A stretch of 63,676 nt of DNA, filler included, from Basidiobolus ranarum (taxonomy: Eukaryota), in assembly GCA_040143965.1 (NCBI GenBank). It is 22 parts of 22 records of this genome, joined end to end, with 100 filler letters (N's around TTAATTAATTAA, not from the genome) between each part and the next. Parts side by side here need not be neighbours in the genome. Positions count along the whole stretch, not along the records: positions 49,336 to 52,126 come from JASJQH010009853.1; 21 more parts are not named here. One strand, given 5' to 3'. The translations under genes were made by a program, and so were the position numbers. The notes beneath the pieces are model-generated. The model ran no database searches, was not told where the DNA came from, and saw only the letters and a program-made list of their open reading frames with translations. Of the stretch, positions 1 through 63,676 are shown piece after piece; position 1 is the stretch's first letter, and each line of letters starts with the position of its first letter.

Positions 1-732
1 TATAGGTTTGCCAACCGTGTGTCAACCCCGGAGAAAAGCGGTTTGTCCGAAAGCTTCACTGCTCCGTATCTCGTCATCTATATGTCCATGGGCTACAGAA
101 ACGGAAAGATCGTTAATGTCAAGCATGAACCAGCTGATGAAGGAATTCTATCCAAGCATAACAGAACCTCTTCCAGTCACCAATCTAAAGCTTCAAAGCG
201 TACATTTGATGGGTCTCAAGATGAGGAAAGCGCTCGACTTCACAATCAAATGATAGTTGTAGTTAAGGGATTGTGTCCATGTGTCTATCCTCTCTTGCGG
301 AGTTCAACTGCTGAGACAAAAGGTTGTGATCCAACAGGTCTTAAAATTTTTGAACAGTCAACTCCGCTTTCCATAAGTTTAAAAAAATTGAGCCAATCTT
401 GGATTGATCCTGTTGACGTTGCTTCAGATTCAGATACAAAAAGTATCAAGAGGATGATGCCATTAACGTACTTTAAATGAATCGACATCCCCGCCAGCAG
501 TGAAGCTGATTATGTTCCCTATTGAAAGCATTTTGAAGAGCCATCCAGAGATCATTGATTTATCACATTATTATCATTAACAACTAATGATTTTGAGGTT
601 TTTCTCTGCTTCAAACGTTGCTGAAATGGCCGCAGTAGGTGCGTTGGTTGTGATCATTATAAATAGCTTGTATCATGATATTCCCACAATTTCCTTGCAT
701 AACAAATAGTATTAACACATTTAACTACAGGT

Positions 733-1048
733 TGTTAAAGTATTTGGGAGCCTGTTGGAAGTGGTTTGGAGAATTAGAGACATTGGCATTTTTCACTTGT
801 TGATTTATTGAGTTGAAAGTTGACATTTATAGTTTTGTCAAGATGTAAACAAATTAACTTGTACAATGTGTTAAGGAAAATCCCAGTAACCAATATGCAA
901 AGCTTGGGGCTTCTAACATAATTTGAAATATCTATATATTTAAGTAAAGTCTGATTGAGAATAATGGAAAATATCTTGGGAATTATAAGATAATAAGTAC
1001 TAAGCTATATATGACTATAGAGGTTTTTAGGCAATGTTTATTCCAACA
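733..1048 (-). mobile_element. Copia LTR family A, decayed copy
   Basis: TGTTAAAG...TTCCAACA; aligns by eye to 23430-23777 and 50996-51344. Confidence 0.8.
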
Positions 1049-1792
1049 GCACTCACTTATGTAAAAGAGAAATCAGGGGGTTTAGTAGATGCAATCCAGA
1101 GTGTAAACAATAAAAACAAAAGGATGTATTGTTCACAGTGAAGATCTTTTGATTGCAGAAGAGAAGTTTTTACAAGGAATATTAGCCAATAATGGATAGA
1201 CAATCCAGTGGAGTAACACATTGGATGAATTGCAAATCAAATGTGTATAGCAGCTTTATCTTAATTTGCAATAGGGTAGACACTAAATCAAGACTGAGCA
1301 ATATCATCAGTTGACTTTTCTCTGGCATTTAAACTTGCATTTTGCATAGGGTATGACTCAAGATGCTTGCAAAGCAATTTAATAACCTGAGTTGGTAATG
1401 ATCAGTATATATCTATAAATATAGCAGTAAAATATACAAAGAGAACCCATTGGGGCTAATATACATTGGGTAGTATTTTTTGAGAATACTATTAGAATAA
1501 TTACATATGTGGTACTTCTTGTCCTTGCACTTACATACCTTTGAACTGGTGCAAGTATATTCTAATAAAGATAAGGATGACTTGATCTGGATTGGATTCA
1601 CCCTCTCTAAAAGCAATCCTGTCAGAAAACCATCACAAAATGGTCAACTGATATTTTGCTAGATTAAATAATGGCATGAATGTGGTTTATCAAAGATATT
1701 CTGATGCTATTTAGTCATGTCAAAATATGGATTCTGTATTACTGGCATGAAATATTTATATTTCAAATTAATAGCTTATATACTTTTTTTGA

Positions 1793-2811
1793 TTGCATTT
1801 AGTCCAGGGTTCTACATATGATTGTCACCATGACAATCTAGCAGAGCAGAATATGTGTTGGACTATTAATCCTACACAACAACCCAAACTTGCTTGGGCA
1901 CCTGAAGGTAGAAATCTCATAGGAAAACTGGCAAACCAAAAGACTCTGAATGTCAGAGCTGCCATCACTTGCTCTGATGATGAGTGGAGTAACATTTTGG
2001 AATCTGTGTGGAATCTTGGCCAAAATCACCTTGATTTGAGCCAATTGTGGAAAAACCAAAAACCAGGTGTTACTGTGAAGGTTCTTGACTTATTTCATGT
2101 GGTTTATCCTGGGTTTTTGCAAACAAAAGGCAATTGGTCTAGCATAGGCCTATGCATGAAACATCTCAAAAATGTACACAATGATTGACTTGGAACAGAA
2201 ACAAAAGCAGCTAAAGAAGTACTCAAGGAGCAGGAAGTTAGTCAACCCAAGGCAAAAGCAAAGGAGCCAGTGAGTTTAGGCTCTACTGTCCCACTTACCA
2301 AATTCTTCACACCATTATGAAGATCTGCATTTCCAGAGTCAGATATACTGGCAAAAAAGCTTAATTTCACAAAGTAACTAGGTACACCAGTTGGAAGAGT
2401 GTTAAATTTTGAAGTTTATCCAATACCTGGCATCTTGCAGCAAGCCAAAGCACCAGCAAATAAAACTCATGGCTCTCCAACCTTGACTGGTACTTTTCAA
2501 AGTGTTAAAATTAACCCCAAAGTTAAAGGCAAGCAAAAAGCTGCACAAACACCACAAAGCACCCTGAGTAGTGTCACACTACAAGGACATATGAAAATAG
2601 CAAAAGTGCTTGAGGAGTATTTTCAAAAGTATGAACGGGAAAATGCAGTGTACATATGCACAATGTAGCTTCAGAAGAAGAACATTCAACTTGACATTCA
2701 GTCTGGTGTTGACCATGCAGATATCTGGGAAGAACTTAATACAGAGTGGCACAATATTGCAGGGTATCCACCAGATAGCTGGAAGAATGTTGATTCAGCA
2801 ATGTTTATACA
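1793..2811 (+). mobile_element. Decayed accessory ORF of CACTA/CMC-type transposon
   Basis: ORFs 1793-2188 and 2399-2668 are homologous to 52300-52806(-), 5310-5573(-) and 4960-5298(-); interrupted by stops. Confidence 0.75.
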
Positions 2812-2911
2812 NNNNNNNNNNNNNNNNNNNNNNNNNNNNNNNNNNNNNNNNNNNNTTAATTAATTAANNNNNNNNNNNNNNNNNNNNNNNNNNNNNNNNN
2901 NNNNNNNNNNN
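2812..2911. other. Artificial contig spacer (first of 21)
   Basis: 44N+TTAATTAATTAA+44N. The same 100-nt spacer starts at 5722, 8630, 11537, 14443, 17348, 20252, 23155, 26057, 28958, 31859, 34758, 37655, 40552, 43448, 46342, 49236, 52127, 55018, 57906 and 60792. Contig lengths never increase along the window. Confidence 0.99.
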
Positions 2912-3026
2912 CAGCTATACAAGCAACCAATTGGCCTTAGACTTTGTGTTCAGATGCAGTCACCATACTCCATATTTTCCTCTTTGGGAATTACTGCTTG
3001 TATCACAAGTCACCAGACTTTCAACA
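2912..3026. mobile_element. End of tRNA-bearing LTR, inserted in CACTA/CMC sequence
   Basis: Near-identical to 51971-52085 and ends GACTTTCAACA; followed by CTACTTGTGGCAGG of the transposon 3' region. Confidence 0.85.
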
Positions 3027-5721
3027 CTACTTGTGGCAGGACATTTGTTGACTGCAAGTTGAGGATATATTGGCTGAATTCTTTATGGAAATTTGCCAAA
3101 ATCCAAGAGCTTATTTGCATTGTGAATGGTAATAAGAGTCAGCTATTTGCTAAGTGTCAGTGCTATTCAAAATTTGGGATGTTTAGTAATTTTCACCATT
3201 AGTTTGCTGGTAAAACATATTGATGTTGTTGAGTTATGTCTGATCAGTCACATATGTGCATATGTAGAGTCTAAACACAACAAGGTTCTTGTATTTTTTG
3301 ATTTGCATTATGGCCGGAATACAAAGCCAAAAATATCTAAATAATGCCATGCATATTAATTTGAATTCCTACAGCAGTAAGCCCAGTAACTTACCATTTG
3401 AAAATTTGATTTTTGCAAAAATTGCTGGAAATTAAATAATGCATGCCAAATACAAAGATCAATATTACAACATGTGTGAATATCTTCAAATTACCATCAA
3501 GATGCCACCATCTCACCATCAAAATTGCTGGCAGAATCCAAGCCTACAATATTGTGAAGGTTCTCCAATGGTTTTGCAATCCCAAAGGATGGATCCAATC
3601 TGGTTCAAATTGTTTTTATTTTTGTTACAAAATATATCAGCAAAATCAGTGATGGATGTAACACAATGGGTCAAGCAGACTCCAGAATACATTAAGCTTC
3701 TGACAAAGGGCTCTTTTCAATATGCACATGGGTTTTTGCATTGTTGACACAATAAAAGCAACAAAACCCAATATATGGACTCTGAATAAGTACCTCTATA
3801 ATTTGAACTATTTTGTTTGTGTGGTAATTTGACAGTACTTCTTGGAAAGCTGCAAGACAGACTTCTAGTTGAGATAGATTGAGATATGCAATATTACTGT
3901 TTTATCTGTGAGGTAATCTATTCAAGCAATGACACATCTACTTGTGGCAGGACATTTGTTGATTGTAAGTTAATGATGTTTTGGCTAAATTCTTTGTAGA
4001 AATTTGCCAAAATCTGAGAGCTTATTCTCATTGTAAGTGGTAACAAGAGTCAGTTATTTGCCAAGTGTTTGTGCTATTGAAAGTTTCAGATGTTTAGCAA
4101 TTTTCCACATTTAGTTTGCTGGTAAAGCATATTGATGTTGTTAAGTGATCTCTGCTTAGTCAAGTATGTGCATGTAGAGACTAAGCACAATAGGATTCTT
4201 GTCTTTTTTGATTTGCATTATGGCTGGAACACAAAACCTAAAATATCTAAATAAAGGCATGCAGATTGAATCAAATTCCTATAACAGTAAACCTGGTCAC
4301 TTACCATTCAAAAATTAGTTTATTGCAAAAGTTGTTAGAAATTAAATAACACATGCCAAATATAGGCATCAATATTTTATCATGTATGATTACCATCAAA
4401 ATACCATCAAGAACCCACCATATCACCATCAATATCCCCAGCAGAATGCAAGTGTGGTGATTGCAATGGAAGCAACTTCTGAAGCCTCATCATAGCTACA
4501 TGTTGGATTTGCAGCTTGAATAATTTCCATGTTGTTCTGCAGAGTAGTGTTAAAGTTGGAGAGAAAGTAGGCAGTGAGCAAAGGATAAGAGTCTTGCACT
4601 CCAGCTTTTAGCATATGGCTTTAGAATCTGTTACAGAAGTGTTGGACACCCAATGGAGCATACCAGCAATGAAATGATACTTCATATGAATTTGTGAGTT
4701 TTACCATCCCTACCAGAATTTTCAGGCTGGTTATCATAGAAAAATTGTCACAATTTTAATCCATTTGGCCTGGACCTTTTACTTACCATTATAAAATCAT
4801 CAAGTTAGATTTGATTTTAATCAACTATTTCAGTTTCAGGGGTGGAACTTCAAGATCTTGCAAAATAGTTGAACATGACTGGCTACAATCTTGGAGAACT
4901 ATGGATCAACACATGTGCAAAAAATGTAATTCAAATTTTACATATTTACCACTTGAATGCTAGTTTGTCAACTTTGAAATCCCTAGTTTCTTTGGTATAT
5001 TCTCCTGAATATCTTTATAGAGTTCTTCATACCCAAGGTTTAGATCAGATCCAACACAAGTTTGTTTCATTATCACCATCCAAGCCCACCATTGTAATAA
5101 CATTGCTGAATCAATATTCTTCTTGCCATCTGGCAGATACCCTGCTACATTGTACCACTCTATAATAAGTTCTTCCCATATATCTGCATGGTCAACACCA
5201 AACTGAATGTCAAGTTGAATGTTCTTCTTCTGAAGCCACTTTCTGCATAGATGTACTGTGTTTTTCCCTTCATACGTTTCAAAATACTCATCACGCAATT
5301 TTACTATTTTTATGCATGCTTGTAGTGTGACACTACTGAGGGTGCTTTGTGGTGTTTGTGCAGCTTTTGCATGCCTTTGAGTTTGGGGCTAATTTCAATA
5401 TTTTTAAAAGCACCAGTTAATCTTGGAAAGCAATGAGTTTTGTTTGCTGATGTTTTGGCATGTTGAGAGGTTCTAGGTGTTGGATAAACTTCCAAATTTA
5501 GCAATCTTCCAACTGGTGTATCTGGTTCCCCAGTAAAATTAAGCTTTTTTGCCAGTATATCTGACTCTGCCAATATAGATCACTGTACCCTAACAGAAAC
5601 TTGAGGATTGTTATTGTAGGAAAACCATCACAATTTTAATCCATTTGGGATTGACCATTTACTTACCATCATAAAATCATCAAGTTAGATTTGATTTTAA
5701 TCAATTTTTTCAGTTTCAGGA
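3027..5721 (+). mobile_element. Cluster of nested CACTA/CMC-type transposon fragments
   Basis: Right end near 3630 (TTTTGTTACAA) is followed by a second copy of the 3' region. Left ends CCCTA(A/C)CAGAA at 4708 and 5588; accessory ORF remnants 4960-5573(-). Confidence 0.8.
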
Positions 5722-7160
5722 NNNNNNNNNNNNNNNNNNNNNNNNNNNNNNNNNNNNNNNNNNNNTTAATTAATTAANNNNNNNNNNNNNNNNNNNNNNN
5801 NNNNNNNNNNNNNNNNNNNNNCTTATTGATTGGTGGTCTGTTCGTTGAGAATCCTTTCCTAATAACAATCAAATGGCAACGACTCGTTATGTGGAGAATT
5901 CGTCGTAGAGTCCCAACACTAGTAATACTAATGAACACCCGGTGTTTAGTTTCTGTACGTTTAATCCCTGTCGGACTTTGAGTCAGGTTATATATATCAC
6001 CATTATATAATCAGCTGTCTTCAATTACACTTAGTGGTTCACTCCAATAGATCGCTTGATAGAGAAACCGATGTTTCTTAATCAGCAAATTAAAGTCATC
6101 ATCCTTCTAAAATACAAATGGCTGAAAGAGGACAACATGGAAATACAATCGGTGGAGCCGTATGGTATTGCGGCAAGGGTCCTGATCATTGGGTGCCCGT
6201 TAGTGGAAAAAGTACATACAATTGTGTGTACGCTGATTGGTAGAGAGGAAGGAAATGAACTCCAATGTCTAAACTTCCATACAAGACAGGTTTTAGCCCG
6301 CTCGCTGTAAAAGGGCAGTTATTAATATCACAGTAATGTACATTCCATATTGATCAAATTGACTGATTGTTAGTTTGCGGATTTGCTAGCAGCCGATATT
6401 ATATTCTCTTGCAACATCCAGTCACTGTGAAATAACTCACAATCGAGAGTCACATGGTTGAGCATATTAAGGGTACCGGGATATACACAACGCGTGAATC
6501 CATAATTCCAGAAGCCTCTAGTACGCGTTTGGCAAACGCTTGATTCCCTCCGCATATGCAATGGAAAGAGCTAGTGATTTGGTTGGCTCCGTATAATCGT
6601 AATCGATATGGAGAGGCACACTCAATTGTTGATAAATTAAATCCAACAAACAATAACGCTGTCACAGTATAACTAGGATAATTGAATTTATAATGGCTCT
6701 ACTTTGCATGTAGTTGATGCATATGTGAAGTTAGACTCCCTTCCAAGTAAACAATAGATGTAGTTAAAATGAAAGCCTCTAGCCATGTGGCTGACCGCAG
6801 GGGCTTAACAAACCGCCTGCTTAACTTCAATTTCGTAAGGTTTTGGATTTCGGCTCCTATTTTAAACTGATAACTCAATCTTAGATTATGCTTCAATACC
6901 AATCTTAAGTACTGATGAGTCTTCTAAGAAATCAAGGAACCAACCGAGAAGTGAGACAGTTGAGTGACTCGTATTGGATAAACTGATCTTTTTCAACCAA
7001 CTAATGGAAGTTATCATCAAGTTAATATATTATTTTAAGTTACTTTACATGGGCATTTCCATTCTATATCATTCTATATCCATTCAATGAGCCATCTCCT
7101 GGCGACCCAAAAAACTATATAAGAGTGAGGTCTGCCATTTGTTCACTACATAAAATAACG

Positions 7161-8465
7161 ATGCGTTACAATAGTCCACTTACACAGGTGCTCCTTGTGG
7201 GCCTTGTCTGCTTCTGCTGTCCCGGTATGTTTAATGTTATTAATGGTATGGGTGCTGGTGGACAAATGGATGATAACACTGCTAAAAATGGAAATGTTGC
7301 TCTATACGCTTGCTTTGCTGTATTCGGTTACTTTGGTGGCGGATTTTATAATATCCTTGGAGGTCGCTTGTGCCTATTATTTGGTGGTCTTTCTTACGCT
7401 CTATATTCTGGTTCTCTTCTCAACTACAACAATACTGGCAATGCTGCTTTCGTTATTGGTGCTAGTGCAGTACTCGGTATTGGTGCTGGTATCCTATGGA
7501 CTACACAGGGTGTGGTGATGATGGCGTATCCAGCTGAGGATCAGAAGGGACGATGCGTAGGTCTTTTCTGGATCATTTTCAACCTTGGTGGTGTCATGGG
7601 AGCTTTCATTCCATTTGGCTTGAATTTTCACTCCGATTCTGGAGCTGTGAGCAACTCGACTTACCTAGCATTCTTAGTGATCATGGTTGTAGGTGCTGTT
7701 ATAGGTCTTGCCTTACTTCCACCTGAGAAAGTTGTCCGTGATGATGGCAGTCGTGTTCATGTTGAGAAATTTAGTAACATCTGGCACGAAATCATTGAAA
7801 TTTTAAAACTCTTCACAGACAAATATATGCTTTTACTCATTCCCATGTGTCTAGCATCGAACTGGTTTTATTCGTACCAGTTCGGAGATGTCAATGGAGT
7901 TTTGTTCAACCTTCGTACCAGATCATTCAATAACGCCTTCTATTGGGGCTCGCAAATGATAGGAGCCTATGCTTTGGGCTCATTTCTCGATAGTCCTCGC
8001 TTTGGAAGACGTGCGAGAGCACTTTATGGCCTCACTATAGTGGGGGTATTTTTCACTGCTACGTGGGCTGGTGGCCTCGCTCTTCAACTTCAGTACACGC
8101 GTGAAAATCATCCTAAAGACATCGACTTCATTGATAATCCTGGGCCCTTCTGGCCCAAATGGTTGTTGTATTTGTGTTATGGTCTTTGTGATGCTGCTCT
8201 TCAAACGTACGCCTATTGGATCATGGGGGCATTGTCAAACGATTCGACCCTATTAGCCAGATATGCAGGATTCTACAAGGGACTGCAATCTGCAGGTGGA
8301 GCTATTGCTTGGAGAATTGATGCGGTCAACACTCCGTTCCAAACACAGCTCATAATCTCCTGGGCATTATTTACTGTCTCTTTACCCTTTACTTTTATGA
8401 TTGCCAAGGATATCAAGGAAACCAACAACATCCAAGAATCCACTGAAAAGTCACAGGCCCCATAG
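7161..8465 (+). CDS. UNC-93-like MFS transporter
   Basis: Intronless, ATG at 7161; family-typical QVLLVGLVCFCCPGMFN, GAGILWT.QG, ASNWFYSYQF, GFYKGLQSAG; multiple hydrophobic helices. Confidence 0.9.
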   Translation: MRYNSPLTQVLLVGLVCFCCPGMFNVINGMGAGGQMDDNTAKNGNVALYACFAVFGYFGGGFYNILGGRLCLLFGGLSYALYSGSLLNYNNTGNAAFVIGASAVLGIGAGILWTTQGVVMMAYPAEDQKGRCVGLFWIIFNLGGVMGAFIPFGLNFHSDSGAVSNSTYLAFLVIMVVGAVIGLALLPPEKVVRDDGSRVHVEKFSNIWHEIIEILKLFTDKYMLLLIPMCLASNWFYSYQFGDVNGVLFNLRTRSFNNAFYWGSQMIGAYALGSFLDSPRFGRRARALYGLTIVGVFFTATWAGGLALQLQYTRENHPKDIDFIDNPGPFWPKWLLYLCYGLCDAALQTYAYWIMGALSNDSTLLARYAGFYKGLQSAGGAIAWRIDAVNTPFQTQLIISWALFTVSLPFTFMIAKDIKETNNIQESTEKSQAP

Positions 8466-8729
8466 GTATCGAAGAATTACATATCATTTTTGAACATCAG
8501 TTGTGTTTATGGGCATTTCATCGTAATGGTATGAAATGCCAAGACCACTATTCCCCAAATCTACGGTGTCAGGGGCCAATCTATGGAGACTGGATTATAT
8601 TTGGTTATCACTAACCCTCACCCCCACTCNNNNNNNNNNNNNNNNNNNNNNNNNNNNNNNNNNNNNNNNNNNNTTAATTAATTAANNNNNNNNNNNNNNN
8701 NNNNNNNNNNNNNNNNNNNNNNNNNNNNN

Positions 8730-10500
8730 CGAGAACCCAGCTGCTACTCCTATACCTGTTTGTATGTTTGTGAACACGGTCACCAGAAATGCCAGTAGAC
8801 AGGACACCATGTCAGTTCCTGAAGGTGAAGAATAGGTGGTTAGCCTTGTCATGGTATGAAAAGGAATCATAGCGAGGCTAAAGCAAGCAATCATTGCAAA
8901 ACCATTTGTCACTTACTCTGAATTGTCCATAGCTGCTGGTACATCTTGTAATCATAGATCAATGGCATGATACTGACAATGATTACAGCGGCAAGGGTGG
9001 CCTTAGGGACATAGTACATCACCGGTGGTAAGAAGTTCATACTAAGCATTACAATGATGGCTGTGAGAATTCCACTTGCCGGGGTTTTGGCCCCCGATTG
9101 GGATATCACGGCTGAGCGCGATAGTCCTCCTGTGACTGGATATGCACTGAAGAAACTATTGGAAAGGTTACAGATCCCAACGGCAAACAGTTCCTGGCTA
9201 CTGTCAACTTTGTAGTGGCTTAGACGGGCTATGTGATTACAGAGGATTGTGAAGGTTAGTCAAGTCAATCCATAAATGAAGGATGAATGCTATCAAGTGT
9301 GAGGCGAACAGTATGAATGGGCAGGGGCTTGAGCACTTACCATATGTTCGAGAACCAGATATATGTTCCATGATCGCTACAAGAACACCCACAATCGATG
9401 GTGTAAGTACCTCGGAAATAAAGCCACTATTCAGTCGAGGTATCGATGGTTTCGGAAACCCTTCGGGGATTTTACCTAGAACGGTGATCGCTCCATTCTC
9501 TTGCACTTTGCTCACAATGAAAGCAATCAAGATGTATACAATAACCACGATTGCACTCCGGCCAATTCCCACCATCTTGACTGCTGGGTGTATATAGCTG
9601 AACCGATTTGAAAGGCTCTTCAGTATTATCATCATGGCTATACCGCTGAACCCAACCAATGCATCTTGCCAGCGTGTTCTATTTAGCGCATTAATGATCA
9701 CTTTCAGTACATCGGCAAGTGGACCCTGGGCCTTTGCTCCAGATATTCCTAGAAGTGAGGGGATCTATGAATGGAGGTGGATACAAGATATGCCATGTTA
9801 GTCTGATGTTCTTCAAATCACATAGGTATTCACTTAAGCGTACAGTCACAAACGATTGAAAATCTTACCTGACTAAAGAAGATTGTAACCGCCGCTCCTG
9901 CCGTAAACCCTTTCGTCACTGGAATGGATATCAAATCAAGGATGATACCCAGCTTCAGCAAACCTAGGCAAATCAGGATGCAGCCCATGAAGAAAGTCAT
10001 GGTGACTACACATTCGATAGGGTCCAGTCCTCTTGATACGAGTGTGTCCAAGGTGATGCCCACATATAAGGACAATACTGCAGATGGTCCGATCGAGATA
10101 TCCTTGGCGGTCCCAAAGAGACAGTACAAAGCAGTACCAACGAAACAAGAATAGAGCCCGTATTGCAGAGGAATTGTGGCCAGCTGCGCGTATGCTAGTG
10201 CCTATATATCATACGTGGAGCAGATCATGTTAGTTTAGTTGTTTTATATTCGATGATAGTGTTGCTCCGATCGAGATTCAAATCTCTCAGGAGTTTCACT
10301 TTGCAATGAACGCTGTAAGTACGGACCTGGGGGACAATCAAGATGCCAATGGTGATACCTGCAATCAGATCACCTATCAACCATTTCTTGTTGTAATGGG
10401 GTGCCCATGAGAGGATTGGGAAGTGTCGCTTGACGATATTTCCAAAGTTAATCTCTCTAGCCTCAGTAATCTCTTGAATGAAATCTGGCACTTGAATCAT
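8730..10500 (-). CDS. SulP/SLC26 sulfate permease, 3'-truncated at contig end
   Basis: GDLIAGITIG..IVPQ|ALAYAQLA..P.QYGLY, GTAKDISIGP, TGGLSRSA..SQSG. Exons approx 10500-10327, 10201-9869, 9764-9341, 9228-8917 and 8818-8730, with GT-AG introns. Confidence 0.92.
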
Positions 10501-13500
10501 CTCAGCCCTTTGTATTTGGATAATCAGTGGTAGTCCAAGGAAAGATATAACGCAGAGTAGAGATAGCCGAAGCGATATTGAAAGAGCAGCTTGTGCGAGT
10601 ATTTATTCTTAAGTTAGCAATCAGAGTGTATGCATCGTTGATCTACTTTGCACTTCAGATTTGATATATAGAACCCAAATTATACTCTCGAATTTAGGAA
10701 CATGCTGTTTTACTCCTTATTATCGAACAAAAACTGGATTATTGACCTGTTAGGAATCTCCCCTTGATAGTTGTTTCGTTTATTTACAGCTCAGATGGTC
10801 TTGCCCTTAATCCATTTTGATATTTCGTAGATTTTCTATTTGAACACGAATAGTAGTTAATCAATATTGTTACGCTAATCCTTTCAAGCAAATGAGAGTT
10901 AACCTGGACGTTTTATTTAAACTCAATAAAAACTCATTAATAGTGCGAATATAATGCCATGTACCCCGCAGTTCGCTACTTTTAACCATGCATCAGCTTC
11001 CATTGTTCTTGAACTCTACTACTATTCCCTTAAACTGATTAACAAATGTTTCTTGTGAGCCGAAATATTCACTAGTGTTGGATTTTCAGCACCGTGAATA
11101 ACCGTTTCAATTAATTGTTAACTTTCTACTCACTATTTGAGAAAAACGTATCTCTCTTTCCAATTAATTATTATGGGGCCAAGAATTATAGGGGTTGAAT
11201 CTAATTCCATTCAGGAGCAATATCTGAAATATGAGTTGAGACTATATATATATATATCCCATGAAACAAATAATGAAACAAACTATGAAACAAAACTTGC
11301 TGTTACTACATAGACCAGGATTGGAGTGGCTTTAGAAACATCGGTTTTGCTACACTGATATATAATCAGGTATAAGCCATGTTAGAAAGTCTTTGATTGA
11401 AGTCATCTTATCTTTGTTGGAACGTTCTATTAGTACTAATCTACTAAAAGAAGCTTGCATTAACTCGGTCATTGCGTCAATTTTAACATATTCATATCTG
11501 CATGATTAAGGTATAGGAGTAGCAGCTGGGTTCTTANNNNNNNNNNNNNNNNNNNNNNNNNNNNNNNNNNNNNNNNNNNNTTAATTAATTAANNNNNNNN
11601 NNNNNNNNNNNNNNNNNNNNNNNNNNNNNNNNNNNNATATGATTCAGTATTGTTACAATATCTCAAAAGATTGATGTCTTGATTGTCACTTTGTTTAGAT
11701 TAGTATTTAAGCTAAATAAAGTCTACACCATCTGGTGCTTTTCATCCGCCCTTCTACTTTGCAACATTCATACCAATACTCCAGAACTTCACACTTTAAT
11801 TAAGAAACTACAAAAGTAGTTATGTCTTCTTTGTTTTGTTTGAAATAAAGATTTCACCTGTTGGTGACTGTCTCACCCCTCTCCACTTATTACAAAATTC
11901 ATGAAAGACTTCTACATTTCCCAAGCTGAAAGGCTTCATCCCCAAACTTTTATTTTATATGATGAGATTTGGGAAGCAGCTTTAAAAGGACTCAATTAAT
12001 TCTCCTACCAATTTTATTTCTATCTTGTCTTCTTTATTTATTTGGGTTGTCTAACTTGAGATAAATAAAGATTACTACTTCTGGTGCTATCATCCCCCTC
12101 CTAAGAAATTGCTATCCTAAATGGCACTTCACTTGCTATACTGGTTTGCCTCATTAGAGCTCATATCTCCACATGTTTTCTATGCTCTTCCATATGGGTG
12201 TTTCATATGGCATATCTGCGATAGAGACGCATCATCTATTGGAACTACCTATCACATGGTCAACTCGAAGTATACAAGAAATATACACATATTAGCGAAG
12301 TTTTATGTAAGTTTCGGATTTGGCCTAATTAATGTTGGTTAATACAGTTTAGCCCCTAAAGAAGTATTCAATATATTGCTAACATTTTTTTTTGTCTTCG
12401 CTGCAAATGTATGAATGTTTGGTTCAGGCCATGTAATATCCATTTGCACAATAAATCTATTTCTTGATATAATCTAGGAGTATATAGTATCTTGTGCTCA
12501 TAGGACTGAATCTCTTTGCTTGGCTAATTATAGATGTTTCAAACACTCAGTGTTAAACATTTTGCACTTGAAGCTAATTTAGGGGCATGTCGGAAAAATA
12601 AATGTTCCCGTCATGTTTCGGCATCTTCAGCTCCGCATGATATTTACCTACAATTGCCACGGAATGGCTCAACGTAGCCTTGTGGTATACAGATATAATA
12701 GCCGATGTGATATCACATCTACACTTAAATATCCCACCCCTATGTTCCCAGGCCCAAGTGATCTATTGGTATATAGGAAGGATATTATTGTGTTTGTTAT
12801 GGGCAAATGATTTTGGATCAGGAGCAGATCCTGTTTCTCAATTCAAGAAATCGTCGATCTAAGGCTCCACAAGCCAATCATGCTTGAGGTAATGATTTCG
12901 CACTCGGTTGGATTCATTGAGCTACCATTGTCATTAAAGCGGGCCGTAAATCACACACTAAAGATCCCTATTTTGTCCTTGGTCGGACAGAAAAAAGGTT
13001 TACACACAGCCAGGCCACTAGAAAGTGTATGCTTCATTGGTGCAAGTATGAGTTGAACAAATGGTGGGTATTCCGCAGTTAAGGCAATCAAAGTTCTCTA
13101 CCAATAAGGCTTGCGACTCAACTGAGTTATCACTGGAATCAAGGCAGATTGTTGAACAAGACTATTTCTCTTACTGACGAACGGCAATCCCGACGATGTG
13201 AGTCATCCCTGAAGACCAGTGCTATACAACATTTTCCCAAGTGTTTTGAATTGCTAGGGCGGCACATCCGTAGTCAAAGGCCTGGGGGGAAACTCATGAA
13301 TCAACACCCCTCAGATGAATGTTACACCATCTACAGTGACTCTCAGTGTACAATGAACAGCTGAGAGCGTGTCATAATGCAGATGAGTTCTATGATTACT
13401 AATTGAAAAAAAAGCATAAAAATGCCACTTCCCCCATAAATTCGAATCAGCCTTTCTTGCAATCTTTCACTTTCCTGATCATTTGTATCAGACCACCCCA

Positions 13501-13508
13501 CAAAAATA

Positions 13509-14442
13509 ATGAAGTATCCAATAGAAAAACCAGCATTCATTGAGAAATTGACTCGATCAGCCATCATGTCCTGTATTGCTGGCATGATGATCCTGTGGGT
13601 GTCATTTGGCGTGCGCCAAAGCTTTGGCCTGTACATGATCCCAATTACACAAGAATATGGCTGGAGTCGATCCACATTCTCAATTGCTGCTGCCTTACTA
13701 CAGCTATTCTGGGGGTGTTCGCAGCCATTTCTAGTATACCTGGCCGAGCGATATGTTGGCTTTGGAAAAACGATATTCTTCACCTCCATCCTTTACGGCA
13801 TCGGATGCATCGTGATGCAATTATGCTCACCGAATCAACCTGGACTCTTCATTTTCGCTATGGGCATCGTTGTTGGTGGAGCTGCTGGTGGAAACAGCTT
13901 TCCAAATGTTCTAGCATCCATCGGTCGACGCTTTGTTCGTGGGAGTGATCAACAATCGATGGCCTTTGGTATTGTCTCTGCCTTTGGCAGTTTTGGCCAA
14001 GGTTTCTTTTTGCCAGTATCGAATGTCATGATTCACAACATTGGATGGAAAAATACATTGCTCATTCTTGGTAAATATCAATGATCCTCTCAACCTCTAA
14101 TTTATGCCGTAACTAAGACTCCTTTGTTTCTATTTAGGAATTTTGGCCGTGGCTGTCAGTCCTTTTGCTTTCTTCCTACAGACTGTAGAGCCAGTTTCTG
14201 CAGAATCAACTTTGAAATCTGAGGAGAAAGATGAGGAGCAACCCAATCCTGATGAGTTCAAAGAAGCCGCCATTTCCAATGAGCCACAGACAATCAGTGC
14301 AGCGCTTAAAGAAGGATTTTCATCGTTGACATTTTGGCTGATCATTCTCGGATATAGCGTGTGCGGATTTCACGTAAGTTTTATCGCGACTCATTTGCCA
14401 GCATATCTGGTTGGCAATGGGCTCGATGGATCCGTCGCGGCT
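13509..14442 (+). CDS. MFS transporter (bacterial-like subfamily), 3'-truncated
   Basis: GVRQSFGLY...GWSRSTFS...FWG.SQPF and FWLIILGYSVCGFHVSFIATHLPAYL; one GT-AG intron approx 14070-14137. Confidence 0.88.
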
Positions 14443-14543
14443 NNNNNNNNNNNNNNNNNNNNNNNNNNNNNNNNNNNNNNNNNNNNTTAATTAATTAANN
14501 NNNNNNNNNNNNNNNNNNNNNNNNNNNNNNNNNNNNNNNNNNT

Positions 14544-16049
14544 CCCATCATTGTGAAAAGTTTAAAATCAGATGCAAAGTTGTCCTCGGTGGCCTTTCAA
14601 GTGCATTCTGGTTTATTTACTGGTTTAGATTCTCGAATAGATGCTGCAGTACTAGCAGCGGCAGCAGCAAAGCGAATCAAGCGAAATCAAGAATACCTTT
14701 GGGGTGGTATGGACTATGTGACGTATGCGGCAGTTTTAGATATTTTACTGGTATGTCGCACAATGGACTTACGGATAGAAGGTGATACTCCTAATTTGTG
14801 CAAGTCGATAGATATAGTTCCATTGACTGAATGCGATGGGGCTAGTTTGAAAGCAAATAAAAACAAACCGCGCCCAGCAAAGAAGAATTCGTGGTATGGG
14901 TACATGGCTAAAGTTAGTATGGATTGGCTAGACCGTTTTACAGGAGGTACGGGTACTTGGGCTCATCCGGTAGTAGATGTTGCTGTAATGCCTGTATTAC
15001 TGAGTGTAGGTTTGGTACGAGGATTTAACTTCGGTATCCGAGCTGGAGAAGCGTGGATCGTTGGTACTGCTGTAGATTACTACCGTTTGCTGGCTCGACA
15101 ACCACCAACAGAGGTGAGAAAACTACTGAGAAGAAGTCTAGAGTTATTGACACATGATGGGTCATATTTTGACGAATACGACAGAGTTGGTCTTGACAGG
15201 ATAATAGACCTTGTGTCCAGTTGTGAAGTCAACTGTCATACGGAATGTCTAATTCAAAGCGACGCCAAAGATGTGAGCATGTGGCAACAGGTGGATACTT
15301 GGGATGGTGAATTGTGTCGATTACTTGACTCTGGTACAGGGAGTTTCGGTTATTGGGCATTAAAGGATATCCAGTCAAATATTGGAACCGACTGCAGTTA
15401 CGAAGAGTATGCGATAAGTGTATGCTGTGCATACATACACGATATTATTGACTACAGAGCTGACTCTATGGACGGTGATAAGGTAAATTTAGTGATACAA
15501 TCGACCAATAGAAGTGATGCCGCGGGACTAGCCGAATGCTGTGGGTATATCAAGGCGTATATTGATGATAAGGTGGTGGCTGATAAAGACGGAGTACTGA
15601 TAGGTAAAGTCTGTGTATTAGGGTTCCTGGCATGGAATATGACATGTTTGCGATACGGGGCTCTTGAACGTATCTTTCAGTGTGCGTTGGGAGATAGCAG
15701 GACATATGATAATGTTACCTTGTTACAAGCGGTGAAAATGGAAGCCCAAAACATTTGTGCCGTACAAGATGGGGACGGTGCACAAGAGGGGATTAAAGAT
15801 GCAGCCACTGATTGGCAGGAGATGATATCAAGTAGAACGCAGCGAGCAGCCCATGCATTAGTATGTGAGCGTCTATATATGTGGCCTGATGCCGAGAAGA
15901 AGGGTATGCACAAGTATTGTATGAGCTATTTCGTAACTCTTGGTTTGACAATGCTACGAAATAATTTACTGGAGCTGTGCTGTTCTAAGGAATGCTTTGA
16001 TTTTCATGAAATGGATAAGGAAGTAGCTCGAGTGACAGGTGCATACTAG
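14544..16049 (+). CDS. Uncharacterised protein with class I terpene-synthase-like motifs, 5'-open
   Basis: About 500 codons, intronless, open to the contig edge. RLLDSG (aa 256-261), HDIIDYRAD..DGDKVNLV (aa 296-314), WNMTCLRY (aa 361-368); numbering from the 14553 ORF. Confidence 0.6.
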   Translation, partial: PIIVKSLKSDAKLSSVAFQVHSGLFTGLDSRIDAAVLAAAAAKRIKRNQEYLWGGMDYVTYAAVLDILLVCRTMDLRIEGDTPNLCKSIDIVPLTECDGASLKANKNKPRPAKKNSWYGYMAKVSMDWLDRFTGGTGTWAHPVVDVAVMPVLLSVGLVRGFNFGIRAGEAWIVGTAVDYYRLLARQPPTEVRKLLRRSLELLTHDGSYFDEYDRVGLDRIIDLVSSCEVNCHTECLIQSDAKDVSMWQQVDTWDGELCRLLDSGTGSFGYWALKDIQSNIGTDCSYEEYAISVCCAYIHDIIDYRADSMDGDKVNLVIQSTNRSDAAGLAECCGYIKAYIDDKVVADKDGVLIGKVCVLGFLAWNMTCLRYGALERIFQCALGDSRTYDNVTLLQAVKMEAQNICAVQDGDGAQEGIKDAATDWQEMISSRTQRAAHALVCERLYMWPDAEKKGMHKYCMSYFVTLGLTMLRNNLLELCCSKECFDFHEMDKEVARVTGAY

Positions 16050-17090
16050 CAGTGGAGGCTTTCATTGATGATATCTTAGCCTACCTAAGTTTCTAAAAGT
16101 TAACAAGAATGATATGGACATCAAGAAAATGCTTTCATTTATGATTTTTTACTATATATATAACATCATTCTAATGAGGTGACTGCTAGCTACTTCACCT
16201 CTGTCTTATCTCGATGCTTTATACAGGTCATTATTTATGATCTGTATCACATTACTCCTCGTTACTGTCAGTTTGCATCATCCTCTCTTGATGTTTCTAT
16301 TGTCTTTTTCAGTTTCATTCATGGAAATTGCTGTAACTCATCTTGCTATAAATAATAAGAGTGTGTAGACTATACAACATTGTATTTTCTATTGGTAAAA
16401 CGGTTAACTCGCATGATATTTAGCAACTGAAAAATCTATAGTGAAGAATGGTATGTATTGGTAAGTAGTCGATATTTCAAATCACTTGAATCGACAAATG
16501 GTTAGTACAATCATGGCAGAGTTGGGTTAAAATAGAGTCTTGGGATCGGTTGGGTTAGGGTAAGAAGTTGGAACCGGTATGTTGGTAGCGTAGACAAGGT
16601 TTGTGAGGCTTATACGTTTGCAGAGTTGTGCATTAGGAAAGATGAATTGATTCAGGTATACCAAGCAGCACGGTGAGTGAGAATATAACATTCCTTAACA
16701 CCGATACTCTATTGACATGTACATGTTATTTTCAAGTCGTTATTTGTAACAAAAGCTTGCTAGTTAGTTATATAGGACGTATAGTTAATTCGTATATGAT
16801 TTATGTCAAGTAACATGCATGTTACACGGTCCACTAGAGTACATAACTAGAGAAGCAGGCATAACTCTCAACACTATCCCCTACTCCCAAAAAAATCGTG
16901 TAAATGTTGTTTAACAGTCATATTCTATTGACATTAGGCAAAATATGAATTTACCCCCTTAGTTCATCCTTCCAATCTACAACATTTCAAACTGATCAAA
17001 ATATCACACACAACTATAAATATCCCTCCGGAGATTGTAAGTTTTAATATATCGTACGTAATTCATTACTTCTTTACATTATTTATCAAA

Positions 17091-17347
17091 ATGAAATTCT
17101 CTTCTGCCAATATTCTCTCTGCTGTGTCCACCTGAGCTATAGTTCATGCTGCTGTGCTTGAACGAAGTTATAACATCAAGGATTACTCTGGAGGAGACAA
17201 AGGAAAAGGTGTCTCTTACGGCAGTCGTAATGTAGGGGGGGGAAATGATGGAGGTGAAGTAAGTGATAACTATGGTGGTAATGGTGGCGGTGGCTCAGGG
17301 GATGATTATGGCGGCAGTGGCGGCGGAAAATACAGTAGTGGTGGTGG
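17091..17347 (+). pseudogene. Glycine-rich secreted protein with in-frame stop in the signal peptide, 3'-truncated
   Basis: TATAAA near 17015; MKFSSANILSAVST*AIVHAAVLER followed by YGG/GGG repeats; TGA at 17133-17135. Confidence 0.6.
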
Positions 17348-17447
17348 NNNNNNNNNNNNNNNNNNNNNNNNNNNNNNNNNNNNNNNNNNNNTTAATTAAT
17401 TAANNNNNNNNNNNNNNNNNNNNNNNNNNNNNNNNNNNNNNNNNNNN

Positions 17448-17554
17448 ATTCCTATTTAGAATATAGGGGCTATAGATACGTTGCTTTCTGTTTCTGATAT
17501 ATGTATCATAACTAAAGTTAACTATGATGTTGAATAAAGATTAATTATCCAACA
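17448..17554 (+). mobile_element. LTR family C, 3' end
   Basis: AATAAAGATTAATTATCCAACA; reverse complement of 51664-51770. Confidence 0.7.
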
Positions 17555-17989
17555 ATTTCATCTATCAATACCTCAGCAAGTGCAATGTCTTGGCCAGACC
17601 TTAGTCTGACAAGGACCACTTTCCTGTCTAGTCATTTTTTGCATTGTGGTCTACACCCAAGATTCTTCCTACTTTCCAGCACCTGTCCATGTCCACTTCC
17701 TTTGTGTGACAGAATTAGATACTTACCATTTATTGATATGAAAATGTCATATCTATGGTTTACTGAAATTGGACAACTAGAAAAGCTTACCCCACACATG
17801 GCTGTAAAGCATGGGTGAATATCAAAGATGATTCAGATATGTTTTGGGAAGATATTGAAAACTACATGGCATTCTAATTATTATACCTATCAAACAGAGC
17901 AATAAGCACACTTTTGAACATTACAATGGAGAACTAAGTAAGCAGAATATAAAAAATTAACAACTACATAATGAGCTGCTGTTAAACTG

Positions 17990-19000
17990 GTTTCATCATT
18001 AGAACTTAACTAATTGTGTTGAATTTCTCTCAAAACTAAATAATATCTTTTTAAATCAAATTTTGCTTTATCTAAAGGTTTGGTCTACATATCAGCAATC
18101 ATATCTTTATTGGGGCAGTGGACAAGTTCAATTAGAGTATTCTTAACTGCTTTTCCGACAAAATGATGCCTAGCTTCTATCAGTATTCTTCCAACATGAT
18201 CTGAAGAGTTTTTTTCTAATGAAATACTTCTATGATGTTCTTCAAATACAGATATAGCACATGTTTGCATATATTACAAGTTTGTATATAACTTCCTTGA
18301 CCATGTAGCTTTTTTTGTAGTAGCAGAGGCAGCCATATAAAACACTTCTGTAGTGGAAAAATGTCATGAATGGTTGCTTCTTGCTACTCCAAGTTATAGA
18401 TCTCATACAATATAGAAGAGTGCACCTAGTTCTTATCTGCTATCATCAAGGCATCCTTACTAGTCTACATCCCTATAGCTCTTGAAGCTCAGGGCAATAT
18501 GAGTGCCAGATTATTTTGGAGCCAGATCCACAGTACTACTTGACTACCTGAGCATTTGTATTATTTTAGTTTTGTACTCAGATATTAGATTTTTGAGTTA
18601 CTGGCTGTCATTTCCTACTGCCACAGCAATATTGGGATGTGTACCTACCATTGGATGCACTAGGCCACTCTCTATAAACTGTATGGAAACAAGCTTTAAT
18701 TTGAGTCAATTTGAGCCAAAGTGAGCAAATTTTGAGTAAATTTGCATTGGGATCCATTGGTGTTAACACAGACTTGCATTGTCCATGTTGAAATACTTTA
18801 GGATGTCAAGAATATATATAGACTGACTCATCATTGACTTTCTTACTTTATCCACTTCTTGTAAATTGGATAAAAGTAAACAACTTCATTCTCATATATC
18901 CATAATTTGATATCATTTGGATTTGCTGTTTCTCTCATATTTGACTTCCTCTAGATCATTTTTAGCTATGTCCAGGATTATAGTTGTAATTGCATTGCCT
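17990..19000 (-). mobile_element. Decayed Ty1/copia RT/RNase H
   Basis: IELVHCPNKDMIAD; the sequence parallels 39836-40551; many stops. Confidence 0.8.
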
Positions 19001-20351
19001 AAATATCTACATAGTGATATATAGTCTACTACTTGGATACCTTGTATTTCACTATGATTAAACTCATCATGCTTGAATGGAATTGACCCAGTATATTTTT
19101 ACCAACTTTAGAGTTCTCAGATATATTGATTTTTCAAACTTGTGCTAGAAGCCACAAAATCTGTACACATGTTCTTGAGACCTTTCTGAGCACATTCTAC
19201 ACATTAGTTCATTTACATCATGAAAAACTATGAATGGAACTCTTGACTCTAAGTATATAAATAAGTTCCATGTTTTAAATGAAAGGATCTTGTATATTGC
19301 TATCTTACAATATTTTGCCTATCTAGAAGAAGTACCACCATCTTTGATCACTAAAAATTGTTGCAGCCCTATAAATTTTATTTCAGAGTAACTTGAGCAG
19401 ATCATGACCAAATTGTGGAAAACCATCAGAAATCCTGCTTAATATAAGCTTATAGGATGTTGACTTCTTTTATGTAGATTACCTCATGGTTTTCTGATAT
19501 GATTTTGTGATATTGCTTGTTTCATAATCCCAATTGGAACCTATTTAAAAAATTCTCATTTAGGTTCCCACCTGCTTCTGGTGATAGCATATAGTGCTTC
19601 AACATGCAGATATTTGGTACCCTATGAATAAGCAGTCATAGTGCTTTTAGTATTGACATATTTGTTCCAGCTGTAATGGGAGTCAAAACTCAAAATAAAT
19701 TGCTCTTTGTACACTTCAACAAATGTAGAACTATGATTAAGCAGAAATAGCTACAAAATATCAAATTCAATCACAATTATTCTGATATATCTAAGTCCTC
19801 TTGAGTTGGTAAAAATATACTGAGTAAGTTCAAAGCAAGAATAATGGGCTTTATCTTAGTGAAATATAAGATACCTGAGTATTAAACTTAGTTAAAGTCA
19901 GTGCCTCAAAAAAGAAAGTGGATTTTGACAACACTGTTGCTTGCAACCAATTGCTAAAGAACCCTAGGTGCTCTTAAGATATAACACCAACAAATATTTT
20001 GAACCTCTTTTGGCAGCATCTTTCAATAGACTTGTACAATCAGACCAGGTCAGATCATGTAGCTCATTACAGCCTGCTAGTAGAACATCTGGCACAATTT
20101 GTCAATTACCATGGCTGGGTCCTATAACACTCAATCAGACATTATAAGGAACAATATGGCACTATCCCACCACAATCAAACATGCTGATTTTTTTGGAGA
20201 TATTGCACCAGCCCATACCAAGTTACCCAATTTAGTATTGCCAAATTAAGANNNNNNNNNNNNNNNNNNNNNNNNNNNNNNNNNNNNNNNNNNNNTTAAT
20301 TAATTAANNNNNNNNNNNNNNNNNNNNNNNNNNNNNNNNNNNNNNNNNNNN

Positions 20352-21651
20352 GGATTTGTATATATTCAAGTGGAATTTTGAAAAGATTTCTGCCTGATAA
20401 GTATTGGCAACATTGGGAGTTGTTTGTCAATATTGTTAATATATTCTTATGGCATCAACTCATATTGGCAGATCTCAGGCAGATACAGCAATTGTGCAAA
20501 GATTTTGTAATTGGATATGTAAAACTTTATTACAGGTTTAAAGAAGATAGACTGAATCTATACCTGTATTCAATACATTCCCTGCTGCATCTTTCACAAT
20601 GCATAGAGATTATAGGCCCTTGTTATACATTCTGGGAGTTCCAAATGGAGTGCACCTGCAGTGAAATGATGCTCCATGTGAAATTGTCAGTATTACTGTA
20701 TGCTAATCTGATTAACAATATATCAGCAAAATCTGTGATGGATGCAATGCAATGGGTTAAGGAGACTCCAGAGTATATTAACCTGCCAACAAAGGGCTTG
20801 TTTCAATGTGCTCTTGGGTTTTTGCATTGTTTGAGCACAATAACAGCAACAAAGCCCAATCCATGGACACAGAGTAAATACCTTTATAATTGGACTAATT
20901 TGCTTGCGTGATGATCTGATGGTATTTTTAGGAAAGCTGCAAGACAGACTTCTTGGTGAGAAAGATCAAGATATGCTGTTTTAGCCATGGGGTAATCTAT
21001 GCAAGCAATGACACATCTTCTTGTGGCAAGACATTTGTTGACTCTAAGTCAGGATTTATTGGCTGAATTCTTTATGGAAATTTGCCAAAATCCAGGAGCT
21101 TATTCTCAATGTGATCAGTAACAAGAGTGAGCTATTTGCCAAGTGTTAGTGCTACTCAAAATTTCAGATGTTGAGCAATTTTTCCATCTTTAGTTTGCTG
21201 GTAAAGCAAGGAATATTGATGTTGTTGAGTAATGTCTAATCAGTCAAGTATGTGCATATGTAGAGACAAAACACAACAAGATTCTTGTATTTTTTGATTC
21301 TCATTATGGCTGCAATACAAAGCCTAAAATATCTAAATAAAGGGATGCATATTAATTCAAATTCCGACAGCAGTAAACCCAAGAATTTTCCATTCCAAAA
21401 TAGTACTTTTTCAAAAATTGCAAGATATTGAATAATGCAAATATTGACAGATTTTGAATGATGCATGCCAAATTTGAGGATCAATGTTTTAACATGTTTG
21501 AATTCCATCAAAATACCATCAAGAAACCACCATCACATCATCAAAATTTGTGGCAGAATGCAAGCCACCAATATTGTGATGGTTCTCTGATGGTATTGCT
21601 ATTTTGGAGGGTGGATCCAATCTGGAACAAATCAATTTTTTTTTGTTACGG
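20352..21651 (+). mobile_element. CACTA/CMC transposase C-terminal part, 3' region and right terminus
   Basis: LP.KY..HW..FV, HSLLHL..CI..IGP...FWEF.ME (Tnp2 C-terminal region); ends TTTTGTTACGG. Confidence 0.85.
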
Positions 21652-22803
21652 GAAAATTACAATTTATGAAAGTTCAAGGTGCAAGTCATGCTGAGAGAGA
21701 GGGAGCTTTAGGATGTAGTCTCTGGAGATGAAAAGAAACCTTCTGACCCTTCTTTATTGAAAGCTTAAAAAAAAGAGACATGGAGGCCTTTAATGTCATT
21801 TGTCAAAGCTTGAAGGATTCACAACTGTTGAATATTCAATATGCCAAGACTTCCCATCAAGCTTCAATTATATTAGATGAGTGTTATGAAGCAAAGAGTC
21901 CTGCTAATACACTCTTTCTCAGACAAAAATTCTCCAATATAAAGATGGAAAAGTCTGACAGCATGGTTACTCATATTACAAATGTGAGATCCTTGGCAAA
22001 ACAACTTGAAAATGTTGGTGCAACTATACAGGAAGAAGATGCCATTTTGATTCTTCTAAATAGTCTACAAAAACAGTATTCAAACTTGGTCAAAGCTGTG
22101 GAAGCAAGAACCAACAAGTTATCTTTGGAGTTTGTAGTGGCAAGACAGATGGATCAATACCTGAGATGTAAGAATTTATAAAAAGAATCTGAGGAAGTTT
22201 TTTTTTGGAGCTTGGAAATGTAGCTTTGGCAAGTACAAAGGTTACAAAAGAAGAAAGCCAGGTTTAAGTTATGGTTGTAACAAGCCAGGACACCAGTTAA
22301 AAGATTGCAAATCAAGAAATTACAACAAAAATGAGAAGTCAGAATAAGCAAATCAGGTTTCAACCAAAGAGGAAGTTTTATTCATTTCTGCCCTATCAGT
22401 GACCTTTGAACAAGACAGTAAGCTGTGGCATATTGATTCTGGAGCCTCTCAACATTTCTTTAATCAAAACAAAACTGGTTTAAGACACTCAAAAGTGACA
22501 TAAACAAGAAGGTTTTTATGGAAGATGACAAGCCACTAGAAGCTCTGGGATTTGGAGAAATAGAAGTGGATCTTAGGGGCATCTCTGGGAACATTTATTT
22601 GACACTAAAAATGTGCTATATTTGCCTGAGATAGCAAAAAATTTGTTATCAGTGAGTTAAGCTATATTTGAGGGATATAGCTTTAATTTTGAAAAAAAAG
22701 GCTGTACAATCAGGGATCATAAAGGAAATTACATAGCTTCTGAAGCTAAGCAAAATAACTTGTATAAACTTCATTTTATTAGGCCAATATATGAACAAGT
22801 TAA
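21652..22803 (+). mobile_element. Decayed Ty1/copia gag-protease
   Basis: ENYNL*KFKVQVMLRERE; UBN2-type gag (ILLNSL...Y); decayed zinc knuckle GCNKPGH..KDC; protease WHIDSGASQH. Confidence 0.88.
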
Positions 22804-23154
22804 CCCTAACAGAAATTTGAGGATTGTTATTATAGGAAAACTGTCACAATTTTAATCCATTTGAGGTTGACCTTTTACTTACCGTCATAAAATCATCAAG
22901 TTAGATTTGATTTTGAGTCAATTTTTTCTGTTTCAGGAGTGAAATTTCAAGATCTCGCAAAATGGTTGCAAATGATTGGCTAAAATCTCAGAGAACTATG
23001 GATCAACACATGTGCAAAAAACGTAACTCAAATTTTACACAACTACCACTTGAATGCTAATTTGTCACCTTTGAAATCCCTAGTCTCTTTGATATATTCT
23101 CCTGAATATTTTTATAGAGTTCTTCATACCCAAGGTTTAGCTCATACCCAACAC
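22804..23154 (+). mobile_element. CACTA/CMC left terminus
   Basis: Starts CCCTAACAGAAATTTGAGG; matches 4708, 5588 and 57796. Confidence 0.85.
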
Positions 23155-23429
23155 NNNNNNNNNNNNNNNNNNNNNNNNNNNNNNNNNNNNNNNNNNNNTT
23201 AATTAATTAANNNNNNNNNNNNNNNNNNNNNNNNNNNNNNNNNNNNNNNNNNNNAAAATCAGGAACCAAAATCAAACTTTTGCTGAGAATCATATCCAAA
23301 ATAGCATGCCTAGATAAATTACAACCTTAACTTGTCTGTGATCTTTATTTGACTGAGAGTAAGTTGGGATAACTTGCTGAAATACGGTTACTTGTATTAA
23401 GGATCTGAAAAATTCATTTATACTAATAT

Positions 23430-23777
23430 TGTTGAGGTATCTTAGGAGTTGCTGGAAGTGGCTGGGAGAACTAGAGGAATTAGTGGTTTTCACTTGATGA
23501 TTTATTGAGTGGAAAGTTGACATTTATAGTTTTGTCAAAGGGTAATCAAGTAAACACTTAGAATGTGTTAAAGGTGGTCTCAGCAAAATGTGTGCAAAGT
23601 TTGGGGCCTCCAGAACAAGTTTGAAAAGTTCATATATCTGAGAACTTCTAAGTCGGTGTAAATATTCTAAGTAAATTCCTCTTGAGAATAGTGAGTAATA
23701 TCTTGGTGAAATATATTATAACTAAATACTAAGCTATATATGACTATATAGATGTTCAGGCTATGATAATTTCAACA
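23430..23777 (-). mobile_element. Copia solo LTR family A
   Basis: TGTTG...CAACA, flanked by AATAT/GATAT (4/5 target-site duplication). Confidence 0.82.
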
Positions 23778-24723
23778 GATATTGGGTATGAAAAAGAGTA
23801 AGGGCAGTGTTAAATTGATAGAGTGTGGATAAAATTGAAGAAGTGGTGAGGGCATTGAAGTAGTCAGAAAATGGTCTCCTTTTCAAGATCTCTGATATAT
23901 ATCCAAAATTGATGTAATGATTTTAAACTTTAAATATGCTATTTATGAATATCTTTGGTGTTTTGATATAATTCCATCTAATCCAGGGATAGTTTTTGGA
24001 GATGTTGAGCAACCCATTTGACAAATGCAAAGATTTCTACCAAGTTTGCTAAGTAAAAGAGTGAAAATATTTAGTTTCTTTGTGCAGATATGAGTAAACG
24101 CCCATTGATCATTTTTTTGGAGAAGTTTCAAGACAAGTATTGATTCCACCGGATCACTCAGCTAAACAAAATTGACATTCTTCGTAACTGGATGGAGGTA
24201 AATATTTTTACACTTGGTTCATAGTTCTGTCTAATGGGCATTTAACTAGGTATGTTCCTTCTATTAAATTTCCAAATAAACCATTTGTTTGTATACTTGG
24301 CCAATGCAAGTGGGTGAGTGATTCATCATTGATGTTACCGACTACTGATGTATAGGATTTAGCATTGTTCGAAAGATATGCCGTGTGCAAATTATGCCCA
24401 ATAGAATACAGATCCAAAGCAATAACAATCGGTATTCATAACATGGCAAAATTTTAATCCGAGATCGGACCCACACGGAAGGAATCTTCGATCCTTCTGG
24501 ATTCAATCTTCGGATGAAATCTTACTCTCAATGAAAGACTCGGTAAAGGATATTCTAACACCAAGGATTCGTTTGAAGCATACAATTAGCCAGTGATTAT
24601 TTCCAAACTGTTATTTATCGAATAAATATCATTCAAAGGTAACGTGTACTATTTGCCTATCTCGAACATGCTTTACATCTTTATTGAAGTATATAAATTT
24701 TCACTAATTCGGTATTTACATAT

Positions 24724-26056
24724 TTAAACAAATGAAAATTTTGTCACATGTCGCGAGACATCATTACCAATATGCTTTTCATTCAGTTTTGATACAATCA
24801 CTTGCTTTAAACACGAGTGATTTGTAAGTCTAAGCAACCCATGTCTAGTGAAGTTTAGGTTTCCAAGGTTCAGTGTGTGAATTTTAGGGCATCGTGCTGT
24901 GATCTCGTATACTAGACGATCTCCCATACACACCTCGGTTTCCTTGAAGTGCCCAAGATATAGCTGCTCTAGATTTGGACAGCCTGCCAGTACGTATTGT
25001 AGCTCTGGAGCAGAAAAGGTCATGCTCGTGATATCGAGTGAGTGGAGTTCATGTACATGCTTGCGGAGTGAAGGAAGCAGGCTGGTAATTGTTCCTTCAT
25101 TCGATTGAAGAGTGAGTACCCTCAGTTGCATCGAGGACCTGGTTAGTAACCTATCCCAGGAAAGATTGGAGATATCTGAGCCCTGAAGTTGAACTTGCTG
25201 TAACTGGTTACCTCGATCAAAGACTGGGGCAATGCACTCATCATTGACTGGTGTAAATCCACGGAGAATTAGTTTTTGCAACTTTGAGCATTCTTTCAAT
25301 TTCATAATAGCACCACAGATTAGATCAAGCTCATCTTGCTCACATCTGCTCATATGAAGTTGATCAACGTCAAATGTGAGAGAAGTGAGACTTGCTTTCT
25401 GATTATTCACCAGGGCATCCATCACCAGATGGATAGAGGTATATCTTTCACACTTGACATACAGCTCTTTCAAGCTGTTCTGGTTCAGATTAGTGATTGC
25501 CCGGGCAAGTTGGGTACCATATAGTTTACATGTAGAGATGTGTAATTTCTTCAAGTTTGGGCAGGAGTTCAGAATAGTTGATGCCTCAGAGTCATCAAAA
25601 GCATCTACCCTGATATGGAGCATCTTCAGAGCTGGAAGATCAAGGCCACTGGGTATCAACTCTCCCAGTAGAACTTTGTGTGATCTCAATTCCACGATAC
25701 AATCAGAGCAGTCTTGCGATATAAGTGACCACAGAGACTGGGCGATCAGAACTCCATGTGCTGGCTCATCAGAGCCAAATTGTTTGTCGTGGAAAACTGA
25801 TTCAATCCAACCAAGGTCAACAGTGCGTAGATATGTGTGGTACTGGTGCGGCAGTGATTTTGTGGTTATGCTCTTTTGCATGGCTTTTAGTAACTTGATA
25901 TTTACTCTTTTCATTTGAGTGAGGTTATAGTTCCTGGTTTTTATGAGGCTCCAGGGGTTCTTATAAAGTAGGCGACAGCATTGAGTACTCCATTGACCAT
26001 TGATAAGAGAACAATTGAACAAAGCATCGATATCATCTCTTATCCAGTGGAGGATA
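24724..26056 (-). CDS. F-box/leucine-rich-repeat (RNI-like) protein, 5'-partial
   Basis: CSLIN.QW...CCRLLY F-box tail; repeated CPNLKKLHI/CPNLEQLYL/CPKIHTLNL leucine-rich repeats. Confidence 0.8.
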
Positions 26057-26324
26057 NNNNNNNNNNNNNNNNNNNNNNNNNNNNNNNNNNNNNNNNNNNN
26101 TTAATTAATTAANNNNNNNNNNNNNNNNNNNNNNNNNNNNNNNNNNNNNNNNNNNNATTGTGTCTGATTGTGATGGCATAGTGCCATATTGTTCCTTATA
26201 GTGTCTGATTGAGTGTTATAGGACCCAGCCATGGTAATTGACAGATTGGGCCTGATGGTGTACTAGCAGGCTGGATCAAGTGGCACAATCTGACCTGGTC
26301 TGATGGAACAAGTCTAATACTCTG

Positions 26325-26575
26325 CCACTCCTGAAATGCTTGCTGACATCTTAACTAAACCTTTGGCCAAAGCATAATTCAAGTTATTGAGGTATAATTA
26401 GGTTTAAGAGAAATACAAAGTAATCAGTCAAGTGGGAATATTGAAATTAGATAAATAGCAACTCATTATTTGGTAGTTAGCTTATTCATATTATGAGTAT
26501 CTAGCACTCAGTTTTGCCATTCAAAAATGTTTGTCTCTTGCTCAAATTGAAATTTCTATCAATTAGGTCACTTTT
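26325..26575 (+). mobile_element. Copia RNase H end, polypurine tract and LTR family B
   Basis: EMLADILTKPLAK, then AAGTGGGAATATTGAAATTAG; matches 39800-40096(-). Confidence 0.75.
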
Positions 26576-27239
26576 ACCAATGCACTTCTCAGCACTGGCT
26601 AAGGTACAATGGCTGTTATTCTTAATTTTCTGTAAAGTTTAAGACATATCTCTATGTTCCATTAAGTTAAGGAGTAAAAAGTATTAACTTCCTTGTTACC
26701 TTACATTAGCTGCTTGAAGAGAATCAACCACTCAATCACTATGATCCCACTGGGGTTTTTTACCGAAGGGGGGAAAACCCTGCTTTTCAGGCCCCTGCTG
26801 CTATTGCGTTGCCTGAAAGCTCATTTCATTGGCAGTACATGGCGCAATTTTTGCCAATTTGAGTAACAAAGCAAAGCAGGCTGGTGATGCTTCCTGACCT
26901 ACTTTGGAAGTGAAATATCTTGCAGTGGCTTCTGAATACTGATTGCTGCTTTGAAGCTGACATCTTTGATGGTTGCACTACTTCTAACAGCAGGAGTGTT
27001 AATATTTATACTTTCCAAGAACTGAGAGTCTGAGTGGCTAAGTGGCAATGGTGACTTGATTTATGACGTTTGTTTTGCTGTCTGTCATATTTAAGTTTCC
27101 TTTTAGGACTATGATGTACTGTATGTTGTCTTTTGCTATCAAATTCCAGTATGTGGGCTTAAATCCATGAAAATTAATCTTGAAAAATCTGGATTTAATC
27201 TGGATTAAATGATTAAATATTGTTAGAGATCCTTATTCT

Positions 27240-28860
27240 GCCAGAATCCTGGATTTTAGATGGTTCTATTATGCTACAGTTTTCTGATCCCTTTGTATTT
27301 TTGATATACATTTTTTGATCACAATATAAACCTATGTAAAAAATCCTTTTGCAATGTTTTGCCTGTTTCTGGCAGCATCATTTTGGCCTTTAGCATGTAT
27401 ACATCAGGTATTCATGTTTTCAATGTTCTTACAGTTTGTTATCATTAATACAATTATTCCAGGTGTAATAGGAGTCAAATATAAAATAGATTTCCATGTT
27501 TCACTTCCGTACATGCACAATAATGCTTTCATAGACATAACTCTAAGATTAAGGCAAAGTTACTATACATAATATACCACTTCTAGCATTTACTATTTGC
27601 AGATATAATATTCTGCTCATAGTAGAGTATAAATCTCCATGTACAGAGTTCTTGAATAGCATTCCATCTGGCAATATCTCATATATATTTATTGAATTAA
27701 TTGCTCTGTAGTAAAATGACTATGAGATTTTGCAATTTACATCATAATAAATAATATTTGAATGTAGTACTCACAATTCATGGGCTTATGATGGCTCTCT
27801 TTACATTGTGTGGCACCAATGGTATTCCATCAGCACAGCTAAATGTATCACTTTTATTGTTGTATTGTTCTCTATTTCTGATGTTCCACAGAATTGAGTC
27901 TATATACATAATCAGTAAATATAATTGGTAGGTATACCTTTTGTATTATGCAGGAATAGCTTATATGAGTTACCTCCAGCCCTTGAATTTGTATATCTTT
28001 AGGCTGGTGTTAACATTGATTGAGGATTTGTTAAAATATAGTGGAGTTTGGATTTGCTTTATTGGTTCATTTATTGCAGGGAGTATCTCTGATATTTCAG
28101 AGGACTGCTGAAATTCCTACCTACCTGCATAAAGCAGTGGCATCTAGATAGGAATGGTATCAAGTAAAAGGTATAAAATTTCCACTGGAAAACTGTGGGC
28201 CCAGATAAGACTCTTGAGTCTGAAGATGGCTGGTTGATGATTAAGTCCCACCTCCACTGCAGGTTCACTATTTGTTGTGGGAGCCAAAAAAATGATGCTC
28301 TCAGTCTTGCTTCCAGGTTGGTTCTACAAAGTTGTTTTGTTGGTATTTGGATAATAGTAGGTCAAGTTTTCTACTGATTTCACTCCTGACAAAATTGGCA
28401 ACAAGACTTTACATTATGCCCTTGGAATCCTACCATTTAACTCTCTGCTGGGATATCACCATTACATAAATTGATATGCCCTTTCACAACATGACTCTCT
28501 ATACTCACCCTGTTGCAAAGCTCTCAAAATCCTTCCATCAGTGGCAGCAGCAAGCTGTTGATATCACTGGTATATTTTGATTCCAAAATCAGTTAGAGCA
28601 CAATAGCTATTAGACCCTGAGCAGCTTTACTGGCCATCAGGCTTTGCCCATGGTGTACTTATTGGGAGCAAAACCATCAGTTACCAAGGCCAATGCATGA
28701 TCAAATCATATTTTCAAAGAGCCATAATCACAGCATTCCTTTTAATGGAGCCCACAAAATATGTCAGAAACAAAATCAGTTGCTTGCTATTGATATCTGT
28801 AATGTGTCAATATCATGTATTTGGATAATTTCAACATGATCTTTGAAGGGGATGTTATAG
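27240..28860 (-). mobile_element. Decayed CACTA/CMC (Tnp2) transposase
   Basis: Reverse complement resembles 54400-54900 and 20560-20700; fragmented frames. Confidence 0.6.
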
Positions 28861-29165
28861 GAGACTGATTTATTGGACCAGGTCAGATTGTGACACTCAA
28901 TCCAGCCTGCTACCATGACATCTGGCGCATTCTGTCAATTACCTTGGCTTGGTCCTANNNNNNNNNNNNNNNNNNNNNNNNNNNNNNNNNNNNNNNNNNN
29001 NTTAATTAATTAANNNNNNNNNNNNNNNNNNNNNNNNNNNNNNNNNNNNNNNNNNNNTGAATCCAAATCGAGCGCGTATTCCTCGTGTCATTATCAGCAA
29101 TAACATAAGCAGCCTAGAATGCTCATCTACAAGTGCTTACTAGTCCCAAACTGTTCGAGTGTTGC

Positions 29166-29585
29166 TTATCCATCCAAGCCAATGCTTGTGAATCGATGGA
29201 GGAATAATGCCGCCCAGCATTGAGGCATGACCCAAAAGAGCTGGTCGTGCAAAACCAAGTTTGATAGATGGACATTTAAAGTACCGTCAGCATATTTTTG
29301 TTGCACATTGGCCGTATCAACTTCGACAAATGCTTGATATGGAAAGCGACTAACGCGATAATGACAATCCCCCCATTCACAGCAAAAACTACTCCAAGGA
29401 TCCCCCACGTGAACTCCGGACCGACCTTCAACCGTGAGCCACGAAGATGGGATCTGATATGGCCGGCCGGAATGGTTCTGACCCAGATTGGGAGTAGATT
29501 GCATCTGCTCAGAAAATCGATTTTCCAGCAACCAGTTCACTTGAAAAAACGAAAGAACATCGGGCTCTGTAATGAATGCTGACAT
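29166..29585 (-). pseudogene. Degenerate small heat-shock protein (HSP20)-like sequence
   Basis: VDTANVQQKYADGTLNVHL resembles the alpha-crystallin C-terminal strands; TATA-like element upstream; central domain looks shortened. Confidence 0.4.
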
Positions 29586-30064
29586 AGTGGTCAGTGTATA
29601 CTAACAATGATGATCTCAGCACCTATTTTATATGGAAGTATCCATCGTGTGCAGAATTTATAATTAAATGCTAGCAATCAGATTATGAGTTTGCTTAAGC
29701 TGAACCGGAATTCATAGTGTAAATCCTTGTGCTACTTCCTGTCTTGCTGTGTCTATTGCATAATCGATCTTTCATGGAGAGTTTGAGTTAAACTTGCTCA
29801 CCAATGTCATTGAAACCGTCGGAAATGGCAGTTTCCAAGTATTAACGTTACCTTCATTTTGGTGCTAAATCTACCTTGAGATGTATCATCACAATATTGG
29901 TGCTTTTTATTCAAAGAATCTCTAGTACTGTGATTGGCTGTAAATTGGTAATTGGATGATCCAATATAATTGAGATGGCTGACATAACTTATCTTCGATA
30001 CTCACTGAACAGTAAATTTGCAGTCTTCGCAGTTGACAACTGTGTAACTAAAGTTTTAAAAAAC

Positions 30065-31511
30065 ATGCTCAATCCCTACAGGAGCCATATCGCTCCACTA
30101 TGGATCTTACTATTATTAGGCATTTTTCAGCTTCCAGCTACAATTGCAATCAAACAAACTTTGGTACGCATACTCTCGTTATTGAAAATCTGTAGCACTT
30201 TATCTTTTAACGAGCAATTTGCCTTTTAGACTCAACTAGATGAATACATGCCCTGTCAAGGAATGTACTCCAAATCCTCTATCCCCAACGGAGCAAACCC
30301 TTATATTTCGTGTAAGTTTTATTAGGTCATCTATTCTTGGTATTTACATCGTTGTTTACCTACTATACTACGCTACTTCATATAGTGACTTTCTCGCCGG
30401 ATTCAACAGGAAAAATATCTTCTTTATTTTTCGAATGGAGTGATTATGAATCCCTAGGTTCGATAGCAGACGATGGAGAAGTATATTAGATATTACTTGC
30501 TCTCAAATAGTACTCCAGCTGATTGAGTTTTTTTTTAGAAAGTCTATGTTTGCGACGAGAAAGCCATTGTATCGAATGCCTGTACGAAAGAACAACTAGG
30601 ATCCTTTATTCGTCCTACAGACAATTCTACCTCCATACAAATAGTAGATATTGAGTTAGGCCCCACGTCAAAAAAGGAAGATTACTCCTTTGAGTACCAA
30701 ATCAATAGAACTGGTTATTATTGCGTCAGCGTGAAAGCAGAATCAGGACACTTCTCCACTGTTGTGGATTGGAGAAATCCTTTTGGTCAACTTGCTTCTT
30801 ACGACTATCCAAAGCTACCGGTATTTTGTGATACTTGATAGTTCTCATAAATATATTTCTAATCTCTTTGGTGACTACTCAAAGCTATACTGTCTCCTTG
30901 CCGTTATTTACTTGCTTATAGGGGTCGCCTGGTCGATTGGAACCTTCCGCTATTGGAATGAGATTTTACCAGTTCAGGTATTGACCTTCAAATATGATTT
31001 GCAACTTATTCCGTACTAACCTTTTCTTTTGAAGAACTATATATCTGGATTGATAGCTGTTATTACTGTTGAGATGTCATTTACTTTTGGGTATTGGGAA
31101 TACTATAACATACATGGAGGAAAATGTAAAAACCCTCATTTATTATCAGAGTATTCATTGTTCTAACCAACATGCAGCAATTTTCCTTTTGATTATGAGT
31201 GTGATCTTCAATGCTGGTCGCGATAGTCTCTCCTTCTTCGTACTTTTGATCGTTTGTCTTGGATATGGTGTTGTTAAGTGAGTACCAGAGTATTTCTTTG
31301 ACGCGATTCTGTATTCCTGATACCGTTCTTCATAGGCCATCTCTTGGAAGAACAATGAGAAAGTGTATTGCACTCAGTATAGCCCATTTTATTTTCGGAT
31401 GCATATATGCATCTAGCTCCGCTTTGAATTCCACCCAGCCCGGTAGTCTTTTAGTTTTATTTTCCTCGTTACCACTCGCACTTGTCTTCACTACGTTTTA
31501 TGTTTGGATAT
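30065..31511 (+). CDS. PTM1/GPR107 (lung seven-TM receptor) family, truncated after the first several TM helices
   Basis: Multi-exon: signal peptide, TGYYCV, WRNPFGQL..YDYPKLP, EILPVQ|NYIS, NAGRDSLSFFVLLIVCLGYGVVK|PSLG. Confidence 0.85.
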
Positions 31512-31858
31512 CCTTTTTGAAAACTCAATTCCAATTTTTTGCTGCGACAGTCTCTTGCCGTGAATTCCTTAACTCGTTTGCACATTCTTCAAGGCTTGAC
31601 CAATACCCAATAATACTTACTCAGCTATATAGAGGAAAATTCAATATGAATGAGCCATTCAAGATAGGATCAAAGTTTGAATCAATTGGGAAAATGCTTG
31701 AAAACGTCAAGATACCATCATATTTTACCAGGACTCCCATCAATATCCACTCATCTAGGTGTTTATTCAAATGCAAAGACTGGAAGTATTGGATTTGTAT
31801 ATATTCAAGTGGAATTTTGAAAAGATTTCTGCCTGATAAGTATTGGCAACATTGGGAG
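31512..31858 (+). mobile_element. CACTA/CMC transposase fragment in frame with the PTM1 exon
   Basis: IPSYFTRTP...FKCKDWKYW...YS..ILKRFLPDKYWQHWE; last 68 nt identical to 20352-20419. Confidence 0.8.
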
Positions 31859-31958
31859 NNNNNNNNNNNNNNNNNNNNNNNNNNNNNNNNNNNNNNNNNN
31901 NNTTAATTAATTAANNNNNNNNNNNNNNNNNNNNNNNNNNNNNNNNNNNNNNNNNNNN

Positions 31959-32031
31959 CCCATTCTGGTGGCGTCGTCCCTATTACTACCCAGGATATTA
32001 TCCCTACTATCCACCGGAATATTACTATTAG
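31959..32031 (+). CDS. Secreted Arg/Trp/Tyr-rich prepropeptide, type B, 3' fragment
   Basis: Identical to 34374-34446 (PFWWRRPYYYPGYYPYYPPEYYY*). Confidence 0.85.
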
Positions 32032-32948
32032 CCGATCCGTCATTCTAGCTACCCACCAGGATGTTTTCACTAGTTGAACCATATATCACTATATCAATAT
32101 TTGGAATTGATGCGGTATTTAACAGTATCGCATAGTCATATTTGTATACGTGTATCGCAAAGAAGTCAGGCAAGAGTGCCAACTAAATAAACCAAGCAAG
32201 CTATCAACTAATATTCATCTGGGTGTCTATCTATATGATGAAATTTCGGGATTACTCGATTCTATTACTTCAACATAATCTTTGTAGTCATTGTCATTAA
32301 AGTTTAATGATTTTACCGTCAGAAATGCGCAACAATGATTCAATAATCCACTATGCTTAATGTCAGATCAAAACTACCGAATATAAGCTTTCAGCAACAT
32401 GATTTTCGCAGTAATCTTCTTTTCCATTCAATATACTATTGATTTAATGAAGGGTGCCGAGATCATCGGTATCATGATGTTACAAGGGCTTGCCTAGAAA
32501 AGCTACTCTATAGCTTTCAATCCTCCGAAGTGAATCACATTTGATAACATTACCAATTTCTACACAGGGTAATGCCAGCCATTCTCATGTCACTTTCTCA
32601 TTAATTAAAATTTCTCGTACTTATTCAATTGCGTCAGTCGCCATCCATAAGCGACTTTTACTCATTTATTTGAGTTGTTCCTTGCGGATTCAAAGACATG
32701 TCGATCTATAGTCCCACTAGATAGTATACTTCTACTTTAAATTGCCAAGTGCGATTAGTTCTAGTCTTTGACTATTGAATGAACTCTGATCCGATTGACT
32801 TGCTAACAAACAAACACGTACCGTCATCCAAGCCGAGAAAGAAAGTTAAATATAGGTAATTAAATTGGGCTGCTCTTATAAAGACAAGTGGCTCCTCACT
32901 GCCGAAAGAACATCCCAGGCATCGCTGCACTGTTTACCACCTACTGAA

Positions 32949-33236
32949 ATGAAGATTCAATTAGTTCTCTTATCCACTGCTTTCCTTCTTGCGAGTGCTC
33001 TTCCAGCTCAAGAGGCTTCTCCGGACGTAACTTCTTTGGATTCTGGTAATGAAATTGGGGAACTGAACAACATTCAACCTGATGACATTGGTGATATTTC
33101 TGCAGATAACGATGATGAAGAGTCTGACTTGCGACTTCGCAGATGGAGACGCCATAGACGCTTCCACCCATTCTGGTGGCGTCGTCCCTATTACTACCCA
33201 GGATATCCCTACTATCCTCCGGAATATTTCTACTAA
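32949..33236 (+). CDS. Secreted Arg/Trp/Tyr-rich prepropeptide, type A (95 aa)
   Basis: TATAAAA about 70 nt upstream; signal peptide MKIQLVLLSTAFLLASA; acidic spacer; RLRR; WRRHRRFHPFWWRRPYYYPGYPYYPPEYFY. Confidence 0.88.
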   Translation: MKIQLVLLSTAFLLASALPAQEASPDVTSLDSGNEIGELNNIQPDDIGDISADNDDEESDLRLRRWRRHRRFHPFWWRRPYYYPGYPYYPPEYFY

Positions 33237-34155
33237 CCAATCCATCTGCCTGAATGTTTCTTCTATCTCTAACTAAATATAGTGAGATGTATTTGTATTG
33301 CTATGTTTGTATCAAACAAAGTTAGGCAAGAGTGTCAACTGAGTAAAGCTGATAAGATATCCCACTATTTTGATTTGGATTTAATGAGATTTCGTGGTTA
33401 ATAATCTGTTTTAAGAGTCACTTCCCAAAAATTCCGATTTTATTCTTTGACAAGAGGAATAATCATTTCCTACATCAAAATCTTGGCACAGAAGCGGAAG
33501 CCTACCAAAGTATTGCTATCACTTATTCAGTTGATCGTCACATACTAAGTGCGGCGCATTCATTGACCAAGAATGTAACCCCAAACATATTCATTTCTTC
33601 AAGCTCTACAGATCCTGAAACGCTATTGAATAACTCTTAATGTGAACTTAGCAGTATTTTTGACTTCTTGTTTGATTGAGAGCACTACAAATAGGATATA
33701 TGAGCTCAAAGAAGCGTGCTTTGGGCGAGGTCATATCAGTAATAAAGATATCCATCGAATTCTTGAAGGTTTAAAAGATGAAATATTATGTGGGATATAA
33801 TAATAATTTCAATACAAGCCATTTATATATCGATTCTTCACCAGTAAAAGCCTCTGTACATGTTTGATGGCCTAAAGTTAGCTTCAATAAGTAACCTTCA
33901 CTCATTTATCAGACTTGTTCCTGGCTATTTCAATGACTTGTCCTTCCGTATCCATGTCAGACAGTCTCTTTCCATCTCTAATTTTCAAGCATGCCAGCGA
34001 AAAGGTGTGTGCTTAGTTCACATGTATAATTCTCCAGGATGCGAATGGAATTTACGACAAAGACAATTATATTACGTTACTCTTATAAAAGAGAATAACT
34101 GCTTACTTCTGAAAGAACATCCCAGGCATCACTGTACTGTTTACCACCTACTGAA

Positions 34156-34446
34156 ATGAAGATTCAATTAGTTCTCTTATCCACTGCTTTCCTTCTTGCG
34201 AGTGCTCTTCCAGCTCAAGAAGCTTCTCCAGATGCAACTGCTTTGGATTCTGGCAATGACATTGGGGAACTGAACAACATTCAACCTGATGACATTGGTG
34301 ATGATTCCGCGGATAATGATGGTGAAGAGTCTGACTTGCGACTCCGCGGTTGGAGACGCCATAGACGCTTCCACCCATTCTGGTGGCGTCGTCCCTATTA
34401 CTACCCAGGATATTATCCCTACTATCCACCGGAATATTACTATTAG
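34156..34446 (+). CDS. Secreted Arg/Trp/Tyr-rich prepropeptide, type B (96 aa)
   Basis: Paralog of 32949-33236 with the same promoter and signal peptide. Confidence 0.88.
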   Translation: MKIQLVLLSTAFLLASALPAQEASPDATALDSGNDIGELNNIQPDDIGDDSADNDGEESDLRLRGWRRHRRFHPFWWRRPYYYPGYYPYYPPEYYY

Positions 34447-35129
34447 CCGATCCGTCATTCTAGCTACCCACCAGGATGTTTTCACTAGTTGAACCATATA
34501 TCACTATATCAATATTTGGAATTGATGCGGTATTTAACAGTATCGCATAGTCATATTTGTATACGTGTATCGCAAAGAAGTCAGGCAAGAGTGCCAACTA
34601 AATAAACCAAGCAAGATATCAACTAATATTCATCTGGGTGTCTATCTATATTATGAAATTTCGGGATTACTCGATTCTATTACCTCAACATAATATTTGT
34701 AGTCATTGTCATTAAAGTTTAATAATTTTACCGTCAGAAATGCGCAACAATGATTCANNNNNNNNNNNNNNNNNNNNNNNNNNNNNNNNNNNNNNNNNNN
34801 NTTAATTAATTAANNNNNNNNNNNNNNNNNNNNNNNNNNNNNNNNNNNNNNNNNNNNCTACTATATAAGTCACCATATACTCTTAAGAATAAACTAACTA
34901 AAACACACTATCATAAGTTGCTTCTAATACTCAAAGTCTACCCCATTATGTCAAGATCCTCCAACAATTATTATCCAGGTTGGTTTTAAAACTCATTAAC
35001 TCAGTGTTTGAGTTATTGAGAAATTGATTCTCAGCCAAAAGCAAATTCTCTTGATTAGAAGATTTGAGATTTTCGTTGATGCATATATTACTTCTGGAGT
35101 TGATGATTTGATTTATGCCAGCAACTAGG

Positions 35130-36190
35130 AGACAATAGCATTTGTTTTGATATCATAATAGAATATATCTAATTGCCTTCTTGTCTAATTTCCCATGTTA
35201 TGGCTTATGAATATGAGCATATACAGTTAATCAAAATATTATCAGATGATATAGATTAGGCTTGTTTGCAGTCCAAATTTCAATATGAGTTTAGAGTCAT
35301 GGTTGCTATATATTGGACTTCAATTTTGGAGATATACAGCTGTTAAAGTGGCTTCACCCAACAGGTATTAGACAGATCTGAATCAATCAGCATTGTGCAT
35401 GCTTTCTCCACTAAAGTCCTATTCATCCTTTCTGCAACTCCTTTTTGTTCTACACTATCAGAGTAGTAAATTGTTGCTGAATTCCCATTTCTTGACAAAA
35501 GCTAGTCATGGCCTCATTACTAAGTTTAGTTCCATTATCACATTGTAAGTATTTGCTTTTTCTTCCTGTTATGGCTGTGACCATTACTTCATATATCTTG
35601 AACTAAAGAAACACTTCTCCTTTGCTTTAAATAGGATATGAAGCTATGAAGTGAGGTTTATCATCAATAAGGATGAGTAAATTTGTCATTTACTGGGTGT
35701 CCAAGTTTGTATTGGGCCACATAAGTCTATATGAGTAAGATCCAATAAATCTTGGGCTCTGTTAGCTCCTTCTTTTGGAAATGGTTTTCTGCTGATTTTC
35801 CCTTGAATACAGCTTTCACATTTGGTAATATCTGAGGGCTTAAGATCCATTCCTGTACATAGGCTATTTTAGTATAGTAGTTTCACACTATTATAGTTTA
35901 GATAACCCAAGTATTGATGCCTAATCATCAAGTTTCCAGAAGTAATTGGTGCAAAGTTAGATACAGACTCAGTTGTCAGTTGTCAGTGCAATACCCAGGT
36001 GATAGAGATTCCAATTCTTATTCCAGTTGCCACTATCAAGTCTCTTGATTCATAAATTAATGATTTTCCTTAGCTGAATTTAACATCATAATGTTTCTTT
36101 TCAGTTGCTCCAAATGAAATAGATTTGTTGTAAATGATGGAATATATCAGACATCTTGCCAGGTACCCATTACACTTTTGGTTTTACATA
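35130..36190 (-). mobile_element. Decayed Ty1/copia pre-integrase/integrase
   Basis: CESCIQGK..RKPFPKEG.NRAQDLLDL.H.DLCGP; Q.GVAERMNRTLVEKA. Confidence 0.8.
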
Positions 36191-37754
36191 TTTTTAAGTC
36201 AAGTAATTGTTAATATAGTATTGAAATATGAAATAAGTTAGTATTAGGCTATATAACTATATAGAAATTTAAGCTATATTAATCATTAAGGCCAGATTCT
36301 CAAACATATCATTATCCATACTTTCAATGTTTGTACTAACTTATACAAATATCTGGCAAGTTATGGCTGAGATACTAGAGTTTAGCATATTTATTGCTTA
36401 TTTATCAGTTATTAAAGTAGATAAAAGTCATGAAGTACATTCAGGTATATGTCAGAAATGTGGGGGAAGGCTAAACTTTTTGTTCCAAGATTTTTACTTT
36501 ATATAATATCCTGAATACATGCTTACCATAGAATAAACAACTGCTGCATATTATTTTAGAAGTTGAAGTAATTTGGGTGCTGTTGGAAGAGATTAAGAGA
36601 ACTATAAGAATTGGTGGCTTTCACTTAATGATATATAGAGTGAAAGTCAAGATTTGTACTTTTGTCAAGAAGTAGATATACCAGAATGTGTAATATGTCA
36701 GGAAGGTCCCAGGAACATATGTACAAGGTTTAGGACTAGTTTGAGAAAATCATATAGTCTTTGAACTTTAAAATTGGCCTCAATGTTGAGCGTAAATTCC
36801 TCATCTCATAATAACATAGTGAAATTTAGGTAGCTAACTATATGACTGTATAGATACTGAACATTTCTTTCCACTTCAATGTCCATCCACAATCTTACTA
36901 ATAGCGCATGAAAACGATAAATGTGAATTTTTGAAATCACTATCTAGAATAATAACCTGGTCCCAAATATTTGGATTAGGTCAAATTCCTTGCACACTGC
37001 TATTAAGGAGCTCATATTATTTTGCTTGTCAATAATTCCTGAGGTGGTTTATAAGAACGAGGATAGTTTCGAATGTGAGTGATGACTGCTCCTTGTCAAA
37101 GATTAAGGAAATTGATACTGAACGATGTAAAAACCTTCAGAACCTCTGGGGGTAAAATGAGCTATGCTGGAGTGAGTTTGGATGATTCTGATACGTCAAG
37201 TTCAATAATGCTAACATGTACACTAATGCTATGTTTCAATTTTTAGTTCATCGTAAGCTTATATCAAGTGATTGTGAGGTTTGCGTGGTCGATTACACTG
37301 TTCGAGAGCGTGATGAGCTACAGAAAACCGAACTGCTCTCAGAGTTACATCAGCCTAAATGGTTCTCTGTGGCTTAGCAATGAAGAGGACGAAGGTATAG
37401 TACCCAGTCACTAGATTTTCTTGGTTAATAAAACCCACAAAGCATTAGCACAACAACGGTTTCATCTCATTCAAAGGACAGCAAAGAAGTCTGATTGGAT
37501 ATCGAATCGCAGTGCACTGGGGAAATCAATCTCATCTACTCTCCGATGGTTGTATGTGTCGGACACTCAATCGGGGCATCATCAAATTGGAATGTGGCCT
37601 CTCATACGTCATACGTCATATCGATGATCAACAGACCCTACCTAAGTAGCACCTNNNNNNNNNNNNNNNNNNNNNNNNNNNNNNNNNNNNNNNNNNNNTT
37701 AATTAATTAANNNNNNNNNNNNNNNNNNNNNNNNNNNNNNNNNNNNNNNNNNNN

Positions 37755-37982
37755 ATGGCTTGCCGCCATTCTAGTTAAGCAGTATGCTGATGCAACTATC
37801 CATTTGTCACTCAAAATCGCTGCGTTACAGGTTCCAATGGATATAACAAAAATATGAGCCATAAATGGAAGCTCACTCTTGGACACGGGCAGAATCTGCA
37901 GATCTTCCGATTTCACATCCCAACTCAGAATCAAGGAGAAAGTGGTCAAGTATAGCAACCATTGGCACTGAAACTTGACCAT
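37755..37982 (-). CDS. Trypsin-like (S1) protease homolog, N-terminus only
   Basis: Signal peptide, then ELPFMAHI...TCNAAILSDKWIVASAYC (compare CGG.I....W.LTAAHC); TATA upstream. Confidence 0.6.
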
Positions 37983-39759
37983 GGGAAGAATTAAAGGCGT
38001 GAAGGTACAAAGAAGTGGATTCCAAACGATCAAGAAAGTAGCTGGCGAAATATGAAAATCGACACAATGACGTGCGTGGCCAGACACATCTTGTGGAGTG
38101 ATATGGATGGCCACGGCAGCGTCTATTTATATGGGTACACATCAAGCGTTGAAGTGTGAAGAAAAGTTGATTTGTACTACTTAATGTCAAGGCGAATTCG
38201 AATCTTCTTATAGCTGCCCTGAGAACGTCCGGCACCCTTTATTAACACAGTGCATCGAATTGGTCAATGTTTGATTTTTGGAAGCTTCTAAATATTCTTT
38301 GTCTACAAGTCAAAGAAAATCCGATTACCCTTTGCTGGGATACATACTGTAAACGAGACATTTAGATTGATCTCAGACTTGAATTCGTAAGTCATGTTGA
38401 ATCACTGGGCATTTGGTCAAGTTTCGTTTACTTGTGGGATCCGGATTTCAAGAAAAATGGATGAACCTGAGTTCACCATGAATTCAGTATTTGTAAATGG
38501 TCAGCGATCCTTCAGTATCGCAGCACTTACTATCAAGCATCCATGATTTGGTTCTCTACGAGAAATCCCTGATCATGAGTAAAAGATATCGCTTGGGACC
38601 ACCAACATTCGGGTCTTCATGAAGTCGCTCAACAAAACTTTAAATCCACCCCCACCACTTTTGTGTAACTGTGAAATGTAACCCCATTCTGAGGTGAAAT
38701 TAGGCTTTATTCATCTATAGTCAAATGGAATCCCCGAGTGGTGATGCAATTGTGTTCTAGAGAGTACCACTATAAATATGTATAAGCAAGTATGCACAAA
38801 AGCCTCCGTTGACCTCACACAACCAACCAATAACAGTAACATGAACTAATTTAAGCACATCCACGGTGTAACATTCAGCTAGTAATTTTCAATAGTAATT
38901 AAATGAAATTCTCACTCATCTTGGGTGTTGCATAATTGAGGAGAAAATCTCTTTGGAGTGCTACTGTTTTAGCTCACTATATTGAGAATTTGAGTTTTAT
39001 CCCTGACTACAGGTATACCATGTAACATGTAACCCTGGTAGGGCCCACATATTGCTCCGAAAGATTGCATCATATTATTTTTGCTTGGTTACATACTCGA
39101 TGGCTGAATGTACTCTCCGCGTTGTATAAATACCGATACAAAAGGAACTGATGAGCTAGTAAATAATATGGCGCGCGTATCCGCTTGCAACAGCAGCAAT
39201 ATCAACTCTTGGTTTGCTCTGTGTAGAGCTCACATTAATTGCAATCCATGCAAATGATTCATGAATCCTTGGAATTGCATGTGATTCATACTGACTTAAG
39301 ATTGAAGCATATACAGTAGAATTGGCATCTTGGCAAAGCCGTGAATCCTCACTCTATTGATTAGCCCTTCTCATGACATAAAGATTGGCATATTTCTCCA
39401 TATAAGGCACCTATTATGCTATTCTCGCATATCTTTCGAGATGAGATCAGCAATGTCATCAATTTTGAAGTGAAGACCACTGAAATGAGTTAAAGCAAAA
39501 CCACATGTAACAGCCAAGTCAGCCTTTTATTAGTAAACCTTGATAGATGTATATGAATAACGACAAAAATCTCTTCACTAACAACTAACATACACTTGCT
39601 TTTGACATCATGAATGCTAATAGGAGCATATATACCATATACCGATACAAACTGAATAGTCCATCTAGTAGCTAGGGTTAACTCTTTCCGCCTCATAGGG
39701 TTGTTCCGACATAATTCTACTGTCTCTAGATCATAACAAACATGCCTGTTAAGCACGGG

Positions 39760-40551
39760 TGAAAAGTTGAGGTGATTTGGAGAAGTTTTGAGAAAATAGT
39801 GAAAATTGGTGAAAGTGATCTAATTGATAGAAATATCAATTAGAGCAATAAACACACTTTTTTGAATAACAGAATTGAGTGCAAAATAATCTAAATATGA
39901 ATAAACTAACTACTAAATAATGAGTTGCTATTAACCTAATTTTAAGATTCCCACTCAACTGATTATTTTGTATTCCTCTTAAACTTAACTTATATATTAA
40001 TAATTCAAATTGTGCTTTAGCTAAAGGTTTGGTTAAGATATCAGCTATCATTTCTTCAGTAGGGCAATAGACAAGTTCAATTATATCATTCTCCATTGCT
40101 TCTCTAACAGAATAATGCCTAATAACTATATGTTTTGTTCTAGCATGAAATGTAGGATTTTTAGCTAATGAAATTTAACTTTGATTATCTTCAAATACAG
40201 TAATAGCATGTTTTTGCATGTATCCTAAGTCTGTAAATAACTTCCTTAGCCACATAGCTTCTTGTGTAGTAGCAGAGGCAGCCATATACTTTGCTTCTGT
40301 AGTGGAAAGTGCTACGGTTGGTTGCTTCTTACTATTCTCAGTTATGGCTCCATTACCATAGAGAAAAGTGTATCCAGTTGTTGATCTTCTATCATCAAGG
40401 TTTCTTCCCCAGTCTGCATCACTGTAGCCTTCAAAATTTTGTGCATCAGGAGTGGCAGAGTATTCCAGAACTAGATCTACAGTTCCTCTCAAATACCTGA
40501 ATATTCATTTTACTGCAGTTTTGTGCTCAGATCCTGGATTTTTGAGGTATT
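39760..40551 (-). mobile_element. Ty1/copia RT/RNase H end with polypurine tract and LTR family B
   Basis: GYSDADW...DDRRSTTGY, SKKQPTVALSTTEA.Y, EMIADILTKPL. Confidence 0.92.
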
Positions 40552-40651
40552 NNNNNNNNNNNNNNNNNNNNNNNNNNNNNNNNNNNNNNNNNNNNTTAAT
40601 TAATTAANNNNNNNNNNNNNNNNNNNNNNNNNNNNNNNNNNNNNNNNNNNN

Positions 40652-41346
40652 TTTTCAAGCTCAAGAAAAGGATCAATATCCTCAATCCAATTCACACGAC
40701 GTTTGGAGCCTGGCCCATCAAACAGTTTACGCCAGTCATTGGCATCTACGGTAACGGTATCGATACCATTGTAAGAATGGCGATAGATTTGGAAACTATT
40801 AGTAGGGCCCAACGCTAGGATCTCCTTGGTATACTCCCCAAACACCATGACCTCCTCTTCGAGTCCCAGAGCTATCATCTTCACATCGTAACCTGACCTC
40901 AATAAACCATCAGCTAAGTACAAATTGGCTTTAAACCCACCGGACGAGACGAAGAGACCGTGAGCCGACTGCATGATAAAAACGCGGAGTTTAGTAGGTT
41001 GTTTTCTAGTAACAGAATCCAAGGATTTAACGGAGACGGAAGGCATATTGAATCGGTGGTTTGTAGTGGGGTTGTTGTAAGAAAACCTTGAGTTGGTTGA
41101 TTTTAGATGTCTTCTACGCTCTTTATTTATATCTTTTTGACCGACAATTGCATCAGATATTGCATCATAGCCCACATAAACCTGGACACTTTGAGTCAGG
41201 ACTTTCTTATAGAATTCATTTGCCACTTTCTCCTTGTTCAACTTCAACAGGTTGAGCTTTTGCTGAGATGCAGCATCACGTTCCGATTCATCGTTTCGGA
41301 GATGGAATTTGTTGATGAATGCATCGAAAATATTGATGTTTCTCAC
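40652..41346 (-). CDS. GT-B (family 4-like) glycosyltransferase N-terminal domain, 3'-truncated
   Basis: LRVFIMQSAHGLFVSSGGFKANLYLADGLLRSGYDVKMI; candidate ATG at 41046. Confidence 0.65.
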
Positions 41347-43217
41347 GTTCTCTCCAAGTATGATGAGATTAGGCTTGATTTTCTAAATTGAATTTTTCTG
41401 AATTATCTGCACCCCAATTTACACTTTGTAGAATACAAGTTTTCACGATTGGATAAATGTAGACGATGCGGATAGTTGCGATGTGAGTTACTCGAAGAAA
41501 GAATCATTGTAAAGATTTCGAATTAAGGGATATTAATGGTAATGGTAGAATTTCTAGTTATATACTTGAAGTCAGATCCTTGCAATCCTCAATCTCGAAG
41601 TTTTCTAGAGTTTCCTTCATCTCCGTTAATTTGGGGATTTGTGAGTAAGCATCAATATAATGTGAAGAGTTTGAAGCATAGTGTGCATGCAAAATATCTT
41701 CAAAATTTAATTGTAAGGCCAGCGTCTAATATGGCCTAAAGCACGCATCACTTAAGAATTTATGAAATATATCTCACATCGTATAAAGGCATTAACTTAT
41801 TCCATACACACTCCGTGTTACCTCACTTCTTAGTTTGAGGGGAACGAAGAGTGGAATCCCTTCAATCCAAGTAAATTAGGTAAACGTAGTATAGTCAAAA
41901 ATTCGAATCTACTCCTTTATTGAAGTTGACATATGCTATGTTACTAGAGATTGAACCATCCATTCTATCTTAAATTTTACAATGGAGACTTCGATTCTCT
42001 TGAATTTGTCTGCTGTGTGTGTCTCAGTAAAAGCAGCTATACCTTATAGTGCTACATTGGTTCATTAGAGTAGCAGGGATAATTTCTTTTTGCGATATAT
42101 CATCATCTACTTAACTCAATACTCAGACTAACTGGGAAGTTCTCAGATTATATGATTTTCTCAAACTTGTCTAAAATACTCCAAACTTTGTGCACATGTT
42201 CCTGGAACCTTCCTGAATATATTCTGCATGTTGGTTTGTATACTTACACACAAGTAGGTTTGTTAAGTAACTCACCAATTCTTCTGGTTCTCCATATCAC
42301 TTCTAACAACTCCCAAAATACTTTAACACTAACATGGTATTATTAGTCCACTGTGTAGTAAACAATGGGCACATACAGGATAGCTTTCTTAGATTTCAAT
42401 TGTAATTGAGAGAATTTGGAGTGCCTGGATAGAGTTCTGATTAGCGAAGTCATTGTAAGTTTGAGAAATATGTATTAGTCAATCACAAGAAAAGGAATAG
42501 CTTTTAGAAGGAAATACTGAAGACTCAATGATTTTACATTAAAAACATGCCCCCCTCCGTCCCCCCTCTCCCCCCGGCCAACCCAAAGGGCCCCCGGGGG
42601 AGTAAAATTTTCTTTGAAGCAAGTCATATTTGTTGGAATACAATAAGAATTTTTCTTTTCATCCTGAATTGCATACCAAGTACTGATGATCAAAGAAACA
42701 GCCATGTTCCCCTACTCCAAGATGATCTCATAAGTGAGGGTTTGCGTATTTAGACTATATAAAAAGCTTCTCATATTGACCTTATGACAGTTGAACTAGG
42801 ATTCATAATATGTCAAGTAACTGGGATATCGCCAGTATCTATGCAGTCAAAGTGGTCATAGATTTACTTCCTCATATTGTAACTCTTTTTTCATACATCC
42901 TGACCAATATTATTGATCGGCATATATTTGTTTAAAAGAATGCGTTTAGCTAAGATATATCAACATATAAAGATTGTATTACCCGTTTTAAGTAAAACAG
43001 CAACAAAATGGAGTAATTCATCAATAAATCAGTGTCCAATTCCTAGTATTTGTGTTCTTATAAAAATACTTTCAGGAGATTCCTAACCGAAAGTAAGCTA
43101 GCAGTATTAGAAGTTATGTTCCCTGTCAAACTCTGTGGATTAGACACTCACAGGCAAATAATAAACTAAAAGAAGTTTTAATGCATCTAGCTAGCCTGGT
43201 GCTTGTCAAGTTATCAC

Positions 43218-43447
43218 TGTTGAAATTAGCATTGCCTAAACATCTATATAGTCATATATAACTTAGTACTTAGTTATCTTATAACTCACTAAGATATTAT
43301 CAATTATTCTCAATCGGAATTTACTTAGAAGTTTGAAGATATATAGATTTTTCAAAGAAGCCCTAAACTTTGCACACATGTTCCTGGGACCTTCCATAAC
43401 ACATTCAACACATTAGTTGATTTACATCTTGACAAAACTATAAATGT
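43218..43447 (+). mobile_element. Copia LTR family A, truncated by contig end
   Basis: TGTTGAAATTAGCATTGCC. Further partial copies near 19100-19250, 36560-36860, 42130-42335, 50465-50745 and 63415-63640. Confidence 0.8.
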
Positions 43448-44539
43448 NNNNNNNNNNNNNNNNNNNNNNNNNNNNNNNNNNNNNNNNNNNNTTAATTAAT
43501 TAANNNNNNNNNNNNNNNNNNNNNNNNNNNNNNNNNNNNNNNNNNNNTTTTTTATACTGGAAGCTTAAAAATATTGATAGGAGATATATTCTTCACTCTA
43601 TCTTTAAAGGGTAAAGACACACTTCAGTATGTCAATAGCTTGAAGACTTTATGAGAAACGATTATTTCTGATTATAGAACTATCAAAAATCCTCAATACT
43701 ACAAGGGTAGATAAAACTTTGGTGGTTTCTCTAACTTGAAGTCTGAAGAAAAAGATATAGCTCTTTTGAGATTCGCAAAGACTTTGATTAAGAGTTGGAT
43801 ATATTCTATGACTGTAAAAGTGAAGATAACTATGAAAGAATCTGTAATGGAATCTTCAATAGTCAAGCCTAGTTGAGTTGCAATTGGAATCTTTATTATC
43901 TTAATATGATACAGGGTAGAATATCTAGTTAAGGAAAGGATAAAGAAGATGGTGTAGTTTTGGATGGTGCTAAGGCTAGAAGCTTTTTCAACAGGGGGAA
44001 GGGCTGCTTATATAAAGAAACCGCTTAGAATAAATGCTATGAATTGGTGGCTGAGAATAAATGCTATGAGTGGGTGGCTTAGCATCAAAGTGCTAATAAG
44101 CTCACTAATAAAGCAGCTGTGGCTCTGAAACTTGGAACACATCAGCATCAATTACTGTCGCAGCTCTGTGCAAAAATTGAAGAGAATCCATTTGCTGATT
44201 CAAAAGTTAGCACTAATTTTGTGAGCATCCTGAGATCCTGAATTCCTGTCGTCAGAATATATGCTAGTGTTGATTTTGTGTTGGCGATTTTGAAATGATT
44301 GTAGTTCCACTAAAATTTGTTCAAAGCTTATGATTCTTGCATGGTTGCAAAGCTCTAATTCCGGAGTGTATGATTGAAGCTTGAATTGTTGTAATCAGTT
44401 AGGTATTAATGTGACTATGAGCAATTGAATATTCTTGTTCTTTTTCTTGGTCTGTAAAATATCATATGATAGCAATAGATAATATTCTTCCTGCCTATTA
44501 TGTGCAAGATATGATTGGAATATTTCCAACACTACACTG

Positions 44540-45651
44540 CTTGATCCAGCCTTCTAGTACACCATCTGGCGTGATCTGTCAACTAGCATGGCTGGGTCCT
44601 ATAACACTTGATTGGACACTATAAGGAATAATATGGCACTATCCCACCACAATTGGACATGATGATTTATTGGAGATATTGTGCCAGCCCGTACCAAGTT
44701 ACCTGATTTAGTATTGCCAAATTACAATTTTGGGTATCTGACAAAGCAAGTAACCTTGCAACAAAGGGCTCTTTTCAATCTGCTCACTGGCTTTTGCATT
44801 GTTTGAGCACAATAGCTGCAACAAAACCCAATCCATGGACACAGAGTAAGTACCACTATAATTTGGACCAATTTGTTTGGGTAAAAATCTGACAGTATTT
44901 CTAGGAATGCTGCAAGACAGACTTCTTGGTGAGAAAGATTGAGATATGCAGTATTATTCTTTAGCCATGGGGTAATCTATTCAAAAAAGACACTTCCACA
45001 TGTGGCAGGACATTTGTTGACTGCAAGACAGGAATATTTTAGCTGAATTCTTTATGGAAACTTGCCAAAATTCAAGAGCTTATTCTGATTGTGATTGGTA
45101 ACAAGAGTCAGCTATTTGCCAGGTGTCAGTGCTATTGAAAATTTCCGATGTTTAGCAGTTTTTCACCATTAGCTTGCTGGTGGAGAATATTGATGTTTTT
45201 GAGTTATGTTGGATCAGTCAGGTATATGCATATGTAGAGACTAAACACAACAAGATTCTTGTATTTTTTTATTCTCATTGTGGCTGGAATAAAAAGCCTA
45301 AAATATCTAAATAAAGGCATGCATATTGATTCAATTCCTATAGAAAGCCTAAAACATTGAAATAAAGGCATGCATATTAATTCAAATTCCTACAGCAGTA
45401 AACCCAGTAATTTGCCATTTGAAAATTAGATTTTTGCAATTATTGTGGGGCATTAAATAACACATGCCAAACAAGAAGATCAATACTTCACCATGTATGA
45501 ATACCATCTAAATTCCATCAGGAAGCCACCAACTCACCATCAAAATTCCTGCAAGAATGCAAGCCATCAATGTTGTAATGGTTCTCTGACAGTTTTGCAA
45601 TACAGAAGGGTGGATCCAATCCAGATTAAATTGATTTGATTTTTGTTAGCA
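44540..45651 (+). mobile_element. CACTA/CMC 3' region and right end, preceded by a dispersed repeat
   Basis: 44750-45651 matches 20780-21651. 44540-44730 matches 20040-20251, 28873-28957 and 26157-26315(rc). Confidence 0.78.
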
Positions 45652-45899
45652 GCACCAGGTGATCAAACAGATCCAAGCAGGCCCAATTACCATATTCAAG
45701 AGTCTGGAATTGGGTACATGCCAGCACAGCTCAGGAATATAAGGTCCAAATTGTGAAAGAGGGCCCAAATGGCCCTCACACAGAGTTTTGGGTATCTTTG
45801 ATGGCTAATTAGTGCCAGGGTTGATTTGATAACCAAACTTGGATTTTAACAAACTTACTAAAGACAGAAAATTCATTGGTTATTTTGGGTGTTTGAAGT

Positions 45900-46252
45900 T
45901 ACCCACAGCTTTGATGGCAATATGTAGAATTGCAAGGCCTGACTGGTAGCTAAAAATTATTCCCAATCATCTGGAATAGACTATACAGAAGGCTTTGCTC
46001 TTATAGCAGAGTTTAACTCAAATAAGTAGTCTTAACAATATTTCCTAAATATCAGTTTGGTGAATATTAAATACATGTTGAACTAGCATTTTTGAAAGGC
46101 AAATTTGTCACGAATATTTATATGGACCAGCCAGATGGATTTGTGGACCTGTAAAACTCCAACAATGGTTGCAGACTCCAGAAAATACTCTATGCCTTAA
46201 AATAATGTCCACCAGCTTGGAATAGTAAGATAGACACTATGATGGAAAGATA
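45900..46252 (+). mobile_element. Decayed Ty1/copia RT fragment
   Basis: KA*LVAKNYSQSSGIDYTE.FA; IYMDQPDGF. Confidence 0.75.
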
Positions 46253-46341
46253 TATTGAAATTATTTTGGGAGAAATATTGGTCTGGCCAGGATTTGAACC
46301 TGGGGCCTCCTTCACTCTAGCAAGGTGCTCTAACCACTGAG
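46253..46341 (-). mobile_element. tRNA-bearing LTR, partial (tRNA-like 46279-46341 on the - strand)
   Basis: Matches 51804-51892. Confidence 0.85.
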
Positions 46342-46442
46342 NNNNNNNNNNNNNNNNNNNNNNNNNNNNNNNNNNNNNNNNNNNNTTAATTAATTAANNN
46401 NNNNNNNNNNNNNNNNNNNNNNNNNNNNNNNNNNNNNNNNNT

Positions 46443-46937
46443 GGTGTATACTCCTCCTCCTACCTTGCCGAGGGCACTTTTGTATTTAAATATAACACAT
46501 CCGATGGCAAAGTTCATCGTATCATTACCGAGTCCAACAACTTCGATAAGCTACGTGAAATCATGTATTCGAAAGAGCACTGTCTGGATAATGAAGATCT
46601 AGATATTTGTTATGTTGATGATGAGGGAGACATTGTAGTAATCTCTAATGATACCGATTTAGAACATGCTGTCAATATGGCTAGACATCATGGTTTGGAT
46701 CGATTGAAACTCTCCATGAGTGCGGATTTTGTAGAAGACGGTCATGAAGAAATTCTATCAGAGGCTCGTGAATCTACTCCTACCCCTGCTCCTAGAGAAT
46801 TCATTCCCGCTCCTGCCATTCCTGAGCCTCCCAAACCCAAGAGCTCCTTTGGACTATCTAATGAATTGTTATATGGTCTTGCTGGAGGTTTTGCCGTTGC
46901 TACAGTGATGGGATTTGTTATGTCTAGAATGAAATAA
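46443..46937 (+). CDS. CBS/PB1-domain protein (Mug70-like), C-terminal part
   Basis: PB1 domain: FVFKY..SDGKVHR ... ICYVDDEGDIVVISNDTDLEHAV..AR; C-terminal TM anchor. Confidence 0.8.
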   Translation, partial: GVYSSSYLAEGTFVFKYNTSDGKVHRIITESNNFDKLREIMYSKEHCLDNEDLDICYVDDEGDIVVISNDTDLEHAVNMARHHGLDRLKLSMSADFVEDGHEEILSEARESTPTPAPREFIPAPAIPEPPKPKSSFGLSNELLYGLAGGFAVATVMGFVMSRMK

Positions 46938-49335
46938 CCCTGATCTGACAATACGTATATCATCATTAATCGCCACCTTTTTCATCTGCCTAACCCAGCA
47001 TTTAACTGATTAAATTCATCGTCTCTAAGCAAGTTAAACAATCATTTTACGACCGTTGGCGAGCACACTAAACATAATAAATCGTTCTTTTTACTTGCGA
47101 TATTTCCCTGGTAACCCATGTAGCTAATTTATAATCAGTGAATATACTCTATGCAATGTGTTATCAGAGAGTAATGAATTCTTAATTGTAATATTAAGAT
47201 GGAAAAGGCTGAGTTTATTAGAAAACCAGGATGGTTACACCTAAATTCTTATTAGAATATTAAGAATTAAAATTTGTCACGATCAGTGCCTGTGGTTAAA
47301 TGTCTTTCTCAATTGGACCACAATAGTACAACGTGCATAATAATAAACGGAGTCAGGTATATATAACATTATGTAGTAGTTCTGCTTAGATTGACTTTAG
47401 TATATGGTTAAAACGATCAAACCTCGCATACAATTTTTATGGTTTAATGAGTAACTTGGAGAATTATTATGCTGTCTGTTTCAACTCTGTCATGGGATGA
47501 TGTAGTATTAGGAACGAGACCTACATCAAGGCTACTGTTAGCATCGACCATGCAACTCTCAACTATTCAAGAATCTAATTTTCACTCTCGAGTGTTGGGT
47601 AACGTTTGCACAGAAATGGATTGGCTAGATGTAGATGTGGTAAGCCCATACTCGTTTCATTTTGAAACAAAGTACCAGCTCTAAAGACAATACAATACTA
47701 ACAAGGAATAAGCTTTCAATTAGTCACCTAACCATGGTATCATATTTACCGAGAAAGCTGGGACGAGTGTCTCGTCTTGTTGATATGAAAAGAAAACCAT
47801 TCCAACGATTGTGAGTAAACAAATGATATTACTGGCTATCAATCACAAATATTTCGGAGATACTCATCAAGTATCTATGGCTTTAGACCGAATTAGAAAG
47901 AAACGTCCAACAACCACCAACAGATGCATTCCCCATTATTTACAGCCGCTAATTTTAGCCGCAAATAGGCTGGTATGTGTAGAGGAAACCAGTGTCACAT
48001 TTGTGGAAATGCCATCTGACCCACCACTTCGCTTGCCATTTCAACTTATTTCGTATGACGAATTAGCTTGCTGATATTAGTAGACATGAAAATCTTCACA
48101 AAGTTTACCCAAGTTTAATTTTGTCATCTGTCAAACTAGATGAGCTGTCAGTGGACGAATTCACTGCAGTGTTTGATCCTAGCTTCCTTGAGTTGACTTT
48201 CCCACGACTGGCGAAAACGTCCACCCGTTGTGAGGTATAGCCAATCATCGCTCCGGTTGTTTCAGATTTATCCAGTCCAACTTTTCGATAGGCATATGGT
48301 GGGAACTCAGCAGATATAACACATGGCTCTATATTTAGCTTAGTGAATGCAGAAACATTTGGGAATGCGAAATAAATCATGAAGTCGGGGTTTTGATGGA
48401 TTTCCCAATACGAAACTTCTGTGCAATCTCTGCTTGATCATATTCCTAGAAAAGGCCGAGATGATAGGATCCTGATGCAGTGTGTAAGATTTTGGTGCTC
48501 TGGATCTAAGTTCTTTTCATGGCGTGATGAGTCAGGTGGTGCCAAATGATCAGGTTTGGAATAACCTGGATCCTGGTGTGCAATCACTCGGCTTAAGCCG
48601 AATTCGAGGAGGTCTGAGAGGCCGAAATACCGTCATAATTGATTCCGCCCCCCTCCGAGGCATCAGTTGTGCCACACCAACATGCGAAACGAATCATATA
48701 GACAGCAGGAAGATCTGTAACTGTTCGGATCTTTGAATGCTGGCAGATTGATAAGAAAATCAAGGTTGTAAGCAATCAAACTCCGGTGCTTCCTTACCCT
48801 TGAATGAACAGCTACCTGCGCACAAGCGATATCTTGTGTGCATATTATGCTCACACAAGCATACTTCAAAGAGTAGGATCCATGACTTGCCAAGAGAAGT
48901 TGACAAGCGATCGCTTCAGTGCTTCCCACGTAGCTACATTGTGAATGCTAAATACCGAATTGTTGAGAGTGAGACATATGCCCATATATGGAAATTTCTT
49001 GGTTTCTGATACGGACATTCAGTAATTCTACCCAAACAACCAACTTTAAAAATAGGTGAAATGGGCTCAACAAAATCAGCCTAGTACAAGTTGGTATACT
49101 CGCGAGTGCAGATGTGGATCGCATCAACATCGACGGGCACCGAAGCACCTACGTAGATCAGAACCATCATATCCAGTTTGCTCTGGAATTTGTTGGAAAC
49201 AAGAAAAGTGAGTTCTTACATCGGCCAGGAGGGCCNNNNNNNNNNNNNNNNNNNNNNNNNNNNNNNNNNNNNNNNNNNNTTAATTAATTAANNNNNNNNN
49301 NNNNNNNNNNNNNNNNNNNNNNNNNNNNNNNNNNN

Positions 49336-49492
49336 CTGGCATGGACACACCGTAGAACCCAGAACCTGGCTCTACCGGCAAATCTTTAGCAAATGAGTTC
49401 TTCATAACGTTCATGGGAGGCTCTTCGGATACAGTGGACTGATTAAAGTTTTGGTTTGTAGCAGGGACCAGTGGTTTGTTAGCGGAGCTCAT
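49336..49492 (-). CDS. First exon of a gene, possibly stomatin/band-7 family
   Basis: ATG start; SFAKDL.....GFYG resembles fungal stomatin N-termini (from memory; weak). Confidence 0.35.
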
Positions 49493-50049
49493 GATTACTG
49501 ATTATATGGTTTGATTTACTTGGTTAGTTGGATTTACTCTGACCCGCATCGTCGTCCCATCAAATCGTTATATACTTATTGGACTATCACTTGATTGGTT
49601 ACGAATAAAACGGACGCCGTAGTGTTACCATTGGCAGAGTCAAAACTTAGGGTTGGTGTTGGACATGTGTAAGGTTAGTCGTCCAAAAGAGAAACTTCAA
49701 ATATGGAATTCTATTTCCTCATCTGGCGTATCTGATTATCCTAAATTCTTTACCCAGATCCTGAATACATGTTTCGATTCACGAGGTTAAAATATCACTT
49801 CATTGTTTGATAACTAAGTATATACATCTACGTTTTACTGACCATGTAATCCAAATCTAGCCATAAGCAATAATCGCGTAGGATCAAGTTGGCAATGGCT
49901 CGATATTTATTGGATATTCGAATGAAAAAGCCATAGAGGGGCATCTATATTCGATAAAATAACAATCACCATATATGGCAAATCGCCACTCGATGTTAGT
50001 CAATGGTGGCATGAAGGCAAGTAAATCCCTGAGTCCAACAATGCCATCG

Positions 50050-50450
50050 AAGGTCGTAACCACCACCCATATGAGTAACTGCGAGCGTTAGAATGTTGGT
50101 ACGGTGCACTAAATAGAAGTTAACATTTTGTAGGTCATATTCAGATAGAGATTGGTAGTACTTGGTGAATGCATCCATGAGTATATTACTGCCTCTTCAC
50201 TTAGTTGTCCACAAGCAACGTTTTCTCCCAATATATCCCAACGTAGACCTTGCTCAATGAGAGCGTGATCCATTTGGGAGTGACCAATACGGTCATGGGT
50301 TAGACAATGGAAATTGCCTTGCACCACAGAATATTCCCGACATATTTGATTCAAATGACTAGAAAGTATTTAGCTTAGAATCCAATATACGCTAGATTAT
50401 ACTTGCGCCTATCCCGAAATCGTCCATTAATGAAGCAATTTCCTGCATTT
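50050..50450 (-). pseudogene. CAP/SCP-domain protein pseudogene
   Basis: LTHD, GENVACGQ.SEEAVIYSWMHSP; frameshift after SPS; LTR immediately upstream. Confidence 0.65.
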
Positions 50451-50995
50451 AGCTCTTCCATATTGAACTAAGATATCTCCAACTATTCTCAAGAGGAGCT
50501 TACTTGAAATATTTTTACCAACTCAGAAGTTCTCTAATACGTAGATTTTTCAAACTTGTGCTAGAGGCCCCGAAAGCTGCACACATGTTCCTAAGACCTT
50601 CCTTAACATATTCCAAGCGTTTGTTTCTTTAATTCTTGATAAACTATAAGTGTTGGTTTTCTACTCCATATATCAATAAGCAAAAACCATCAATTCTTTT
50701 AGTTCTTCAGACCACTTTCAACAAACTCCCAAAACACTTTAATAGGAGGGTCTTCTTGTGCATGAGTATATCTAGTTGGCCACTAATAGATAAAACATTT
50801 GTTGTAGATGCTGGAGTAAATAAGCTGTAAATTCCTGAAAACTTTCCAACCTATTATCTTTGAGGTCTTGGAAGATATATATTAGTTGGCCTAAAAAAGA
50901 GTAATGAGACCTGTGAAAATTGTAGAGCTTTAACTGTAATATGGCTAAAAGTAAAAGCTTTATTAGATTATAAATAGGGTAGAAAACTTTGAAAA

Positions 50996-51663
50996 TGTCA
51001 AAGTATTTTGAGAGCCTGTTGGAAGTGGTTTGGAGAATTAGAGAAGTTGGTGGTTTTCACTTATTAATTTATTGAGTGGAAAGTAGATAGTTTCATTTTG
51101 TCAAGATGTAAGCCAACCAACACATAGGATGAGCTAAGAAAGGTCTAACAAATATGTGTGCAAGGCTTGGGGCTTCTAGCACAAGTTTGAAAAAATCTAT
51201 ATATCTGAAAACATCTAAGTTGGTAAAAATATTGTCACTAAATTCCAATTGCAAATAATGGGTAATATCTTAGTGAAGTATAAGATAACTAAACAGTAAG
51301 CTTTATATGACTACATAGGTGTTTAGGCAATGCTAATTTCAAAAATCTCCCTCAACTAAATAATCCTATTAACCAATGCTAAGCAAAGTCTAAATTTCTC
51401 AAATTTAAGTCTAGCTAATGGGTGGGTTAATATGCCAGCAATCATACCTTCTGTAGAGCAATAAGTTAAGTCAGTAAACTTACTCTCTGTAGTCTCTCTA
51501 ATAAAATGGTATCTAATAACTGTATGTTTGCTTCTATTATGAAAAGTGGGATTGCTAGCTAATTTGATACAACTTTTATTAACTTGAAATATTTTAGTTG
51601 GTGAACTTTGAGAACAGCCCCTATTGGTTAGAGCTTTCCTAACCATATTGCTTTGATTGTTGC
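50996..51663 (-). mobile_element. Ty1/copia RNase H end, polypurine tract and 3' LTR (family A)
   Basis: NPTFHNRSKH..IRYHFIRE; TTGAGGGAGAT tract abuts the LTR at 51344-50996. Confidence 0.88.
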
Positions 51664-51803
51664 TGTTGGATAATTAATCTTTATTAGACATCATAGTTAA
51701 CTTTAGTTATAAGACATATATCAGAAACAGAAAGCAATATATCTTTTACCCCTATATTATAAATAGGAATATCTCTACATCTATATAACAAGTATGTCTT
51801 ATT

Positions 51804-52085
51804 TGTTGAAATTATTTAGGGAGAAATATTGGTCTGGTCAGGATTTGAACCTGGGACCTCCTTCACTGTAGCAAGGTGCTCTAACCACTGAGCTCCCAGT
51901 CCTTGTATGCTATGCCTATATTGCTAGGGAACCTTAACCTAGTCTGTCAATGTATGGTACTTTGGCATTTCAGCTATACAAGCAACTGATTTGCCTGAGA
52001 CTTTGTGTTCAGATACAGTCACCATACTCCATATTTTCCTCTTTGGGAATTACTGCTTGTACCACAAGTCACCAGACTTTCAACA
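51804..52085. mobile_element. Solo LTR (282 bp) containing a tRNA-like element
   Basis: TGTTGAAA...TTTCAACA inverted termini; perfect 5-bp target-site duplication TTATT (51799-51803 and 52086-52090). Confidence 0.9.
51830..51902 (-). ncRNA. tRNA-like cloverleaf within LTR (anticodon position ACA)
   Basis: 73 nt; D arm GCTC/GAGC, T arm with TTCAAAT loop. Confidence 0.75.
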
Positions 52086-52226
52086 TTATTAACCCCACTT
52101 ATCTATTATATCTTATTACACAAACTNNNNNNNNNNNNNNNNNNNNNNNNNNNNNNNNNNNNNNNNNNNNTTAATTAATTAANNNNNNNNNNNNNNNNNN
52201 NNNNNNNNNNNNNNNNNNNNNNNNNN

Positions 52227-53348
52227 GTAAGTGGGACAGTAGAGCCTAAACTCACTGGCTCTTTTGCTTTTCCCTTGGGGTAACTAACTTCCTGCTCTTT
52301 CAGTACTTCTTTAGCTGCTTTTTTTCTTTTCCAAGTTGGTAATTGCAAACATTTTTGAGGCATTTCATGAATAAGCCTATACTAGCCCAATTGCCATTTG
52401 CTTGCAAAAACACAGGATAAGCCACATGAAATACACCAAGAACCTTCAGAGCAATGCCTGGTTTTTGGATTTTCCACAATTGGCTCAAATCCAGGTGATT
52501 TTGGGCAAGATCCCACACAGTGTCCAACTTGTTAAGCCACTCATCATCAGAGCAAGTGATAGTAGCTCTGACATTCAGAGTCTTTTGGTTTGCCAGATTT
52601 CCAATGGAATTTCTACTTTTGTGTGCCCAAGCAATTTCACAATGTTGTGTAGGCTTAATGGTCCAACATGTATTCTGCTCTGCTAGATTGTCACAGTGAC
52701 ATTCATATTTATGGTGTGGGTTTAATTGAAATCCCATATCAGAATGGACAGAGGGAGTAGCATGTTGCTGTAGCTCAAGTCCAGCATTCTGAAGTTCTTG
52801 TATCATTGTTGATTGACTCTATAGCTGTTAACTAGTTGGTTCCAAATGCTGCATTATTTACAATATTGTGGTGTTATTGTTTGTCTTAGCCTATATAGCA
52901 ACTTCATAGTTATTGCTATGATTGAATACAAATCATTACTATGTTCTGCCTGTGATTCCCTTATTGAAATAATTCTATCCAAATCTTCTATGGAGGGTTG
53001 TACAATAATGGGTAGAGTAGCCATTTTGGAAGTGGATGGTCTTGACAATTTTTTGGTTGAACTCTGCTCAACTATTGATTTACTACATAATTGGGGGACT
53101 ACAATCTCTTCACTTGCACTATTGCTGGAAAGGCACACATCTGGTAAATTGAATAATAATTGATCATTAGTTGAGTTAGTTTCTGGCATGTTAGTGCCTT
53201 CCAAAGTGGATTGTGGATTGCTAGACTGCTCATCAATTAGGTCCTCTGCTCTTGCTGGTTTTCTTCCTTTTGTGCCAGCAGGCTTGGGCTTGGAAGCCAA
53301 TTTTGATACAGATTTTGAACACTTTTTGAATGGCTTTGAAATTTTCAT
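52227..53348 (-). mobile_element. Accessory ORF of CACTA/CMC element (decayed), divergent from the transposase
   Basis: ORF pieces 52854-53348 and 52300-52806; homologous to 1793-2300. Confidence 0.72.
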
Positions 53349-53510
53349 ATGGTAAACTTGATGTAATGAAATTGCTTAGAAACAGCTTATAGTAAACCAA
53401 AATTGCCATACATTACTGGAAATATTTTTAAGTCCCCTGATGACTCATCCACAACATTGTCTCAGAATCAGCTGATGATATTGGTGGGCTATACCTAAAA
53501 TACCACCTTT

Positions 53511-55017
53511 ATGTGCAAGGTGTTCTTTTTTGTACAATATCCTTCTCATGCTGCAATACCAACATTTAAAGAAGCCCCACTATTATTTCCCAAATTCTTG
53601 TGCTATGAAAGAAGGAGGCTTCATAGAAAAAGTAATCAAAAGCACAGTCACTGTACAAAGCCACCAGCTGCACATAGCCTGGTGTATAACAACAGTAATA
53701 AGTGCACTAAATCAACTTTAGTATTGCCCATTGAGTCCACTGACTGTAGTTTGTCTCAAAGTTTTGGTAACACTATCAAAAGTCAAGATACTGTGGAGTT
53801 ACCACATTTATAAGACCAAGATGATGTAGGTCAAAATGCAACTTTGGTCAAACCAGTAAGTCCAGACAAATTTGAGGACTTGCTGCTAGATGTGGACCTT
53901 GGTTATTCCAGTACCAATGGTAATATATCAGAAGTTGAAGAAGAAGATGATGGTTTTGTTATGGACTCTTTGTTATTGGCAAACATTAGTCCACTCATAA
54001 CACTTACTATAAAGGAAGCAGCTGTGATTACTGAGGAGTGGAGAGTTCAATCTAATCTTAGCAACCACAGGTTCATTGGCTTTCTTACACTTGCATCACA
54101 GTTGATTGGTACCTGTTGCTTGCCACAGACCTGACAAAAGTGGGAAGCATTTGTCAATAGTATGAGTTATAATCCTTCAGTAAATAAACTACCTTCATGT
54201 CCAAATGGTTGTTTGGCTTTCACCAGTGATCTGAAAAACCTGAAGTCATGTGCTGTTTGCACACAATTGGCAACCACTGAATCAGGTAAATATCATTCAT
54301 ATTTGGCCTACATACCATTGATTCCCCATCTTAAAGTTGTGACAAAATCACCCAAATATAGATCATTGCTCCAATACTAAAGTACTCACCATAAAGCTGA
54401 TGGTATGACTGATGTACATGATGGACATCACTACCAGAATCTGAAGAAGTCAAGGTTTCTTTGAGAACATGTATGATCATGCATTTGCATTGGCTCTGGA
54501 TGGTTTCTCACTAAACAAATATATCATTGGAAAGGCTTGCTGGCCAATAATTTTAATCAACTTAAATTTTCCTCCTTCTGAATGGTATAAGAGTCATAGT
54601 ATTTTGATATTATCCATCATATCTGGACCTAAATCACCAGTGCTTATAGACAGCTTCTTGGAGCCCTTGATTGTGGATTTTGAATGGTTATCTAATGGGG
54701 TTCAGATGGGTGAATATTTTATTAAAGCTAATATCATTGTATGTATTAGTGACACTCCTGCCACCAGTAAACTGGGAGGTTTTTGTGATTACAATGCACT
54801 ATCTTGCTGTAGATTTTGTCAAATCAATGGAGTTTACTCTAACAAGCATACACATTACTAATATCTAAATACAACACTAAACTTCATGATTTTACCATCA
54901 AGAGCCCAGCCAGATTTCAACATGATCACTGATATCAATTCACCAAATAGGCAGTGTAACATCAAACTTGGTATTAGCTGTAAGCCTAAGATTATTTTGC
55001 TAAAGGGGATCAGCTAG
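53511..55017 (+). mobile_element. CACTA/CMC (Tnp2, Transposase_21-like) transposase pseudogene
   Basis: CPNGCLAF...CAVC; DGF...CWPIILINLNFPP; ISGPKSP..IDSFLEPL; DTPA..KL.GF....CRFC. Confidence 0.88.
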
Positions 55018-55125
55018 NNNNNNNNNNNNNNNNNNNNNNNNNNNNNNNNNNNNNNNNNNNNTTAATTAATTAANNNNNNNNNNNNNNNNNNNNNNNNNNN
55101 NNNNNNNNNNNNNNNNNGCATACAA

Positions 55126-55198
55126 GGACTGGTAGCTCAGTGGTTAGAGCACCTTGCTAGAGTGAAGGAGGTCCCAGGTTCAATTCCTGGCCAGACCA
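55126..55198 (+). ncRNA. tRNA-like cloverleaf within LTR (anticodon position AGA); LTR ends at 55224
   Basis: GGACTGG TA GCTC AGTGGTTA GAGC A CCTTG CTAGAGT GAAGG AGGTC CCAGG TTCAATT CCTGG CCAGACC A. Confidence 0.8.
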
Positions 55199-55299
55199 AT
55201 ATTTCTCCCTAAATAATTTCAACATATATTAGAGTAAATGTGATTGAAATTGATCATGCCTGAGGGTGATGAATAGTGCCAAATTGTGCCACATAAATT

Positions 55300-56510
55300 T
55301 TAGAATACTTTATCCAATATGATATATACAGCACAATCTGGCACTATCACAGAGAACAAGTCCAATATTTCACAAAATATGGCAGCTTTTGTTCAGAGAA
55401 AAGCTCTGCACTTTACCTTTGGAGAACATTTAGTCTTATACAGATATATAGAGGAAATTGGGCCAGCTTTGTATATATGTTTGTCCCTAGAAATGATAAA
55501 ATTAATTTTTGTCATAAGTTATTTGGCCATATAGCACTTAAAGACCTTGTGCCATTATGAAAAAAGCTAGGTGGCCAAAACCTAAGAAATTCTTAGCTGA
55601 CAGGTTGAAATCTTTCCCAGAACACCAACTTGCAAGGCCTTATGATCAAAATTATGACTTTTTAGAATCCATTACTCCTCTTCCAGCCTTCTACAGCTGG
55701 GGAATTAACTTGATTGGTACACTAGCAGTAAGTGCAAATGAGAATGGCTGGATTAATACTTCTATCAATTGTACTACTAAGTGGATTGATGCAAAAGCAA
55801 TGCCTTCAGTCACTGCCAAAAATACAGCAATGTTTGTTTACTTAAAAATCTCCATGCAGCTTGATTGACCTGCAGAGATCTTTTCTGATAGAGAAGCCAA
55901 CTTTTTGAAGCAAACATTTAATGAGTAAATACAGTCAATGAGAGTCTAACATTTGAAAGCATCTGTATATCATCCAAGAACTAATAGAGTAACAGAATGA
56001 TTTAATGGACTCTTTGGACAAATGCTTGCAACATATGTCAAAGATGCTAAACACAAATGGAGGACCATATTCATCAAGCATTCATTGCTTCAAGAATCAG
56101 AATCTGCTCAGCAACTCAAGTATTTTTGTTCTTCTTAGTGTATGACTCTGAACCTAGAATTCCTGGTGATACCCTGCCATCATATATATGGGATGTAAAC
56201 CTTTCTGAAGGCTTAGCAGAATTTAGAATAAGAAAATTTGAAGGATTTATCTATACATGATTTATTACATGCAAAAATCTTCAGAAACAAGCAGAACTGA
56301 GGAATGAAAGACATGATCAGAAAATAACAAGAAAAATGCTAGATGCAAGTATATATATCCTGATCAGAAATGAAAATAGGGATAAGTTGGAACCTCACTG
56401 CCTAGCATCATGCATTAAAGTAAGAAATGTGCCATTCAACCCCTTTCAAATTGTAACATGGACTTGTGAAGTTAAAGAAGACAAAGTTCACAGAAAGACA
56501 TTTAAGTAAG
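55300..56510 (+). mobile_element. Decayed Ty3/gypsy-type integrase
   Basis: FYSWGINLIG, TKWIDAKA, YHPRTN..TE. Confidence 0.75.
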
Positions 56511-56849
56511 CCCAGCTCACAAACCCCCAACTCTGCCAACTAGATTCTGGTATTTTAAATCTGACTTGTAAGACAATTCTTCACCTTGAAATTTAAATCT
56601 AGCTTAAAGTAACAGTAAGGAACTATCAGTCAAGAGTTTAGTAATGATTTGGCTGGTAGTTCTGGAGACATATGCTTTTTTTTCTGTTTTGATGTTTGCA
56701 AGACATGTGGAGAAGGTATGAATATGGAACATGGTTGAGGTTTAGGTCTGCTTTTGCACTATAAATCTGCAAAATATCTAGTCAACTCAAAAATTATGTT
56801 TACCCAAAAATTGCCTTTGCTTTTTGTCTAATAATGCAACTTCATAACA

Positions 56850-57795
56850 TATCCCCATAATTAAATCAATTCTCCCTCTGAAGATAAACTGTTTTCATTT
56901 CACCAGTATGTGGACCTGTTCTGATCTGCTGGAGGTAGCTTGGCTTTAACAAGGTGCTCTTTGTGTGCTAGAGCTGGCTTGAGTGTATCTTTCCTATCCC
57001 TGAGCTGATTGGTGTTAAATTGACATTCTCAACAACTTCCCATGGGCCTTTCCACTAGGGTTCAAACTTTAACTTAGTTTTGTTATTGATGAGTATATAT
57101 TGGCTCTTTTGTAACTCTGAGTACTTTATGGCACTTTCAAAACAGTTTTCATATGCTTGGCTTATTCTTTTGACCACAATATGGCTACTGATCTGTGTTG
57201 CTTAGGTTTTTCCATACCTCTTGCTCTATATTCTGCTAGATTGTCTGAGTTCTTGAGATCCTGAAGGTTGCTTCTGATGGTAGCTCCAGCAAATATTGGG
57301 CATTGTGGCTACACCAACAAGAAGGGTGATTGACCAGTTGTGAGGTGGTATTAGATCTGACAGGCCAAGAGAGCTTGTTGTATTTATTGTTGCAACTTGT
57401 GTGTAGCTCCTTTGCACCACTTTGTGGGCATCCCACCAAAAAACTATTGAAGCTCTAAACTGCCCCATTAGTTCTTGGCTGATATGTTGAAGTTGCTGGA
57501 TGCTTAGTTCTTTGGAGCTCCAGATGGTGTTGTAGAGAGTCTGCCATGGAATTGGCTCCTCTGTTAGTCAGAATTTTGGTTAGGCATCCAAATTGTAAGA
57601 GTATCTCTGCACACATGAAGTGGACTACTTCTTGGTGGGTAGCATTCTTCAGGATATCTTACCATGATCAGTGCTAACTAATATCCACTGAAAACCAAGG
57701 TCAGTCTTTGCCCATGTTCCTTCAAAGGCATGTTTCAATCTTTGAAAAGGCCTAGTGGTAGGTAAAGATTCCATCTCAGAGGTTTCTTCTCTGGG
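56850..57795 (-). mobile_element. Decayed Ty3/gypsy-type integrase
   Basis: RPFQR, QFGCLTKILTNRG, GPY/F-like KL.P*WKGPW.V. Confidence 0.65.
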
Positions 57796-57905
57796 CCCTA
57801 ACAGAAATTTGAGGATTGTTATCGTAGGAAAACCGTCACAATTTTAATCCATTTGGGGTTGACCGTTTACTTACCGTCATAAAAACGTCAAGTTAGATTT
57901 GATTT
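57796..57905 (+). mobile_element. CACTA/CMC left terminus, CpG-intact copy
   Basis: CCCTAACAGAAATTTGAGGATTGTTATCGTAGGAAAACCGTC. Confidence 0.85.
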
Positions 57906-60008
57906 NNNNNNNNNNNNNNNNNNNNNNNNNNNNNNNNNNNNNNNNNNNNTTAATTAATTAANNNNNNNNNNNNNNNNNNNNNNNNNNNNNNNNNNNNNNN
58001 NNNNNGAAACCCAAGTGATGGAGTCGAGATAATAGGGATACTATGAATAGCCTAGTTTCAGATTATCTTGAAGGTCGCATAACAATAGGACAATCTATGA
58101 CTCTAGCATTGGCAATGGGGATTTAGAGTCAATCAAATACCTTTGAACCGGTCAAGACCGAGGCTTCAAGCTGATTGGGTAACTGATATGGTTAGGATTG
58201 CACTTACCTGATGCGTTTCTCACCCTCTGATTGGCCTCCCGGACTATATATAAGACATGTGCTTAAAATCAGTCTTCAGAGAAAATCAAACCAATGTTCT
58301 CTAGGGTAGAAAACTGGCCTAATGGTCAGGAAAGAAACCATATCTGCACCTAGACCACTCATACCAGAATTTCACATACACGAAAGCCTCCGTTTAGTCC
58401 AAACCGTGTTTGCATATCATAGCGACTCGACAGCAAGTAGAAAGATACTTGGCAAAAGCTGTAAGTCATTGATTCCGATAAAATAGATGGACAAGATGAA
58501 CAAACTACGTAATTTAATCAATCAAATCAGCCCAAAAAGGTTGGGCAATAGAAACCTGTCTGGTTGTATAACACTTAGGTGTGTGATAATGGCTCAGGTA
58601 AAGATTCGCGAATAGTCAGCAGTTAACTTAGCAAGTGTTTACTGGTTAATGATATCTGTTACGATTACAGCGATCTGAGTACGTTAAACTAGACGTTTTA
58701 GTTTTTTTTGTGGACATGTTTAAAATCTTACCTGTACTATGGGTATCTTACAGCGATAACTGAGGAGGAAGAGGGTTTGATTCTTGACTTTCCTTTTACC
58801 TGGGTTGTCTTGCTTTTGGGGCATAAATCGGTCAGGACGGATGCCTTTTTCTCTAAGCGAAGTTAAGATATAACGGAAATTAAGTACTGCTGCAAGGTCT
58901 CGGTTCTAAAGTCGTCTAATGCTACTGGCTGGTGTGGTCTTCAAACAATTTTGGTTTGCGTACCTATTCTTGATATTATATACCCTGATAACCAGTACAA
59001 CTCTACATCGGTAGTTGGAGTATATTGATCAAGAAGGATGTTACATGTCTGTTTCGCAAAGTTGTGTCAATCCCTAATAATGATTATAGTACACTATAGA
59101 ATTACTAATAGTACATACCCTGTTGATGCTTCACAGACAACTGGTACCTGCAGATTCTATACTGCTTTGGTTTATACGATCTATAAGATAAATCAACGTT
59201 CAAAGATTCATATACAGAATCCACGGACAGTTAAAATTTAGTGGTTTTTTGAATTATAAAAGCATGCCTAATTGGAAAGTGGTATTCATTTTAAGCTTGC
59301 TTAAGAGACTATCAATGTGTGGGTGAGGAATGGTGTTGGCTGCAAGTCTTCACCAACAAATCGGCAAAGCCATGAAAGCCCAAGATGTGACTATCTATTT
59401 TGCTATGGAATATAATACAATAGATTGAATGGAAAATCGTGGGTTATGGAAGCAAGTTTTTAACAATAAGCATTATTTCAAATTGGATAGGTACGGATGG
59501 ACCTATCATAGTGTATTACTTTTCCGCTCTATATTGAAGTTCCACCCCTATCTCAGTGGTTCAGATAAATATAGCGCTAGGAAGACGAGCTACATGAGCG
59601 CAACTGATGTCGATGATTTTCTTATGGCTCTGCAGCTTATGAAAGATATACCTTACTCATTTCATGCGCTTGTTCCAGTAGTTTGATTTTTATATATTAC
59701 ATACTGTACACACAGTGGCTTACAAATTCTGACGCAATGTCCTCATATCCTTATAGAAAGATCTGTAGCTCTGCAAGCTTATGATGTAGTGTTTTTCATG
59801 TGTTTTGGATCCGTATGTCACTGTGCCCAAGACCCAAACAAATGCTCAAAGAGTCAGTAAGTATCCTTTATGTACACAATGAACTTTAATTTAAATGGAG
59901 AGATATCAATGATATAAGAAAGTACTGGTCATGAGCAATGCAGATATATCGTAGTATATACATAAGGTATGATTGTTCAAAAGATGGATAAAGCCTAATC
60001 AACGACTA

Positions 60009-60764
60009 TTAAGCAAAACCTAGATTACTTACATCCATATAGGCTCCTGGGAATTTACTACTAACTGGAAGTCTAAGATCAAACGATTCAAACGCATCGA
60101 ATGCCTCTAGAACTCTCCTACAGTTTTCTTCTACACGATAGTGCCTTTGGCGACTATCTACGCGTGCAAACCCTTTATTACATACGATGCAATGATATGG
60201 CTTATCCCCGGTGTGCAAACGTACATGCCGTTGAAGGTCATGTTTTCGCGTGAATGCACGTTCGCAATGATTACATTGAAACGGCCTGGTGGTAGGGGCT
60301 GACATCGTTCTTTTTATTAAGTGTCGGTTGGAGGTTTTGGAGTCTTTCCTGATCGAGGATTTCCTTTTAGGAGACACTTGTTTGTCCTCTCCAATGGGCT
60401 GAACCATCTGGTAAGGCATAAAGCATTCAGACTCGAGTGTAGAAAAGTGTGGCGAAAGGTCAATTCCATCAGATTGAAGGCAGAAGGCAGAGTTCATAGC
60501 AAAATTTAAGGATTCAAACTGAGAGGGAATGCTACCCTGCATCAACTCTGGCGCTTCCGGGGAGGGAAGGTCGAACTCGTCACTGAGACTAATGATAGAT
60601 GGCGAAGAGGTACGCTCTTCAAAAGTAGAAAACACCTGCTGTTGGTGTGATTGTTGTAAACTGTCTGTAGAGACTCTCTCGTAAAGATATGCGGTATTCA
60701 TATCTGCAACCCAAGTATTGTCGGGCAAAAAGAAGGGCAAGCTCTCAGCTGGTAGATCTGTCAA
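60009..60764 (-). CDS. C2H2 zinc-finger transcription factor, 5'-partial
   Basis: FQCNHCERAFTRKHDLQRHVRLHTGDKPYHCIVCNKGFARVDSRQRH. Confidence 0.92.
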   Translation of the reverse strand: MTDLPAESLPFFLPDNTWVADMNTAYLYERVSTDSLQQSHQQQVFSTFEERTSSPSIISLSDEFDLPSPEAPELMQGSIPSQFESLNFAMNSAFCLQSDGIDLSPHFSTLESECFMPYQMVQPIGEDKQVSPKRKSSIRKDSKTSNRHLIKRTMSAPTTRPFQCNHCERAFTRKHDLQRHVRLHTGDKPYHCIVCNKGFARVDSRQRHYRVEENCRRVLEAFDAFESFDLRLPVSSKFPGAYMDVSNLGFA

Positions 60765-62572
60765 GAAATTGGATTTAATTCATTCAGATTTNNNNNNNNN
60801 NNNNNNNNNNNNNNNNNNNNNNNNNNNNNNNNNNNTTAATTAATTAANNNNNNNNNNNNNNNNNNNNNNNNNNNNNNNNNNNNNNNNNNNNAACTACTAT
60901 ATTGATGGAGAGGGTGGTCCTTACATTACTACATACGTGAACTTCTATCCAGGAGAGGGAGTATCGTTTATCTGGCATGACGATGTTCAATATTAGACTA
61001 CATTATAGATATATTTAGAAATCAGACGGCAAATCAGTGCGAGTTAAATAGTCATTATTAAATAACACACGCAAGCTTGTCTATTAGATACAAATAAATT
61101 TCGCTTGGTTTAAATGAGCTCGAGACAGTCTTAAACTATGTTCGGTTAAAATGAAAGTGATAACAGTTAGTATAATCTCAATATTGTTCATGAGAAGTAA
61201 ACCGTTCTTATTATGTGACACATAAACGCTAGTTAACCGAATAGCGTATCTATATCTAAAATAGGTAGCAATGGTGATTGATTTCAATCCATTAAACCGC
61301 TAGTAAATCCATTAAACCGCTAGTACATAGAAGATAGTGCGACCAGCTCGTACTTGGTAACATATTGATACCTGTGCTAACAACGTCAAAAGTCATAGCT
61401 ATCTTTCTTTGGTAATTCAATCAAATGGCGAAATTGCCGTTGATATTGCGGTGACTTCAGAAGTTTTGAAGCTCATCAGGGACTACGATTTTCCTATTAT
61501 TCACCTATTATTTTCCTTACCACTGATGGATAGACTGCTAGAAATGAAAACCTTAATTGGCCTCTTTCTCAAGTCCATATCTATAATAGGCAAGAGAAGG
61601 AACGAGGTGCCTTATACATAAAAGTGTTGGAGAATATATCGATCTAAAAAGTAGTTACTACATATGGGATACTGCTCTGGACCAAAATAGACCGATTAGA
61701 ATGGATTGTAACTTTATTTGGCAATCCATTTTGAAGTACGATCTCATGGATTGAATTGAATAATGGAAGTGACTGTATATACGAAGTAACCCATAGAGCT
61801 GGCATCATACTGTCAATAGTATTGGTCAATATTCAAAATCACCGTTGAAATTTTCTTAGTCTTACCTAGCGCCATTTTGATTTCTCTCTTATCTGACCAT
61901 GTAAGCTTCTCTGAAAAATCAATTGACTTCTGAATACATACTCTGCATTCTCTATTGGAAAATTTCGAACTTTTGGTCTAATCCATAGTGCATTGGGGGG
62001 TAGAATATTGATTTATTTACTTCATTACTGATTTACTATCTGACCTCCCTCGGTATGCTGTAAATACTGTGATATGATGGAACGATGCTTGGTTAAACCT
62101 CTGGTATTTTAGGTATTAGTAGGTGGAAACAACTTTTGATACTCCTACATTTGAAAAGTTACAAAAAGATATGTGGCATCCATAGGAGTACTGAAAAATC
62201 TTGTATTACTGATAAATATATGATCGGTATTACAGAAGTTTTGATTTGACATTTGGCGCTATATAACAGTAACAAAATGCTTACTTTGCAAATCTCATCA
62301 AATGCGCAATGGCCTTACTGGTCTTCTCCAGCTGCAAAAGGCTGCGTTCAGTATCTAGCTATCTGGAGCCTTAGACCTCAAAAATAGCTTCTTGTACCCA
62401 GAGAGTGTGGCCAAAAAAAAAGTTATTTTCAGAATATCAATGTACAAATATTGGAGTTCAAAACTACCCTACTGGCAGTGCTGAATGTAGATGTATGTTT
62501 AACAAAGAGTTCTAGAATTAGCTTCATAATGTCAGATATTTCTGCCTGAGTACTAATCAAACCGTATATTCC

Positions 62573-62902
62573 TGTAGAAATTAGCATTGCCTAAACACCT
62601 ATATAGTCACATACAGCTTAGTATTCAGTTATTCTATATTGAACTAAGACATTACCCATTATTCGTTATTGCAATTTACTTAGAAGTTCTCAGATATATA
62701 TATTTTTCAAATTTATGCTAGAAGCCCCAAACTTTGCACAAATCTTTCTAAGACCTTCCATATTATATTTTACACCTTAGTTTCTCTACATCTTGGCAAA
62801 ACTAAAAATATCAACTTTTAGCTCAATAATTCAAAAAGTGAAAACCACTGATTTCTCTAATTTACCAAACAACTTCCAGCAGGCTCCCAAAATACTTTAA
62901 CA
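62573..62902 (+). mobile_element. Copia solo LTR family A
   Basis: TGTAGAAATTAGC...TACTTTAACA, flanked by ATTCC/ATTAC (4/5 target-site duplication). Confidence 0.82.
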
Positions 62903-63676
62903 ATTACATGTGTAGGTAGGTTTGGCTGTAAATGCAGAATAATTGCTACTGCAAAACTGTATGTCAAAGGGACAAAACAAATAATGGTGCTATTGTAACT
63001 TGCTAGGCTCTTACTAGTTTGGTTTAAATTGGAAAAATATGTAGTGATAAAATGTATTCGAAGTGTCTTCTTTCCGCCTTGCTCTCATAGCATTTCTGCA
63101 AATGAGGTCAAGTTATATATTGTGCTAAATTTTTGGTCCATGTGTAACTATATTTCATCAGAGTTACAAAAACATTTAAAACAAGTGCCACAAAAGAAAC
63201 ATGTGGAAGGCAATAATAATGGTAAAATTTCACATGCCATTGATTCAACTGCTTTGACTTTATTCACCAACTTACCTATACACACTGAAGCTCCAGCCTT
63301 AGTAAGTGTGGTAAATGGATATTTCAATATATTTATATCTTTAGTTTTATCATATATATAGTGTTGAAATAAATATACTTGCCACTTAGTCATTCTATAT
63401 ATAACTAATACATTACTACTATTCTCAGTTGGGATTTTTTTGGAAGCTTAAAGATATATAAGTTTTTCAGTCTTTTCACACATGCATCTGGGACCTTCTT
63501 ATTCTTCATCTTTTCTTGTTTACCTCCTGACAAAACTATTAATGTCAACTTTCAACTTAATTAAAAACAAGTGAAAATCACCAAATATTCTAGTTCTCTA
63601 AACCACCTTGTATAAACTCCCAAGATGCTCTAATAACAAAAGATATTGTAGACAGCTGACACCAGAGATACATGTG

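Follow-up and report, generated by a model that had tools for sequence, protein, structure and literature searches.

A duplicated orphan gene of Basidiobolus ranarum with the ordered motifs of a non-canonical class I terpene cyclase

The open frame of 501 codons at 14544–16049 (+ strand) of the window, the 63,676-nucleotide stretch of Basidiobolus ranarum DNA analysed here, is the 3′ 60% of one copy of a Basidiobolus gene that is present as two duplicates and has an uninterrupted frame of 804 codons. Judged from its sequence, the 804-codon gene is probably a member of an as yet undescribed group of enzymes that make terpenes, for which activity is a prediction. We lean, without strong conviction, towards a reading of the intact protein as a non-canonical class I terpene cyclase that would bind Mg2+ through an Asp triad, hold the diphosphate through Arg residues and carry out cyclisation. 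This enzyme claim applies to the intact 804-amino acid copy and not to the copy in the window.

The window is a chain of ∼2.8-kb contigs rather than a stretch of chromosome. An artificial linker (44 N, TTAATTAATTAA, 44 N; 14443–14542, no strand) joins two unrelated contigs immediately ahead of the frame, and sequence inspection revealed a linker of identical form about every 2.9 kb throughout. The pieces mapped to separate contigs in a search of the organism's own genome, positions 1–2811 corresponding to contig C9836 and the ORF-bearing piece to contig C9841. Given that the frame opens at base 2 of the 2,805-base contig C9841, right after the linker and without a true start, its 5′ end is cut by the contig start. 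The first ATG (Met56; 14709–14711, +) is the start of a 446-amino acid protein on record and is likely to be an artefact created where the contig ends. An upstream MFS gene was considered as a cluster partner and rejected, as the linker separates it from the ORF. The sole true neighbour on C9841 is the start of a gene for a glycine-rich protein (17090–17347, +), the product of which is probably secreted, judging by eye from a hydrophobic N terminus.

A search of the genome with the ORF returned three places, on contigs C9841, C1560 and C3584. Contig C1560 contains the intact sister copy, 88% identical, in which an uninterrupted frame of 804 codons encodes ∼310 more N-terminal residues than the window frame; the latter corresponds to residues 310–804 of the sister protein. 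The product matches, letter for letter, the hypothetical protein KAK9761116.1 of B. ranarum, and its 90% cluster consists solely of KAK9761116.1 and the 446-amino acid product called on the window contig. Colinearity between C1560 and the window contig extends over 2.8 kb at 82% and includes the glycine-rich gene; prenyl-diphosphate synthase and P450 genes were both absent from the sequence seen on the two contigs. Comparison of the window and C1560 copies over 495 codons yielded a dS of 0.25 and a dN/dS of 0.24, and the latter value indicates a real protein gene on which selection has acted through most of its past. By part, dN/dS was 0.18 in the core, 0.20 over residues 386–501 and 0.46 in the first 110 codons. 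The residues of most interest below, Arg259, the Asp triad and the RY pair, were unchanged between the copies.

Contig C3584 spans the upstream region and 329 codons from the 5′ end of a copy; it is 76% identical to C1560 and has stops at codons 260 and 314. Its end overlaps the start of the window contig by 75 bases (14543–14617, +), where 2 of 75 positions mismatch the window versus 9 of 75 for C1560. Given the stops in C3584 and a nonsense codon in the glycine-rich gene (TGA at 17132–17134 on the window contig; Trp in C1560), the window copy may be decaying, and it appears reasonably probable that it is a recently broken duplicate, split over C3584 and C9841. A smaller but substantial chance attaches to the alternative that the window copy is intact and that C3584 represents the other, broken allele or a third copy. 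Such an arrangement would account for 501 codons without a stop at a dN/dS of 0.24 and for the somewhat different dS values to the C1560 copy (0.25 for the window and 0.36 for C3584). In addition, the second of the two C3584 stops falls at a position of the overlap that is a sense codon in the window; thus, C3584 and C9841 do not represent one haplotype at every letter. Set against an intact copy, the genome search returned no more than two 5′ and two 3′ halves of the gene, C3584 (78%) and the window contig (82%) between them cover the sister locus, and the nonsense codon of the neighbouring gene lies on the window contig itself.

Residues are numbered here with residue 1 at window position 14544, whereas the sequence-only reading that drew attention to the ORF counted from a GTG at 14553, which gives AVDYY as 173–177 and FDEYD as 206–210. 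The + frame contains every motif quoted in that reading, arranged as in class I terpene cyclases. RLLDSG (residues 259–264; 15318–15335, +) contains the putative diphosphate-sensor residue Arg259 and a predicted helix kink, and reads RLLDFG in the sister copy (Ser to Phe). HDIIDYRADSMDGDKVNLV (15438–15494, +) is the motif at the NSE position followed by G-D-x-x-N-L-V; HDIIDYRAD occupies residues 299–307, with the triad Asp300/Asp303/Asp307, and DGDKVNLV residues 310–317. WNMTCLRY, an exact WxxxxxRY (residues 364–371; 15633–15656, +), is found in both copies, and its Arg370 lies 71 residues after His299. The spacings originally described (40 residues from Arg to His, 65 from His to Trp and about 130 beyond the RY pair) were confirmed, the last being 130 exactly, and a motif scan bore out the absence of DDxxD/E from the window frame. 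In the 804-amino acid protein, where Arg259 becomes Arg568, the triad Asp609/Asp612/Asp616 and Arg370-Tyr371 Arg679-Tyr680, the sole DDxxD/E is at 92, far outside the core. The 130-residue C-terminal extension (15657–16049, +), helical in both low-confidence models described below, is under purifying selection, as the dN/dS over residues 386–501 shows. Hydropathy analysis of the ORF gave a best 19-residue value of 1.9 and five windows above 1.6, with no run of membrane helices.

The ordered pattern R..[DE].?G, 30–45 residues, [NH]D..[DS]...[DE], 50–75 residues, W.....RY was not matched in any of 200,000 shuffled sequences; given that it was composed after seeing the sequence, this result shows order and not function. 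Taken singly, WxxxxxRY occurred in 2.5%, the acidic motif in 4.0% and RxxDxG in 40% of 20,000 shuffles, and a DNA pattern scan of bacterial and archaeal genomes showed that the acidic motif alone is not diagnostic. The Pfam profile PF19086 finds three canonical cyclases in the same genome and does not find the query. These carry NDIYSFEKEYENGDIHNLV or NDLFSFEKEYAHGDINNLV at the NSE block, for which HDIIDYRADSMDGDKVNLV is the best gap-free match in the query, identical to one canonical cyclase at 7 of 19 positions. The score of this 19-residue block was reached by 24 of 3,000 shuffles of the window protein and by 5 of 3,000 shuffles of the sister copy. Thus, the query resembles canonical class I enzymes (PF19086, PF06330) in that a putative sensor Arg is followed by an NSE-position block with G-D-x-x-N-L-V and then by WxxxxxRY. 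It departs from them in lacking DDxxD, in the NSE changes Asn to His, Ser to Asp and Glu to Asp, in having no match to PF19086, PF03936 or PF06330, in being twice as long, and in its shorter spacings, with Arg at −40 and RY at +71 compared with −46 and +92/93 in the canonical proteins.

Further candidates for the same group were sought within the genome by motif. A loose DNA pattern designed on the acidic motif matched at 25 places compared with 17 for a control, among them one new look-alike gene on contig C8029. Another motif pattern gave 5 matches, of which 2 were the known copies, and a further one gave 24 matches compared with 20 in the control and added no new look-alike. The C8029 protein (677 residues) has RAWDFG 36 residues before the acidic motif, GEIMNSV after it and, in addition, WSISSARH. 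Onward searching added genes on C6902 (798 residues), C1715 (775), C2198 (573), C443 (603) and C572 (669). All six look-alikes share R..[DE], HDxxDxxxD...N and R[YHQ] in that order, with the first Arg 33–37 residues before HDxxDxxxD and the second 64–76 residues after it, and the five that were scanned with Pfam produced no terpene-synthase match. In a seven-sequence alignment, Arg259, His299, Asp300, Asp303, Asp307, Asn315 and Arg370 were invariant at an overall identity of 13–19%. For these residues, the motif conservation that had been proposed as a check is seen in 7 of 7 sequences, those compared with the query being look-alikes from the organism's own genome.

The statistical link between the query and these look-alikes varied with the comparison. 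When sequences were shuffled pairwise with the 9-residue motif kept (n = 1,000), the observed score was reached 2 times for C8029, 2 for C443, 11 for C6902 and 18 for C572, and non-significantly often for C1715 (136) and C2198 (364). Core profiles containing C8029 put the two query copies in the top two places among about 2,000, a result biased by the fact that C8029 itself was picked by the query's motif; a core profile without C8029 ranked them 10th and 13th of 2,002. With a full-length profile of four look-alikes, the query did not rise above 2,000 shuffles. Profile-profile comparison returned a probability of 5% and an E value of 0.008 over the HD-to-RY stretch, and a search of PDB with the four-look-alike profile gave three matches at E 0.6, none of them cyclases. 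These data suggest that kinship between query and look-alikes is likely in the second half of the core, and point to a modest link overall.

The residue that would occupy the first metal-binding position is less clear than the second motif. The sequence-only reading had named AVDYY and FDEYD as stand-ins for DDxxD; both are present, yet AVDYY is only one of three candidates and FDEYD is an unlikely one. In the six look-alikes, the first Asp (in LDT, DYG or DHG) precedes the His of the acidic motif by 113–120 residues, the corresponding distance in the published cyclase VigB being 109, and in five of them a Tyr or Phe lies 46–50 residues after this Asp and 34–35 before the Arg. DYG itself occurs in two look-alikes. 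YFDEYD (15165–15182, +; FDEYD being residues 209–213) aligns with this conserved Tyr/Phe and not with the first Asp, while a gap-free block score against the LDT group ranks it top among 150 positions; overall, such scores do not decide among the positions. If Tyr208 is the conserved Tyr/Phe, the query has a 16-residue insertion and its first position is Asn162 (NFG; 15027–15035, +). Asn162 lies 46 residues before Tyr208, within the range of the matching distance in the look-alikes, and global alignment places it where three look-alikes have DYG or DHG. The second candidate is Asp178 in AVDYY (residues 176–180; 15069–15083, +), which at 121 residues before His299 fits by raw distance and is reminiscent of the DYGT of VigB. 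The third, Asp130 in WLD (14925–14933, +), emerged from local alignment to the LDT of three look-alikes and needs ∼50 inserted residues. From these alignments, the first position may be Asn162, the best anchored of the three; if so, the metal ligand would be a weaker one, and activity is doubted chiefly on this ground.

Protein language-model and structural comparisons were performed to assess the fold. In the ESM Atlas, features of the 446-residue piece matched unnamed Ascomycota clusters at 0.95 and 0.94, a cluster of ABA3-type cyclases at 0.94 and TRI5/Terpene_syn_C_2 clusters at 0.91–0.92. All 10 of the 10 best named matches fell in one family or clan, and shuffled proteins used as a control reached 0.95 once in 100. 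A structure model built from two sequences (model 1) had a pLDDT of 31.9 and a pTM of 0.31, with no cyclase among the 50 matches listed. A model built from seven sequences (model 2; pLDDT 36.4, pTM 0.43) was best around residues 287–382 and contained helices at 252–260, 268–279, 286–309, 313–319, 326–340 and 351–367, with a break at 261–267, near RLLDSG. We take these helices to fit the G1-kink-G2, H, short helix, I and J series of class I cyclases.

When model 2 was compared with 48,161 chains, 4 of the best 50 matches aligned over at least 99 residues, and all four are isoprenoid-synthase folds: 7bzc (Z 6.1, 206 residues aligned, rmsd 6.7), 4okm (Z 5.8, 199, 5.5), 3apz (Z 5.8, 99, 5.9) and 7y47 (Z 5.7, 118, 4.2). 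Most of the best 50 were short helical hairpins, which ranked above the cyclases. A second structural comparison of model 2 placed terpene or squalene synthases at 7 of the best 50 positions, ranks 2–4 being terpene synthases, with Z values of 3.7–5.4. The terpene-synthase Z values obtained with this low-confidence model (5.2–6.1 for the long alignments, at an rmsd of 4–7) lie below the bar of 8–13 that the tool sets for helical proteins, and Foldseek gave no match at E ≤ 0.001 with either model. The ABA3, CLM1 and AsR6 structures were absent among the matches listed, which excludes nothing. Thus, the check by structure prediction and Foldseek proposed with the original reading gave long alignments to terpene synthases with low-confidence model 2 and no significant Foldseek match, and the structural evidence for a cyclase fold is no more than suggestive.

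Several non-canonical cyclases have been described with which the query can be compared. VigB, a 589-amino acid diterpene cyclase of vinigrol biosynthesis in Virgaria nigra, is reported to have the motifs D260YGT, R339-G340, N369DIQDYERD and RY and to need large N- and C-terminal additions for activity (PMC12703729). By these published motifs, which are the sole basis of the comparison, N369DIQDYERD and H299DIIDYRAD of the query are identical at 5 of 9 positions. Each is preceded by an Arg, the sensor in VigB and its putative counterpart in the query, and followed by RY (Tyr436 at +67 from Asn369 in VigB; Tyr371 at +72 from His299 in the query), and both proteins lack DDxxD and have large terminal additions. 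The first motif of VigB is the single-Asp DYGT, for which the query offers DYYR at −121 or NFGI at −137. Unlike VigB as published, the query has His for Asn, and its Arg lies at −40 and is followed by Leu (R259-L260) where that of VigB is at −30 and followed by Gly; it is also longer (804 versus 589 residues), and its contigs contain neither a GGPP synthase nor a P450. In the TriDTC diterpene cyclases (Tri4155 of Trichoderma), the DxxDxxxD triad Asp445/448/452 is described as essential for activity; these enzymes, annotated as hypothetical, are reported from only Trichoderma, Metarhizium and Ophiocordyceps (PMC12370890). Asp300, Asp303 and Asp307 of the query form such a triad, and both are without DDxxD, but TriDTC is reported to lack the RY pair, whereas the query has Arg370-Tyr371. 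At the second motif, the query resembles VigB and TriDTC.

The ABA3-type sesquiterpene cyclases BcABA3, RuABA3 and SkABA3 (PDB 8ZAC–8ZAG) are reported to bind Mg through one Glu, to have Tyr, Arg or His at the NSE site and to contain a C-terminal four-Cys zinc site (C384, C387, C407 and C410) (PMC11695735). The query resembles them, as far as they have been described, in its language-model features (0.94), in lacking an Asp-rich first motif, in its RY pair and in its extra C-terminal helices. It differs in the acidic triad that its sequence places at the NSE register and in having no CxxC in either copy, although Cys makes up 3–4% of residues. Classes ID–IF are described as using D(N/D), ND and RxxKD motifs, with Asn in the D(N/D) and ND motifs of class ID (PMC11234867). 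The supplement to that paper contains no mention of Basidiobolus. A search of the literature on Basidiobolus and noncanonical terpene cyclases gave nothing on these genes in the titles and abstract openings listed, and the VigB supplement may name Basidiobolus homologues. UbiA prenyltransferases are multi-pass membrane proteins with NDxxDxxxD; the query motif is similar, but the query has no Pfam match and only two moderately hydrophobic regions. Given that it fails a defining feature of each of the classes compared here, the query was filed under none of them.

In the mechanism proposed, the C-terminal half would form the class I terpene-synthase helical bundle. Asp300, Asp303 and Asp307, with His299, would bind Mg2+ in place of the NSE motif, and Arg259 and Arg370-Tyr371 would hold a prenyl diphosphate by its diphosphate group. 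Once this group has left, the carbocation would be cyclised or quenched in a hydrophobic pocket. On the opposite helix, a second metal site would consist of one residue, with Asn162, Asp178 and Asp130 as candidates. The first guess at the substrate is GGPP, for no other reason than its use by VigB and TriDTC, both of which have the triad and are likewise large or carry extra domains. The central claim of the sequence-only reading, a divergent class I cyclase whose NSE motif is replaced by HDxxDxxxD, is favoured by the gap-free register, the Atlas neighbours, the look-alikes, the triad of VigB and TriDTC and, weakly, the structural matches; against it stand the pLDDT values of 32–36 and the lack of a Foldseek match.

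Three other readings have to be weighed against a functional cyclase, and we consider each of them unlikely. The protein could have the terpene-synthase fold without catalysis and, its first ligand now being Asn, act as a ligand-binding or regulatory pseudo-enzyme. N162-F-G falls on DYG/DHG by global alignment and by lying 46 residues from Tyr208 (compared with 46–50), which would suit such a protein, and TriDTC relatives from Metarhizium and Ophiocordyceps are reported to be inactive in two hosts (PMC12370890). Loss of function is harder to reconcile with an Arg259, triad and RY that have stayed unchanged between copies at a dS of 0.25; Asp178, at the raw distance seen in the look-alikes, could serve as the ligand instead, and class ID enzymes are themselves described as functioning with Asn in D(N/D) and ND motifs (PMC11234867). 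An unrelated helical orphan protein with cyclase-like motifs by chance is about equally improbable. The absence of a family, sequence or Foldseek match, the failure of model 1 to list a cyclase among 50 matches and a motif pattern composed after the fact all favour chance, but four partly independent lines (Atlas features, structure, motif order and register, and look-alikes) agree on one fold.

Slightly less probable still is the same fold with other chemistry, as a prenyltransferase, a prenyl-diphosphate phosphatase or a chain-joining enzyme. The structural matches do include a prenyl-diphosphate synthase (3apz) and a squalene synthase (3asx), the 310-residue N-terminal part is without a known function, and of the 11 bacterial loci that match NDIxDYERD in frame, 7 resemble UbiA prenyltransferases, a family label of our own. 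Against this, cyclases make up most of those structural matches, and the hydropathy profile given above shows no run of membrane helices. The sensor Arg with its kink and WxxxxxRY are features of cyclases, and the query has WxxxxxRY and a putative sensor Arg. The N-terminal 310–335 residues had no Pfam or Atlas feature match, and structural comparison gave only matches with TM under 0.4. When they were compared with the N-terminal parts of five look-alikes, 64–392 of 500 shuffles reached the observed score. A GxxxW similarity among the N-terminal parts that had been noticed by eye was dropped.

The description of the ORF as an orphan was borne out outside the genome. No Pfam family was found for the query at E ≤ 10, N-terminal part included, there was no NCBIfam match, and no sequence match to PDB chains was obtained at E ≤ 10. 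A HMMER search of 1.84 billion representatives with the 501-residue frame returned only the window's own protein, as did word-index searches with the window frame, the 804-amino acid protein and a seven-sequence profile. In the latter, the best 8,000 candidates of near lengths were scored; given that the profile search missed its own other members, it is insensitive. Pattern searches gave 3 and 140 matches in metagenome contigs and 12 in viral contigs, none confirmed, and no relative among plasmids. In 401 bacterial genomes of one phylum there was no confirmed relative, a single weak match (E 0.0095) containing an internal stop, and a further search gave 0 of 3. A VigB-type DNA pattern hit 27 loci in bacterial and archaeal genomes, 11 of them in frame; none of the 11 had RY or RH 55–90 residues later or was similar to the query. 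The GC and GC3 contents of the ORF (0.44 and 0.38) resemble those of two host exons (0.45 and 0.46; 0.43 and 0.40). The horizontal origin suggested from the lack of introns is therefore not supported, though possible, there being no bacterial, viral or plasmid relative in these searches and no compositional signal against the two host exons. Some Basidiobolus secondary-metabolism genes are reported to be of bacterial origin (PMC7466969).

Non-canonical cyclases have so far been found one family at a time, each with new skeletons, according to the reports considered here (PMC11234867, PMC12370890, PMC12703729). For three Basidiobolus genomes, antiSMASH counts of 4–10 cyclases each are given (PMC7466969); genes of the query type, being without a Pfam terpene-synthase match, would probably be missed in such counts. 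If active, the 804-amino acid protein and the six look-alikes would lend themselves to heterologous expression as a ready-made panel, and would show that Asn can give way to His and that RY together with an Asp triad suffices. The window copy contributes a second sequence, and with it evidence of selection, more than a new gene. What is new here is the truncation, the likely decay of the window copy, the selection test, the measured link to look-alikes and the question of Asn162. A broader and rather doubtful extension is that the query and its look-alikes form an old, expanded clan in Basidiobolus, with at least seven divergent HDxxDxxxD cyclases of 570–800 residues, of which the 804-amino acid member would be active, with an unusual first metal site and a novel skeleton. 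This reading takes in the uninterrupted frames, the differing N-terminal halves, a new N-terminal domain and the escape of the group from family-based genome mining. Broken pieces of the look-alike type were also found on contig C116, and the C443 look-alike adjoins what appears by eye to be a P450-like gene.

Six orphan reading frames of the Basidiobolus ranarum genome, each uninterrupted and 573–798 residues long, share three features in the order found in cyclases: an Arg, then HDxxDxxxD..N, then another Arg further on. These look-alikes of the 804-residue protein are located on contigs C8029 (3626–5656, minus strand), C6902 (L073:2174–4567, plus strand), C1715 (659–2983, minus strand), C2198 (8–1726, plus strand), C443 (L078:985–2793, minus strand), and C572 (L112:736–2742, plus strand). 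CxxC was abundant in three of the six, and the neighbor of the C443 frame, lying tail-to-tail with it, is a P450-like gene. On contig C116 (L077:1486–2272, plus strand), the C1715 gene has a further copy that survives only as fragments in several frames, a second case of duplicate decay among the look-alikes and the 804-residue gene.

Three canonical terpene synthases assigned to PF19086 are encoded in the same genome, on contigs C7857, C3776, and C120 (L012–L014). In the two that are whole, DDxxD precedes the NSE motif by 172 and 213 residues, both of which exceed the usual separation of ∼140 residues. The sequence NDIxDYERD, the second motif of the non-canonical diterpene cyclase VigB, was also present in bacterial membrane proteins (at L043, L045, L047, L050, L052, L060, and L065), which we take to resemble UbiA prenyltransferases. 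Given its occurrence in such proteins, NDIxDYERD by itself is unsafe for genome mining.

A glycine-rich gene with a hydrophobic N terminus was found both in the window (17090–17347) and at the sister locus (L068:150–445); a nonsense codon interrupts the window copy at 17132–17134, where the sister locus has a Trp codon. Throughout the window, linkers of the form N44-TTAATTAATTAA-N44 connect ∼22 contigs, each 2.8 kb long, and gene order read across these linkers has no meaning. The open reading frames at 20300–20911 and 25403–25918, for example, may be artifacts or cut. Contigs other than that of the studied gene carry ordinary genes, encoding an MFS/UNC-93 transporter (7026–8465), a sulfate permease (9237–10602), an MFS transporter cut by the contig end (13509–14442), a leucine-rich repeat (LRR) protein (24724–26100), a PB1 domain (46398–46937), and a C2H2 zinc finger (60009–60779).

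Fragments of a Copia-type gag (21747–22181; E = 5e-30) and a tnp2 transposase (54445–54861; E = 1e-16) were also identified in the window. A short repeat family is common to six places in the window and the far end (L005:2002–2248) of C3584, the contig with the 5′ 329 codons of a copy of the studied gene; the places in the window are 998–1042, 11674–11750, 23726–23776, 43219–43275, 51287–51345, and 54246–54305.

Follow-up and report, generated by a model that had tools for sequence, protein, structure and literature searches.

Frog-skin antimicrobial precursors consist of a signal peptide, an acidic spacer, a basic site and one cationic peptide, and are encoded by multigene families. Most of the released peptides form amphipathic helices, and the mature parts are hypervariable, as in arms-race peptide families. 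According to PMC6017362, antimicrobial peptides are typically 8–50 aa long with a charge of +2 to +9. Trp-rich peptides are defined there by more than 25% Trp, usually within 5–11 residues, and Pro-rich peptides by ∼30% Pro and Pro-Arg-Pro; tritrpticin and indolicidin, in which Arg pairs flank Phe, Pro and Trp, are cathelicidin peptides. In fungi, Kex2-processed pro-domain (K2PP) proteins carry a signal peptide and a disordered pro-piece ending in KR, RR or LxxR ahead of a folded effector domain, and LxxR after a disordered pro-piece is described as an extended Kex2 motif and a search rule for fungal pro-domains (PMC8528282). KEPs, among them Ustilago Rep1 and the dikaritin precursors, are secreted proteins with basic sites and aromatic-rich products, and are abundant in Basidiobolus (PMC7329392, PMC6339444, PMC8528282). 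They contain internal repeats between Kex2 sites (PMC6339444, PMC7329392), and the dikaritin type has DUF3328/UstYa genes nearby. Rep1-type peptides are released by Kex2 and form fibrils on the hyphal surface (PMC8528282).

Here a window of 63676 nt was analysed, composed of 22 unrelated Basidiobolus ranarum contigs of 2785–2811 nt each, which follow one another by length with N44-TTAATTAATTAA-N44 spacers between them; what lies on the two sides of a spacer is not neighbouring. Two peptide genes, c2 and c3, were found on contig C9847 (window 31959–34757). It is very probable that they are members of a genuine family of genes whose secreted product is processed into a peptide.

The gene copies and their arrangement

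The original prediction described two full paralogs and one partial copy. Both full copies were recovered as intact ORFs (Table 1), whereas the partial one turned out to be the 3′ end of a complete gene, c1, because two contigs overlap here: the first 111 nt of C9847 match the end of C6902 with 100% identity. A genome search gave six matches to the gene, corresponding to five copies: c1 on C6902, c2 and c3 on C9847, and c4 and c5 on C11678. Copies c1, c2, c3 and c5 are complete, and c4 is 5′-truncated by the contig edge. The protein records K7432_001239 (C6902, 45285 nt) and K7432_017985 (C11678, 1576 nt) are Basidiobolus ranarum hypothetical proteins.

Table 1. Positions of the peptide genes and associated features, counted along the window
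Feature	Position	Strand	Basis or remark
Copy c2, 95-aa prepropeptide, single exon	32949..33236	+	intact ORF
Copy c3, 96-aa prepropeptide, single exon	34156..34446	+	intact ORF
3′ end of copy c1	31959..32031	+	whole gene is C6902:42-329(-), 96 aa, K7432_001239
Predicted signal peptide, residues 1-17	32949..32999	+	hydrophobicity; cleavage position inferred
Acidic, aromatic-free, disordered pro-piece	33000..33128	+	composition, AlphaFold
Candidate kexin site L-R-x-R, residues 61-64	33129..33140	+	kept in 5/5 copies
Predicted long mature peptide of c2, 31 aa	33141..33233	+	+6, 45% aromatic, no Cys
Internal RHRR site of c2	33150-33161	+	cut would leave a 24-mer, +1, 54% aromatic
Predicted long mature peptide of c3, 32 aa, +5	34348-34443	+	sequence
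Conserved upstream motif CTCATTTAT	32661..32669, again 33901-33909	+	spacer alignment
TATA-like box, 72 nt before c2 start	32877..32882	+	spacer alignment; conserved AATTAAAT-like island precedes
TATA-like box, 72 nt before c3 start	34084..34089	+	spacer alignment
Conserved 3′ island	33319..33378; also 32163-32222, 34578-34637, after c4	+	alignment
384-nt stretch, gene 3′ end and downstream DNA	31959..32342	+	98.7% identical to 34374-34757

The simplest order would be c1-c2-c3 with a period of ∼1.2 kb, and the period of c4-c5 was 1171 nt. No contig overlap joining c4-c5 to the c1-c3 array was found in the overlap search of the genome contigs, nor was there a continuation of the end of C9847 among the other contigs of the assembly. 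The nearly identical 384-nt stretch, which occurs after c1 and again after c3, reads as the trace of a recent conversion or unequal crossover and as an assembly break point. Because of this repeat, and because no contig continues C9847, the array may possibly contain further, collapsed copies beyond the five seen in the genome. The DNA past its 3′ side is only partly assembled; C11678 continues into C12783, whose end is a copia gag fragment. The copia-type gag start (DUF4219) is at C12783:1-300 (−), ∼1 kb downstream of c5, and a short tandem duplication lies close to the overlap of C12783 with C11678. Another stretch of the window, 35686–35850 (−), looks like a copia fragment, with no convincing Pfam match.

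The substitution pattern indicates that the five copies are under purifying selection. Pooling the 10 pairs of copies, which are not independent, pS was 0.24, pN 0.05 and pN/pS 0.22, and by region the pN/pS of these pooled pairs was 0.03 in the signal, 0.18 in the pro-piece and 0.42 in the mature part. Fisher tests on rounded counts gave p values of 5e-8 (c1-c5) and 0.005 (c2-c3), and substitutions were concentrated at third codon positions in all six pairs of complete copies. Antisense ORFs over the genes were rejected, since their starts and lengths vary among copies and the substitutions match the + frame. Between c2 and c3, the differences comprised residues 27, 29, 35, 50, 56 and 65, an inserted Tyr and the aromatic residue in penultimate position; as had been predicted, they lie in the spacer, junction and distal tail.

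Identity in the first 255 nt of the coding parts was 87–94%, compared with 54–55% of the aligned columns in three spacers, from which the array appears to be old with homogenised coding parts, probably through gene conversion. In these spacers, CTCATTTAT was found upstream of all four complete copies (with one change in c5), 255–290 nt upstream in c2 and c3, and a block with AATTAAAT-like and TATA-like elements ∼72 nt ahead of the start was kept despite the divergence. These islands point, indirectly, to transcription. The conserved island behind the genes is a probable 3′-end or regulatory signal; no unusual RNA fold was detected in the 3′ regions, whose folding was on a par with that of shuffled sequences (z −1.0 to +0.5). 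In the mostly open-access literature searched, no Basidiobolus transcriptome or proteome paper surfaced. It could be supposed that the copies are a repeated non-coding element or silent duplicates, as protein searches found no homolog in any other organism. The strong synonymous excess, the intact frames in all copies seen, the indel between copies of 3 nt and in frame, and the promoter islands conserved in nearly saturated spacers make this supposition barely tenable.

Precursor layout and the predicted peptide

The N-terminus of the precursor comprises K2, a hydrophobic 9-mer (mean Kyte-Doolittle 2.5) and A-S-A ahead of L-P. The 44-residue pro-piece (residues 18–61) contains no Cys; across the four complete copies its net charge ranges from −13 to −15. 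In c2 and c3, residues 19–61 include 14 D/E and no K/R, and the C-terminal 34–35 residues include 8–9 Arg and one Glu; this charge segregation was matched by 0 of 20000 shuffles. AlphaFold predicted a helix at residues 3–16 only and no fold elsewhere, with a mean pLDDT of 54.7 and a pTM of 0.17.

Four basic sites were present in 5/5 copies, namely L-R-x-R (61–64), W-R-R (66–68), R-H-R-R (68–71) and W-W-R-R (76–79). The proposed prepropeptide layout was upheld as to the signal-like start, the acidic pro-piece and the kexin-type sites. The best-scoring Kex2 site, RHRR, lies inside the supposed active core. A basic junction is kept in every copy as L-R-x-R and R-H-R-R, whereas the dibasic RR form of it occurs in two of the five only (c1 and c2). 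RHRR reaches the top possible P4–P1 values in the yeast Kex2 matrix given in PMC2515848, in which L or F at P2 scores zero, as in LRLR and LRFR. It is also described there that acidic or small residues are favoured after cleaved Kex2 sites and basic ones under-represented, and that some high-scoring sites are left uncut. All internal sites of the peptide precede bulky or basic residues, and disfavoured prime-side basic residues may protect some of the internal RR sites. Because the LxxR rule (PMC8528282) and the yeast matrix (PMC2515848) favour different sites, two products are plausible. The long form would have 31–32 aa, a charge of +5 to +8, 42–47% aromatic residues, no Cys and 3 Trp in 5/5 copies, and the short form, from a cut at RHRR, 24–25 aa, a charge of +1 to +4, 50–56% aromatic residues, 6–10 Tyr and 2 Trp.

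Kexin P-domain matches were found at four places in the genome (two on C6895, one each on C2655 and C6903). The three that were examined all had a subtilase domain, and one matched yeast kexin with an E value of 5e-49. Most fungi are described as having one Kex2 homologue (PMC8528282), and the four places may represent an expansion matching the many peptide precursors of the genus.

The 20-aa core was originally described as invariant. It is identical in c2 and c3 only (0/60 nt differ, compared with 16/195 nt upstream), and this DNA identity fits gene conversion as well as selection. Once all five genomic copies are compared, the core differs at 5 of its 20 positions (H73R, P80R, Y81H, Y82F, G85R), and the claim did not survive. 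The complete set of changes after residue 61 consists of L63F, G/R65, H/R73, P80R, Y81H, Y82F, G85R, the Tyr insertion, E93G and F/Y95, which toggle Arg, remove the sole Glu (E93G) or swap aromatics; none adds an acidic residue. What the copies keep is the overall charge and aromatic content and no exact core sequence. All basic residues of the mature part are Arg, with no Lys. The helical hydrophobic moment was low (0.17–0.31), and the summed values of the Wimley-White interface scale for the long form were favourable, at −4.6 to −7.3.

Complete cutting at the sites could yield a linear signalling peptide, i.e. a pheromone or density signal. Fungal Kex2 precursors do include mating factors, and B. 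meristosporus, with 43, is the strain richest in Kex2 precursors in PMC7329392. Such a function is nevertheless quite improbable for a single unit with no repeats and no STE13 dipeptides after its sites, and its co-existing copies tolerate Pro-to-Arg, Tyr-to-His and indel changes, as a receptor ligand would not be expected to. The earlier suggestion that full RR cleavage would give FHPFWW and PYYY... was not sustained, as it needs an Arg-Arg-Pro cut in 4/5 copies. Kexins generally avoid cutting before proline (P1′ Pro); a literature search on this avoidance found no supporting paper.

Relatives, described classes and genomic neighbourhood

No relatives were detected outside this genome. A word-based search of 5.8 billion protein clusters scored two of five candidates, both family members, and with the mature region alone both of two candidates were again family members; among longer proteins, 0 of 7999 scored in the word-based search, which is weak evidence. 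Exhaustive phmmer over 1.84 billion representatives returned only the query itself and a repeat protein of 1422 aa (P0004, 27% over residues 7–54), which was rejected as a compositional match. PDB sequences gave 0 matches, Pfam no significant match (best E 0.18, unrelated) and NCBIfam no match for any of the five members. In the ESM Atlas, the best feature score of 0.79, to an oomycete glycine-rich cluster, was below the chance bar and was rejected; there was no usable match for the C-terminal part, and structure rows are meaningless at a pLDDT of 0.36. Only one of 497 pattern matches in metagenomes passed, and this one, to an acidic stretch within an unrelated long protein, was rejected. The prokaryote genomes gave 0/335 matches, and there is thus no sign of bacterial origin. 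Within the genome, the YPYYP pattern gave 26 matches (control 15), of which 6 were the family and the other 20 lay in no similar precursor; the WWRR pattern was uninformative, with 463 matches compared with 392 in the control. No diverged paralog was thus detected in the genome by these searches. These searches, which covered annotated proteins, metagenomes and prokaryote genomes, bear out the prediction of an undescribed family; unannotated orthologs in other Basidiobolus species are possible.

Among described classes, the precursor fits the sequence pattern of the K2PP proteins, with a signal peptide by hydrophobicity, a disordered pro-piece ending in LxxR and a kexin in the genome. It differs from them in that a short, unfolded, Cys-free peptide replaces the folded effector domain, and in its host, a Zoopagomycota gut fungus; its LxxR, at residues 61–64 of 95, also lies past the first half of the protein, which is what the K2PP screen of PMC8528282 searched. 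With the KEPs it shares secretion, basic sites and an aromatic-rich product, but it is neither a KEP nor a dikaritin precursor: it has a single non-repeated unit, dose would come from gene copies instead of internal repeats, the sites are Arg-only and no DUF3328 partner was found. No sequence similarity to Rep1-type repellent peptides was found.

The resemblance of RRFHPFWWRR to tritrpticin and indolicidin, noted originally, is one of composition only, with no PDB or family match. Common to these peptides are the predicted release from an inactive precursor, the lack of Cys, Arg pairs flanking Phe, Pro and Trp, and an extended, non-helical character. The Basidiobolus precursor, on the other hand, is not a cathelicidin, as it has no cathelin domain, its pro-piece being without Cys or a predicted fold; it also has no C-terminal amidation signal and no detectable homology. 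Its peptide is of 31–32 residues with a Tyr/Pro tail and 9–10% Trp instead of >25%. With 3 Trp in 31–32 aa (2 in 24–25 aa), and 5–6 Pro in 31–32 aa and PRP in 0/5 copies, it falls outside the Trp-rich and Pro-rich definitions of PMC6017362. A charge of +2 to +9 with at least two Trp and Arg was found for the long form in 5/5 copies, and three of the five short forms reach +2. Compared with the frog-skin precursors, no sequence similarity was found, and the mature part is conserved (not hypervariable, with a pN/pS of 0.42) and non-helical.

Upstream of the array, the neighbours on C6902 look like housekeeping genes. On this side lie a divergent enoyl-CoA hydratase/isomerase-family gene, a 2OG-Fe(II) oxygenase, Thg1 and a USP7-type protease, together with a C2H2 protein, Cac1, a Rtt109-type acetyltransferase, ATP synthase d and an AMP-binding enzyme; a glycosyltransferase, two sugar transporters and a kinase are also present. 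The neighbouring hydrolase gene recurs on C867, a 9-kb contig that carries no peptide gene.

The original prediction offered candidate RiPP cores as an alternative; short Trp- or Tyr-containing cores would then be excised and cyclised or cross-linked. Basidiobolus does make small cyclic peptides (PMC10964425), and Tyr and Trp-Pro are found in dikaritin-type cores (PMC7329392). However, no DUF3328, tyrosinase or oligopeptidase was matched in 140 frames of at least 65 aa on the 45-kb upstream contig (140 of 145 frames, four overlapping c1 and one spanning two stretches being left out). The precursor lacks repeats, the upstream genes are of the housekeeping kind, and the downstream side contains a copia gag fragment. 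A search of the genome for UstYa/DUF3328 also gave no match, which is a weak negative without a positive control. In the survey of PMC7329392, DUF3328 stands beside 0/185 Zoopagomycota precursors, and PMC10964425 attributes the known Basidiobolus cyclic peptides to NRPS. A RiPP pathway here is unlikely, and the precursor itself is very improbably of that type.

Several other frames were observed. A small Cys-rich frame with a signal-like start, a hydrophobic end and no Pfam match lies ∼5.5 kb from c1 (L010:5824-6339, +) and is a possible GPI-anchored protein, and C6902 also holds an 808-codon open frame with no Pfam match (L014:643-3066, +). A long conserved gene occurs on both C144 and C6917 in nearly identical form, which suggests duplicated genome segments or two haplotypes. 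In the window, an open frame of 501 codons with no Pfam match (14544–16049, +) contains a DIIDYRAD stretch reminiscent of the Asp-rich motif of terpene synthases; a 243-codon open frame (40654–41382, −), also without a Pfam match, has a C-terminal part that gives the impression of the start of a glycosyltransferase-like domain; and the frames at 31250–31858 and 20354–20911, with no convincing Pfam match, share a region around YWQHWE and may be pieces of a single repeated element.

Possible functions of the peptide

The antimicrobial function proposed originally is still the single most likely reading, although the published Trp-rich and Pro-rich definitions do not cover the peptide. We tentatively favour, at somewhat less than even probability, a kexin-released cationic antimicrobial that works by analogy with the Trp/Arg peptides. 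In such a scheme, five or more single-exon genes arranged in tandem would encode the secreted prepropeptide, which the predicted signal peptide would direct into the secretory pathway. The acidic, unstructured pro-piece, which is long enough to neutralise the mature peptide, would neutralise and solubilise the Arg/aromatic-rich C-terminus in transit, and kexin would cut the L-R-x-R junction to leave a Cys-free peptide of 31–32 residues and +5 to +8. Its Arg/Trp half would bind anionic microbial envelopes and its aromatics would partition into the membrane interface; the many near-identical copies would supply dose. By analogy, the peptide may act against competing microbes of the herptile gut or of dung and soil.

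By the general range given in PMC6017362, the long form has the size and charge of an antimicrobial peptide (8–50 aa, +2 to +9), and it combines Arg with two or more Trp. Basidiobolus abundance co-varies with gut bacterial assemblages (PMC10964425). A cut at RHRR would argue against an antimicrobial, since the resulting 24–25-mer would lose most of the charge (+1 to +4). The low Trp percentage, the low helical hydrophobic moment and the lack of hypervariability in the mature part also speak against it, and a network analysis in PMC12400927 suggests that Basidiobolus stabilises rather than suppresses gut bacteria. Literature searches, mostly of open-access papers, found none about a Basidiobolus peptide among those listed, by title and abstract start, and none relevant on cysteine-free fungal Kex2-released antimicrobials beyond candidalysin.

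This peptide of Candida, which is released by Kex2, damages host cells. By analogy, the Arg/Trp peptide might enter or damage animal cells, either of a mite or insect vector, of the amphibian gut or of an accidental mammalian host. Its Arg/Trp content would favour membrane entry (PMC6017362), and Basidiobolus has insect-dispersed, gut-symbiotic and opportunistic-pathogen stages (PMC9391592). We nevertheless consider a host-directed or cell-penetrating effector improbable, because helical amphipathicity is low and protein, Pfam and PDB searches gave no similarity to known effectors. Cationic peptides also normally prefer anionic microbial membranes.

As the main rival reading, somewhat less probable than the antimicrobial one, the same precursor could instead encode a self-assembling surface or adhesive peptide whose acidic solubility tag would be removed by kexin at LxxR and/or RHRR; cutting at RHRR would favour this reading. 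Aromatic stacking and Arg-aromatic contacts might then form a coat on hyphae or spores or the sticky tip of capilliconidia, conceivably resembling the Kex2-released repellent peptides of Ustilago Rep1, for which PMC8528282 provides the precedent. RHRR, the best-scoring Kex2 site, is present in 5/5 copies, its product is 50–56% aromatic with 6–10 Tyr, no fold is predicted (mean pLDDT 54.7, pTM 0.17), and homogenised multi-copy genes suit a bulk product. Basidiobolaceae have capilliconidia with an apical adhesive (PMC13370150, where a sister genus is described and the trait noted as shared), and no hydrophobin was matched in the genome, a weak result in which no positive control rang. However, Tyr is replaced by Phe or His at three positions among the copies, so phenol cross-linking is not needed there, and no oxidase gene was found near the array in the C6902 frame scan. 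The 5–6 Pro in 24–25 residues would argue against a beta-amyloid, the repeat architecture of Rep1 is missing, and nothing ties the genes to conidia. Sequence alone cannot separate this somewhat doubtful surface role from the tentatively preferred antimicrobial one.

In either case, the genes make up an orphan family whose precursor is defined and of which five variants occur naturally. Precursors built in this way are widespread among fungi, and this fungal group has many small secreted proteins specific to single lineages (PMC9391592), so the surprise is limited; the peptide chemistry is unusual, and no described fungal peptide of this chemistry was found in the mostly open-access literature searched. 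If the surface or adhesive role were true, the peptide might make up the sticky material of capilliconidia or act as a coat protein in a genome in which no hydrophobin was found. PMC10964425 describes Basidiobolus as a core member of the herptile gut that is thought to structure its bacteria, and the molecules proposed there are non-ribosomal. If the antimicrobial role holds, which we advance with some reserve, an early-diverging gut fungus may have independently evolved the animal-style combination of an acidic pro-piece with a linear, Cys-free Arg/Trp peptide in a homogenised array, as an antibiotic shaping the gut bacteria of amphibians and reptiles. Because the peptide is short, Cys-free and directly synthesisable, its role in gut bacteria is testable at once.

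Follow-up and report, generated by a model that had tools for sequence, protein, structure and literature searches.

What is the 282-bp unit at positions 51804–52085 of this Basidiobolus ranarum sequence, and how does a tRNA-like module come to lie inside it? The window, i.e., the whole stretch of DNA that was analysed, comprises 63,676 bases (37% G+C over the window) in 22 contigs of ~2.8 kb each with N linkers between them, giving ~62 kb of sequence. Repeats shared among the 22 contigs are plentiful, as detected by blastn. The unit starts with TGTTGAAA (51804–51811), ends with TTTCAACA (52078–52085), and has TTATT on both sides, which bears out the first-pass annotation, where a 282-bp solo LTR with paired ends and a perfect TTATT target-site duplication had been described. 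The unit, the duplicated target and the module are located as follows.

51804–52085, minus strand (the strand on which the tRNA-like module is sense): unit best read as a complete 282-bp solo LTR, with TG..CA ends, 8-nt inverted termini and a 5-bp duplication
51799–51803, unstranded: left copy of the target-site duplication TTATT, a direct repeat
52086–52090, unstranded: right copy of the target-site duplication TTATT, a direct repeat
51830–51902, minus strand: tRNA-derived module of 73 nt (ARAGORN; Rfam RF00005), with ACA at the anticodon position

The inverted termini are perfect over their 8 nt. Given the base composition of the window, chance would produce 8-nt inverted ends at fixed positions with a probability of ~2.5e-5 and a fixed-position direct repeat of 5 nt with one of ~0.0013. 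The combination of TG..CA ends with a 5-bp duplication is the mark of insertion by a retroviral-type integrase. The unit thus displays the features of a solo LTR, namely TG..CA, short inverted termini, a 5-bp duplication and dispersed copies with identical termini. We found no internal terminal direct repeats within the 282 bp, so the unit is not itself a miniature LTR-internal-LTR element, and its interpretation as a complete miniature LTR element was ruled out. It is best read as a solo LTR, an assignment that draws on the end structure and on analogy, given that two of the copies described below have ~2.7 kb of flank with no second LTR.

Using 51804–52085 as the reference in a blastn search of the 22 contigs, we identified three further copies, all cut by contig ends, so that the family is present in four of the 22 contigs.

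55118–55224, plus strand: LTR copy cut by a contig start, comprising the last 107 nt of the LTR (blastn, 96.3% over 107 nt)
46253–46341, minus strand: LTR copy cut by a contig end, comprising the 26-nt tail and 63 of the 73 tRNA positions (blastn, 95.4% over the 87 nt at 46255–46341)
2912–3026, minus strand: LTR copy cut by a contig start, comprising 115 nt of the tRNA-distal end (blastn, 94.8% over 115 nt)

Copies in four contigs, three of them covering the tRNA, had been reported previously. The count of contigs stands, but the contig end cuts the copy at 46253, leaving 63 of the 73 tRNA positions, those on the 3' side. The copy at 2912–3026 stops short of the tRNA region, and the three copies that cover this region (3/3) all carry the module at the same place with identical junctions, indicating that it is integral to the family and not a one-off nested SINE. 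The family is moderately young. Exact-pattern scans of viral, metagenome and prokaryote genome contigs gave no matches to it.

The boundaries of the repeat are exact at both ends. At the terminus on the tRNA side, the three copies that reach it are alike up to ...TTTCAACA (TTTCAATA in one of them) and have unrelated flanks beyond; in the copy at 46253–46341 the terminus is mutated to TATTGAAA. At the opposite terminus (position 3026), the flank runs on as part of a repeat whose three paralogues, at 3938, 21017 and 44998, are uninterrupted and therefore serve as empty sites for the LTR copy at 2912–3026, which is inserted within the long LTR of a degenerate Copia element. The copy at 46253–46341 abuts the relic of a Copia reverse transcriptase and has 2705 nt of flank without a second LTR, and the copy at 55118–55224 has 2681 nt of flank without one.

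ARAGORN makes two tRNA calls in the window, 51830–51902 (minus strand) and 55126–55198 (plus strand). The Rfam tRNA model (RF00005) matches the same intervals with 48.7 bits (E 2.2e-7) and 57.8 bits (E 7e-10), respectively, and gives a truncated match of 28.1 bits in the third copy (46253–46341). A 73-nt tRNA fold lying 26 nt from one terminus, as originally proposed, is thus recognised by both methods in the reference copy. The cloverleaf ends 26 nt from the terminus at 51804, and the module occupies positions 184–256 of the 282 on its sense strand, followed by a 26-nt tail that ends CAACA. A combined pattern (the 3' half of the A box, 25–45 nt, then the B box) has three matches in the window, all in LTR copies, versus 0.01 expected by chance. 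No tRNA-like sequence was found in the window outside the LTR copies, either with the tRNA model at E<=5 or with the A/B-box pattern. Both boxes named in the first-pass annotation are recognisable, although the A box that it gave, TAGCTCAGTGG, belongs to the copy at 55118, and the copy at 51804–52085 itself reads GAGCTCAGTGG; the B box in the copies is GGTTCAAWTCC. No 5S rRNA match was detected in the window at E<=5. Weak Rfam matches to 'Plastid-ycf2 5UTR' (55126–55199, minus strand, and 51829–51902, plus strand; 28–32 bits versus a gathering score of 65.7) were rejected as spurious, as they are below the family threshold and fall on the antisense strand of the tRNA-like module.

The modules differ in their state of preservation. 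The one at 51830–51902 is the most decayed, with three private changes (U8 to G, a broken T-stem pair and a changed anticodon). The best-preserved one lies within the copy at 55118–55224 (55126–55198, with AGA at the anticodon position) and retains U33, a purine at position 37 and the A and B boxes in full. Of the three modules, two have AGA at the anticodon position and one has ACA. Mismatches occur in all copies at 3-70 (A-A) and 31-39 (G-G), and the variable loop is short on a 73-nt body. Judging from these sequences, the module is not a plausible working tRNA, because an AGA or ACA anticodon is combined with a short variable loop and with the mismatches at 3-70 and 31-39. Thermodynamic folding is undistinctive (z-scores of -0.24 and 0.03), and the cloverleaf is the lowest-energy fold in the 55126 copy only. 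Substitutions are equally frequent in the module (4 of 73 positions) and in the rest of the LTR (6 of 115 positions), suggesting that inserted copies drift neutrally.

If the unit is an LTR, a second LTR and an internal region are expected in at least some copies. No two-LTR copy, PBS or PPT is visible in the ~62-kb window, where three of the four copies are cut by contig ends. Five termini can be seen, two belonging to the solo copy, one in the Copia LTR relic, one in the reverse-transcriptase relic, and one in unknown sequence; no internal sequence is common to them. A candidate inner junction at 3026/3027 would place the module antisense, but it is more probably the edge of a nested insertion. 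A run of at least four T is absent from the tRNA-sense strand of the LTR and occurs once on the other strand, which is weak support for the tRNA-sense orientation, since a strand of this length (282 nt, 25% T) will frequently contain no TTTT purely by chance. The earlier suggestion that the element encodes its own primer gained no support. None of the four flanks, each a putative PBS at most, pairs with the tRNA-like RNA better than expected by chance: the top local score between flank and module is 12, a value equalled by 37% of shuffles, and the longest exact run is 4–6 nt.

Two of the flanks lead into Copia relics, and the window contains the following parts of Copia elements.

20709–22178, plus strand: 5' part of a degenerate Copia element, with a probable ~787-bp LTR (20709–21495) and a gag ORF (21747–22178)
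45883–46244, plus strand: frameshifted relic of a Copia reverse transcriptase, matching RVT_2 (PF07727) profile positions 19–138 of 244

The gag ORF matches Retrotran_gag_2 (PF14223, E 4.6e-30) and is accompanied by weak traces of CCHC and Pol_BBD; relatives of greater length were sought for this ORF, without success. The probable ~787-bp Copia LTR, in contig 8, has TG..CA in four of four copies and an imperfect inverted terminus of ~12 nt, and the gag start lies ~90 nt beyond it. The reverse-transcriptase relic, detected in two frames (Pfam with stops read as X, E 2.5e-10 and 0.003), ends 8 nt before the LTR copy at 46253 in contig 16. In contig 2, the 282-bp LTR sits ~313 nt inside the Copia LTR. 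The Copia family represented by 20709–22178 is thus the target of one nested insertion, and it is also a candidate helper family.

This degenerate Copia family is found in three of the 22 contigs (20709–23154, 3027–4452, and 44751–46252). Contig 2 contains two copies, one directly after the other, joined at a common TGTTAC, and the copy in contig 16 lacks gag through integrase. The contig-2 junction was also considered as an LTR-PBS junction, a reading kept as unlikely, as conservation there is unexceptional and the region is accounted for by a Copia LTR that is longer and has better inverted termini. The window contains other repeats as well. A repeat of ~350 bp with 70–80% identity occurs in at least seven contigs (732–1049, 18983–19266, 23428–23791, 36652–36768, 43217–43447, 50447–50740 in inverted orientation, 50990–51342, and 62572–62908), and an inverted pair of it lies ~460 bp upstream of the solo LTR. 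Another repeat family shows 85–94% identity (4708–5057, 5569–5721, 22783–23154, and 57788–57905). Two of its copies are in direct orientation in contig 2, ~880 bp from start to start, and they could be the two LTRs of an additional small element. An ORF at 54445–54858 (plus strand), in the contig next to one LTR copy, carries a Transposase_21 domain (tnp2, CACTA/EnSpm-type, E 9.5e-17) and, on the basis of this domain, is taken to be a DNA-transposon relic.

The window also includes pieces of host genes that appear intact, in the form of long uninterrupted exons. These encode a UNC-93/MFS transporter (7026–8462), a sulfate permease (9240–9764), a second MFS protein (13479–14081), a PB1-domain ORF (46443–46934) and a C2H2 zinc-finger ORF (60012–60779). 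The UNC-93/MFS reading frame is intact over 479 aa and is 90% identical to a protein of Basidiobolus meristosporus and 89% identical to one of B. ranarum. An LRR reading frame (24727–26100) has its sole foreign relative in B. ranarum (50% identity), and its contig has a repeat in common with the contig of the 282-bp unit. Some contig ends overlap (20352–20419 and 31791–31858, 100% identical; 31959–32342 and 34374–34757, 98.7%), and the contigs concerned are probably neighbours or alternative paths left unjoined by the assembler.

LTRs with an embedded small-RNA gene are known from other eukaryotes. The first-pass annotation had named only Cassandra as a precedent, a framing that is out of date, as LTRs bearing tRNA sequence have been published under the name Helenus (TRIMp3; Kojima 2024, Biology 13:119; PMC10886601). 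Like other TRIMs, which consist of two LTRs and a short non-coding internal part with PBS and PPT, Helenus elements are small (total lengths of 311–1263 bp), and their LTRs contain tRNA-derived sequence with conserved A and B boxes (box A TRGCY..YGG, box B GGTTC); their target duplications are of 4–6 bp (PMC10886601). Fungal Helenus have 5-bp duplications, frequent solo LTRs and Copia-like PBS regions, and their mobilisation by Copia has been inferred; their reported hosts are the Pucciniales and three Agaricomycetes (PMC10886601). In rust genomes, most of the genes predicted for the expanded tRNA types are Helenus sequences, Ser-AGA calls by tRNAscan among them (PMC10886601). A role as Pol III promoter, one of the readings offered in the first-pass annotation, has been proposed for Helenus, without experimental validation, and no Helenus shows complementarity between module and PBS (PMC10886601). 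The main text of that study does not mention Basidiobolus, Zoopagomycota or Mucoromycota, although a supplementary listing is possible. Beyond it, our literature searches found no other description of tRNA-bearing LTRs, nor of such elements in Basidiobolus; a 2026 paper, in the part of it that was accessible, merely cites Helenus.

The Basidiobolus LTR resembles Helenus in several respects. As in LTR-1_PTrit and Helenus-9_PSt of the Pucciniales, the LTR contains tRNA-derived sequence with conserved A and B boxes, and as in fungal Helenus there is a 5-bp duplication, a solo LTR with its duplication, and Copia in the same genome. In both cases the module is called a tRNA by gene finders (e.g., Ser-AGA) yet is not a credible tRNA, and module and adjacent sequence show no complementarity. 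It differs in its host, Basidiobolus (Zoopagomycota), and in having no full-length two-LTR copy, PBS or PPT in the window. The likeness is drawn from published descriptions and may reflect either homology or independent origin. The Basidiobolus LTR is therefore a new host record and not a new kind of element, the kind having first been described in 2024 as Helenus.

Other known systems fit less well. Cassandra, a group of plant TRIMs with a 5S-derived Pol III promoter, likewise has a small-RNA gene with an internal promoter embedded in its LTR, and its transcripts start within the 5' LTR copy and terminate within the 3' one (PMC10886601). In contrast to Cassandra, the module described here is derived from a tRNA and not from 5S, the host is a fungus, and no T-run terminator follows the module inside the LTR. 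With ordinary Ty1/Copia solo LTRs the unit shares its TGTTG...CAACA ends, 5-bp duplication, size of a few hundred bp and nesting in retroelements, but it differs from them in carrying a full-length tRNA-like cloverleaf and in having no significant similarity to the Copia LTR of the window. A tRNA-derived SINE has its tRNA head at the 5' end, a 3' tail that is A-rich, made of simple repeats or derived from a LINE, and target duplications of varying length. SINE2 elements resemble our family in having a tRNA-derived part with A and B boxes and dispersed copies. However, the module lies away from the 5' end of the unit, which has TG..CA ends and a fixed 5-bp duplication, and an A-rich or LINE-like tail is missing. 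A reading of the unit as a SINE fails because of the position of the module and the absence of a SINE tail.

We consider it probable that 51804–52085 is a solo LTR from a family of tRNA-module LTRs with the architecture of Helenus (TRIMp3), including the steps of Pol III transcription and Copia mobilisation that this architecture suggests. Analogy with Cassandra and Helenus suggests that the module would provide an internal promoter for RNA polymerase III, acting on the tRNA-sense strand of what would be the LTR of a two-LTR element. With the tRNA in sense orientation, the first 183 nt of the LTR would correspond to U3, and the tRNA with the 26-nt tail (99 nt) to R-U5. A Copia-type element may supply reverse transcription and integration of the resulting RNA in trans; its integrase would give the 5-bp duplication, and inserted copies would then decay neutrally.

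A different arrangement, which we regard as unlikely, is that the LTR runs in the opposite orientation, with the module antisense near the 5' end of U3, and serves non-autonomous elements derived from Copia; the module would then be a passenger, a boundary bound by Pol III/TFIIIC, or a landing beacon for Copia integrases. Several observations point this way. In contig 2, the LTR end ...TTTCAACA directly precedes homology to the 5' region of the Copia family on the Copia sense strand, and in contig 16 a Copia reverse-transcriptase relic on the same strand reaches the other end of the LTR. Two copies lie beside relics of one Copia family. In both, the orientation would render the tRNA antisense, which slightly favours this arrangement, and two of the four LTR-bearing contigs are among the three contigs with the Copia family (hypergeometric P = 0.07). 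Moreover, one Helenus has an internal part that matches the 5' internal part of a Copia element while its LTRs do not match (PMC10886601). However, since the contig-2 junction falls ~313 nt inside the probable ~787-bp Copia LTR (TG..CA in 4/4 copies, imperfect inverted terminus of ~12 nt), it looks like an ordinary nested insertion; conservation across this junction is not special, and the same Copia 5' end is found in contig 8 without a 282-bp LTR ahead of it. In contig 16, reverse-transcriptase homology continues to within 8 nt of the LTR and leaves no room for a separate PPT. Local alignment of the 282-bp LTR with the Copia LTR gives nothing significant (the best score of 19 equals the maximum of 200 shuffles). 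Finally, the Copia relics are 76–82% alike by blastn, whereas the LTR copies are ~95% alike, which makes a young element nested in old relics the simpler reading. If the contig-2 junction were nevertheless a true LTR-internal junction, the module would be antisense in the U3 of LTRs serving Copia-derived elements. Ty1-type Copia integrases target Pol III genes. The module could then be a Pol III/TFIIIC-bound boundary or a beacon drawing such integrases, which would account for two of the four copies touching relics of one Copia family. It is also rather unlikely, though conceivable, that this is an independently born tRNA-in-LTR lineage in an early-diverging fungus, in which the module is not, or not only, the promoter of the element.

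The lack of a visible partner LTR, PBS or PPT, the fit of all copies in the window to a stand-alone unit, and the perfect 8-nt inverted termini could be taken to mean that the 282 bp are a whole non-autonomous element with short inverted ends, moved by a DDE transposase/integrase and containing the tRNA piece incidentally. We judge this improbable, as TG..CA ends together with a 5-bp duplication characterise insertion by a retroviral-type integrase, the inverted termini are just 8 nt long, and the sample is the ~62 kb of the window. We know of no fungal DNA-transposon superfamily that makes 5-bp duplications, and some fungal Helenus families are likewise solo LTRs of which no full-length copies are kept (PMC10886601). 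It is less probable still that the association is accidental, the tRNA-like piece being an independent SINE or a tRNA pseudogene inserted into one LTR copy. A check for such an insertion, as put forward with the first-pass annotation, revealed among the covering copies in the window none that lacks the module, which is present at the same position and with identical junctions in three of three covering copies at different loci. It is 183 nt inside the unit and not at its 5' end, is without an A-rich or simple-repeat tail, and has no tRNA-like counterpart in the window beyond the LTR copies. SINE insertion into an ancestral LTR is nonetheless the proposed origin of Cassandra, Ajax, and Helenus (PMC10886601), and the family may have begun in this way. 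We give equally little credence to the idea that the LTR carries a working tRNA gene and that the family spreads functional tRNA genes, for which the 57.8 bits, complete A and B boxes, U33 and purine at 37 of the best copy might be cited. The AGA (Ser) anticodon comes without the long variable arm of serine tRNAs and is replaced by ACA (Cys) in another copy, neither being accompanied by the features of its isotype, all copies are mismatched at 3-70 and 31-39, changes accumulate in the module at the same rate as elsewhere in the copies, and most Helenus modules, in which isotype and anticodon disagree, have been judged non-functional (PMC10886601).

The reading of 51804–52085 as a solo LTR of Helenus architecture adds Basidiobolus, a zoopagomycete, to the rusts and the few mushrooms from which tRNA-bearing LTRs (Helenus/TRIMp3) were known. 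Either this architecture has a longer history in fungi than published records suggest, or it evolves repeatedly. The four copies per 62 kb come from short, repeat-rich contigs, and because short contigs over-sample repeats this density is not to be extrapolated to the genome; the family may nonetheless be abundant, and it may spread Pol III binding sites. Given that both ARAGORN tRNA calls in the window (2/2) are LTR-borne, and that such modules inflate tRNA gene counts, tRNA annotation of genomes of this kind needs masking.
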